From NCBI GenBank assembly GCA_032718475.1, contig JAUCBJ010004291.1, forward strand, positions 1-64,000: 64,000 nucleotides of DNA, given 5' to 3'. This document shows, one piece after another, positions 1-64,000 of this stretch. The stretch is from Nemertoderma westbladi (Eukaryota > Animalia > Xenacoelomorpha). Every line of letters begins with the position of its first letter. Within the stretch, counting starts at the first letter, position 1. Made by a program: the position numbers and the translations under genes. A model generated the notes under the pieces. It searched no databases, had not been told where the DNA came from, and saw nothing but the letters and a program-made list of their open reading frames with translations.

Positions 1-447
1 CGGTTAATTTACAATTAAAATATTGTACCGAGGAATGGTTAAGACAATTCATCTGATTTCTTCCATTTATTTTAGTAATAATTTTACTGTTGAAAATTCA
101 CAAATGGTACATGTTTCCATTTCAATTATACTTACATCACCGGAATCTCTATCTTAATCAACCTGTCATTCTGTCACTGCTTTTCTGCAGTGTCCAATTT
201 TGAACGTTAATAACTTGATCAATCCTCGATGAAATGTAACTAAACTTGGTAGACAAATAGTCTGTCAAAGGTTTAGAAATTTTCCAAGTAGAATTTGAAT
301 GGGGCCTTTTAGAATTATTTAGAATTATTTTTATTCTCAAAAACGCTTGACTAACATAACATTGTTCCCAGCACCGCACAGAATCTGCTGGGTACTAGGG
401 ATGGATGGGTGGGCCTCCACTATAGCAGGGCTAGTGTAGCTTTAGCC

Positions 448-2520
448 CTACTACTACTACTACTAGGATCGGCATGCTGCATTGCAGCTGCATTTTTAAG
501 AATGCTGTGCCGGCTTGTCAACAAAATTGCACCGCCACAACTCCCTATCACCCATGACATTTGCTAGATCATCCGCATCTTTAAGGCCAGTGTCCTTTAA
601 GATGCGTCTCAAGAAAGTCATGGGCTGTCCACTATGCTTATTCACTCCATGAGGCTGCCAAAGTACAAGATTATGCACTGGCTGGTCCTCACGGCGAAAG
701 CAATGTCCTGCAAAGCGGAGGCGATTTTGTTCTAGTGTCAAGCTTGGGGGAACCAATGAGACACCTCCAATGTTATATAGTGTCTGGTTGGAGATGTGTG
801 CATTGTACTTGACACAATGAACCCGGCGTAGCATTCTTGTGAATGTGCCATCCAGAGATTTGGTGTCCTCAGCAGTTAGAGCCCAGCATGGACTCCCGTA
901 GAGGAGTACTGGAACTACTGCTGCTCTAAATAATCGGACCTTAAGTTTCCGATTAATTCTCGGTGACTTCCAAATCCTGGAAAGCCTATTCAAGGCTGCC
1001 CATGCCTTTCCCTTACGTATTCGAAGGTCCTCACCTGACTTCCGGATCCATGATCCCAGGTAACAGAAGTCGTCCACATGCTCAAGCATACCATCCTTTG
1101 AGCTTATGCTCATCCGATCAGAGACTTGCTGAGGACTTTCAAAGTTAACTGTCAGAATTTTGGTCTTTCTGGAGTTAATAAAAAGACCAACACTAGAAGC
1201 AGCATGTTCTAATGAGCTGAGGAGCCGTTGGGCTCCCTCTAATGATTCTGAGAGTACTCCTAAGTCATCAGCAAAGTCTAGATCAGTTAGGTACTTGGCA
1301 GGATTTCCTCGACTTCTGGAGCCAGTAGGTGGAGTTATCATCACCCCATCATCATTATGATGATCTAAGGACATGCGTAGAACATAGTCAACCACAATAA
1401 TAAACAAGAATGGTGCAAGTGTGTCTCCTTGGAGGACGCCCCATAACACTTCAAATGGTTCTGTGTCACCATCAACAGTAGACACAAATGTTGTCGAACC
1501 ATCGTATACTGATCTGATAGCTGCAATAATTTCATCAGGAATCCCATATAATGAAAGTATGCTGAACATACGTGAGCGAGAGACTGAATCAAAGGCCTTG
1601 AAGAAGTCAACAAAGATGACAGCCAGATGCCTGTCTTTCTTTTTTGATAATTCTTCAATTATCCTTCTAAGTGCCAAAATGGGCTCCATGGTCCCACGAC
1701 CTTTACGGAACCCATTCTGATTTCCACGGAGCAGTCTCTCAATGGGATCCCTGATGCGATTTAATAGAATCCTATTGTATAGCTTTGCAGCAATCGAGAT
1801 CAATGAGATTCCCCGAAAAGAACCATAGAGTGTTAGGTTGCCCTTCTTGGGAACTGGCACCAACTTATTTGTTTTCATTTCTTGTGGGACTCTTGTTGTA
1901 CGGTACATGTCTACTATGATGGGATAGATGAGCTTTAAACACTCAGGTATTTTAAAGACCTCAGGGGGAACACCATCTACTCCACTGGCACGATTGGTCT
2001 TAATGCTCTTTGCAGCAGCCTTCACTTCTGCAAAGGAGATATCGCCAATGGGAATATCTGGGAGTACAGACTCAGACACCTTTACTTCTATAAAGTTATC
2101 AGGCAATACCCTGTCATTATTGAGGAGCTTTTCAAAGTGGGCTTTCCAACCATTGAGGCGATCGGCTGGTGATTCAGCCTTAACCTTGGTGGTTGGTTGG
2201 CTTTTCCGCCCAGTAAGCAGATTGATCGATTTCCATGCCTGGGATGATTGCCTGCTGTCGTCAGCATCATTGATGGCATCAACCTGTTGGTTTATTAGCT
2301 CCTGTAGATTAACAGAGTACTGCCTGTTCAGGGACCTAGATGCAGCCTTAACTGCATTCTTGGCCGCTGTAGTCTGTTTGAGTCGGGACTCTTTCTGCGC
2401 CTTATGAAGGTCATTTCGGCACTTTTGAATTTTGTTGTCAGTCCAGGGGGCCCTTTTCCTGTTTCGAGGGTATACAGGAACTGTTTCTGCAGCTGCTAAC
2501 TTAACTGCTTCTCCACCCAC
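448..2520 (-). mobile_element. 5'-truncated RTE-clade non-LTR retrotransposon (RT intact, endonuclease missing) with (TAG)n tail
   Basis: 674-aa ORF 496..2520 carries the RT motifs QNGFRKGR, FVDFFKAFDSV, GVLQGDTLAPFLF, LDFADD, YLGS and an RTE-type C-terminus (RLRFAGHCFR). A short 3' UTR is followed by six CTA units on the + strand at 448-465. Confidence 0.9.
496..2520 (-). CDS. Reverse transcriptase ORF of RTE-like LINE (N-terminally truncated)
   Basis: Uninterrupted ORF containing the RT motifs; no APE domain present. Confidence 0.85.
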   Translation of the reverse strand: MGGEAVKLAAAETVPVYPRNRKRAPWTDNKIQKCRNDLHKAQKESRLKQTTAAKNAVKAASRSLNRQYSVNLQELINQQVDAINDADDSRQSSQAWKSINLLTGRKSQPTTKVKAESPADRLNGWKAHFEKLLNNDRVLPDNFIEVKVSESVLPDIPIGDISFAEVKAAAKSIKTNRASGVDGVPPEVFKIPECLKLIYPIIVDMYRTTRVPQEMKTNKLVPVPKKGNLTLYGSFRGISLISIAAKLYNRILLNRIRDPIERLLRGNQNGFRKGRGTMEPILALRRIIEELSKKKDRHLAVIFVDFFKAFDSVSRSRMFSILSLYGIPDEIIAAIRSVYDGSTTFVSTVDGDTEPFEVLWGVLQGDTLAPFLFIIVVDYVLRMSLDHHNDDGVMITPPTGSRSRGNPAKYLTDLDFADDLGVLSESLEGAQRLLSSLEHAASSVGLFINSRKTKILTVNFESPQQVSDRMSISSKDGMLEHVDDFCYLGSWIRKSGEDLRIRKGKAWAALNRLSRIWKSPRINRKLKVRLFRAAVVPVLLYGSPCWALTAEDTKSLDGTFTRMLRRVHCVKYNAHISNQTLYNIGGVSLVPPSLTLEQNRLRFAGHCFRREDQPVHNLVLWQPHGVNKHSGQPMTFLRRILKDTGLKDADDLANVMGDRELWRCNFVDKPAQHS

Positions 2521-3452
2521 GTATTAATGAGAAATGGTGGATGGTAGGACGTGCCTTCGTGCAGTACCAGTGTAAATGTCTTGCAGTTATAATAAATTTA
2601 TTTATCCAAAATTATTAGGATTGACATCAGCGGGTTGCTAGGAGACTGTAGGATAAATCAGCTGGGTTTCTGGGAAAATACACTGATGCATAAGGAATCC
2701 GCTTGGGCATGCATCATCGACCAATCAAAATTCCTAATCACCCCCTTCTATTTCCTTAGAAATTGGAGCCCTCGTATTGGCTTGTTTAGTCTTACTCTTA
2801 AGATTTGTGGTTTTCAATCAATGTTAGACTATCTTAAGGTTTTCTCTGAGGCAGCCCCCCCCCCCCCCCCCCCCTCCCTCACTCCACCCACCTGCTGCTG
2901 CCAGTTGTTTTATTGGCTCTGCTGGTCTTGGAGTTACTGAACTTAGGAAAAAATCCTATTCATATAACTTATGGATCAATTTAACTCTTTTTATTTCAAT
3001 GCTGCTAATTTTTAAATGCTTAAATGGTAGTCATTTCTAGTGTCGGATTACACCACATAACAAATAAATATTATTTTAAATGCAGGGGAGAAACTTCTGA
3101 AATAATACTTCAGAAATTCCATCTCGGCAAATTTATATCATGTCTCGGTGAATTAAGAATGCTATAACAATTATCGAAAAACTTAGCGCTGTAGTTTATG
3201 GAGATGCAAGGGTTGCAAGTAAGGGACCTATTTCCTCTATAAAAAGAACCCCTTCTAAGCGGAATCTACAAACCCTAAGGAAGTCATTTCTCCTTGGAAT
3301 AAAAGAGCACACACACAGCTGCGCTTTTATTCCACAAAGAAACGCCCTTCAAAGAACCATTTAAAATAACCTACTCACGCCACGCCACACTCACTTAGAC
3401 AATTAGAAGGAACAGAGCCATCTATTATTCATATAGCTCAACATTACATAGA

Positions 3453-4059
3453 TGTTAGTGGATCCAATTCGCTGTACCACCCAGTGGAAAATGGGAAAAG
3501 GCATGATTTACGAATCATAATTGGATATGCGACATTACCAATATAATATCGCATACCAAGGGCACCAAGGCAATATACATTGCCAGTTAGAGAGAGATGC
3601 CAGCACATTAGCTCATCTCAGGGGTAATCTAGCACAGGGCCAGGGGAAAAAAAGGGATTGGTTGGAGAATAAATCAACCAATGATAGGGCGGCTTACCAT
3701 CAATTATCGCGCATTCACTGGTAGGCCAGACCTAGGTAGGAATGTATATCCCATGTAATATATGTAACTGTTACTCTGTTGATTGTGCCTCAGTTGGCTA
3801 CATTGAGTGTAGAAGTCAGATGGTTTTTAACCGTCGTCGTCGCTGTTAATGTTACTGCTATTATGGTATTAGACTGACTTTGCTTATCTGTTATTACGAA
3901 CAACAATAACTATAAACTCAGTTATTTTACCGGCCTTCGTCCTTTCAATTTCACCTCAGCCTTTCTGTAGCCCAGCAAAAGCGGGGATGCGTATTATCCA
4001 TACGACTCGAAACACTCGGATCTCGACTCGGATCTTTTGCCAACTCGGATCCCGTCACA
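3453..4059 (+). mobile_element. Solo LTR (607 bp)
   Basis: Starts TGTTAGTGGATCC and ends GGATCCCGTCACA (TG...CA, imperfect terminal inverted repeat). Flanked by a 5-bp direct repeat ATAGA (3448-3452 and 4060-4064). Strand is tentative. Confidence 0.75.
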
Positions 4060-4468
4060 ATAGATCATAGTTACTTTAATGCTAACCAGAACAGCTTAAT
4101 TAAAGAAACACATACATACTATAACATACTATAAAGATATCTAAAAATTATTATCTAAAACCATTAACTATTAAAAATTTGACAGCACCTTGGAAGCACT
4201 TTGTAACGCATATTATATGGTATTGAGATTTCCAATTGGGGGATTTTACTGTACAATTTTTCTAAATCACTACAACTAAATTAAGAATATTATTTTGTTT
4301 AGTATGTTCATTGATGGAATACTAAATATACACAGAAGGACAAATGTATCATACCCCTGGAGGCAATCTTTTTATTTTATAAAACAATAGATATGGATGA
4401 CAAAAAACCGCTGGTAAAGTTTTTTCAAAATCTGTCGTGACGTTTTTGAGATATATCATTTTATATAA

Positions 4469-4754
4469 CGCTCCCATGGCCTACTATATATACAAGGCCT
4501 AATAAGCTGCATTTTGAGGCCATTCAAAAAGAGACCAGTTTTTTTGTCGGAACCAGTGTCAAAATTACTAGCTAATCCTACCTAAAACACTAGCTACCTT
4601 ATAATTTAGTATCTTGTTTAACGAGGAGACTTCAATTCAGTCGAATTAAAGAATTATATCAAAATATCAAATTGTTGTAAAAAAAAATGGTCTCTTTTTG
4701 AATGGCCTCAAAATGCAGCTTAGGCTTATATATATATAGTAGGCCATGGGAGCG
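4469..4754. mobile_element. MITE/foldback element with ~70-bp imperfect terminal inverted repeats
   Basis: Left arm CGCTCCCATGGCCTACTATATATA...TAAGCTGCATTTTGAGGCCATTCAAAAAGAGACCA is mirrored at 4688-4754. No clear TSD. Confidence 0.7.
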
Positions 4755-5446
4755 ACCTGGTGCCCGACTATGTTGACAATGACACGCATTAAGCAGTGGA
4801 CCTACTTATCCGAGCACTACCAAACAATAACTCAGGCTCATATTTATGTTTGTCCCGAATCTCAGTGGCAAATTCTGTTGGACCAGACTGAATATCAGAC
4901 AGATACGGGTACAGAAACTTTTCGAAGCAAGTGAAAGGCTGAAGGGAAGGGAAGTCAGATCGAGTGGATCATTCTATAGTTATAGTGTTAGTGCACCAGA
5001 TATCCAGTGCTATCTGCCTGTGGTAAGTGTCACCCATGTGGTAATAAAGACTTTTGATGATATTAATTCACCTGAGATGTGATTTGTGCCCAGTTCAGTG
5101 CCGGATTAACCTTGGTATACAAGGCAGGTAGCCGAAAATAAGGGCCATTTTTCCCAGCGAGTCATTCCTGTAAAAAAATATTTTTATCAAAGAGATTCAA
5201 TATGACGTTTAATTACTCAAGGAGTAAATGGTTATAAGTATGCCTATTGTAATGACACTTGATTTAACATAATTAAAACGATAAGTTGTAATTGGATAGA
5301 GCACATAAATTTATAAAATAAACTTAAATAAAATAAAAGTATTTTTAAATAAAAAGATGGGAAGAGGGTGATTGGCATAATATAAGGCACATTAAATAAG
5401 ATAAAATAAATAAACAGTATAGTCGGGCCTTGAACTTTCTATTGAT

Positions 5447-6590
5447 TTAAATAGTTAGTGTTGCAGCATCTGTCGTCATCAGCCAAATTGCTGTCTTTAG
5501 GTGTGAACTGCACTGAGGTATGCGCGTACATAGTTTGTAGTGGTCTGTGTTTGCCGCCAGGGAGCCACACACCCAACAGGTGCAGTCTTCCGTGGGTCTC
5601 CAGCAATTGAGTTTTGTACATAGGCGGTGGTGGCAACCGTTTGATAATAGCTGCGCTGCCGCGCGGCGTCGGAAACCTGTGAGACCTGTCACGTTTGGAT
5701 CTGAGTTAGCCGGGTTGTCTATGGCACTTAGGATGGCTGTGGTGGAGGCAAACTTGCTTATTCCACACCAGAGTTTCCAGTAAAAACCGCGGACACGTTG
5801 AACATGACACAGTTGCGTTAGGTCACCATTTGCAGTGAAGACGTTGCAGCCATAAGTGGTCGATGGAAGGACAATAGACTGCCATAAACGTTGGGCGGAT
5901 TCTAGCGAAACGATGTGTAGGTTTACCTTTGTTGCAATTACAACACAACTGGAGAGTCCTTTCGAGTATAGATGATCGTAGTGTCCTCTGGATCCATTTT
6001 TCGTTGATAGAGTAACTCCTAAATATTGAAAGGAGCTTTGAAATTCCAATTTGTGCCCGTTATATTCTAGAATGTCAGTCCTCGATAATCTCCCCCCCTT
6101 CCGGAACTTAACCACCTTTGTCTTCGCAATATTGACCTGGATTCCATTTACTTCACAATATTCTGAGAGTTTGTCTAGACTAGCTTGAACCTCCGTGATA
6201 GAGTCACCTGATATGACTAGATCATCAGCATACATTATAATCCAAATTGATGCGAATATGAGATAGGCTGGTAGGTCTGATACAAAAAGACTAAAAAGTA
6301 AAGGAGACAGTTTATCGCCTTGTACAACTCCAATTGTTTGAGTAATAGGCTCCAGAATGTGAACTCCAACACAGATATATATGTAGTTGATAGCGATCAT
6401 AGACCAGATAGCGATAATAAACTTTCGACTTACTCCGAGTTTCGATAATTTCCTGCAGAGAATCTCTCGGTTTATCGAGTCGAAACATTTTCGAAAATCA
6501 ACAAATACGCAGTATAAATGGCCACCCTTAGGTTCAAGGGCAAAATTGATGCGGGTATATAGACGTTTAACAGCGTCGATCGTCGATTTT
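5447..6590 (-). mobile_element. 5'-truncated non-LTR retrotransposon RT (RTE-X/L2-like) with C-terminal Cys/His motif
   Basis: The frame stays open upstream of the listed ORF (STIDAV...FVDFRKCFDS), then GVVQGDKLSPLLF, MYADD, KTKVVKFRKGGRL, YLGV and CWVC...H...C. Confidence 0.8.
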
Positions 6591-9500
6591 TATCAAAAAA
6601 ATCTACATTTTTCTCAATGATAAGAAAGTGCAAAATTTTAGCTCAGTCGACCAACAGCTGCTGTGTTATTATTTAGTGGCACAATATTTAGATGTTCATA
6701 ATTATTATTATAACATAAATGTAAATTGAATTGATAAATTAAATTATAGATTCGTAAAAGTGATCGAAAAATTTGTACCAGAAACTAGTTTTATTTTTAT
6801 TATGTATAATCTAAATGTTTTTAATATGAATAGCTGCGTAATAGTACTCCATTAAAGTGAGTTGGTTCCCATAAACAAAATAGAATATTATATAAAAAAA
6901 TGAATTAATTGAGACTGAATGAATATAACAATAGATTAATGAAATAGATTTTCAACTATTTTTCGAATGCTTCTTTTTCCTTCTTCATTTGTTCTCAGTA
7001 TTTTCTTCTTTATCTTTTTGGTTTGATTGTGGTCCTTCCTTGTCCTTCTTTTTCTATCAAACTTGTAATCAGAGAAGGTTAATCCTCATCTGGGCAGTTA
7101 ATAGTGATCTTCCAGATCCGAACCACGAAGACCAGCACCGTCGCCCAACCCGAGTGCCCGCCATGGACAGCGTCCGCCCCCCATTCCTAAGTGTCTGGCT
7201 ACCACTGACTCTGCGAGGTGATGTTTGAAGATGTTGGTTTCCTTACACCACACTCCTTCTGTGGTGCCGACAAGTGGTGTAAATGACATCCTCCTCGACT
7301 CGCACACATCGTGATAATGCTGCTTCTTTGCGCGGACCCTCTGCTTGAGGATTGACCTCGTCGAACGGTTATTCTGGATGTATGAGGTGGCGTCGGCGTT
7401 TATCACAGCAATGTCGAAAGATGCCACCCTCTGATTGGTCCAGATACCACATGCGACTAGGTCTGCGCGAACTCCCCCGATGTTTACACCCTGTCGGTCA
7501 AGGTGCCCATTCGCAAGTGTCACCTCCCGCTCAACCGAAGAGGGATCGACAACTGCTGAAATTAAATCTCCAAACACCTCCCTAACCTCATTGTGGCGCT
7601 TGATTACTAGCCCGCCTGATTTACAACTTAGAGCATGGGTAGTGGTAAAATCATTCCCACAGCCCTCACACTCGGCAGGGAGGCCGGGCAGTGTCAGGCC
7701 ATAACGTAATGCGAGACTATCACGAAACACCTCTGGGTCTAGGTCGGTGTTATCCAGGATGGATGGTTGGGCAGTGAGCCAGCCGCTTGTCTTGTTTGTT
7801 GTTGTGCGGTTGACAGTGCGGCGATGATCCGGTGGGATTGCTGCCAGTGCAGACTCCTGGATGGAACTATATGCCAAGTTGTTTGCTTTTCTGCTCTCTG
7901 CACGCGCCTTCTTGAGTTGCCCTTCGTGGTCAGCAACACAAAGTGGAGTCCCATTTATGATGGCTTCTACTATGAGTTCCGTTCCTGTTGTCGATGCCAA
8001 ATGTGCTTGGCTCTGCCTTGTGACTGGATTTCGGGTACCAATACCCCCATATCAAGTAGGCAGAAGGAGGAGTTGATCATTGACCGGGTCTGATACGGAC
8101 ATAGTGCCAAACAGAGCATGTACATAATGCCGTAGTAGTGCTGTTCGTATTGGCTCGAAGACAATGTCATCTACCTCTACCACTCCGAGGAGAAAGTCCT
8201 ATTCTTGCTGTACATAACGGGACATCCTTGTGTGGGCAGTCTGTGGGACCTCCTCTGCTACACCTGCCAGCCTCGTAATGCTCTAGACCCAGCCTTCCAC
8301 CTTCTCTGCTATATACCGCTTGCACCCTGCATCATCCCCAATGTACCCTCCCAGGAAACGATGGCCCAAAACCACCAGAATACCCCAATCCCCAAACATC
8401 TTGTGGGCTTGCTCCTCCAGCCCTGGTTTCACCACCAGGTAGGACTTAGTGGGCTCAGGGTTGTACCCGATCTTGGGACCCACGTGGAGTAGAAGGTTCC
8501 ACCAAGCTCATACCTGAGTCATTGAACCAGCACCTGAGGCGTCGTCGGCAACCAACACTGTTGGCTTCTTGCATGTTGAGGGTTGGTCCTATGAGTCTGT
8601 GTAGTTGGCTGTGTTGGTAAAAGTTGTTAGTGGAATCTTCAGTTGGCGTTGGCAATGTCGTTGGATCCTCGGTTGGGTTGGGTCTTGGTGCAGAGATATT
8701 GGCTTCTGTGAGTGATTGTTCCACTAGCAGGTCTGACGTGCTCTCACGGAGCCCACACACCATTGGCAAGGAAGCACAGCCGTATACTAACATGGCCAGT
8801 GGGTCGCCCTGCGTCATTCCCTCCGCACTCCACAATGGGTCATTGCTTCCACTAAGATACATAGCCGCGTGTCTATTGTACGCATTATAAACAAAACATG
8901 AGCAGCGATGCCAATATCGACGGCAATTCATTAGAGCAACTGGGTGGCTGATGGAGTTGAAGGCTTTGCTAGCATCCACGAGTAGCATGCACTCAGTCGA
9001 GTCATCTTCAAACAGGGCTGTCATAGCATGGATGCCTCCTTCTATGCCGGCTTTCACTCCGGCACACAGTTGATCCGCACCGCATTCCATCACAAAGTCC
9101 ATCTTGGTGGTGGTCGATAGGCAGTCGATAGAGTACCTTGCCAATCCCTATGGGTCGCACTCTGGGTTGCTTGTCGAGTGCAATCAGTCGATAGGCACGG
9201 AGTGCCCAGACCTCATCCCAAGGGACGATCGTGTTTGCCAGCTGACGCACTAAGCCGGGCACTGCCTCGCGAAGATGTACACTGTGGGTGTCATACCTTA
9301 TTAGTGCAGCACTCCAGAACTTTGCATCACCACCCACAGGTCCAGCAGCCCCGCGCAACCCGAAGTACGATCTGCGAGGTGATGTCCACGTCCTCAAAAG
9401 CTGGTAGTGCGCCTTCAGGTTCGAGTGACTCAGGTTCTACTGGCATCTGAGCTGGATGTTTCTTTGCTAGCATATCTCTCACCGTAACTCTCATCGTTGA

Positions 9501-10244
9501 CCTTCTGCCTGTGACTTGGTCTCTAGAATACCGCCACAATCTCGGTCAGTTACTCGTTGGACTGCTGCCTGATTCTGCCCCGTGAGAACCATCCTATTGA
9601 AGTCCTTGGCTGTGTTCGTGGGTGTAGTCCTATGACCAGTTGGGAATCTGTTATTGCAGCACTCAGCCTCCGCAAGCAGTTGTTCAATCTCGCCTCTCTC
9701 CCACATTCCGATCCGCCGCATGATGGTGTGTCGGATTTCAGGCCCCTTGACCACATCGGGATTTCGCTGGAGCATTATGGCAACGAAACACAAAGGCCGC
9801 TCAGAAGGATGTGTTCCACTGGTTAGCCCGCTGATTTCCAATGCTAGCAGGTCAGCAACTTTCCTTCCTACATTACCTCCGGGGAGGATATACCTCCGAC
9901 TTGCCAACTTGACAAGGCGGGCATGCCGTCTCTCCCAGGTTGGGTCAGAGGACGACCCTGGGGAATTGAGCCACTCCCCACCAAAAGCTGTCTCCAAAAT
10001 ATCAGTGGTCGGTGAAATTATCACACTGGGCCTAGTCGACATTCCGGGGAGGGTAAGAGAAGGGTCCTGAGCCGGAGTCGTTCTATTTGGGCGTAAATCA
10101 TTATGGGGGTTCCTACAGCACGTTGTCCCCATTGCGGCACAACTTGTACATCCTTTCTTTGTCCAAGTACAACCATACTGACTTGTCGCACATTCCTTAA
10201 TGAGGCAGGCGCAGCATCACTGGAAACCCTGCGCCATCATAGAG

Positions 10245-11060
10245 CATACGACTTGGGGGATTCCTGACTCAGACTGTGGGACACCCAACGCAGACTGGGG
10301 GAACCCCACATGGATTGGGTGGCGCACGGCATGGATGGGGTGGCACATGCCATGGACTGGGAGGCGCCTGACACGGACTGGGGGGAACTCGACATAGCTT
10401 GGGGGGCGCCCCACCCAGACTGGGGGATACCAAGCATTGACTGGGGGACACCATACACTGACTGTGTGACACCTGATGCAGACTGGGGGGTACCCGACAT
10501 GGATTGTGGGGGGCCCAACTCAAACTGGAGGGCACCCGACATGGACAGGGAGGCGCCCAGCATGGACTGGGGGGAATGGGGGGCTTCAGATATAAATTGA
10601 TGGGTGCCCGACATGGACTGGGGCGAACCCGACATTGGTTGGGGGGTGGTCGACACGGACTGGGGGGAATCTGACCTAGATTGGAGGGCATCCAACACAG
10701 ACTGGGGGGTACCCGACATGGGTTGGGGGGAATCAGACATTGTTTGGGGGGCACCCAACATAGACTGGAGGGTGCCACACTTGGCCTGCGGTGATCCCGA
10801 CAAATATTGGGGGGGGGGGGGGGGACCCAACATGGTTTGTTGGTCACCCAACACAGATAGGGCGTAACAAGTCATGGATTGGGGGGCACCCAATATGGAC
10901 TTGGAGTCACCTGATACAGATTGGGGGGCACCCAATATGGACTGAGGGACACACGATATGTATTGGGAGGCAGTCAACGGGGACTGGGGTACACCCAATA
11001 TGGATTGGGGGGCACCCAACATGGATTGAGTGGCACCCAACATGGATTGAGGGGCACTCG
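10245..11060 (-). repeat. 21-bp tandem repeat encoding PQSxxGx heptads within the CRE ORF
   Basis: Roughly 35-38 diverged units, in frame in ORF 10237..11493 (PQSMLGA, PQSMSGT and similar). Confidence 0.85.
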
Positions 11061-11389
11061 CTATATACTTGGTGGTTGGCACTACTGAGGATCCAGAGCC
11101 AGGACAACAATCGTAAATGGGGCCATGAACCCTGTGTTTGCCGTTAGTATTGGCAGAGAATTTCTGCGTGCAAACTGGACATGATGGCTTAGAGGAGATG
11201 ACAGTTGGTTCGCCACTATCTCCTTGTGTAGTTTGTTCCACTGCCGGTTCATGGAAGGGATCCTGAGAACAAGCTTCTGAACCTGTTGGGATGGATGGTG
11301 GTACAAGTACTGTTGAAGAGGTTATGGCTGGCTGTGAATGGTGCTCTACAAGAGACGCAACTTCGATTCGGAAAAGCTTGATTGATTGA

Positions 11390-11988
11390 TCATTGATCCC
11401 AGCAAGACTTTCACAATAGAGACACATTCTCACAAACCGACAGACGTAAACTCCACACTCAAAACTGTTGTATTGCAGCCGATGGGAGAGCACAACCTGG
11501 ACGTTGACAGTTATGTCACCAATCCCTTTATTTTTTGCCTCCTGGACAGCCCAGTTTTAAAGAAGATCAGTGTATTCAGAGTGACATCCACCGAAAGAGT
11601 CAAAGACGAATATCTTCCTCTCCTTGGGTTTGAACACTAAAAGGATCCAGTGGCTTTGATTAACAAGGAGGGGAAAGAACAGGATATCCATCTGGAATAT
11701 ATTACACCTCTGAGTCCAACGTCTAGCTGTGTCGTAGCCCTGTGTTTCGAATATTGTGAGAAAGTTGGATTTAAAAGTCCTGGCGGATTGATGCTTCGCC
11801 TCATCCCCAAAGAAACACAGAATCGCTTCCAATATCGAGTCTGTGAGCCATCCAGTTCCCTGAAGAGAGTCTATGTCTTTCTTGGAGATGGTTATTCCAC
11901 CAAAACGACATCTTTAATTAGAGTCCATGATGAGGTGCTCGTTGTTTAGCACAGATTCAGACAAATCGATTATACTAGGATCACTCAT
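11390..11988 (-). pseudogene. Ulp1/C48 SUMO-type cysteine protease domain at the N-terminus of the CRE ORF
   Basis: One frame from ATG 11988 with two stops: DIDSLQGTGWLTDSILE, RRWT..CNIF, PLLVNQSHWILLV (His), VFDS (Asp), QYNSFECGVYVC (Gln, Cys). Confidence 0.85.
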
Positions 11989-12689
11989 CGTATGCAGACC
12001 AGACAAAGTCGTAATGATTATTATTATACTAAATACCACTAGTAGTATATAGTGTGATTTTCTAATATAACAAACTAGCAAACCTTGTTTTTTATTAATC
12101 AAAAAATCTTAACAATCAAAATTTTATCACGGTTTCACCGTGATAAAAAATTAATTTACTAGTTTTATAAATATAATAGATAAAAAAAGAATAAATTAGT
12201 TGTAGATAAAATGGTTGTTGACAAAAAAAACGTGTCAGAAATAACTTGTCACTAATTTAATTTAACCAAAATTCAGATGTTCTGCCCTCTTGTATTGAAT
12301 TTTGCACTCGATGGCATTTTAGCTGCCAATTCCTGCAAAACCTAAAACTCTCGGACAGCATAATTGAATTTCAGTCAATAAAAATTAATGAAATTAGTGA
12401 CAAAAAGTTCTCCTTCCAAGACTTGTTTCTTATCGAAGAACATTACTTTCTCAGCAAGTCCAAATCTAGATCAGAAATATATCTTTGCACAAGCCCATAA
12501 TTTTGCTTTGTAAGGATGTTAAAGCAAATCCTGTAAAGATAAGTACCCTGAGAAACCAACAGAAAATATATAACTTTAATCTGTTTTTGTAGTTTGATAG
12601 ATGGGCTTTCCTTTCATGTGGTGTTATCGGTTTTCACTATTTAATTATTTATTTACCTCAAAACTGCTCTTTTCAACAACAGTATTTAT

Positions 12690-13030
12690 GGCTGATATTC
12701 ATGTAGAGGGTCGAACAAATAATGATTTGGAATCATGGCACAACATGTTAAAACGTTCTATAGGGGCATCTGGTTGACTAGATATATTTAGAATGTTAAA
12801 CTGGATTCAACGAGAAGAGAAAGTTACTGTTAATACTATTGCACAACTGGAAACCAGACAACGTGTCAAACATACTAACATACATCGAAAGAGAATGAAA
12901 GAATTTCCCTACGAATCACTAAGAACTTCCTGCCGATTCCTATTCGATTAATGCAGCAAATCCATCAACAAGAGCCAGTTGGAGATATTGAAAATATATC
13001 CTGGCAATTACTGGACACTACTCATTCTGT
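12690..13030 (+). pseudogene. C-terminal remnant of a Mutator-like (MULE) transposase
   Basis: Translates to RTNNDLESWHNMLKRSIG...IFRMLNWIQREE, matching the MULE TNNxxExWH motif that carries the catalytic Glu. Confidence 0.6.
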
Positions 13031-13039
13031 AAACACCAA

Positions 13040-13375
13040 TACACCAACCAGCTCTTCCAATCCACCAACCAGCTCTTCCAATCCACCAACCAGCTCTTCC
13101 GATTCACAAATCAGCTCTTCCAATCCATCAACCAGTTCTTCTGATCCACCAACCACTTCTTGCAATCCACAAAACCAGCTGATCCGATCCACAAATTAGC
13201 TCTTCCAATCCACCAACCAGTTCTTCTGATCCACCAACCAGTTTTTGCGATCCACAAAACCAGCTGATTCTGATCCACCAACCTGCTCTTCCAATCCACC
13301 CATCAGCTCTTCCAATCCACCAACCAGCTCTTCCGATCCACCAATCAGCTCTTCCTATCCACCAACCAGCTCGTC
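13040..13375 (+). repeat. 21-bp tandem repeat (CCACCAACCAGCTCTTCCAAT)
   Basis: About 16 units, encoding SSSNPPT on the + strand; follows the MULE remnant. Confidence 0.85.
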
Positions 13376-13579
13376 AGAGCCACTTCCGACGCACGAAGCT
13401 GCACACACCATGGAAGGAAATCGAACTTATATGATTCTTTAAACCATATCGATATCATAAATCATACTGTAACATTTATTGTAACATACTTATAATATTT
13501 AAAAAATAATGGAAACATTGTCTGTCTCATGTTTTCTTAAAACCAATAATTAACAACAAAAAATTTTAAAAATCTCAAA

Positions 13580-13720
13580 ATATTGGGCAAGTGCCCTTTT
13601 CGAAAACTGGCCTATTGGGCAAGTGTCCTATTGGGAAAGTGACCATACCAGATCTAGTTATTGGGGAAGTGACTCTTAGGTAAATATTATTGGGAAAAAG
13701 TCTCATTGGAGAAGTGTTAA
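13580..13720. repeat. Short subterminal-type repeats (ATTGGG(C/A)AAGTG), probable end of the MULE-like element
   Basis: Five to six dispersed copies, like the subterminal arrays of the other MULE-like elements in this window. Confidence 0.45.
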
Positions 13721-15019
13721 CCTCAATAATGTATGAAATTCAAAATGCGAATCAAAACCACAGCGCAGTCAATAGAAGGTTTATCTGTGAATCGGATATC
13801 AATAGTTGTATCTAAGAATTAAATGTCAAACATATCCTTGTTACTTAATATGTACATGTTTGTTTACCTGTGACAGAAAACTTTTATGAAATGTTGAATA
13901 AATTACTTCATGTGGCCAATTATTTCATACTTGGCAAATGGTCCTAGGGCAGGAGTACAGTTTTGACAGAACCACAAATTTGACAGCTGCCACTGCAATG
14001 CCTTTGCATCGTCGCCAAATTACATTGATGACCTTTGGTTTAATGACTAGATTTGACTAAATTGAGAACTTACATATTATAATATTTGAGAAATTCATTA
14101 TAACATATTGTACTTTTTTAAAATAATATAACCTATTAAACAGCTAGGTATTCGGATATTTTTTATATTAAAATTAATAAATATTAAAATTAAAATATTT
14201 CTATTTTTAATTATAACTAGTACAAAATTTGTGGCAAAGTTAGTCGCATCCTTATTGATTTATTTGCTCAAAACTGTCAATCCTGCCAGATTGATATAAT
14301 AGTATTACATATATAATTAATAATTTAAGTTAAAAACATCAGTTAAAAGCTGGGCATATTAGGCTATTGAGATAATTGAGGCTATTGAGATTGTAATACA
14401 AATTATAATAACACGGGTTTCAGAAGTTTCTTTTTGGATTTAAAAATTAAGTAAATTAGATAAAATATTCCTCTCTTTAATATTTTTTACTGCAATTGTT
14501 GGTCTTCTAATAATTAACTATAACCGTGGAAGCCTTTGGAAGAAATATTGGGTTCATTCTTATTATTTTACAATTCGTTGGATTGTCCTGTGCATGTGGT
14601 TGTTAAATATAGAAATATGCTAAATAATAGCCTACAGCATCCTCTCCTGCTACAATTCAAAATGATATATCGTTCAAACACTAAATCTGGTTGTTTATTA
14701 ATAATAAGATTAATTCCGAGTTTTTAATTAAAATGTTCGTTTTTCTATGGTGGTGGGATATTGGTGCTTCCCTTCTATTATTTACAAGATTTTATTTATT
14801 TGTGGGGAATTTGTAGAGTATGCTGGGACAGATACACCTTGTGAAGGATATTATTTACAGTACTTCGATTTCTTACATGGGCAGAAGGAATTCAAGGCCT
14901 CAACAATGTGGTCAAAATACAGCAGGCTCAATTCGGTACACAAAAGAAAATAATAATTGTTACTTAAGGACAACTGCTGCAGTTTTTTCGATGAGAGAGA
15001 TAGACCAATTCCTACAGAT

Positions 15020-15420
15020 AGATACACCATTTTGGTTGTATGTAAAGCAGTGGTTGTCTTAGCAATACGTGGAGGGTTGCGGTGCGGATAACCTCAATAT
15101 AGAAGATCTTAAGATGAAAGAAAATGGGTGTTGGGTGACGTTTCAAAGAAAAAACATGACAAAAAAACCATGGCGAGCTACATAGATAGCTATCTAAGCA
15201 GCCTTGCGTCAAGTGTCCAGGAAAAGTCACTGGACCGTTAATCAGATAAGAAGCTTGGCGTGGGAGACCCTGACAGGTACACGGGACCATTGCTTTCATA
15301 GGTCAATTGCTACCACTGCAGCGGATAAAAATATGGGATCTAAAGAGAGAAGACTGCCGAAAAGTACATTGAACAGAGCAGTGTATGTGATAAAAGAATG
15401 GCTTCGGTGTACATAAAGAC
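15020..15420 (+). pseudogene. Possible degenerate tyrosine recombinase (Crypton-like) fragment
   Basis: TGTRDHCFHRSIATTAAD resembles YR box II (TGHCFRRxxAT..AD). Upstream GCGADNLNIEDL is box-I-like. Several stops. Confidence 0.35.
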
Positions 15421-15985
15421 ACAAACCATTACTAAAGAGTTCAAAGCTGATGGTGATGGTGAAGCAAGTGGTACAAGGAAGTGCTACATAACTGCTGGGG
15501 ACAATGCTATTATAAACTTATAATATATAAAATAAATATAGTCGTTATATTACATTTGACACGAATGAATGTTAATTAATAATATACATTAAAATAGCTA
15601 ATAATATTATTAATCATATATAATTCCCCACAAATAAAATCGTGAACAACGATGTATATAGTTATTATTTAATCAGGGTTTGTAAATTTATAAGCTGAAA
15701 ATAATTTTAACTAAAACATAATATTTATTATTATTATTCATACCATTTAAACGTATTATCAAGTCTATAGTTAATATACCAATGGTTTTATTCAACATCA
15801 GTTTTTAAGCGATCAAATGACAATGTTTAGAAGTGCAAAATTATATTTATAAGGAGTTTTGTTGATTTTATTACAATTTGATTCTTGTTTAAAATAACCG
15901 TGAAGATGGGTGAGTTCCGAAATACATAATACCATCAGTAATAACGAACCTTCTATGTAATTTCAGTATTTCTTATTCCCCCGAC

Positions 15986-16075
15986 GGTGACAAACATACC
16001 AGTTCCTACGTTGGATGAGTTCACCATGTCATCCGATAAATTGCATCCAACGTAGGAACTGGTATGTTTGTCACC
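15986..16075. repeat. Perfect 32-bp inverted repeat with 26-nt spacer
   Basis: GGTGACAAACATACCAGTTCCTACGTTGGATG (15986-16017) and its exact reverse complement (16044-16075). Confidence 0.9.
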
Positions 16076-17025
16076 ACTCGCCAGCGCTCACAACCTTTAC
16101 CTCACATCACAGACTGTACAGCAAGCCTATCCGGTTCGAAGATATTTAGCAAGATTGATCTAGTCAAGGCCTATAACCAAATCCCCGTAGCAGAGGAAGA
16201 CATTCCTAAAACTGCGATAACTACACCATTTGGTCTGTACGAGTTTGTCTGCATGCCTTTCGGGCTCCGGAATGCAGCTCAAACCTTACAGCGTTTCATC
16301 AACAATATTATTAATGATATGGATGGAGTTATAGGCCGCTCAGATGACTTACTGATCCACTCACCGGACTTAGAAGCTCACCTGTCAACATTAGACGAAT
16401 TACTGAGACGTCTTGACGTACATGGACTCTGTATAAACCTCAGCAAGTGTGTCTTTGGCGTTTCTGAGATAGTTTTCCTTGGATATACTATTGATGCTCA
16501 AGGAATACAACCACCACTGGAGAAAATTGAAGCCCTTAGAGATTACCCGGCACCACAGTCAAAATCAGCACTTAGACGATTTCTTGGAATGTGTAATTAT
16601 TATTCACGTTTCGTGTCGCGATACCAAGTTATTGCTTCCCCCCTCACTGATTTATTGCAGGATAAAAACTCTGATTTTACATGGTCAAGGGAAGCTGATG
16701 AAGCCTTTAACTCATTAAAGAATGCACTTATTAATGCTACTAAGCTGCGCCACCCTACATTTGATAAAGATGCATCTGTTAAAATATCATTAACCACACT
16801 AAATACGGATGCTTCCAATAAAGCAGTCGGCGCTGTTCTTCACCAATGTTCAGAAACTGGCGATATTGAACCACAACCACTGGCGTTTTTCTCCAAGAAA
16901 TTGAAACCCAATGAACAACGTTATGGAGCATATGATCGTGAATTACTAGCGATAATGTTAGCGATTAAACATTTTAAGCATAAACTAGAGGGCACTGACT
17001 TTGTGGTATATACTGACCAAAAACC

Positions 17026-17040
17026 GGTGACCCAGACGAC
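17026..17040 (+). promoter_or_regulatory. Degenerate primer-binding site (tRNA-Trp-like)
   Basis: CGGTGACCCAGACG versus the TGGTGACCCCGACG expected for the eukaryotic tRNA-Trp 3' end; lies ~170 nt upstream of the gag ATG. Confidence 0.6.
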
Positions 17041-17199
17041 CGAGTACAATTCTGCTGTACTGCCCTGTTATAATAAATCTTTATATATAAATAAATTTGT
17101 AATTTGATAAATTGATTATGATTTAATTTAATTTGATTTAATAAAAACTGTTATAATAAATCTGTAATTTGCATTGCTTTAAGTTAACAAAATATTATA

Positions 17200-18141
17200 A
17201 TGACGACCACTACACCACCAACTACAACAATAAATAAAGCTACAACAGTGACGGCGGGCAGCAGTTCGGATCCAACAGTTCTCACCAACCCAATGGCATT
17301 AGCTCGTGTTGCGATTAAACTTCCTCCTTTCTGGCCGGCAGACCCAGAGCTTTGGTTTAGCCAGGCTGAGGCCCAATTCGCGACTAACGGAATTACTACG
17401 GAGAACACGAAGTTCTATCATGTTATTTCTTCCTTGAATCCCGAGTCAGCAGCCGAGGTTCGCGATTTAATTTTGCAACCGCATCCTACAGAACCATTTT
17501 CTCATCTACGGACTGCTATGGTTCATCGATTAGCTGCTTCCGAGACAGCGCGCCTTAAGCAGTTATTGTCAACCGAGGAACTCGGAGATAGGAAGCCCTC
17601 TCAAGTGCTACGGCACATGCAACAATTACTGGGGACAGCTACAGTCGAACCCCAACTAATGCGAAATCTGTTTATCCAGAAGTTGCCTTCCAGTGTCCAA
17701 ACTATTCTGGCTGTCTGTCCATCCACCACGGATTTAGTCGCCCTAGCTGATATGGCTGATAAAGTCATAGAAGTGACTCAACCTGAAGTCCACGTAAACC
17801 ACCTAACGACTAGTACTGGTATTTCTGGTCTGCCTCCGGCTGCGGGTCAAACGGCTGTGGAAAACTCCTCTGTTCTACAGGATCTCATAAAAACTGTTAA
17901 CGAATTGCACTTGGAAGTGAACGAAATCCGCCGTGGCCGTCCAACTTACCGAGACAATCCGCGTTCGGACGACTACTCAACATCCCGGCGCACGCGTAGC
18001 CGTTCCCGTTCTGTTGGTCGGTACAATCCTCAAGGATCGCTGTGCTATTACCACTGGAGATACCGTGCTAGAGCGCAGAAGTGTACTAAACCTTGTGAAT
18101 GGCAAAATCAGGACAACAACCATGGACAGTCGGAAAACTAG
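17200..18141 (+). CDS. Gypsy Gag
   Basis: KLPPFWPADPELWFSQAEAQF, LGDRKPSQVL and a C-terminal CYYHWRY..AQKCTKPC motif. Confidence 0.85.
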   Translation: MTTTTPPTTTINKATTVTAGSSSDPTVLTNPMALARVAIKLPPFWPADPELWFSQAEAQFATNGITTENTKFYHVISSLNPESAAEVRDLILQPHPTEPFSHLRTAMVHRLAASETARLKQLLSTEELGDRKPSQVLRHMQQLLGTATVEPQLMRNLFIQKLPSSVQTILAVCPSTTDLVALADMADKVIEVTQPEVHVNHLTTSTGISGLPPAAGQTAVENSSVLQDLIKTVNELHLEVNEIRRGRPTYRDNPRSDDYSTSRRTRSRSRSVGRYNPQGSLCYYHWRYRARAQKCTKPCEWQNQDNNHGQSEN

Positions 18142-18175
18142 CAAGCCCGCCGAACAACCCGGTGAGTTCGGCGGG
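18132..18175 (+). promoter_or_regulatory. -1 ribosomal frameshift signal between gag and pol
   Basis: G GAA AAC lies immediately before the gag TAG. Seven nt later is a 10-bp stem, CCCGCCGAAC/GTTCGGCGGG. The pol frame is -1 relative to gag. Confidence 0.75.
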
Positions 18176-19238
18176 GAATATATCCTCCGTATTCTGCATA
18201 CCCGGAACTCAGAACGGAAAAACTAGTAGTTTTCTTATTGATAGTGGGGCCCAAATTAGTGCGATTCCCCCAAACTCAACTGAACGCAAATGTCCGGATG
18301 TCAACTCAGCATTACGGGCTGCAAATGGAACCACTATCAAGACATACGGCAGACGAACTGTAACTATTTCATTTGGTAAACTGCGCCGGCGGTACAAGTG
18401 GACTTTTATTGTTGCTGATATTCGCCAACCAATTTTGGGGGCAGATTTCCTAGGCCACGCTCAACTCTTAGTTGACTGCACTCACCACTGTATTATTGAC
18501 AATATCACCAAACTGAAGGCCTTTGGGAAACCCAATGACAACTTACTTCTACTTAAACCAATGTTCTTCGAAGTGTCAGTTGATTTACCCACACCTTACA
18601 AGGAAATCATAGAGAAATATCCCAATGTTATCAAGGAGTTTAATCCTTCAAAAACCACTCCCAAACATGATGTGAAACACCATATTAAGACATCGGGTCC
18701 ACCCACATTTTGCCAGCCGCGACGATTAACGCCGAGTAAACTACAAGTAGCGAAACGCGAATTTGACAACTTGTTAGACCTCGGTATAGTCCGCACATCA
18801 TCCAGCCCATGGGCTTCCCCGTTACATATGGTCCCGAAGCAAATTCCAGGACAATGGCGGCCCTGCGGTGACTACCGCAATTTAAATCTACAAACAGTCC
18901 CAGATCGATACCCAAAACTGGCGTTTTGGGGTTTCCACGACATTTATTTAATGAAATGAGAAATTACTGAAAGCTCAGTAACTTATCGATATTTATCTAT
19001 AGTTCCAAAGTACAGCTAATTACAGTATTGTGTGGCAATCAATAGTGACTGCCTATTAGGGTGGAGTGAAAAAAAAAATTTCTTTATTTTTAAGGGAAGC
19101 ACTATTTTTCTGATGCTAAATCGGTTTAAACTCACTTTGCAAAAAAAAATTTTTGATTTCGAAAAATTCTAAGCGGGCCTCATGACACTTGAAAATTTCA
19201 AATTTTTGGGAAGGCAATGCCAGTTTTGAAAATTCCAG

Positions 19239-20489
19239 ATATTTTGTCGGCAAAGACATAGGCAGTGCCTATGTCTATGCCTATGCCGTGTATAATCCGG
19301 CTTTGTCGCTGAAACCCAAACGATCGCGTCATGATTGTCGTCCAACACGGAGGCACAGGGTGCAGGAGGACAGGAGGATGCCGAATCACACCCTACATAA
19401 AGCACGCGAGGCCACATGCAAGGACATCCTCTTACATGAATGAATAAATGAAAGACAACGCCAAAAACATTTTCGTTTTTATAAGTTTCACAGATTCTGT
19501 AGTTTATTATGTAGATATTCTGTAGTTTGTGAGAGATAAGCAATGCATGCTCTCGTATTTAAACTATCATGACTATTGTAGTGGTGGAATTTCCAAGGAA
19601 TTAGTGCACTTTACTTTTCATTATAATACATGTTCCACATTAACAGAGGTTGATTTGAGTCACCAGCTGCTAATTGGTTGTTTACTAATAGCTTTGTTGC
19701 TCAATTAGTTGATAACATTCTAAAAACTGTGGTCAAAGTCAATTAGTCGGGATTAATCTTGTTTATTACAAGTAGATTAATAATTTTTATATTTTATATA
19801 ATGATAGGTTGAATACCTGGACCAAGTGATTAATGAGACTGGTTGAAAAAAAATGTACGGGATTTTATGTAAAGGTTATGTTTTTCATTGCATACATATT
19901 ATTAACTTTGTAGTAAATATTATGTAGTAAGTAATTTTCTATTTGCTATCTGTTTTAAATCAGTATGATTGTGAACCTAACCTATAGTGAGCAGAATAAC
20001 AACAATTCCATCTGGACATATCAAATCCTTAAAATTCTGTCTATAAATATCCAACCCAAAATAGAGATAATAGGTTTACTTCAAGTTAATTATTTAGTGA
20101 CTATTACTGTTGTAGGTGTTTGCATTCTTCGCCGAGAGATTAGATGGCTTACAGTGCTTTGTAGTGGAATGCGCAATCCGCATGGATAATGTTGCGCCAT
20201 ACTGCTGGGCTATGGTGATTTCCTCAGATTTAGTGGAACCCTATGGTTCGTTATTTAATTACCCCTTTTCTTTGTTGCCGTATGTTGGATCACTTATATT
20301 ACACTAATCAGGACTATTAAAAGTTTAATACAATTTTGCTAAATATCTCAATTTAGCAAACGGCCCAGTTCCTCTCCAATGGATCACACCACATGTTTTG
20401 TCTGAGCAGAAGCTGCTGGAGAGCTACGCCTACGTGCGTCTGCCTTTTGTGCAGTGGCCAGAAGCATCAGACAATGAACACGCCAAGGC
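19239..20489 (+). pseudogene. Exon-like remnants of a host gene with PTB-domain-like motifs
   Basis: AG-bounded segments start at 19239 (YFVGKDIGSAYV...RVMIVVQHGG/RVQED), 19988 (SIWTYQILKILSI), 20116-20214 (VFAFFAERLDGLQCFVVEC..., GT donor) and 20357 (QTAQFLS). Frameshifts and a stop are present. Confidence 0.35.
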
Positions 20490-20899
20490 GTATGTAATCT
20501 GAACCGATATTCCAAGCTCAGCATTAACCGATTTTAATTAAATATTCTTTTTTTTAGCCACTAGTTTCTGCCGTTTTCATGTCCATGATATTCTTAGTTA
20601 CTTGTAGTGTACATTTCTAGTACTTACGATTTAGGTATGTGTAGGAACGGCCTACTGCTTAGTTAGTTATAACGAAGCAGAAAATAACTAACTAACTAGG
20701 AACATCCTACTGCTTACATACACCTAGTCTTAAACCAAGCAAAGAGTTACAGATTTGCTGGCAACATTGATTCTTCTGTTGAAGACATTGGAGGGAGCTC
20801 AGAAATTGATACACAGCTGAGAAGGCCCTCAATCATAGTCTTTTTGTTAATTCCAATGTGTTCTGCATAAGAATTCCCCATGGGCAAATGGAAACGATA

Positions 20900-21300
20900 A
20901 TGCTGATCAGCTTGCATTAAGGTGCAGTGCAGGCGGACCCAACAACATAGTGCCCAAGATCTCATATTCAGCCATACACTCCCAGTTCATCCACATTTTC
21001 AAGTCCTGTGTCCTTGAGTAGACGTTTGGGGAAAGTCATTGGCTGTCATATACCCTATTCTAATCAGCAGGCTGCTACAGCACAAGGTTGATCCTGCCTG
21101 CCAACAGTACCCAGTAAGCTTCAGGGAAAGCATTGACCTGCGTCAATCAAGTGTCCAGGATATGGAAACACCCCAATTGAGCACATACACATAAAGATGG
21201 GACTTTTCCATGTAGCAGTGGAGCCTGTCCGGCTCTATGGCAGTGATTGCTGAGCTCTTAGTGATGAGGACTCTTAGATAGATATGGTACATATACTTGT
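20900..21300 (-). mobile_element. Old, diverged 3' fragment related to the RTE family at 448-2520
   Basis: Minus strand gives QPMTFPKRLLKDTGLENVDEL, versus QPMTFLRRILKDTGLKDADDL in the main copy. Confidence 0.55.
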
Positions 21301-21699
21301 TAAAGCAGTGATGGTGATCCTTTCCATACATAAGGTGCTCTACATTATGATCTCATTGCCTACTCCCAGCTCTACACTAATGCAATCACAGCGACCTTGT
21401 ACTAATAAATTAACCTCGTGTTTTAAACAGGCATGTTTTCCATCCATTAACTTTCCTTTTCCAGTAGAATATACCTGTATGTTATATCAGCTCACCATAA
21501 GTACAGGAAATTTGAATCTATTGGTAATTTATGTTAACCTATGCATCATCACTAAAAGGTTCTGCATTTATATTTATATTTAATTTTAAATAATTGTAAT
21601 GTTTGACCCTACGAAAAGAGGGTTTGTTCACCGAGCATGTGTCGTAGCAAAAGTCGTAGCTGTGCCTAAACCTGCATCTTGCTTGATTGTTATATCCAA

Positions 21700-22260
21700 G
21701 GCATAAAAGATGATGTACAACCAGTTACACAGTGACTGCCACACCACCCCGACCACTGCAAATTGGGCCTTCAAAATAAGGGATCTCCTTAACAACCTGG
21801 GACTTAGTCACGCGTGGTTAAATCAATCTGTTATAAACGAGACTGAGTTTCTTAATACAGTACATAAGGTAATTAGGGACCAATTTATACAAGATTGGTG
21901 GCTGTCCATTAGCGCATCCCCCAAGGGAGAACTGTATATTAAAACAGAATTTGGTACGGAAGAGTACCTTTTAATGAACTGCCAAATGAACCTCATCTGA
22001 AAATTGCTCTAGCCCACCTACGCTGTACTTCGCACTGCCTGGAAATCTTAGCAGGTCAAGCCACGCGACGAACGTTTATGTACGATGTGCAATATGGGTC
22101 TGGTTGAAAGCGAATTTCATTTTATTTTAGTATGCCCAGCCTACAACCAAATCAGAGTACAATTTATAGATTATCATTTTCATAGATATCCTTCCTTATC
22201 GTTATACCATCAATTATTTTCAACAAATATGGTTCGGGTCAGGAAAAATCTCGCCATAAC
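21700..22260 (+). mobile_element. 3' end remnant of a non-LTR retrotransposon (RTE-X/L2-like C-terminus)
   Basis: NWAFKIRDLLNNLGLSHAW...DQFIQDW, LRCTSHCLEI, CTMCNMGLVESEFHFILVCPAY (CCHC-type motif). Confidence 0.7.
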
Positions 22261-22617
22261 AATTCTCTATACCGTTTATTTTTATTTTTTTTTATTTCTT
22301 TGTTATATTTCAAAATTACATTTGTCTATGTGTTAGTTGGGTGTTGGGTCTCCAGGTATTAATTTTTGGTTGTTTGTGTAAAGTTAGTGCGTATCATTAA
22401 CTATAGTCTTAAGTGACGTGTTCGTGTTTTGAATGAAACACCCCCCAGAATTTCCACTTACCCCCCAGAATTTCTACTCCCCCCCCATTCCTGTTACCCC
22501 CCCCCCCCCGTCAAACTAGTGATTACTGTTACCCCCCCCCCCCCCCCCCATGCCATTATTTACAGGATATAAGTGCTAGTGATATAGATATTTTTACATA
22601 CGATATAACAACAAAGG

Positions 22618-22897
22618 TTATTGTTTTGGTTAGAAAAAGCTGTCTCTATAACCTCCCTCAATTGGTAATAACATCGTTTATTGTTTTGGTTAGAAACACC
22701 CGTCTCTGTAACCTACTCCTTTCCCTCAATTAGTAACAACATCGTTTATTGTTTTGGTTAAAAAAATAGTCTCTGTAACCAGCTCCTTTCCCTCAAATGG
22801 TAACATCGTTTATTGTTTTGGTTAGAAAAACCCGTCTCTGTAACCTACTCCTTTCCCTCAATTAGTAACAACATCGTTTATTGTTTTGGTTAGAAAA
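22618..22897. repeat. ~65-bp tandem repeat, ~4.3 copies
   Basis: Unit TTATTGTTTTGGTTAGAAAA...GTCTCTGTAACC...CCCTCAATTAGTAACAACATCGT; ends at the RTE tail. Confidence 0.85.
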
Positions 22898-23330
22898 CTA
22901 CTACTATTAAGAACGGCATGCTGCATTGCAGCTGCATTTTTAAGAATGCTGTGCTGGCCTGTCGATAAAATTGTGCCACCACAACTCCCCTATCACCCAT
23001 GACATTTGCTAGATCATCCGCATCTTCAAGGCCGGTGTCCTTTAAGATGCGTCTCAAGAAAGTCATGGGCTGTCCACCATACTTATTCACTCCATGAGGC
23101 TGCCAAAGTACAAGATTATGCACTGGCTGGTCCTCACGGCGAAAGCAATGTCCTGAAAAGCGGAGGCAACTTTGTTCTAGTGTCAAGCTTGGGGGAACCA
23201 ATGAGATACCTCCAATGTTATATAGTGTTTGGTTGGAGATGTGTGCATTGTACTACCACAATGAACCCGGCGTAGCATTCTTGTGAATAGGCCATCCAGG
23301 GATTTGGTGTACTCAGCAGTTAGAGCCCAG
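22898..23330 (-). mobile_element. Short 5'-truncated copy of the same RTE family
   Basis: Highly similar to 448-886, including the 3' UTR and a (CTA)3 tail. Confidence 0.9.
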
Positions 23331-26165
23331 TATTTTTTAAATATTATTTAATAGATATTAACTAATTTCAAGAAATTAATATGGCACAATTCAAAATTCT
23401 AATCGATAACCTTTGATCAAACCCCGAAAAGAAATTAAACAAAAAAAAATTTCGAAAATTGGTTAAGAAATGGACGTGTAGTAGTATTATGAATGTGAAA
23501 AATACAATCCGAGATAAACGCATTTAAAGTTTAAGAACAATATATTTCAAATGTTCTCGCTATTTTCATGTACCATTTTTCATTTTTGGATTTTTTCATG
23601 TATCATTTTCATGTCCTTTTCTTTTCACATTGGTTATCCCCTATCTATTTTGTGATTTCTCAATGGATTTAATGAAATTTGGTTCAAATAAACCCCTACC
23701 AACTTTTAAAAACCTGTTAAAATAATTTTAGAGTGCTTGCCCAAAAACACTCCGCGCAGCACGTGAACAAATTTCATTTTGGAGTTTTGGTTTGATCGCA
23801 TACTATTTCGTGATTTATTAATAAATAGTCATAGAATAATGAGACAACCTTTAAACTTTCTGAATGATATAAAAAATTTCCACATACTTTTATAATAAGT
23901 CTTCACACAGCACGTTAATTATTCGAGGAGTTCGGAAAGCCTTTTGATCAGAATGAGAAGCCTTTACGTGGAACATGAAATGTTCATGCAGCACATGAAG
24001 ACTTCGCGCAGCACGTGAATTATTCTCAAAGCATGTGGAATTTAAAAAATAATAAGTTTATGGTTGATCCCCACAATTATTATTACCAGCTATTGCTATA
24101 TGATGGTTCCCATTTGTTATTACTAGTAGACAAATAGTCCATTAGACAACTGTTCAATATGTAATACAAACTCACAAATATTTATTAAATATCTATTAAT
24201 TATAAATTGACAGACAGACAGACAAACTGTGAGACAGATAGACTGACATACAGACATAGTGATTAGATAATTCAAAACATGAAAACAGATATCGGCATTA
24301 AGAAAAATTCCCACTGCTTTTTAATATTTCGATGGACAGACAGACAGACTTACAGACGGAAAACCAGCCATTACTCGAGAAGTAAAAGAGATAACGCTAA
24401 GCCGTTTAGAGATTTGAAATCCTCATTAAATTCTGCTCTATATGAAATAAAAAAACAAAAATATCGAAAATTTTGACCTGAGGGCGGGGGGGGGGGGGGG
24501 GTGTACCCCCCCTTAATGTGATATGTGTGATACTGTGATATGGCGCCACATTTAGCGCCAAGAAACCCTGACCAGACATGTTACTTGGCTATATAATTTT
24601 TGCTATCACTGTGTTACCTTATTTTTTTAGATTTCATTATTTTTACCGAGCTGTGCCATATTAAATATATGATTGCCACTCAACATCGATAAAAAATACT
24701 ACTGATAATGGTACACCGGTAGTTACTAAGTTATAGTTACCAAGTTAATGTGCGATTGTCACGCATTGGCCTACTTATCAGTGTATAAGTGCTGCACAAA
24801 GAAAAAGATTCTCTATCCTAATCATCCCTTATAATTGGAATTGTCAAGGGCACCTGTCCCTGCTGGCAATTTTATCATGTAAGGACACATAACTTGTAAA
24901 AGCTGTAGCATTGCTGGAGAGAAACTTTCTTGCTGTGAATAAGACACTACTCTCTTTGCCTAGCAAACATTAACGATTCAACATGGATTCCCAATCAGCG
25001 TAGTACAATCACTCCAACTGATCATTATTCTCTAAGTAACCTGAGTTGGTGTCCAGTTCATTCTCCAGATCCCCCCCCCCCCCCCCCGCACTGTATCTCA
25101 TCTCACTGTATATAATAGACACATATAGTAGGTTGCTTTATTTCTCAGTAGAGCTAGGTTCATAAATACAAATCAATAAATATATCATCCATATCACATA
25201 AAAATCTAATTCACCCACTGCGCAGTTAATGTAAGACATCCAACAACATTGCATGTAATAAAAATATATAATCTATGTTTCAGTGCTTGGAACTAGTTTC
25301 TTTACTTTGTAATAATATTAATGGATTGTACCTTGATAAGTTTTGTTAATCAATAAAATAACCTTAAACCTTCTCAAGGAATGTGATCAGTCTCCCCTGG
25401 TGATTTAATGTCTGCTGGTGTTTTCACATATTTAATGTTAACATTTTCATCTGTTTGATAATAAAGCAGGAAATTACCATCACTACCACTTGTTATATAT
25501 TGTGTAAATTCAGTGAAATGGAATTAAGATTAATTAAGTTGAATGGAATGTTGTAGTTAACATATTTTTTAAAAATGCCAGCAGATAACGCTTAGTATCC
25601 TATTACCATCACATGTCATGGAAAAAGTAAGGTGAATTATTTAGTTAGAAAAAAGTAAAACGATTTGTGATTGTGTAATACTAATCAGTGGAGGCATTGA
25701 AAATAATCCTCTGGGTGGCATTTATCTCTCTTTCAAAAAAGTAACACATAATGCGACCTTTTGACCAAGAATTACATGCAAAGAACCTCACCCAAAACAA
25801 AGAAAAAAGTAGAATAAAGTGTTTGGTTCGTCAACAATGTTTTGTTTGGGTGGATTATTATTTCGAATCCCAAGGGAGGGAAACTAACAGGATAGAAAAA
25901 CTGTCGGTGGTCCCAGAGGAAGGTGGTGCTAGACTATTTAAGATTACAAGAATACATGACAGAGATGCGCCGTGGCTAGTACTTTTAAAGCGTTAGTAAA
26001 GGAATCAATACCACAAACTCTAATCACCTGAGATGATAATTTTAGGATGAACGCACTGAGTATTGTACTCTTTCTCTTTCATTAGATATAAGTAAAAGGA
26101 AACACAATATGACAGATGGTCTATAGGTTATTATGGTTGATGTTAGGGTTTGTTAGTCAGACACG

Positions 26166-26254
26166 AACCCTAATTAAAGCAGTAATTGTAGCCTAACCTT
26201 GAGCTGAGCCTCACAACATAGGGTTAGGGTTCAATTACTGCTTTAATTAGGGTT
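26166..26254. repeat. Small foldback with perfect 23-bp arms and TTAGGG-like motifs
   Basis: AACCCTAATTAAAGCAGTAATTG ... CAATTACTGCTTTAATTAGGGTT, with internal CCTAACC / GGGTTAGGGTT. Confidence 0.75.
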
Positions 26255-26689
26255 TGGGCCGCCACTATTGTAACCTACAAGGCCCACGAGAACCGTGAAA
26301 AAGTGGCGCCTTTAGTGTGATTTGTGTACTGCATTTTTCTATTGAATTTTAATCAAGAGGCAAAATCAAAATTGCAAAGGTGTGACTTTAAGATATCGGT
26401 ATTTTGGGCACACACAACAAATAATTAAATTATTCAATTATATTCAATTCAATTTTAATTTAAATTTACTAAATGCATTATTGACTCTGTCTATATATAT
26501 GTACAACAATTATTGTTTTCCACTTTAATATACATTCTGTAAATTTAGAAAAATTTTCTTAACTGATTTCCAGAACTAGTAACAAAAGTTATAACAATAA
26601 AAATAACTGAGTAACATAAGTACCCCCTTGGAAATACGCTGCATAGCTTTAGTGGTAATCCTATATATAATAATCTATTATACATGTAA

Positions 26690-27070
26690 ACTTTGGCAAA
26701 AACAGTTAGTGAGCATAAATACTGAAGAAACGTATGCTAACATAATTCCATCATTGAAACCAATAACCCTTAATGTAGGACGAAACGAGGAATCATTTAT
26801 TCTCGGACTTATCATCGGACAACAAGCGAACCTCGCACATATGCGATACATATACAATGATTTGGTACACGATCGTTGCAGTTGTGGAGACATTGAGGCA
26901 GAATACCACTATTTATTTGTTTGTTCGGACAGACGTGATACAATTACGAACCTCATAGAGTCCTTAAGCTATAATAACTTACCAGTATCACTAACAACTA
27001 TCCAGCTATCGAGATGCGAAAGAATTATAGATTGCTTTTAGTATATATATACTATATATATATATACTAT
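26690..27070 (+). mobile_element. 3' remnant of a non-LTR retrotransposon
   Basis: DRCSCGDIEAEYHYLFVC C-terminal Cys/His motif followed by a TA-rich simple repeat. Confidence 0.45.
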
Positions 27071-28740
27071 AGTTTGCATTTAATCTCTAGATATTATTAT
27101 ATCATATGCTACAACACAACTCTAACTCTATTTTTAAGGTGAAGGTTTATTTTATATTTTTATGTGTTACAATAATATGATTTGTGTGTATGTTGTCTAT
27201 GTTTCCATGACGCCTACACAATGAGGCTTATTATATTAGATTTATATATATATATATAGAGTACCTACCTATCTACTATATACATTGTTTATTTGGTGTA
27301 TTTGTTATTGTTTTACATAATGTATAAATAAATCAACATCTACAACTCATATATATGATTTATACTGTCGGTATATTATGGTAATTAACAGTTCTTTACA
27401 ACTTACCCGCATCAAATGCCATACAGATACTCGTTACACTAAGTATAAGAAGCATGGACATTAATAATGTGTGGATCAACATGTTGTTTTAATTATATTC
27501 TTCAATGTTGATAATTTATTTGCTTAAAGAATATAGGTCAAATTATAGAATGAAATAATATAGTGTGATGTCTAAAAAATAATTTTATGTTAAATTTGTA
27601 GCGAAAAAAGAGTATTATTATGGAAAGTTATACTAAAGAAGATTCATACATTTCTGCCATTTATGATGATGAATATACAAAATAGAAATAATCATGGCAC
27701 AATAGAAAGAATATTCTTTTTGTGAGCAGCGTATTGGATAAAACAGGTAGACAGAATGCATCCCATTGGTGTTTTGCGATTTGTGCTGACAGTAAGTGGG
27801 GTAAGATTGTGTGCCAACAGTGCGAGAGTTCAAGGTTCTAAATTAATCGAAAACTAAGATCACTTACAACCACTACTGCTCAATCGAATCCCTATTGAAC
27901 AATTCCCTAAGGTTTTTAAACACGAAATCTTACTAATTCACGAATATTTGAGAAGTAATGGCTGTTGTAGGTTCTCTGAATGCTCCTGAACAGTTGGAAA
28001 TCTCTTCATATGGCAATATTAAAAGTAAGTTTCTGGAGTTTTTAATCTGTTTATATAAGATTTCAGTTTTCAATTAGAGATGTTATTCAGTAATTCACGA
28101 ATATTCTCCCCTAAGAATTTTAGGACATGATTTAATAATATTCAGTAGATTAAATGAAACACTCAAAATTAAGATTGGTCAAACTGACAGAAAATATTCA
28201 ATTTGACCAGATATACAGATTGACAACAACATATGGTCGGATGGGGTGGTTCTACAATTACTGATTGTGCTCATTACATAATAAATAATTATGCTGGTCG
28301 TATTAAATGTAGCATGTGTCTCTGGAAAAAATTTAATACATTAACTAAATAAATTAAAACCTAAGTGAAATGAAATTATTTTTTCTTAAATTGTTACGTT
28401 TTCGCTAGAAAATACCCCAAAATCGGGAGAAATTGGTACTTTTTTTTTAACTCGGGGAAATAAGTATTGCTTTAATTATATTTTTTCGTGGCGAAGAAAG
28501 TTATGTAAGAAAACGAAAAATTTTTTTTGGTGGAATTTCTTCAATTTAAAAATTTACAGAATGCCACAGAGGTTAAAGATGAGTTGAGATAACATTGAAA
28601 AAAATGTTTTTCCACGTGTAATACGTAATTTTATTCTTAAATTAGTATATTTTGTTTTGTTGCTTGTATTTTTCAACATTGTTTCTACAGTTATAGTAGT
28701 GTAGTCAAATTAGGCCGAAAAATACAATGGGCTCCATAGC

Positions 28741-29947
28741 TGTAAAAGCTTTTGCTGAATTGCCCGGTTATTTTTCCTTATTTTTCCCGTAAAATACTCT
28801 GTAGTTGGTTTAATAGGCGTAAGAGGCCGTATTATTGCTGTATCGGTGTTTTTAGAGGATCTAAGAGCTATTTCTTCCGTATGTGTACTGTGGAAGGCAT
28901 AGTTGATGATTCTATGGCAATTCCATGACGCAAAAGGGGATAGCTACTCTTGAACAGTAGTTACTATGACGACGGTTAACAGCTGATATTCATACATGTC
29001 GATTTTCTTTGTTCTACGGCATCTCTCAGTTCAGTCAACCAATCAGAGCGTTTTTACTGTTCTTGTACAGAAATTTCCTAGAAATCACGCAATGCTGTAT
29101 GGGCTGTGTTATCATTCTGTCCTGAGCCAGGAAGAGCGGCTTTGGAATATTTTGTGCTTTTCTGCTTTAGCCTAACACTAGTAGGCTTAATTATAAGGAC
29201 ATATATCCGTTATCTCAACTCACACTTAATATCACACTGGTTATCACTGGTTAACTGGCCCATACTGTGCAACTTAACTTAACATTACTGCTTTGCTGTC
29301 GGTTATTCATTATATTTGTTGATGAATTATTATATTTGGAATAACGAGAAATAACCCCGAAACCCAATATTCTTGATATACCGAAGGTAAGAGAGAAAGG
29401 TTACATATAACGATTGTGACTTATGTTAAAGTGGTTTGAAGTGAATCTAATGTTATTTGATAGACCCTACATGATTCGGTCCGTGTTCCTTTTATATGTG
29501 ACTAAAATCAGTGAAGATCGGCAGATCAGTGTGCAGTATTGTGCAGCATTGTGTATGAGTGAGACTGATAACGAAGCATTTCCTAAAGAATGCGCCATAT
29601 ATGTGAATTGTAACTAAGCCATATCGTTGCGTGTAGTTTAAGTCATAACTCTGTTTATAGATAGAGCGCCACGTCCTAAAGGAACTGTTAATATTCCCCG
29701 AAAGTGAATAATATTGTCAGAGATTATATAATACTGTCAGTCGAATAATACATTAGGCTTACATAGCAATACGATTAAGCCGTCGAACCCAATCTCCCGG
29801 GTATATCCAGCGGGTGAATGATCGCGCACCGATTGGTTTCGACTAGTGTAGTGAATCAAATACTTGTCAGAGGCTAAAAGTGATTTATTATCTAGAAGAC
29901 ATCCTAATTTGGCGGGTTAAACTGCCAAAGGTCTGAAAGCGCGAACA
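28741..29947 (+). repeat. 5' LTR
   Basis: TGTAAAAGC...GCGCGAACA; only three substitutions seen by eye relative to the 3' LTR. Confidence 0.95.
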
Positions 29948-29959
29948 ATAACGGATATA
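29948..29959 (+). promoter_or_regulatory. Non-tRNA primer-binding site complementary to the element's own LTR (putative self-priming site)
   Basis: ATAACGGATATA abuts the LTR end and is the exact reverse complement of TATATCCGTTAT at 29202-29213. No TGG-type tRNA PBS is present. Confidence 0.7.
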
Positions 29960-30014
29960 GCTTCTTTATTGCAGTAAGCAATAAAGTTGAAAGTACCGGT
30001 TGACCGGTAAACCT

Positions 30015-30179
30015 GAACCGGTACTTCTGTAGGTCAGTAGGCCCAACTGCCAGAACCGGTACTTCTGTAGGTCAGTAGGCCCAACTGCCAGAACCGGTAC
30101 TGCTGTAGGTCCGTAGGTCCAACTGCCAGAACCGGTACTTCTGTAGGTCCGTAGGCCCAACTGTCCTAACCGGTACTTC
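30015..30179 (+). repeat. 38-bp tandem repeat (~4.3 copies) in the BEL 5' leader
   Basis: GAACCGGTACTTCTGTAGGTCAGTAGGCCCAACTGCCA starting at 30015, 30053, 30091, 30129 and 30167. Confidence 0.9.
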
Positions 30180-30354
30180 CAGTATAAGTACATTAGTATT
30201 ATTCGAATTTGATAGTTATATACCGGTAGGTCTTAGTACTTAATCAGGGAACGGCCGCCCTGGTTTTTTATTGAGATTTTACTTGTTTCTGTCGGTTTTA
30301 TTTGTTTGTAGGCCAGTATTGAACAGAAGGCGTGTAAGCCTGATCATATTGTAC

Positions 30355-30930
30355 AGACAATTTGTAGGCTGGGCTGTTGTCTGATTGCTATTAAGTCTGA
30401 ACGGATTGCAGTGTGTGTAGATCACCTGTCCGATAAAGAACGGTTAGGAAGTAGGGGCAGCCAAAGCTGTAAGGTAAACCCCCATCTAAAGAATAAGTCG
30501 TACTACTGGGTTAGAACGCATACTACCTAATCATTTCGGAGTCTGCATGTCCTGTAGTTTATTTAGGCTTGAGAGTAGTCTGCCATCGTTTAGTCTGTAC
30601 TTTGTTTGTGTAGTCTGTACAGGTAGCGTATAATATTTATTTAGATAATTTGTAGGCTGGATAGTTGTCTGGCTGTTATTAGGTCTGAACGGATTGCAGT
30701 GTGTGTAGAGCCTCTGTCCGATAAAGAACGGTTAGGAAGTAGGGGCAGCCAAAGCTGTAAGGTAAACCCCCAACTAAAGAATAAGTCGTGCTACTGGGTT
30801 AGAACGCATACTACCTAATCATTTCGGAGTCTGCATGTCCTGTAGTTTATTTAGGCTTGATAGTAGTCTGTCAGTATTTGGTCTGCATTTCGTTTGAGTG
30901 GTTTGTACGCGTAGCGTAATATTTATTATT
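30355..30930 (+). repeat. 288-bp tandem duplication in the BEL 5' leader
   Basis: Two similar copies offset by 288 bp. Confidence 0.9.
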
Positions 30931-32259
30931 CAGAGTTTATGCGATTATTCGCAACATTCATTCCCCAAGTTTGTTCCTACAATAATTGTGTTTGTTATAC
31001 ATACCGCTATAGTTAAATTAACCCCGGTACTACACGGGCTGCTTGGCGTAGGTAAAGACTGGTGATTTTGTGCACCGGTGACTCCAGCAGATGCCGTGGT
31101 TCTTTTAGCTGTTCAAGTATATTTAACTACTGATTATATGTTGTACAAGTACTCGTACCTAATTTAGGGTTTAGTGTACAGTGCTTTCCGAAAGTAATTA
31201 GTGTAGGCATTATATTTGTGTTGTAAAGTGGTTGATAGGCACGTTCGATTAGCTCTATTAACTTCTAGGTAGGGACACTCCGTGATACATAACGTAGTAC
31301 CTATAGCGATACGGCTATAGGTCGTCAGGCGGTGGTATTTTCCTATCTGGACAACGCAGTGTATTTACTACTACGTATTATTTTCAAATACCGCAGTACC
31401 CTGTCCGTTGTAATAACCAGATTTCTAACCCTTTGTTAGGCTGGTTTGTAGACTTCTTGTAAAATTACCCTAAAAATTCGTATTTTGTGTTTTTTGTAAA
31501 TTTTTGTGTTTATTTAGAGATTGTAATCTCAACCCGAATCGTACGTAATTTGTAGTATTAAGTAACTTAGGTAAATTAGAATTATTTGTTTTAGTGTCCT
31601 ATAAGTAACACTTCACTGAAAGCGCACCGCTTTGTGTAGTGATTACTCCCCAGAAATAATAACATTTATTTCAAACATTGACAAAACCCATTAAAACGGG
31701 TATATATATTATAAATCAACTCAAACGATTTATAAATAGTAGGCCTGCCATACAACAATTAGGTCTCAATATCAGTTGGACTACTGCTTAAATAACGGTA
31801 ATAAAGTAAGTTAAAGTAACCAAGTAACCCTTAAAATTCAGAAATTCAATTATTCTAAAATAATTGACATACCGGTATTTACAATAGGCTTATTATATTT
31901 ATTTCTATAAATCTTAGGTTGAAATCATACCGGTATTCTGTAATTAATTTTAGTTAATAATTATACTTATATATACTATAAGTGTAAACTGCATACCGGT
32001 ATCCACGATAGGCCTATTATATATTTATATATATTTTTGTGCTAAAATTATATACCGGTATTTTGTGAAAAAACCTAGTCTGTAATAATACTTCTATATA
32101 CCATAAGCATACCGGTATTCTAATATATTATATATATATCACGCTACACTGAGTAGCAGTATCGGTAATTAATTACTAGGCTAGCAGTTAATGCTGAATT
32201 ACTAGACTTGCTTAGACTGTAATATAGCAGTAGGCATTCAACTGTACAATCAAACAAAC

Positions 32260-35200
32260 ATGTCTGACACAAAACAAACATTGTCAGATAGCCTCTTAGA
32301 AAGTGCTAGAATGAGTGTTAGACAGGGTCTTAAAAAGATCTGGGACTCAGCTAAGAGTATAGAGCGTCTAAGACCAAAGTCCAAGTCCCCTCCTACTGTA
32401 AGCAAGGTCATCCCTACAGTAGTAATAACAGAACCGAGGCTGGTCCAACATCGTAGGTCTATCATAGGCACTCGAGCTCAGGTCAAGCGAGACCAAGAAG
32501 CAGCGGAACAGCAACAACCCGCGAGCCAAGAACTTATTTCTCAGCGGTCCGACAGCTCCAGTAGTTCGGATACTGTTGAGCGGACGCCCGAACGCGGAGC
32601 GAAGATGGCGGATACGGTTTATGATGAACGGCCAACCTATGAAGAATCAACCGACGCCACTTTTTCTCAAGAAGAAAGCGAAGCGACAGCAGAGAAACCG
32701 CATAAGAGGGATGCCATTGACATCTATCTGTCAGACTATCAACGTTTTTTAGGTGATGACGAGTTGAGGAGAAGGTTAGATGGACTTAGCCCTAATAGCG
32801 AAGGAACTCAGCGTGTGTTGGATGCCATCGATGTGGAAATGAGGGCTGCGAATCAGGCTAAATTCGATGAACAACTCCGCATCACTAGAGAACAAGAAGA
32901 ACAAGTAAGGAAAAAACGTATAGAAGACAGGAAGATAGCAGCAGTGGCAGAGGCAGAAAGAAAAGCGACCTTGGCAGAAGCAGCGGCAGAGGCAAAAGCG
33001 GCAGCAGCAGAAGCAGAGGCAAAGGCAAAAGCGGCAGCAGCAGAAGCAGAGGCAAAGGCAAAAGCGGCAGCGGCAGAGGCAAAAGCGGCAGCGGCAGAGG
33101 CAAAAGCGGCAGCGGTGGCGGAAGCAGAACGGAGAGCGGCTGAAGAGATCGCCCAACTGGAGTTGGAAAATCTTCAAGAGAAGCAAGACGACTTCAGTAA
33201 ACAGTTAACAGCTAGTAATATGCAGATGATGAATCGATCTACTCCCAAAAGACAGGGATATACATCATCTGAAGAAGGCGATACCACCGATACTGAAGGC
33301 AAAGGAAATAGATCTCGTCTAAGCAGACGTAAAAGAACACTCCACCGTCAGAAATTGCCTGATTTGCCTCCAGCTGTTAGAAGGCAACTAAATAACACCA
33401 ACTTAGGCAGTACAGAACCCACAGACCAAATAATTAAAATAGAAAGACTCCCTACTATAGTAGATGAGCCTGAAATAATTAGGCCTGTTTTTGAAATCAC
33501 CCCTTCGGTGATAGACACACCTGTGCTCCCTGAAGCTACCTCTAAATTCCCTCTGCATAGCACTAAGCTTCCTGTGCCCAGTAGAACTGCCCAGGAGACA
33601 GTTCAGGTCCTGGACCCCGAGCGAAATATTCCTAATTTGTCGCCCGTTGTCCCTCGTCCACCCGCTACAACGTTGGCGACTCCCGCTTCGGCGGTCGAAT
33701 GGGTGGACGAGAGACGGCGGGGGATGGATCTCCTGCTCGGGCAGATGCAGGAGACGGTTCAGCAATTCAAAGGCACAATAAGGGAAAGTAGACTAGAGTT
33801 GCAAGAAGTGCAGCAAAGTATCGCGCTAGAACGCGATAAATTAGTGAACACACAAAAGGGTATACCACCACCCCCTGTAACAATGTGTCAACCCGTTAGG
33901 TCTGAAGTATCTCATGCGCAAGGTGTGGAGCCTACACGCATCTATACTGCTAGCGAAGTAGAAACTCCTATAGTGAACCCTATTAAGGGTAATTATAGAT
34001 CTGTAGATAATGATATTCCCTATAGACCAGATCATAATCCGAGAAATTTATATACCGATAACTCGATATTAAATAACACGATGGCCCAAGAAAGTTTTAC
34101 GCGTCAAATGGCTAGAACCGAAGCCCGGCAAGCGGTGAAGATGGGAGAGATCGTCAAGTTCAATGGAGATGAGATGAAATGGTTACCTTTTAATGAATAT
34201 TACAAAGATAACATACAGAACTCTGTACTATCTAATGGAGAGAAACTTAGATTCCTCATCGAGTGCTTGGAAGGATCTCCCAAGTTAATGGCGTTAAGGT
34301 TTATTGGACATCCAGACGGATTAAGACAAGTTTGGGATACACTAAACATCAGGTATGGTAATAGGAATAACATAGCTGGGTATTTGTATGCAAAGTTGGT
34401 AGCGCCCCGAAAGTTTATTAGCAGCGGGATTATAGAGTTTTCCGATGAAATTCAGGAGATCTGCAGACAATTAGATTGGCTAGGTAAGTCTCATGAGTAT
34501 CAGAGTGCTATGGTTATTAGAGCAGTGGCTTCTACTTTACCGAAGGGTGGAGTAGGTACACGCTGGGATAAGAAAGTGTTATATATGATGGAACAACAAC
34601 GACGAGACCCTACCATGGCTGATCTCATGTCATTCTTAGATGGAGAAGTGAAATTACAGCTCCTAAGGCAGTCCAGAGAGAAGACACTGGAAAACAAGGT
34701 AAGTGAGAAACCCGTTTCTCGGAGAAGGGTAACACCAGTGTGTTATACAGACGACGGCGAAAGCCAGACTTCTCAAGGAGAGGATAGCGGGAAAGACACT
34801 GAAAGATCTTATGTCAATAAAACGCCTAAAGACCAGGTAAGTAAATTCAAGTCTCGAACCAATGACAGGAGAGAAAAGGTAAGAAAAACTCCTCCTACGT
34901 CTCCCAAGAGAATTCAGGTGAGAAAGCCCGAGGAAAGAACGAACGTGCACCACACAGCACATGTTAAAGTAAGTAACATCAAGCCCAAATGTGTGCTGTG
35001 CGACGGGCCCCACCGTTTAAATGCGTGTGATAAATTCTTAAAGAAATCATTAAAAGAGAGACGGGAAGTCATGTGGGATAAGCGGTTGTGTTATAATTGC
35101 CTCAGACGAGGACACCAACGGCGAACCTGTTACTCCGACGCAAGGTGTGCAAAGTGCGGTGCGAAACATCATATCTTGTTGCACACTGAATTCGAGCGAA

Positions 35201-36729
35201 ATAGTCCGAGTCAGGTGAGTGATTCCGAACTACATGTCCAATTCAGTGATGTGAACGACACTGATCAATCTGAGATGGAAGGATTCTATACGGACGAATT
35301 CTCCGACCAAAACGAATCCTGTTACTTAATAAACACCACCGCAGTGTATCGAGCACTCATGTATGAGAAAGACACAGACAGCGACCTCACCCTAACTACT
35401 TCAGATCAACAACAATCTTGGAAAGCGCCAACTTCAAATGTAGGAATCCGAGAATTTCCTGTAGTCCAGTTACGGGTCCACAGACCTCAGAAGAGCTATA
35501 TAGTGAACGCCCTCCTGGACTCCGGTAGCACAGGAACATTCATCGATAAAGAACTAGCCGAAGTCATCTTTGCTGGACAACCCAAGTTCCGAACCAAGCT
35601 AAACATGTCAGGGATCATGCAGGTTTGGAATTCTACTGTAGCTGCCGACTATTATATAGGTGAGTTGTCCACTCCACAGGATAAACTAGGAGAATACAGT
35701 ATAAGGTCAGTAAAAATGGTGGCAATAAAGAACTTCGCTACCACCCAAGTTGAACCTTATAATTGGGACGAAGATGATCATGTCCAACAACTTAACATCC
35801 CTAGATTCGACACCGATTATCCTGGAGTACAAATATTAATCAGTCAAAACGCGCATGAGGCGCTGGAGACATTAGAGAAACGACCTACTCAACCGCAACC
35901 ACTTCAGACCTATGCGGTAAGAACTAGAGTAGGTTGGTACCTTACTGGACCTTCCCGTAGAACGCTCAGGGAAAGACTGCTTCAAGATCGCGTCTGCCAG
36001 GTGAGTGAATGGGAAGACGATACTAGTGAGGGAGACGACCCAACTGAGGGAACACCACACTCCTCAGATAATGACAATCTTAACTCCAATGTAGATCAAT
36101 GGAGATATTGCCCCAAGACGATGAATATAGCCGACATCGCTTCCAGAGGAGCAACTCCTCAAGAACTGACAGATACTCCAGACCGGCTAGGTGAACCCGA
36201 CTTCCTGAGTAAGGAGGATGAATGGCCTCCCCATCTTACTCCGACTGAGATTAGACCAGCCAAGGGAGCGGAGAAAGTCAAACCTAAAACCCGGATGGGT
36301 GGATCGGAGTTATTTGAACCCGGGATAGATGTGTCGGTATTACATATTGCCAGGGACGACGCCGTGGATCTGGACCTCCCCACCGCGAGTGGATCCTTCA
36401 TGAAGATCAGAGAGAGCGATTGGAGCTCTCGAACATCAGACGTCTCGCAGGGACTCTCACCTCTCCTGCAGGGAGCGACGGACCGCTATAGCTCCTGGAA
36501 TCGGCTTTGTAAGGCCGTCGTGTACCTAGAGCGATGTTTCTATCGTCACTATTCCAGGACGAAGAGGAAACCTGGAATTGTATTCGGGATGCAGCGACTC
36601 AATCACCCAGTCGGTCGTTTGTGTTTACCGGAAGGGAATGGAGGACTCTCCGGAAACTGTGGAAGGCAAGATTCTCTTCCCACGACCACCTCCCTAATCC
36701 TTCAAACATCTAGGGACTCCATAACGTAA
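32260..36729 (+). CDS. BEL/Pao Gag-protease polyprotein with in-frame loss of RT, most RNase H and integrase (1489 aa)
   Basis: Motifs in order: FNGDEMKWLPF...LSNGEKLRFL (BEL Gag), three Cys/His knuckles (CVLCDGPHRLNAC, CYNCLRRGHQRRTC, CAKCGAKHHILLH), ALLDSGS protease, YAVRTRVGW. It then jumps to QWRYCPKTMNIADIASRG (end of RNase H), RYSSWNRL and HPVGRLCL (Pol C-terminus). No YxDD and no DDE core. Confidence 0.9.
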   Translation: MSDTKQTLSDSLLESARMSVRQGLKKIWDSAKSIERLRPKSKSPPTVSKVIPTVVITEPRLVQHRRSIIGTRAQVKRDQEAAEQQQPASQELISQRSDSSSSSDTVERTPERGAKMADTVYDERPTYEESTDATFSQEESEATAEKPHKRDAIDIYLSDYQRFLGDDELRRRLDGLSPNSEGTQRVLDAIDVEMRAANQAKFDEQLRITREQEEQVRKKRIEDRKIAAVAEAERKATLAEAAAEAKAAAAEAEAKAKAAAAEAEAKAKAAAAEAKAAAAEAKAAAVAEAERRAAEEIAQLELENLQEKQDDFSKQLTASNMQMMNRSTPKRQGYTSSEEGDTTDTEGKGNRSRLSRRKRTLHRQKLPDLPPAVRRQLNNTNLGSTEPTDQIIKIERLPTIVDEPEIIRPVFEITPSVIDTPVLPEATSKFPLHSTKLPVPSRTAQETVQVLDPERNIPNLSPVVPRPPATTLATPASAVEWVDERRRGMDLLLGQMQETVQQFKGTIRESRLELQEVQQSIALERDKLVNTQKGIPPPPVTMCQPVRSEVSHAQGVEPTRIYTASEVETPIVNPIKGNYRSVDNDIPYRPDHNPRNLYTDNSILNNTMAQESFTRQMARTEARQAVKMGEIVKFNGDEMKWLPFNEYYKDNIQNSVLSNGEKLRFLIECLEGSPKLMALRFIGHPDGLRQVWDTLNIRYGNRNNIAGYLYAKLVAPRKFISSGIIEFSDEIQEICRQLDWLGKSHEYQSAMVIRAVASTLPKGGVGTRWDKKVLYMMEQQRRDPTMADLMSFLDGEVKLQLLRQSREKTLENKVSEKPVSRRRVTPVCYTDDGESQTSQGEDSGKDTERSYVNKTPKDQVSKFKSRTNDRREKVRKTPPTSPKRIQVRKPEERTNVHHTAHVKVSNIKPKCVLCDGPHRLNACDKFLKKSLKERREVMWDKRLCYNCLRRGHQRRTCYSDARCAKCGAKHHILLHTEFERNSPSQVSDSELHVQFSDVNDTDQSEMEGFYTDEFSDQNESCYLINTTAVYRALMYEKDTDSDLTLTTSDQQQSWKAPTSNVGIREFPVVQLRVHRPQKSYIVNALLDSGSTGTFIDKELAEVIFAGQPKFRTKLNMSGIMQVWNSTVAADYYIGELSTPQDKLGEYSIRSVKMVAIKNFATTQVEPYNWDEDDHVQQLNIPRFDTDYPGVQILISQNAHEALETLEKRPTQPQPLQTYAVRTRVGWYLTGPSRRTLRERLLQDRVCQVSEWEDDTSEGDDPTEGTPHSSDNDNLNSNVDQWRYCPKTMNIADIASRGATPQELTDTPDRLGEPDFLSKEDEWPPHLTPTEIRPAKGAEKVKPKTRMGGSELFEPGIDVSVLHIARDDAVDLDLPTASGSFMKIRESDWSSRTSDVSQGLSPLLQGATDRYSSWNRLCKAVVYLERCFYRHYSRTKRKPGIVFGMQRLNHPVGRLCLPEGNGGLSGNCGRQDSLPTTTSLILQTSRDSIT

Positions 36730-39700
36730 CAACATATGGAGTGGGTGTGTGACTCTATTATTTTGTATTTGTTTTATTTTTATGTTTATGTATGTATTAT
36801 TATGTAATTTTATTTTAATCGTTTTATTTAATTTTATTTAGTAGTATGGTATTTTAGAGATTATTTAGTAGATTAGTGCAATATATATTCGCGTTTATTA
36901 TTTAATTACGTATATTATATATTTAGTGCGATGGCGAGAAATAATTCTTTTTCTCTTTCCTTACTGTCCGTATTATATTATAAATACGTAACTACAGTAA
37001 GATGAAATGTCCGTACTTATTAAAGTACAATAAAGCCACTACTATATTTAAGTATTATTGGTAGGCAGAGTATTAGGAATGCAAAGTTCAGATCCTCGTG
37101 TCTCGGCTAAACCAAGCTCTGGGTAGACCTTGGAAACGACTTGCCTCTTCACACTGACATTGCTTCGTGCGATATTGCTCTCATACCGTATATTAAATAA
37201 TACATATAGTAGCGTGATGTCCCTTTAACAGTAGCGTATAACGCAAAATAAATCTGTTAAACCCTTTGACCATCTGTAATTCTAGTCGATTAAGATATCG
37301 CGGCACCCACCGATATACTTGAAAGACAAATTCTAGAATCAGTGGTTAACGTCCCCAGACAAGTTATGGAATAAATCGGTGCCCATCTCAAATATTAATT
37401 ATTTAATATTTGCAAATCTAATAAATCAAAATCTGTAAAATTCAGATCCTTCAACAATTCTAGTCAATTAAGATATCGTAGCATTTACCGATATTCTTAA
37501 AAAGACAATTGTCATAGAATTAAGGATCTTGTGTCCCCAGACATGTTCTAGAATCAAAATATGTCAATTTAATTATCAAATAATAAAATTTCAGGGAATA
37601 AATTTAAATTCATGCCTTTTAATGAATTTAATAAATTGCCATTTTTACGCAATTTATAACATTCCCAAAATTCCATTAATTAATAGATCAAGGGAGCGGA
37701 GATTTATCTTATTATGCGTATGAGTGTGCGAAAGTCTCCCAAACATAGTCAATAGCCGATAAAATTCATAAAGTCATGTATAAAACAGGACATTGACCAT
37801 TAAAGAATTACTATTAAATAACATCCCAGATCTGTATGCATTGGAATTACCCTAATTCTACCGCTAGCTTTGCATAATGTCACCATAGCAACAACCACGC
37901 TAGAATTAGAATTGAGTTAAAAGAACAATAGAAAGCTTGTCCCATTGAATAGCATAGGGAATAAATAGCGCACTGCTAGTATCCAAGGATACATAATAAT
38001 ACAGTGACATTCTGGAAGGCATTGACTAACGGACAAATGGCCCGAGTGTGTGTAATTTGTGACAAGTTGTGTGTGTGGTATTTGTGAGTTTATAGGCGAA
38101 TGTTACTACTAAGGTGTGTTTACAGTAGCTAGTCGCAATTGTGAAAGTAACCCTAACTCTCCAGTAAGAACCTGAGGTGTATCTAAGCCTTTGGGACGGA
38201 CAGTCGAGTGACTTGTGCCGGTTGTCGTTGTCGTTGTGCGGCTACGTCGTTGGCGAAAGTACAGCGGCGACGACACATCGGCGCTGAGGATCTCGCACTG
38301 TCCGGGGGCTGATTGGGGTAGGCAGCGACGCTCGCTAGCCTAAATATAAACTCGTTATAATATTAATAAACTCATATATAGCAGATATGACGGAGTTGAT
38401 AGAAGATGGTCTTGGTATCAGGGAGCGATATACTCTACTTTCAAGCGTTTGTTGATAGCTTGATACGCGGTGATACTAGTCCAACTACTACGAAGGATGA
38501 TGGTCGTTATATCGAACCTACGATTTCCTGGAAGTAACTTACGCGTGAATTGGACTATGGAAAATTCACCGCTCGCTACACGCATTGTAATGGTATGTAT
38601 ATGGACTTCTTAACCATTGGCCATTCTATCGATTTACACGATACGGACTATGTCGAACATATCCTACCCAGAGGAGTCGAAACGATAAACCAAAATTCTA
38701 ATGCGAAAATCCTATTCGAAATCGACTCGAAAGAAAAGACATTAAAGAAACAAATAAACGCGGAAACTCCAACATACATTTGGAATTCTTGATAGAAGCA
38801 TTGTAACAACAAATAAATATCACCCGCGTTTCTCCTTCAAGATGTGCGTCTTTGGTATTATTACGATAAATGCCCTAGACCCAGCCAATAAACGGAAAGA
38901 CATAAACATCCACGGAAACGTTGTGTTAAACACAGTTGTGTTCGTTATATTTACTGGAGTTTCGAGCGAAACTTGTTTGACGTATCACCTATGCTCACTC
39001 GGCTCGAACGATCCTGGAGTAAACCTACGATCAGAGTCCCGGAATACTCAGTCAAACCTCCTCATTCCTTAGTTGGACCTCAGACCTGCGATCCTGGTAG
39101 TGTCACGGATCCTCGCGGACTGTATTCACTGTTCAAAGATCTAGTGCTACCCTAACAATTAATCGGTAACACTCCGACAGTGATTTCTAGCTAGCCGCCC
39201 ATCTTACCTAGCCGGATTGTGACGCGGACACCTAATATCACTATCCAACCGTATGGTCGTCCCCGTTTAACGCGATACAACCCTTCATCAAGGTGAAGGA
39301 GAGCGTTGTACGAAACGAGTTAAACGTTATTCTATAAAGATCAAAAAAGAAATCTGCGTTTGTTCAGATAAACGTAAGTTATAACAGTAAGTCCAATCGA
39401 TAAACGAATTAGCCTTATCTCAGTTCGATTGGGAAATCTCGAATCTCTAAGAAGATATCAAGCTTAGAAAACCCTATTCTCTGCGAGAGTTTTGGACGAA
39501 CGTATCCCATGACAAGCGGAGGAAAATCAGCTCGAGGAGAAGCATATCGAACTGGATGAGACACCGACCGTAAACCCAAACCTTCTAATGCAATTGTATT
39601 GCACCCTTTACCCAGGAGTTGTAGCCTTCCTAGTAAAGTGGCTCGCCCCAAAGAGAAAAGGACTCTGGCTAGCCTCGGGAAACTGCGTAAACGCCGTCCG

Positions 39701-39793
39701 CGCAAAGAAAACTAACTGTTTAGAGTATCTTTATGTTTTAGAAACTGTGATTTTTATATTTTATAGACTGAAAATCCCATTTTCTGGGAGCGG

Positions 39794-41000
39794 TGTAAAA
39801 GCTTTTGCTGAATTGCCCGGTTATTTTTCCTTATTTTTCCCGTAAAATACTCTGTAGTTGGTTTAATAGGCGTAAGAGGCCGTATTATTGCTGTATCGGT
39901 GTTTTTAGAGGATCTAAGAGCTATTTCTTCCGTATGTGTACTGTGGAAGGCATAGTTGATGATTCTATGGCAATTCCGTGACGCAAAAGGGGATAGCTAC
40001 TCTTGAACAGTAGTTACTATGACGACGGTTAACAGCTGATATTCATACGTGTCGATTTTCTTTGTTCTACGGCATCTCTCAGTTCAGTCAACCAATCAGA
40101 GCGTTTTTACTGTTCTTGTACAGAAATTTCCTAGAAATCACGCAATGCTGTATGGGCTGTGTTATCATTCTGTCCTGAGCCAGGAAGAGCGGCTTTGGAA
40201 TATTTTGTGCTTTTCTGCTTTAGCCTAACACTAGTAGGCTTAATTATAAGGACATATATCCGTTATCTCAACTCACACTTAATATCACACTGGTTATCAC
40301 TGGTTAACTGGCCCATACTGTGCAACTTAACTTAACATTACTGCTTTGCTGTCGGTTATTCATTATATTTGTTGATGAATTATTATATTTGGAATAACGA
40401 GAAATAACCCCGAAACCCAATATTCTTGATATACCGAAGGTAAGAGAGAAAGGTTACATATAACGATTGTGACTTATGTTAAAGTGGTTTGAAGTGAATC
40501 TAATGTTATTTGATAGACCCTACATGATTCGGTCCGTGTTCCTTTTATATGTGACTAAAATCAGTGAAGATCGGCAGATCAGTGTGCAGTATTGTGCAGC
40601 ATTGTGTATGAGTGAGACTGATAACGAAGCATTTCCTAAAGAATGCGCCATATATGTGAATTGTAACTAAGCCATATCGTTGCGTGTAGTTTAAGTCATA
40701 ACTCTGTTTATAGATAGAGCGCCACGTCCTAAAGGAACTGTTAATATTCCCCGAAAGTGAATAATATTGTCAGAGATTATATAATACTGTCAGTCGAATA
40801 ATACATTAGGCTTACATAGCAATACGATTAAGCCGTCGAACCCAATCTCCCGGGTATATCCAGCGGGTGAATGATCGCGCATCGATTGGTTTCGACTAGT
40901 GTAGTGAATCAAATACTTGTCAGAGGCTAAAAGTGATTTATTATCTAGAAGACATCCTAATTTGGCGGGTTAAACTGCCAAAGGTCTGAAAGCGCGAACA
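39794..41000 (+). repeat. 3' LTR
   Basis: Near-identical direct repeat of 28741-29947, followed by the TSD ATAGC. Confidence 0.95.
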
Positions 41001-41845
41001 ATAGCCAAACCCGGATGGAAACACAATATGGCTAAATTTGGTATCAATCGATGTAGAATTTCTTGTAGAATAATATTATCATGTACCTCCAGTGCCTCAC
41101 CTAGATTAATTTTTTAAATCACTATGAACACAGGTTGGTCATCGCTCGATGATAAGTGGAATTGAGTTTTAAGCACTTTTTAAATGTAATTACGTCAGCT
41201 AGTTCACGGGGTTGTTTTAAAGGTACGAACTAAAATACTGAACCAGCTGAAACCACCTGAAACCAGCAGTAAACCACCTTGAAACCAGCTGTGAAAACCA
41301 ATCATATTCGTTTATAAGGGAACTTAAGCTCTCGGCTGGTAACCAGGGGTGTACCTTAGATCCTAGACACGAACTTAGATCCTGGGCTCTATCTAGTTGT
41401 GAGACTTGGGATCTTAGACACAGTCTTAGTTCCTTGGTGTGATATTACTGATCGACCTTAGATCCTAGATGCGAACTTAGATCCTGGGTGTGGCCTTAGA
41501 TCCTAAATGCAAATTTAGATCCTAAATGCGAATTTAGATCCTGGGTGCGATCTACTGGTGCGACCTTGATTGTTGGGTAAAATTTTCGCATTTTTGGTTT
41601 TCTATTTCATCTGATGTAGAATTTAATTGGGAGTTCAAATCTTGGAACGGTTTGGTGAGATCTTTTTTAGTTCTCGAGTTATCGGTGTCTTTCCATAAAA
41701 GTATCAGTTTATAGTGTATCAGTTTGTCCATAAAAATTTAGAAGACAGACAGACAGACAGACATATTAGATACAACCAAACATTAAAGAACATACAGCTG
41801 TACAGACAGATACTATTCCTGTATTCCAGAGATGCTAGACAGTAC

Positions 41846-41901
41846 GGGTAAATCTTTTCGACCTAAGCATAGGCCTACGCGTAGGTCGAAAAGATTTACC
41901 C
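41846..41901. mobile_element. 56-bp palindromic micro-element with 8-bp TSD
   Basis: GGGTAAATCTTTTCGACCTA...TAGGTCGAAAAGATTTACCC, flanked by GACAGTAC (41838-41845 and 41902-41909). Confidence 0.8.
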
Positions 41902-42105
41902 GACAGTACAGATGCTAAGACTGGTTAATGTCACTACTGCTGTACTGTAGGCCTACCGTAATTGTTGTACTGTTGTAATGTAGCCAAACTGCTGCAATGC
42001 CAATAATTGCAGTATCAAGTCCGCAAGCTTCACGTACAGAGTAGGCCCCCTACGTTAATCCCCACTTTGCCTTAACCGGCTCTGGTCTGATACCCGGAAA
42101 AATTC

Positions 42106-43453
42106 GGTATACAGACGTTTCGGCCTAGGACGTTTCGGTCCAGGACGCTTCGGCCCGGACATTTCGGCCCGGACAATTCGGCCCGGACGTTTCGGCCCAT
42201 GACTGTAACTGAATGAAAAGGCTAACTTTTTGATATGATAATAATTATTCATTAAAATTATAATTATTTCACAATAACATACAAACACTTAATAAAATAT
42301 CTTTCATGAAATGGCTATTTAATTTACCTTTATTTCAAAATAAAATAAACATTAGGGAAGTGGTGCTCTGGTTCCATAGACAATTCGCCATCAATTATGT
42401 CATGCGGCCGAAAAAATGCAAGTCAGAACAAATCTATTGGTCTCGAGTACCACATTACTAATCCTAATATACAGTACTACCAAAGTGAATCAATTTCACG
42501 AACGATGTAGGGCTTAAATCTCGTCTGATCGATATATTTTGGAGATACTTAATTAACTTTAAACATTAGGCCTACTCAATTGATAATTCTTGTAGCTGGA
42601 CAGTGTATTACTGGACAGAGTAGTATTATTATTGAAACAATAACTCTCATCTTCGATGATAGATGATTTCGATTTATACCCATAGATAACGACGTATAAT
42701 GCTTTTATTAATACGTATTTTATTTCACTTCACATCCACTCTGGTCCTTTTAATGTGCATAAATTTCATCTAAATTTAAATTTAATACGCATATATTTCA
42801 TCTAAATTTAAATTTAATACGCATATATTTCATCTAAATTTAAATTTAATACGCATATATTTCATCTAAATTTAAATTTAATACGCATATATTTTATCTC
42901 ATTCCATATGACATCCAGTCTGTCTCATAATTATTAGCAATGCTCCTTTAATGGAATATTTCTAATCTATTATATTTTTAAGACCAACATTAAAATACAG
43001 TAATAATTTTAATTCGGTGTATTTTAATGTACTTTATTTATTAACTCACATTTTAAAATACGTATGTTTTTTTATGGGGGAAACCCCATCATCATAATAC
43101 TAAAGTTAATTTGTCAGCATATGTTATCTTTGTTTTAAGTTACAGTATGGTGTAAATTTATATTAATAAATAATAATAATAATACATTAGTTATTATTAT
43201 AAATATAATGTAGAACTTCGATCTTGACGACTTTCAAACAGGTGTCGGAGCAGTTCCTACTGACAACTCCTCTTGTAACGAACGTAACAACTACAAAACA
43301 AATATATTGAATAACATATTTATTATTAATAGCTTATTTAAGGGAGTAAAGTGAATCTTTGGGCCAAAACGTCCGACAAGCAAATCTTGTATTTCATTCA
43401 TTGGGCCGAAACGTCCTAGGCCAAAACGTCTTAGACCGAAACGTCTGTTACCC
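42106..43453. mobile_element. Nested non-autonomous MULE-like element
   Basis: TIRs made of 14-15-bp GGACGTTTCGGCCC-type repeats; exact 9-bp TSD GAAAAATTC (42097-42105 and 43454-43462). Confidence 0.85.
42764..42895. repeat. 32-bp tandem repeat x4
   Basis: TTTCATCTAAATTTAAATTTAATACGCATATA units. Confidence 0.9.
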
Positions 43454-43622
43454 GAAAAATTCGTGACCCAGTTAATCAATAGGCCTAACTGAGATAGTGA
43501 GTACCAGTAGTATATATCTGTATATACCAGTATACTGGTACTGCAGTACTAATATAAGGTTCTATTAGGCCTACCATTGCAGTTCATTTTTCAGCTGTAG
43601 TTCCCGATTAAAACTGTAAAAA

Positions 43623-44950
43623 ATGGGCGATATGGCAGAGACAATTATTAACATGATATTGTGTAATCCGGAAGATATTGTTTTAAAAATCAAACCAACA
43701 GCAATGCGAGAGGATTTTAGTGGTCTACTGGATGAGTGACGATGACAATGGTGCCTATATTCAGAAGGGAAGGGCGAAGAAACTTTATTATGTACGTACA
43801 GCAAGAAGAATCTTATGGCAATATTGAGAAATTAGTAACATGTCGTAAAGGCAATAATAATACGTTCTATTACTCAAAACGGGAATTTGGGAAATTGGGA
43901 TCTTCTCCACAATATGATAAAATCTTTGTGGATATTTCCAATGTTTACAAACTGTCGAGAGAGTATCGCCGTTCAGTTTCAAATATACAGTTACAACATG
44001 TGATTTCGCAGTTGCGTTTGTTGTCAAAGACTGAGTGGCAACCATATTATGTTACTACATACACCTGGCTCATAGGGGATAATGAAGTTGAGAATGAAAA
44101 TGCAGACGGTCCCGATGAAAACCAAGAGGAATCCGTGAGATTTAAGTTTGCTCGGCATGGAAATGCCACTCGTCCAACTGCCCTGATTTATTATCGCATT
44201 GATGATGACATTATTAATATAGAAAAATCATTATTAGAATCTGGTAAATCGTGTGAAAGTGTTTATCAAGAGGTTAGTAATATAGATCATTCGAGTGTTT
44301 CTCATTGTTGGTGATAGTGTGTTGGTAATAGTATGAGTTTAGAGCCTCGCAATCCAAAACAAATTCAGAATTTATCATACTCTGTCGAAAAAATCCAAAG
44401 ATGGGCCTACCAGTACTGGTGAGTTGTCCGAAGTTGATGTTCTGGTTAACAGCATGAATTCATCTAAGTTTATTAGGCGCATTATTATTGAAGAAGGGCA
44501 TTATATGACTATTAATTACACTGATCATTCAATTAATGATTTAGTCCGATTCTGTGTTGATGGTGATTCAATTCTACAAGTGGATACTACATTTGATTTA
44601 TGTGAGGGTATGTATCTCACAGACACGTGCTATACTAATTATTCTCTGATTAATTATCATGAAAAGCATCCCCAATTTCCTGGTCCTTCTATGTGGCATT
44701 TCAGGAAGCACAGAGAGGTTTATAGATTTTTGCTGCACAACTTGTTGCCATTGAACCACAATTGGTTAAAGTCCAACATGTAGGACATGATTTAGATTTA
44801 GCAGAAGTCCATGGAATGTGTGATGTGTTTATTAATTGCACTAACAATTGGTGCACTCGTCATATTTTCTAAGTGGCTTGATAAACACAGAAAGGCATTA
44901 ATTAATGAATCTGGTGTTATAAGTGCTCGGAAGTCCCTTGATTGTATAAT
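43623..44950 (+). pseudogene. MULE-type DDE transposase pseudogene
   Basis: ILQVDTTFDL (first Asp), HPQFPGPSMWH, VGHDLD (second Asp) and WCTRH (CxxH motif); stops and frameshifts. Confidence 0.65.
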
Positions 44951-45593
44951 TTTCGATTTAGATTATACTGAATTTAAAAATTGTAGCTGTATATTATCTG
45001 TATATTTTTTAGTTTTAGTTTTATATTTAGTAGTTGAAATAAATAGTTATTGGTTATTAATAACTCTTATTCCTTAATTCATTTAATTCATCTAAGTTCA
45101 CATCTAGGATCTAATTTTGTGTTTAGGATCTAAGGTCGCACGCAGGATCTAAGTTCGTATCTATGGTCTCAGGATCTAAGTTCGCATGATCTAATTTTGC
45201 TTGTAGGATCTAAGGTAACACCCCTGGTTCCCAGCCGAGATCTAAGTTCCCCTAGAAACTAATATTATTGGTTTTCACAGCTGGTTTCAGGTGGTTTACT
45301 GCTGGTTTCAGCTGGTTTCAGCTGGTTCAATATTTTAGTTCGTACCTGTTTTAACATATATTTTTACATTAACAAATAAGTTGTGTATCAGTTGTGTTCA
45401 TCATGTGTTCATCATATAAGCCTTTTGCCATACGGTACTACACTGCATTAAAGTTTTCTGACACAAATTAAACCATTACATTTTTGAAAATACCACCACA
45501 TATTGTTTTGCATAATTGGACCAATTAAAATTCAAAATACTAACTTGTGCGTGTGCACACAACTTTGGTTGTAAACAACAAAAGGTTGTAAAC

Positions 45594-45695
45594 ACAAGAT
45601 ACTAAGTTGTGCTCATAAGATACTAAGTTGCGCTTACAAGATACTAAGTTGTGCTCAGAAGATACTAAGTTGTGCTCAGAAGATACTAAGTTGCT
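45594..45695. repeat. 21-bp tandem repeat x~5 (AAGATACTAAGTTGTGCTCAG)
   Basis: Seen directly; may be the subterminal repeat of another DNA transposon. Confidence 0.8.
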
Positions 45696-45766
45696 ATAAT
45701 ACTGTGTTACGTTTAGAGCAAAGCATACTGTGTTATGTTTAATCATTTAATATAATTCATGAAAAC

Positions 45767-47092
45767 TATGGTGGCCCAGAAGGGACAACTTCAAAAATAT
45801 TTCATTTCAAGAAAAAAAAAACGACAAAAACAAATTATCCATTAAATTCTTGTTTTTGTCGTTTTTTTATGACTTTCAATATTGTTTAGTTCGTATTTCA
45901 GTAGTTAGTGCACTAAATGTGTTATATAAATGTGCATTATATATATCTCTTTGAATGGTTTTAAATATTTCTTGATTGTTTCATGCTTTGTTAATAATTG
46001 TAATTGTGTTAACTTTTTTAATAAAAAAATAAATCATTTCAAATATGGGGGGTTATTATGGGGGGGGGGGGGGGGGGGGGGTAACAAATACAATGATATA
46101 TGATATATAATTACACCTTAATACATTAGTATTAAAACTTTAACAGTACAATAATTGGCCTTCTCAAATTTCGAATTCCTTTAACAAGAAACGCATTTGT
46201 GTGTAGAAATGGAAAGCATCCGTATTGTTACTTGGAGGCTTGGGAATGTCCCCATCGAAAATAATGGCCAACAATTCAATAAATTCGTTGGAACATCCTA
46301 CATGGTTCCAGGATTTACTGAATGTATCCACAAGTCCCCTAATATCTTGCTTTGTGATAGGTAAAGGTAAGGCGCAGTCTTGCTTATCATACTCCCCCGG
46401 CGCATTATACAATATATCTGGGATGCCACCGATAAAGTTTATCTTAGAATTCTTGGGCATCCTGTTTGTGTTCCAATCTTGAATAAAAGTATCTAATTGT
46501 GCTTGAATGAGTGTAAAGAAAGAGTATAGAGTAAAGAGTAGAGTTTGCCGTAAACGAGCATTAACACCAGCCGGATCAATGTGTTTAAGATGTATTCTAA
46601 CAGTTTCTCGGCGATGGTTTATAAAGTGCCGACTCCATAAGCGTCGATGAATCGTCCGATACCCACAATTAATTGCAGAAAATTCAACAAGTTCCGATTC
46701 TAACGCACGTAATACACGAGGAAGTGACTGCTCGTAACAACGGCTCCTAAGATTTAAATCAGCTCTACGTTGTCTAATTGTCCTATCGCTAATAGTTATT
46801 CCATGTTGCGATTTCAATAGCACCCTTGTATCTCTAACAGTAAAACGTAGGTAATAATACGCCGAAATTAAGAAATCCATTTCTGGATTTACCAAAACAA
46901 GCATGTAGGCCTAAAGTCTGTTTTAAATCTCCCTCTCAAAACCTTCCTTACTTAAAACAAAATTTCGTTTTTGTCGTTTTTTTTATTTGTAGTAAAATAA
47001 AAAAAACAAGAAATTCATGAATAATTTGTTTTTGTCGTTTTTTTTTACTCGAAATGAAATATTTTTTAAGTTGTCCCTTCTGGGCCACCATA
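45767..47092 (-). mobile_element. IS3EU-like DNA transposon, internally deleted
   Basis: TIRs TATGGTGGCCCAGAAGGGACAACTT... at both ends (~90 bp), flanking direct repeat TGAAAAC (45760-45766 and 47093-47099), and ORF 46164..46904. Confidence 0.8.
46164..46904 (-). CDS. Truncated IS3EU-type transposase lacking the DDE core
   Basis: HGITISDRTIRQR, GYRTIHRRL and RETVRIHLKHIDPAGVNAR are fused in frame to IQAQLDTFIQDWN...GIPDILY. The usual GPN..WHxDG core is absent. Confidence 0.7.
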   Translation of the reverse strand: MLVLVNPEMDFLISAYYYLRFTVRDTRVLLKSQHGITISDRTIRQRRADLNLRSRCYEQSLPRVLRALESELVEFSAINCGYRTIHRRLWSRHFINHRRETVRIHLKHIDPAGVNARLRQTLLFTLYSFFTLIQAQLDTFIQDWNTNRMPKNSKINFIGGIPDILYNAPGEYDKQDCALPLPITKQDIRGLVDTFSKSWNHVGCSNEFIELLAIIFDGDIPKPPSNNTDAFHFYTQMRFLLKEFEI

Positions 47093-47349
47093 TGAAAACT
47101 AATAAATCTCAATGGAATAAATCTAATTATCGTTTGAAAATTTAAGTGATGCGTTTTGGTGTAGAAGTGAGCTATTTTGGTGGAAAGTGAGCCGTTTTGG
47201 TGGAAAGGTGATTTTTTTTAACTAATCGATTTGGTGCAAAAAGGTCTCTAATTTGGTGGGCAAATAATTTGTTCCATAAAACTTCTATAAAACTTGTTCT
47301 ATCAATTCCCATTTACAACCTTGATAGTTGAGGAGAGCTGGGTTGAAGG

Positions 47350-47750
47350 AATGTTTGTGGCATTGTTACTATGGTGGCACTAATGAATCATGACACAGAA
47401 CAGTACTATAAGGCTTGGGTTGACACATTTCCTCAATTCGAACAACCAAGTAAACTGCCATGTAAGTGGCATATTAAGAGATAATGGACTGAGAACATAG
47501 CCTTGGCTCAACTGGATAAATTTTCTTTTGCAGCTGCAAATGAGTTTACACGGTCTGTGGCAAGCGAAACAAACTAGTACACTGTTGCATACAATCCATT
47601 AGTGAACTGTAGCAAACAGATTTCACCAATATGTAACATCTGTTGTCACTGAAACAAGTGTTCTTGTAAGGATGCGGTTTTCACGAAAAGGTGCATTTTT
47701 GTAAACATATCCATGCAGTCTGCATTCGGTATCATGCTGTTAGAACAATG
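47350..47750 (+). pseudogene. MULE transposase remnant with SWIM-type zinc finger
   Basis: LMNHDTEQYYKAWVDTF...KLPCKWHIKR*W, then CNICCH..KCSCKD...CKHIHAV (frameshifted). Confidence 0.7.
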
Positions 47751-50700
47751 TCTGTTCCACAGGAAGATATCCCGTCTGTTCCGCAGGAAGTAATCATGTC
47801 TGTTCCACAGGAAGATATCCAGTCTGTTCCACTAGAAGATATCCCTTCTGTTCCACAGGAAGATATCACATCTGTTGCACAGGAAGATATCCCATCTGTT
47901 CCGCAGGAAGATATCCCATCTGTTCCACAGGAAGATATCCCGTCTGTTCCGCAGGAAGTAATCATGTCTGTTCCACAGGAAGATATCCAGTCTGTTCCAC
48001 TAGAAGATATTCCATCTGTTCCACAGGAAGATATCCCATCTGTTCCACAGGAAGATATCCCATCTGTTCCACAGGAAGATATCCATCTGTTCCACAGGAA
48101 GATATCCTGTCTGTTCCACAGGAATATATCCCATCTGTTCTACAGGAAAATATCCCGTCTGTTCCACAGGAAGATATTCCATCTGTTTAACAGGAAGATA
48201 TCCCGTCTGTTCCACAGGAAGATATCCCATCTGTTCCACAGGAAGATATCCCATCTGTTCCACAGGAAGATATCCCATCTGTTCCACAGGAAGATATCCC
48301 ATCTGTTCCACAGGAAGATATCCCGTCTGTTCCACAGGAAGATATTCCATCTGTTCCACAGGAAGATATCCCATCTGTTCCACAGGAAGATATCCCATCT
48401 GTTCCACAGGAAGATATCCCGTCTGTTCCGCAGGAATATATCCCATCTGTTCCACAGGAAGATATCCCATCTCTTCCACAGGAAGATATCCCGTCTGTTC
48501 CACATGAAGATATCCCATATGTTCCACAGGAAGATATCCCATCTGTTGCACAGGAAGATATCCAATCTGTTCTACAGGAAGATATCCTGTCTGTTCCACT
48601 AGAAGATATCCCTTCTGTTCCACAGGAAGATATCCTATCTGTTCCACAGGAAGATATCCAGTCTGTTCCGGAGGAAGATATCCCATCTGTTGCACAGGAA
48701 GATATCCAATCTGTTCCACAGGAAGATATCCTATCTGTTCCACAGGAAGATATCCAGTCTGTTCCGGAGGAAGATATTCCATCTGTTCTACAGGAAGATA
48801 TCCCATCTGTTCCACAGGAAGATATCCCATCTGTTCCACAGGAAGATATCCCGTCTGTTCAACATGAAGATATCCCATATGTTCCTCAGAAAGATATCCC
48901 ATCTGTTGCACAGGAAGATATCCAATCTGTTCTACAGGAAGATATCCTGTCTGTTCCACTAGAAGATATCCCTTCTGTTCCACAGGAAGATATCCTATCT
49001 GTTCCACAGGAAGATATCCAGTCTGTTCCGGAGGAAGATATTCCATCTGTTCTACAGGAAGATATCCCATCTGTTCCACAGGAAGATATCCCATCTGTTC
49101 CACATGAAGATATCCCATATGTTCCACAGGAAGATATCCCGTGTGTTCCACATGAAGATATCCCATATGTTCCACAGGAAGATATCCCATCTGTTGCACA
49201 GGAAGATATCCAATCTGTTCTACAGGAAGATATCTTGTCTGTTCCACTAGAAGATATCCCTTCTGTTCCACAGGAAGATATCCAGTCTGTTCCGGAGGAA
49301 GATATTCCATCTGTTCCACAGGAAGATATCCCATCTGTTCCACAGGAAGATATCCCATCTGTTCCACAGGAAGATATCCCATCTGTTCCACAGGAAGATA
49401 TCCCATCTGTTCCACAGGAAGATATCCCATCTGTTCCACAGGAAGATATCCCGTCTGTTCCACAGGAAGATATTCCATCTGTTCCACAGGAAGATATCCC
49501 ATCTGTTCCACAGGAAGATATCCCATCTGTTCCACAGGAAGATATCCAGTCTGTTCCAGAGGAAGATATTCCATCTGTTCCACAGGAAGATATCCCATCT
49601 GTTCCACAGGAAGATATCCCATCTGTTCCACAGGAAGATATCCAGTCTGTTCCAGAGGAAGATATTCCATCTGTTCCACAGGAAGATATCCCATCTGTTC
49701 CACAGGAAGATATCCCATCTGTTCCACAGGAAGATATCCTATCTGTTCCACAGGAAGATATCCAGTCTGTTCCAGAGGAAGATATTCCATCTGTTCCACA
49801 GGAAGATATCCCATCTGTTCCACAGGAAGATATCCCATCTGTTCCACAGGAAGATATCCCATCTGTTCCGCAGGAAGATATCCCATCTGTTCCACATGAA
49901 GATATCCCATCTGTTCCACAGGAAGATATCCCGTCTGTTCCGCAGGAATATATCCCATCTGTTCCACAGGAAGATATCCCATCTGTTCCACAGGAAGATA
50001 TCCCATCTGTTCCACAGGAAGATATCCCATCTGTTCCACAGGAAGATATCCCGTCTGTTCCGCAGGAATATATCCCATCTGTTCCACATGAAGATATCCC
50101 TTCTGTTCCACAGGAAGATATCCCATCTGTTCCACAGGAAGATATCCCGTCTGTTCCACATGAAGATATCCCATATGTTCCACAGGAAGATATCCCATCT
50201 GTTGCACAGGAAGATATCCCGTCTGTTCCACAGGAAGATATCTTGTCTGTTGCACAGGAAGATATCCCATCTGTTCCGCAGGAAGATATCCCATCTGTTC
50301 CACATGAAGATATCCCGTCTGTTCCACATAAAGATATCCCATATGTTCCACAGGAAGATATCCCATCTGTTGCACAGGAAGATATCCCGTCTGTTCCACA
50401 GGAAGATATCTTGTCTGTTGCACAGGAAGATATCCCATCTGTTCCACAGGAAGATATCCTGTCTGTTCCACTAGAAGATATCCCTTCTGTTCCACAGGAA
50501 GATATCCTATCTGTTCCACAGGAAGATATCCAGTCTGTTCCGGAGGAAGATATCCCATCTGTTGCACAGGAAGATATCCAATCTGTTCCACAGGAAGATA
50601 TCCTATCTGTTCCACAGGAAGATATCCAGTCTGTTCCGGAGGAAGATATTCCATCTGTTCTACAGGAAGATATCCCATCTGTTCCACAGGAAGATATCCC

Positions 50701-53700
50701 ATCTGTTCCACAGGAAGATATCCCGTCTGTTCAACATGAAAATATCCCATATGTTCCACAGGAAGATATCCCATCTGTTGCACAGGAAGATATCCAATCT
50801 GTTCTACAGGAAGATATCCTGTCTGTTCCACTAGAAGATATCCCTTCTGTTCCACAGGAAGATATCCTATCTGTTCCACAGGAAGATATCCAGTCTGTTC
50901 CGGAGGAAGATATTCCATCTGTTCTACAGGAAGATATCCCATCTGTTCCACAGGAAGATATCCCATCTGTTCCACATGAAGATATCCCATATGTTCCACA
51001 GGAAGATATCCCGTCTGTTCCACATGAAGATATCCCATATGTTCCACAGGAAGATATCCCATCTGTTGCACAGGAAGATATCCAATCTGTTCTACAGGAA
51101 GATATCTTGTCTGTTCCACTAGAAGATATCCCTTCTGTTCCACAGGAAGATATCCTATCTGTTCCACAGGAAGATATCCAGTCTGTTCCGGAGGAAGATA
51201 TTCCATCTGTTCCACAGGAAGATATCCCATCTGTTCCACAGGAAGATATCCCATCTGTTCCACAGGAAGATATCCCATCTGTTCCACAGGAAGATATCCC
51301 ATCTGTTCCACAGGAAGATATCCCATCTGTTCCACAGGAAGATATCCCGTCTGTTCCACAGGAAGATATTCCATCTGTTCCACAGGAAGATATCCCATCT
51401 GTTCCACAGGAAGATATCCCATCTGTTCCACAGGAAGATATCCTATCTGTTCCACAGGAAGATATCCAGTCTGTTCCAGAGGAAGATATTCCATCTGTTC
51501 CACAGGAAGATATCCCATCTGTTCCACAGGAAGATATCCAGTCTGTTCCAGAGGAAGATATTCCATCTGTTCCACAGGAAGATATCCCATCTGTTCCACA
51601 GGAAGATATCCCATCTGTTCCACAGGAAGATATCCTATCTGTTCCACAGGAAGATATCCAGTCTGTTCCAGAGGAAGATATTCCATCTGTTCCACAGGAA
51701 GATATCCCATCTGTTCCACAGGAAGATATCCCATCTGTTCCACAGGAAGATATCCCATCTGTTCCGCAGGAAGATATCCCATCTGTTCCACATGAAGATA
51801 TCCCATCTGTTCCACAGGAAGATATCCCGTCTGTTCCGCAGGAATATATCCCATCTGTTCCACAGGAAGATATCCCATCTGTTCCACAGGAAGATATCCC
51901 ATCTGTTCCACAGGAAGATATCCCATCTGTTCCACAGGAAGATATCCCGTCTGTTCCGCAGGAATATATCCCATCTGTTCCACAGGAAGATATCCCATCT
52001 GTTCCACAGGAAGATATCCCGTCTGTTCCACATGAAGATATCCCATATGTTCCACAGGAAGATATCCCATCTGTTGCACAGGAAGATATCCCGTCTGTTC
52101 CACAGGAAGATATCTTGTCTGTTGCACAGGAAGATATCCCATCTGTTCCGCAGGAAGATATCCCATCTGTTCCACATGAAGATATCCCGTCTGTTCCACA
52201 TAAAGATATCCCATATGTTCCACAGGAAGATATCCCGTCTGTTCCACAGGAAGATATCTTGTCTGTTGCACAGGAAGATATCCCATCTGTTCCACAGGAA
52301 GATATCCCGTCTGTTCCACATGAAGATATCCCATATGTTCCACAGGAAGATATCCCATCTGTTGCACAGGAAGATATCCCGTCTGTTCTACAGAAAGATA
52401 TCTTGTCTGTTGCACAGGAAGATATCCCATCTGTTCCGCAGGAAGATATCCCATCTGTTCCACATGAAGATATCCCATCTGTTCCGCAGGAAGATATCCT
52501 ATCTGTTCCACAGGAAGATATCCAGTCTGTTCCAGAGGAAGATATTCCATCTGTTCTACAGGAAGATATCCCATCTGTTCTACAGGAAGATATCCTGTCT
52601 GTTCCACAAGAAGATATCCCATCTGTTGCACAGGAAGATATCCTGTCTGTTCCACTAGAAGATATCCCATCTGTTCCGCAGGAAGATATCCTATCTGTTC
52701 CACAGGAAGATATCCCATCTGTTCCGCAGGAAGATATCCCATCTGTTCCACATGAAGATATCCCATCTGTTCCACAGGAAGATATCCTATCTGTTCCACA
52801 GGAAGATATCCCGTCTGTTCCAGAGGAAGATATTCCATCTGTTCCACAGGAAGATATCCTGTCTGTTCCACTAGAAGATATCCCATCTGTTCCGCAGGAA
52901 GATATCCTATCTGTTCCACAGGAAGATATCCAGTCTGTTCCAGAGGAAGATATTCCATCTGTTCTACAGGAAGATATCCCATCTGTTCTACAGGAAGATA
53001 TCCTGTCTGTTCCACAAGAAGATATCCCATCTGTTGCACAGGAAGATATCCTGTCTGTTCCACTAGAAGATATCCCATCTGTTCCGCAGGAAGATATCCT
53101 ATCTGTTCCACAGGAAGATATCCCATCTGTTCCACAGGAAGATATCCTATCTGTTCCACAGGAAGATATCCCGTCTGTTCCAGAGGAAGATATTCCATCT
53201 GTTCTACAGGAAGATATCCCATCTGTTCTACAGGAAGATATCCTGTCTGTTCCACAAGAAGATATCCCATCTGTTGCACAGGAAGATATCCCATCTGTTC
53301 TACAGGAAGATATCCTGTCTGTTCCACTAGAAGATATCCCATCTTTTGCACAGGAAGATATCCTGTCTGTTCCACTAGAAGATATCCCATCTGTTCCGCA
53401 GGAAGATATCCTATCTGTTCCACAGGAAGATATCCAGTCTGTTCCAGAGGAAGATATTCCATCTGTTCTACAGGAAGATATCCTGTCTGTTCCACAGGAA
53501 GATATCCCATCTGTTCCACAGGAAGATATCCCATCTGTTCTACAGGAAGATATCCCGTCTGTTCCGCAGGAAGATATCCCATCTGTTCTACAGGAAGATA
53601 TCCTGTCTGTTCCAGAGGAAGATATCCAGTCTGTTCCAGAGGAAGATATTCCATCTGTTCTACAGGAAGATATCCCATCTGTTATACAGGAAGATATCCT

Positions 53701-55620
53701 GTCTGTTCCACAAGAAGATATCCCATCTGTTGCACAGGAAGATATCCTGTCTGTTCCACTAGAAGATATCCCATCTGTTCCGCAGGAAGATATCCTATCT
53801 GTTCCACAGGAAGATATCCCATCTGTTCCACAGGAAGATATCCTATCTGTTCCACAGGAAGATATCCCGTCTGTTCCAGAGGAAGATATTCCATCTGTTC
53901 TACAGGAAGATATCCCATCTGTTCTACAGGAAGATATCCTGTCTGTTCCACAAGAAGATATCCCATCTGTTGCACAGGAAGATATCCCATCTGTTCTACA
54001 GGAAGATATCCTGTCTGTTCCACTAGAAGATATCCCATCTGTTGCACAGGAAGATATCCTGTCTGTTCCACTAGAAGATATCCCATCTGTTCCGCAGGAA
54101 GATATCCTATCTGTTCCACAGGAAGATATCCAGTCTGTTCCAGAGGAAGATATTCCATCTGTTCTACAGGAAGATATCCTGTCTGTTCCACAGGAAGATA
54201 TCCCATCTGTTCCACAGGAAGATATCCCATCTGTTCTACAGGAAGATATCCCGTCTGTTCCGCAGGAAGATATCCCATCTGTTCTACAGGAAGATATCCT
54301 GTCTGTTCCAGAGGAAGATATCCAGTCTGTTCCAGAGGAAGATATTCCATCTGTTATGCAGGAAAATATCCAGTCTGTTCCGCAGGAAGTAATCATGTCT
54401 GTTCCACATGAAGATATCCTGTCTGTTCCACTAGAAGATATCCCATCTGTTGCACAGGAAGATATCCTGTCTGTTCCACTAGAAGATATCCCATCTGTTC
54501 CGCAGGAAGATATCCTATCTGTTCCACAGGAAGATATCCAGTCTGTTCCAGAGGAAGATATTCCATCTGTTCTACAGGAAGATATCCTGTCTGTTCCACA
54601 GGAAGATATCCCATCTGTTCCACAGGAAGATATCCCATCTGTTCTACAGGAAGATATCCCGTCTGTTCCGCAGGAAGATATCCCATCTGTTCTACAGGAA
54701 GATATCCTGTCTGTTCCAGAGGAAGATATCCAGTCTGTTCCAGAGGAAGATATTCCATCTGTTATGCAGGAAAATATCCAGTCTGTTCCGCAGGAAGTAA
54801 TCATGTCTGTTCCACAGGAAGATATCCTATCTGTTGCACAGGAAGATATCACATCTGTTCTACAGGAAGATATCCTGTCTGTTCCACTAGAAGATATCCC
54901 ATCTGTTCCGCAGGAAGATATCCCATCTGTTCTACAGGAAGATATCCTGTCTGTTCCACAGGAAGATATCCAGTCTGTTCCAGAGGAAGATATTCCATCT
55001 GTTCTGCAGGAAAATATCCCATCTGTTCCACAGGAAGATATCCTGTCTGTTCCACAGGAATATATCCCATCTGTTCTACAGGAAGATATCCTGTCTGTTC
55101 CACAGGAAGATATCCAGTCTGTTCCAGAGGAAGATATTCCATCTGTTCTGCAGGAAAATATCCCATCTGTTCCACAGGAAGATATCCTGTCTGTTCTACA
55201 GGAAGATATCCTGTCTGTTCCACTAGAAGATATCCCTTCTGTTCCACAGGAAGATATCCCATCTGTTCCACAGGAAGATATCCTATCTGTTCCACAGGAA
55301 GATATCCAGTCTGTTCCAGAGGAAGATATTCCATCTGTTCTGCAGGAAAATATCCCATCTGTTCCACAGGAATATATCCCATCTGTTCTACAGGAAGATA
55401 TCCTGTCTGTTCCACTAGAAGATATCCCTTCTGTTCCACAGGAAGATATCCCATCTGTTCCACAGGAAGATATCCTATATGTTCCACAGGAAGATATCCA
55501 GTCTGTTCCAGAGGAAGATATTCCATCTGTTCTGCAGGAAAATATCCCATCTGTTCCACAGGAAGATATCCTGTCTGTTCCACAGGAATATATCCCATCT
55601 GTTCCACAGGAAAATACCCT
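47751..55620 (+). repeat. 24-bp tandem array (~328 units, consensus TCTGTTCCACAGGAAGATATCCCA, encoding SVPQEDIP)
   Basis: Seen directly. Begins in frame right after CKHIHAVCIRYHAVRTM and contains higher-order duplications. Confidence 0.97.
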
Positions 55621-56924
55621 GGCTGTTCATCATACTGTCCTTCAGGTGGTTCATGATGCTGATATTGAATAACTGTCCAAAAATGATTTATGTTAACCAC
55701 AACTGGTTTCTGATTTTTGGGTTTCTGGAATTCCTAAAACGTTCTGGGAGGCTACCTCTGCCATGTCTAAGTCTAAGGACCTGGTACCCTACTCCCCTGC
55801 TTCATCTGAACAAACTGAATACTTTGTTGCATAAGCCGAAAATTACGCACAGCAATAAATTAATGAATGGCTCACAATGCCATTGACAACATTATAAAAT
55901 CCTTAACATGTGATTGCCACTACTCCCAAAGTCACTTACTAATAAACAAATTATCATACACAGCCGCATTCCCTCAAACCAACAGCCCACATTCATCCAC
56001 ATTCCGTTGTACTGTAATAGGCCCTCTATGCCATCTCCTTTGTGATTGACTGACATGAATTGATTGATTTTCCAGATATTAAATGACTTGATATTTTCCA
56101 GATGGCAGAGATGCCCGAAAAGAGATAAATAAGTAAGGCCTCAATCAGCCACAGCCACCATAATAAATGCATATCATAAATGACATAAGCAAAAAAATAT
56201 ATAAATAAAAATATAACCACATTGGTAACCATGGCTACAAATTCCAACCCGTAGCATTTGAGACGCTCGGTCGCCCTGGTCTTTTTCGACCATGCCTCCT
56301 TTCCTAAAGGATCTCGGGAGAATGAATACTCCACTCGGCCATTCAGGGACCACGTTCGCATTGCTTCCTTCTTCAGCGCATTTTAGAGGCCATTTTAATA
56401 GGCAACACCGCTTCAATACTTGGAACTGTAGTCTCGCCATCTCTGAGGGCCTTTTGAGGGCATTTGATATCTGGGAAGACCCCCAACCACCACCCCTCCT
56501 AGGACCACCCGCACACTAAATTAATCCTGTCTTTCTTGCTCCAGCGCGCTTTCTTATTTAACTAATCAAGGTCTAGTTTATTTTAATATAAATTATATAA
56601 TTATTTTAATTCCATTCTTTAAGGATTCTTTTAACCTTGCTTTTAAATTTAAATTATATATATCTAAGATGTGCATTGTGCCTGGCGTATCATATGTACT
56701 GTAGGTAGCTACGATTTTACTATAGTGTATTAATTAATTATTGAATCGAGAGTACACGTTTATTACCAAAACATTTTGGTTTTTGGGGTAAAATTAATTA
56801 ATTATTTATTTAGTAACAGCACAATTTTTTAAAATTAATAATATTCTAGTAATTTAATTTATAAAACATGTAGTTAAAAATCATGTAGGTTGATGGTCAT
56901 AGTTCATTAAAAACAGGGCAGCCT

Positions 56925-57622
56925 TCAGCTTCGACAATCCACGAGGAAATGAGGTGCAATTATTGTAATGGGTGGCTTCTGTTGCTTGGCAACTGCATAA
57001 ACAGCAAATGCATGAATCGATAGGTACCAGCAGTTCGGTGTGGAACATAGCTTATGGTGGCAACCGTTTGACACTAGCTGTGCCATTGATCGCCGCCGAT
57101 AGCCTGTTAAACCCGCTAAGTTAGTGTCAGAGCTCGAAGCGTTGTCAATTGATTCTAGAATAGGGGTGGACCGGGCATATTTCGAGATTCCGCACCACAT
57201 TTTCCAGTAAAAGGCACGTACTTTACGTATATGTTCCAAAGAGTTAATATTATCTTTTGTGGTGAATATATCACAACCATATGTTACTGTCGGAAGGACA
57301 ATAGCTATGTATAATTTCCTAGCGGTTTCCATGTTAGTCATTGGTAGGTTGACTTTGGTGGCGATTCGAGCACAACATGCTATACCTTTCTTATATAGGT
57401 GTGTGTAGTATTTGCTGGCGCCGTTCTTTGTGGATATTACCACTCCTAGATATTCGAAACTATCACAAAATTCTATACTTTGTCCCATATATGTCAATAG
57501 ATCTGATCTTGCCGGGTGTCCACCTCTCCTGAATTTTACGGCTTTTGTTTTCGACAAATTGACTGTCAGATTGTTTACCCTGCAGTATTCAGCAAGTTTA
57601 TCCAGTGATTCTTGTACATCAG
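56925..57622 (-). mobile_element. 3' part of a non-LTR retrotransposon related to 5447-6590
   Basis: DVQESLDKLAEYC, KTKAVKFRRGG, YLGVVISTKNG, FYWKMWCGISK and AQLVSNGCHHKLC are co-linear with the 5.4-6.6 kb copy. Confidence 0.8.
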
Positions 57623-58092
57623 TATCTTATTAATTAATTATTAAGATGCCAATTAAAGAATAATGTTTCTTCTACTTTCATTGGTAAATGTTCATCAATA
57701 ATATTAGTTGGTTATGGAGCCCCTAAAGGGACATGTACAAATTTGTTTTCCTATCTTGTGTACACAACTTAATATCTTGTTATCTTGTATCTTAATATCT
57801 TTTTGCGTTTTTCTGGGGAAGTCAAGTGTGGGAACTTCACATTCTCCTTCTTTTTACGTTTTCGGCCGTTTTTGGAGACTGATATATTGGGAACCACATG
57901 GTTTGATTCATTTTCAGGGCATGTTCCACCCGAATATACACATCCCGATGATTCGTTAAGCTCCTCAAGCTCATTAATCTCAATAAACATCGCCTCAATA
58001 TCTTGATTGTTTGATGTATCAACAAACTCGTTTCCCATATCTTGCACTACAGTCCCATTAACCACATAGTCTTCAACACCAGCCACCAGACA

Positions 58093-58660
58093 CACCACAC
58101 CATCGTCAACTAGTTAGTCCCTTTCCACCAAATTACCCACACCATCACCAACTAGTTCGTCCCTTTCCACCAAATTACCCACACCATCACCAATAAGTTC
58201 ATCCCATTCCACCAAATTACCTACACCATCACCAACAAGTTCGTCTCTTTCCACTAAATTACCCACACCATCACCAACAAGTTCATCCCATTCCACCAAA
58301 TTACCCACATCATCGCCAACAAGTTCTTCCTGTTCCACAAAATTACCCACACTATCGCCAACAAGTTCATCCCGTTCCACTAAATTAACCACACCATCAC
58401 CAACACGTTTGTCCTGTTCCACCAAATTACCCACACTATCACCAACAAGTTCGTCATGTTCCACTAAATTACCCACACCATCGCCAACTAGTTCTTCCTT
58501 TTCCACCAAATAACCCTCACCATCACCAACTAGTTCTTCCCATTCCACCAAATTACCCACACCATCACCAACTAGTTCTTCCCTTTCCACCAAATTACCC
58601 ACGCCATCACCAACAAGTTCGTCCCATTCCACCAAATTACCCACAACATCACCAAACAGA
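58093..58660 (-). repeat. 42-bp (2x21) tandem repeat encoding GNLVERDELVGDGV
   Basis: About 13 units, open on the minus strand (ORF 58114..58644), embedded in an unassigned degenerate ORF continuing to ~57770. Confidence 0.85.
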
Positions 58661-61406
58661 TTGTTTTTTATTTCCTTATCAGTAAATCCCAGAAAAGGGT
58701 TAGTTTAATTAGAACCTGCCATATCACGTACAAACAAGAATCAATGCTTAGTAAATAATGTTAGTTATAATTTCCTCAGCTGATGGCATATATTATATTA
58801 AATACCGGTATTTACCTTTCTGCAGAATGTAATCAGACACCGACAGACACCTTTCCCTTTATACTTGATTGGTTTTGGCATAAGCAATGGAACTAGAAAA
58901 CCAGCAAGTTGGCTATAAGAAGACCGTCTATAAGACAACAAAATCGAAAAACTAAATGATAATCTCAATCCCCAATAAAATATCAATCGCAATCAATATG
59001 TAAACCTCTCCCACCCTCCAAGCAGCCTTGGAGAAAGCAGAATTAATGTCATGACCAGTTCGGAGTTCTCAACAGACAACCCACCCCAACCATTGGATTG
59101 ACTGAGACACACTCAACACTCCAGCCAGCTTGCTACCTGTCTTCCCAGGTAGCTAGAGTTAAATATTTATACAACGTTGCTATGATACAGAGAAAATCCT
59201 TCCCCATGCACTACCATAGGCAAAGTTGACTCTGGGTGAGGGAATGTTACATATTTATACACTATTTAATTTTTATTCAATAAATAATCATACATCTTTA
59301 TATTAAACACTCGAATAAAAAAAAATTGTTAGAATGGGACACAGCGAATCGACCTGTGTTATTTTTATACAGCATGAGCTTAATTTTAACCGCTTAAATA
59401 ATTAATAACCGAAATAAGAACCCAAATAATCGATACAGTTATTTGTATAGTTGGCCACGAAGTAGAGCACTTCTTACCCTTCCAAGCCAATATCATACAT
59501 ACATACATACAGACAGACAAACACACACACAAACAGACATTTTTTTGACAGCAGGAAGCCCTGATGGTCTTCTAAGTAATTATTTAAAAAACCCACCACA
59601 CAAGAATGTATCAGAAAGCAGATGGTTTTTGGAGAAACAAAATGGCGCTTTCCTATTGGTCAGTCTATTGGTACATAAAGGGTTTTCCCATATCATAATT
59701 TTAACATAGCTCATATATAAATAACGAAAACTATCGAAATGTAGATAGAAGGTTTTGTGGATTATTGTAAATTATGTGAAAAGATTCTCATTATCCTAAC
59801 CCCAAAACAAACTGTACATAGTTAGATTGTTTTGGCATGTAAAATTATACAAATAAGTTACACATTATATACGGGTGAACACTAAATACGGGTGAACAGT
59901 TTTGGCACACATTTGTGAAAGCAGATATTGACTTTGAGGGTTTTGGCAAATAAATATTTTCTCAGGACTTCATTTTCTCGCCTCGCGACTTAGCTAGAAA
60001 GATGCGCTTCGTTATCCTAATTCTAAATATATCCATAACTCATATTGGGAAAAAAATTAGACTTTGACGGTTTTGGCATGTAAGGGCAGTACTGTAAGAC
60101 AATGCAATAGATAAGTGTAGGCCTGCCGTACCGTGACCGTACGTGACGTAAAATTAGACTTAATTTGCTAAACCTGATATAATTTAATTATTTATATATT
60201 ACACCTTTAAACTTACTGTGTGCACACTTATATTACATTTTTTTACATTTTAAGAGTATTTTGGACACCACTTGGGCCTTATATGTCCTTTTAACCAAGG
60301 CATATATTTAAGCGCTGATCTGCTAATCATACATCTGACATCTGTTTGTTGTGCTAAAGCTACACTATTTAGGACAAACTAGGTATTTTGTTGTGTTATG
60401 ACATTAGACTGGATGACATTCAGTCTGTACAAGTACTCGTACTGTCTCAACAGTCTTTTTTCTTAGTTGCAACAGCAAGCAAAGTCGTTTGTTCATTTTC
60501 CATCCATGACGTTCCATCTGTGACGAATTTAACAGTTTTGGCCCTGAAAGCCCTAAGACTCAAAAATCGAAAAATGTTGTCAATAAGTTTGGAGGACACT
60601 ATCGTTATGAACACATGTGCCAAATTTCGAGTCATTTCATTAAGATATGAACGAGTAGTACCAGAAAGGCCCATTTGGCCAGAGTAATGTCCATTTTTTA
60701 AAAATATGTGGTTTTCATTTTTTATCATTAAGTACATTCGTTTAGTACATTCGTTAATTACATTAGTAGTTCTTTCTGTACATTCTTACAGGCACAATTG
60801 AGCAATAAGTTTTGAGCCATTTAAATGTAATACGAAGTTACAAACACAAAAAAAAATTACGTTTAATTTTGAAATTTCAATTAATTCGATTCATAATAAC
60901 TTTGATTTTTCTAACCGAAATATAACCGAAATAATAATTTTTAAATGACTATATCTTCTTTAGAAGGTTTAGAAGGTAATGTGTACATTGCTGGTTTGCA
61001 CATATCTGGCAGTGATAAATATGATTTTATGGTTTGATTGCTAAATGTGGAATTTTTTTCCGTCAGTGACGTTCAGTCCATGACGCTGGACAGCTGTTAA
61101 TCAAACTAACCTAAAATTAGAACAAATCATTATACGCTCTCCATTTTTGGCCCAAACTGATCCTGAGATATGTCGGATACTAAATGTATAACAAATCACA
61201 TGGAAAGAGTCACAATTCGCAGGAATATTGAGTGAAAGTTGAAGTACAGGTAAGAGATGAATTCTCTGTTCCGTCCGTGACTCTGTCTAATTTTGGTCAC
61301 TGTACTTCAATAGAAAGCCAGGTCTCAACTTTTTTATGTGATTCATATACAGGGTCACTAGTGCTTCACTGAGAGTGAGTATGAGAATTGTATATGGTAC
61401 ACATAG

Positions 61407-63430
61407 GATAGGAGGACAACAAATAATGTGCTCCAAATTCCATCCACGACGCTTACAACACTTTCCAACCCTGCCCAACAGCAGATCGGAGGACCAGAGC
61501 AGGATAATGAGGGCTGTTGTGAAGACGGTGAACTAAATAATATAGCTGATGAAGAAGAAGACGAAACTGGTGTGGATGAAGGGACGATTCCCATTCAATC
61601 TCTTGTTGGTGAACAAAGGTGTGGTGCTTTCAAACGCCGAAAATGTTTGCCAGTGCACTTACTAGATACTGCTCTAGATCCTTCAAATTACTACACAGTA
61701 GAAAATAGTACCGATAGAGAAAGTCGAATGCACTACACAGTTAAAGAAAAAAATAAAATAGTCATAGTCATAGTAACAACGTGGTCGGGGGTGGGGGGGG
61801 GGGGGGGGGGTTGTATATTTTTAAATTATATAAGTTATACCATAATTTTACAGTCCCTTCACTGCTAAACTCCACCTTACTTTATTTAACTATGTTACAT
61901 TAGGCACCTACGACCACCAGAGAAATCAAACTGCATTTATTTATCTGCTACTGTATACTTAATTTTATTTTAGAGGTGATTTTTTGACTGTTGACGAAAC
62001 GTTGTATCCAAAGAGAGTAGAAACGTAATTAAAAGACTATAACCCCAATAAACCAGCAAAGTTGTTGCGCTCAATCAATGAAGTTCGGGCTCAAATTACT
62101 TATGCTGCTCATTTCTACAGTGGTAAACCAGCGGAGGACAATGAACACTATATAAAGGGGAACGATAATGTCGTGATACATCTATCTTGTTGATAGTCTA
62201 CACAAGCATGTAGATATAAAGGGTCGCAACATTAGTACCGACCGTTTATACACATCCATTCCACTAGCTGGAAAAGAACCCTGCTTGAAAAGAACATTAA
62301 CATCATTGGTACGCTGATGTCTAATAGGAAAGGTATACCATCGGACATTAAAAAGGCTCAAACCAGGAATTATTTGACACCAAGGTTATTTATGAACTCG
62401 ACAATAAAAAAATATATCTTTCATCGTATGTGGTGAAAGTACAGAGCAAAGATAAGAAGCACAATGCTCTATTACTACTGACAATGCCCCCAATGTTAAT
62501 GCACACGAAAGATGGAAAGAAGAAATACGGGCATGATAAGGTTTACGATTATACCAAAGGTGGAACAGGTATAATGGACTAACGCCGAGGGCAAGGAAGC
62601 TTAACAAATAAAACAAACTCGAGAAAGTGGATGATGACTGCGAATGCCTACATGCTTGGCACAAGTTGCGTTAACGCACAGACTGTATGGGTGTTCAATA
62701 ATAACAGAAACCCTAGATCGAAAAAGGTTTGTCTGAAATGTTTTATTTATATACATATACATGTGCATTACTACCATTGTCAGTGCTTCAATATATGGCG
62801 GTTCGTTTTTCATAAAATAAAGGTCAGTTTTTTAAAGTAAGTAAAAATACCTGATAATGCTGACTTTGATTAAATACGCGCAGCGGAAGTTTGACGAAAT
62901 TTTGTCAATATTTACTTTTATGTACTGTATGTATACATTTGTATGTAAATGAGAGGGTAGCGATCTCCGATCTATAAGAACTTGGTAACTTAGGAATTTA
63001 GTATGGTTACAAGTATATTCAAATACACATAAGTCGATTATACGCATAGTTATAAGGCCACATATTTGCCCTTGAGAAAAAAATAATTGAAATCATATAC
63101 ATTATTATATTTGTAACTTATAATTTTGTTCTCCAGGTAAAGTCATATCGATTTATTTGGGAGCTGGTTCCACACGAACAGGACTAGACCTCACGATAAG
63201 ATCCCAGATGGCGATTATCTTGGGTGAAGCCGTTGGAACTACTGACTTGTCCAACTCATTACTACCATCAGCAACCGCCGCTTTCTCAATGCGCGTGGAG
63301 AAGCTTGAATGTCACTGCTGGGAAAATACCAACAAACGAAAAGTCCAGCAAAACTTGAAGAAAGTCCGTAATCAGTGCACTAAAATGTTGTAACCCTTCA
63401 TGCATGGACCACAGTGAACACTTATGTTCA
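61407..63430 (+). pseudogene. piggyBac-type transposase pseudogene with probable introns
   Basis: Acidic N-terminus, DFLTVDETLYP, YNPNKPAK, GRNISTDRLYTSIPLA, IGTLMSNRKGIP, TKGGT and RKWMM..AYML..SCVNA, plus a Cys-rich C-terminus. A GT-AG insert at 62727-63136 joins NPRSKK to VKSYRFIWELV. TIRs were not identified. Confidence 0.8.
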
Positions 63431-64000
63431 TTCAGCTATTCTGGTGCTGCCAATTGATCACAGATTAAATCAGAATAGTAATCACAGATTTGAGATTTAG
63501 ACATTTCAAACACTCGTTTTCCAAACGTTTTAATATTTGGTTATTTTTTAACACTTGTTCATAATTTTTGAGCAATTTCATAGTATCTATACTGAAACTT
63601 AACAATCCATACAATTTGTTGCATTATAGCCATGTTACAGGGGGGAGGGGGTGGGGTGGTGGACGCAAATCCCATCTCAGCGAATTAATATCTAATCTCA
63701 ATTTATTGTACACAAAGCAATAAACTATTGTCAATGTGCTTAATGTGATGTAGAGGGATGAATTTTAATTGCGTCCAATGTCACCCCCCCCCCCCATCTG
63801 ATCGCTGTATATGATATTATTTTCTGATACACCTGTTTTTTTATTGTTGTCAGTTTTATTACTCTTTTGTCCGTACTTATCATTTTGAATTAGTAAATAC
63901 TATTTCGAATTTGCACATATGTATTGGCTTTAGTTACTTTGCGCAGTTGGTTTATACGTAGTTATATGGTAATGTGTTATAATGCCTGAATTCCAGAACA

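Follow-up and report, generated by a model that had tools for sequence, protein, structure and literature searches.

The locus described here raises the question of how a retrotransposon begins minus-strand DNA synthesis when its 5' long terminal repeat (LTR) is not followed by a tRNA-binding site. The DNA analyzed, referred to below as the window, is a stretch of 64,000 nucleotides from Nemertoderma westbladi, and comparison of an LTR pair within this 64-kb window placed the retrotransposon at 28741-41000. Its best protein matches are polyproteins of BEL/Pao, one of three large LTR-retrotransposon superfamilies of animals. The ICTV describes the primer-binding site (PBS) of BEL/Pao elements as 18 nt long and complementary to tRNA-Arg or tRNA-Gly, with priming by host tRNA, and describes their replication as poorly understood (PMC8742986); passages of a paper on the BEL/Pao element Achilles report a tRNA-Tyr PBS (PMC4580426). 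The following features define the element.

28736..28740, + strand: 5' target-site duplication ATAGC, with a second copy at 41001-41005
28741..29947, + strand: 5' LTR of 1207 nt, TGT..ACA, with 3 differences from the 3' LTR
29388..29393, + strand: consensus splice donor AAG/GTAAGA inside the predicted R/U5
29960..32260, + strand: long leader with 38-nt and 288-nt tandem repeats
32206..36729, + strand: single open frame encoding Gag (DUF1759), zinc knuckles, an aspartic protease (DSG) and a short piece from the end of RNase H
39780..39793, + strand: purine tract before the 3' LTR
39794..41000, + strand: 3' LTR of 1207 nt, carrying at 40255-40266 the second copy of the 12-mer described below

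Because the LTRs form a pair with TG..CA ends, flanked by a 5-bp target duplication and preceded at the 3' copy by a purine tract, the end of the 5' LTR at 29947 is secure. The element is young and was recently mobile. The LTR ends, the purine tract and the target duplication are those of a BEL/Pao element, and the Belpaoviridae elements Tas and Achilles share them together with similarity in Gag and protease and LTRs of up to 1.2 kb. Between the predicted RNA start and the Gag ATG lie 15 other ATGs. A spliced Gag mRNA that skips the PBS would be possible, using the donor at 29388 and a weak acceptor at 32215.

The coding content assigned the element to BEL/Pao. A Pfam domain search matched DUF1759 (PF03564) in its Gag at 2e-10, and the frame also encodes three zinc knuckles and the DSG protease. 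PF03564 was present in 23 of the 23 protein matches, and 22 of them carried PF05380 or PF18701, which are further domains of the BEL/Pao Pol region; identity to these BEL/Pao matches was 22-40%, over short stretches. Neither a closer protein relative nor an autonomous partner was found in the protein and profile searches run. When aligned to full BEL/Pao polyproteins, the element leaps from the end of the protease (~35960) to 36082-36250, approximately 550 residues further on, and this latter segment, the only downstream match, corresponds to the region around the end of RNase H. By this comparison, the reverse transcriptase (RT), most of RNase H, and the integrase are absent. The sequence thus identifies a non-autonomous BEL/Pao element whose Gag and protease are intact, and since RT and most of RNase H are missing from the frame, both activities would have to be supplied in trans. 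The first-pass annotation, which was made from the letters of the window, had proposed both the BEL/Pao identity and the supply in trans, and both proposals held up. Membership in the Tf1/sushi group was rejected, as the protein matches are to BEL/Pao and not to Ty3/gypsy chromoviruses. At 35960-36082, RT and the greater part of RNase H have been lost in frame, so that the Gag-protease frame stays open; no joint or loose end fell there among the family records listed, and therefore the Gag-protease-only form may be the one that is amplified. Downstream, the 3-kb stretch at 36730-39793 before the 3' LTR has no open frame of more than 110 residues and is conserved across sequencing runs.

What follows the 5' LTR differs from the 18-nt site complementary to a tRNA 3' end by which the ICTV characterizes BEL/Pao. 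No TGG of a tRNA PBS is present within 28 nt after 29947, nor does the element have the tRNA-Arg, tRNA-Gly or tRNA-Tyr site of Belpaoviridae as described. The sequence abutting the LTR is instead complementary to a segment within the LTR itself.

29202..29213, + strand: predicted self-primer TATATCCGTTAT, 12 nt, contiguous, with no intron needed
29948..29959, + strand: putative PBS ATAACGGATATA, flush with the LTR end, no TGG

The sequence at 29948-29959 is the exact reverse complement of TATATCCGTTAT, as the first-pass annotation had claimed, along with the flush position and the missing TGG. Within the window, the 12-mer occurs only at 29202 and 40255, that is, in both LTRs, and its complement only at 29948. 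The annotation had set the chance of such a match at approximately 1e-4, which our estimates exceed: matches of at least 12 nt at offset 0 arose in 13 of 20000 second-order Markov LTRs and at 152 of 52300 real positions in the window, many of the latter within inverted repeats, for an overall chance of a flush 12-nt match of 7e-4 to 3e-3. It had also stated that pairing does not extend beyond 12 nt. The exact match does stop there, but a small internal loop can be followed by 5-7 bp of additional pairing, an extension that does not exceed chance. Such a second helix 5' of the primer, which would have moved the start further upstream, was equalled in 108 of 1000 shuffles and in 1080 of 20000 cross-family permutations. 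A primer built by splicing was tried for the window element and rejected, as the best match across a junction, at offset 1, covered 11 nt and so fell short of the 12 nt that pair contiguously. There were no tRNA genes in the window, and no match near threshold to Rfam in the element.

This arrangement resembles that of several elements known or predicted to prime themselves. The initial 11 bases of Tf1's RNA anneal to the PBS and cleavage by RNase H falls between bases 11 and 12, as set out in passages of PMC7175516, and passages of PMC4600332 describe self-priming for Tj1 of Schizosaccharomyces japonicus. In the passages of PMC6317226 that bear on the subject, self-priming is predicted for Tcn1 and for the plant copia TAR lineage (Houba, Osr-1), and the rule for prediction is a complement of at least 10 bp starting 0-5 nt after the LTR; the 12-nt complement to the LTR found here, at offset 0, falls within that rule. 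Like Tf1 and Tf2 of S. pombe, Tj1, and the Tf1/sushi elements and Tcn1 as described in these passages, the window element lacks a tRNA site and has an 11-12-nt PBS next to the 5' LTR that complements an LTR segment. Unlike the Tf1/sushi elements and Tcn1, which are Ty3/gypsy chromoviruses, it has a BEL/Pao Gag with DUF1759 and three zinc knuckles, is non-autonomous, and would have to close a loop of 734 nt. Unlike those of Tf1, its RNA start and cleavage site are predictions. The TAR lineage of plant Ty1/copia offers a second comparison, as there too self-priming is predicted from complementarity between LTR and PBS outside Tf1/sushi; the window element differs in being an animal BEL/Pao, and on the evidence of the same passages, self-priming in TAR is likewise a prediction. 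With the TAR lineage lying outside Tf1/sushi, more than one origin of self-priming is already accepted.

These considerations led us to propose that minus-strand DNA of the window element is probably primed by the 5' end of its own RNA, in the manner of Tf1, and not by a tRNA. Some form of self-priming, all variants taken together, we regard as highly probable. Transcription would start at approximately A29201, and bases 29202-29213 would fold back onto the PBS across the 734-nt loop. The RNase H of an autonomous partner's RT, acting in trans, would then cut after 29213 to leave a free 3'-OH from which RT would copy 29947 back to 29214. The resulting strong-stop DNA would transfer to the 3' LTR by way of 29214-29947, with the working R beginning at 29214. 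The element would thus work like Tf1 while standing outside the Tf1 group, and such priming would appear to be new for a superfamily described as tRNA-primed. No report of self-priming in BEL/Pao was found among titles and opening abstracts of the openly accessible literature searched, and none was present in the relevant passages of PMC554778, PMC6238403, PMC2774666, PMC8220671, PMC3601003, PMC3286476, PMC6934838, PMC7472051, and PMC13524379.

We then compared the window element with distant BEL/Pao relatives. An alignment of eight BEL/Pao polyproteins served as the query, and the best 80 of 481 metagenome loci were combined with five genome-bin loci to give 85. In 15 of these, chosen by eye, both copies of the LTR were present and the 3' end could be defined, and dropping two duplicates left 13 families; the LTR ends of L030 and L057 were shifted by 1-4 nt to CA. 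The test for pairing allowed offsets of 0-4 nt and canonical-looking introns. These comparators are distant (~30% identity) and were picked by the query alignment. A flush TGG was found in none of the 13 families, all of them intact or nearly so, with L071 having T followed by TGG.

In 12 of the 13 families, the family's own post-LTR sequence pairs with its own LTR over 10-15 nt, which lends inferential support to the self-priming originally read from the window. Two of the 12 pair contiguously, like the window element, and ten pair across a predicted intron junction with a donor and a pyrimidine-AG acceptor. In these ten (L022, L025, L030, L036, L048, L054, L055, L057, L067, and L071), the 10-15-nt complement of the PBS spans a predicted LTR intron of 74-164 nt, and no more than 4-9 of the paired bases precede the donor; in three of them, the stretch immediately after the acceptor pairs over 10-11 nt by itself, and the 10-nt match of L071 depends on a donor pattern added after inspection. 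The remaining family, L026, fails, with 4-7 nt only. A primer split by an intron is not described for Tf1 in the passages of PMC7175516 and PMC4600332 that treat its priming. The relatives have offsets of 2-4 nt and loops of 62-278 nt, versus offset 0 and 734 nt in the window.

The pairing was specific to each family. Non-cognate combinations of PBS and LTR reached at least 10 nt in 8 of 182 cases, six of them between sister families, and the window PBS reached at most 7 nt on the LTRs of other families. Control positions in the leader reached the observed length in 0 of 54 trials in each of the 12 families and in the window. The letters of the primer site differ between families, each tracking its own LTR, indicating that it is the pairing and not the sequence that is kept. 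A blind scan of another 50 loci added 13 plausible cases, of which two have offset 0 like the window element; the same scan gave matches of 12-16 nt at implausible places in five loci, and with these chance-looking matches in view the 13 cases, judged by eye, are only supporting. The self-priming geometry is not peculiar to the window family, recurring by these sequence comparisons across other BEL/Pao lineages, often in a form split by a predicted intron that the first-pass annotation had not anticipated.

In a FastTree phylogeny of 41 proteins, the window element formed a long branch (1.49, with 34% of columns filled) of unsure position, outside a well-supported clade that holds all 12 scored relatives. 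As the relatives were selected by the query and the placement of the window element is unsure, these data show that the trait recurs in BEL/Pao and do not show one origin. Homology of mechanism between the window element and the relatives is assumed, and a single origin, loss of the intron, and the remaining extent of tRNA priming lie beyond what the data on the relatives show. The exact 24-nt junction of LTR and PBS in the window had no matches in metagenome contigs, and no BEL/Pao relatives were found in viral contigs. The five genome-bin loci, L081-L085, are contigs from bacterial bins that encode animal-type BEL/Pao polyproteins, likely through contamination of the bins by host DNA.

The proposed mechanism places the complementary segment at the 5' end of the RNA, and two sites in the LTR bear on this.

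29192..29201, + strand: TATAAGGACA, directly 5' of the 12-mer and ending in C-A (29200-29201), a likely start site
29220..29226, + strand: Inr-like TCACACT found by motif scan, 30 nt after the TATAA at 29192, a putative rival or alternative start at 29222

Initiators have the form pyrimidine-purine. Of 25 relatives, 19 had a pyrimidine-A step no more than 3 nt 5' of their paired segment, relative to a background of 0.25 (p 1e-7), as did 12 of 15 when one relative per close group was counted; among families with defined ends, the count was 8 of 12, which was equalled at offsets 8-9, and the test itself was chosen after viewing the data. In two relatives, L048 and L057, TATAAGGACA likewise stands immediately ahead of the paired segment; no other LTR tested contains it. 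The start near 29201 predicted by the first-pass annotation thus gains inferential support from the start motif just 5' of the paired segment.

The spacing of promoter motifs points the other way. The motif scan revealed no TATA at -30 of 29201, and the 30 nt from the TATAA at 29192 to A29222 are the spacing of a normal core promoter; a start at 29222 would lie downstream of the 12-mer, which would then be excluded from the RNA's 5' end. We considered, accordingly, that the primer might come from the element's own RNA in some way other than from its capped end. The RNA could start at 29222, or far upstream with an intron ending at 29170, where there is a strong acceptor (pyrimidine tract and TAG) with possible donors at 28819, 28879, and 29097, and the primer could be supplied by the 3' LTR copy at 40255-40266 of the same or a co-packaged RNA. 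The spliced relatives also speak for this, as a primer from the cap end implies a first exon of only ~5-11 nt in them, and an intron that must survive in the 3' LTR template. Such an origin nonetheless appears unlikely. The start-like motif sits directly 5' of the paired segment, pairing goes no further than 10-15 nt, a limit that a 5' end would set, and cutting of the 3' copy would split U3 from R. In L048 and L057, a start 30 nt downstream of TATAAGGACA would be intronic, and so the TATAA there need not be a TATA box. Moreover, passages of PMC5341516 describe for Tf2 a downstream start that yields a non-productive RNA beside the productive one; since Tf2 has both types of start, those at approximately 29201 and 29222 could coexist, and a start at 29222 would be compatible with priming by the cap end. 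The assignment of the complementary segment to the 5' end of the RNA is thus favored by the start-like motif and opposed by the spacing of TATA and Inr.

The helix might also have a structural or regulatory role, in packaging, dimerization, or masking of the PBS, while the host supplies the RNA that acts as primer, for example an internal fragment of a tRNA or some unknown small RNA. Priming by half-tRNAs exists in copia lineages, according to passages of PMC6317226. The first-pass annotation had proposed comparing the post-LTR sequence with tRNA 3' ends and internal fragments of the host; our comparison covered the 3' 12-mers of 189 metazoan tRNAs (supplement of PMC13524379), with internal fragments of host tRNAs outside it, and gave no match to the window PBS. 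This result and the missing TGG speak against a tRNA primer, and the free variation of PBS letters between families, each tracking its own LTR, is what a fixed host primer would forbid. We judge a host primer to be improbable.

RNA folding was used to evaluate the 12-bp helix. For RNAs starting at 29201-29203 and ending at 29990-30050, the pair probabilities of the helix were 0.84-1.0, and for RNAs that start at 29201 and end at 29990-30200 it belonged to the minimum-energy fold. Lengthening the RNA to 30250 and 30400 displaced it, by 5.5 and 9.1 kcal/mol, respectively. Such long-range folds are predictions and are weak evidence either way. Two local structures were also predicted by folding.

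29908..29929, + strand: predicted hairpin just inside the LTR end, in the position of a U5 stem-loop
29965..29987, + strand: predicted 9-bp hairpin just after the PBS

Two further explanations we consider very unlikely. That the 12-mer marks the poly(A) cleavage site, with the RNA's own 3' end as primer, would be accommodated by the motif scan, which found no AATAAA or ATTAAA, nor any other canonical signal, anywhere in the window LTR and so leaves the 3' end unplaced; however, 29213 is neither preceded by an AATAAA-like signal nor followed by a GT-rich tract, and in 9 of 12 relatives AATAAA or ATTAAA comes after the primer and ahead of the LTR end, as expected if primer, R and poly(A) follow one another in that order. 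For priming by the cap end, the lack of such a signal in the window LTR is a point against. That the match arose by chance, the DNA being AT-rich, or through a single mutation confined to the window copy, draws on a rate of up to 0.3%, on the many elements that a genome scan meets, and on one control leader position in the window that reached 11 nt, but hardly fits a match located precisely where the primer has to bind, in an element that was recently mobile and offers no alternative primer site, or the same geometry in 12 of 13 relatives.

Contigs from DNA runs showed the element family to be very high-copy. In three DNA runs with the same organism label, contigs covered 30 of 30 bins of the element, with 110428, 26890, and 1060 records; the family is therefore both abundant and diverse. 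Of the 96 joints, 15 were listed, and three of these come from members whose common sequence runs to 29214, or to 40267 as its counterpart in the 3' LTR, and which diverge over the 62-77 nt that follow, a pattern that favors the proposed mechanism. This variable stretch begins one base past the 12-mer and takes in the Inr-like site at 29220. The copies also bear on another potential source of primer.

38935..38948, + strand: another complement of the PBS, rich in G:U pairs, within the 3' internal region, probably incidental

The calculated energy of pairing at this site is -16.9 kcal/mol, versus -16.7 for the site in the LTR. It was set aside as a primer source and treated as incidental because some family members skip it, with joints at 38919-38967 and 38919-38977.

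Returning to priming by the RNA's own 5' end, the window element would represent, without an intron, an arrangement found repeatedly among BEL/Pao lineages, and many relatives would possess the corresponding primer only once the LTR intron had been spliced out. A broader reading, to which we give even chances, is that self-priming without tRNA is the normal mode across much of BEL/Pao, including the deep, unplaced lineage of the window element, and takes two forms, one with a very short first exon spliced to a second inside the LTR and the other intron-less like the window element. Reverse transcription would then depend on splicing by the host, only some lineages would use tRNA priming, and the intron-less form could arise by copying of spliced RNA. 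The spliced relatives raise the question of how a primer made by splicing is reconciled with an intron kept in the LTR. If priming by the element's own RNA is correct, BEL/Pao would be the third superfamily using the Tf1 mechanism. It would also explain the failure of PBS searches on many BEL/Pao elements and give annotators a simple rule, and such elements would presumably be freed from control by the supply of tRNA or by tRNA fragments.

Other features lie elsewhere in the window. On the minus strand, 496-11556 includes frames for non-LTR-type RT at 496-2523 and 5447-6589, and 10237-11556 has a weak match to Ulp1 protease (E 0.006), below the Pfam cut-off. Gypsy-like pieces at 16040-18959 are in an odd order, with RT/RNase H followed by a DUF7041 Gag and then a protease, and adjoin an inverted repeat starting at 16044. 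A 7.9-kb satellite at 47751-55616 consists of approximately 329 copies of a 24-nt unit and has long stop-free frames.
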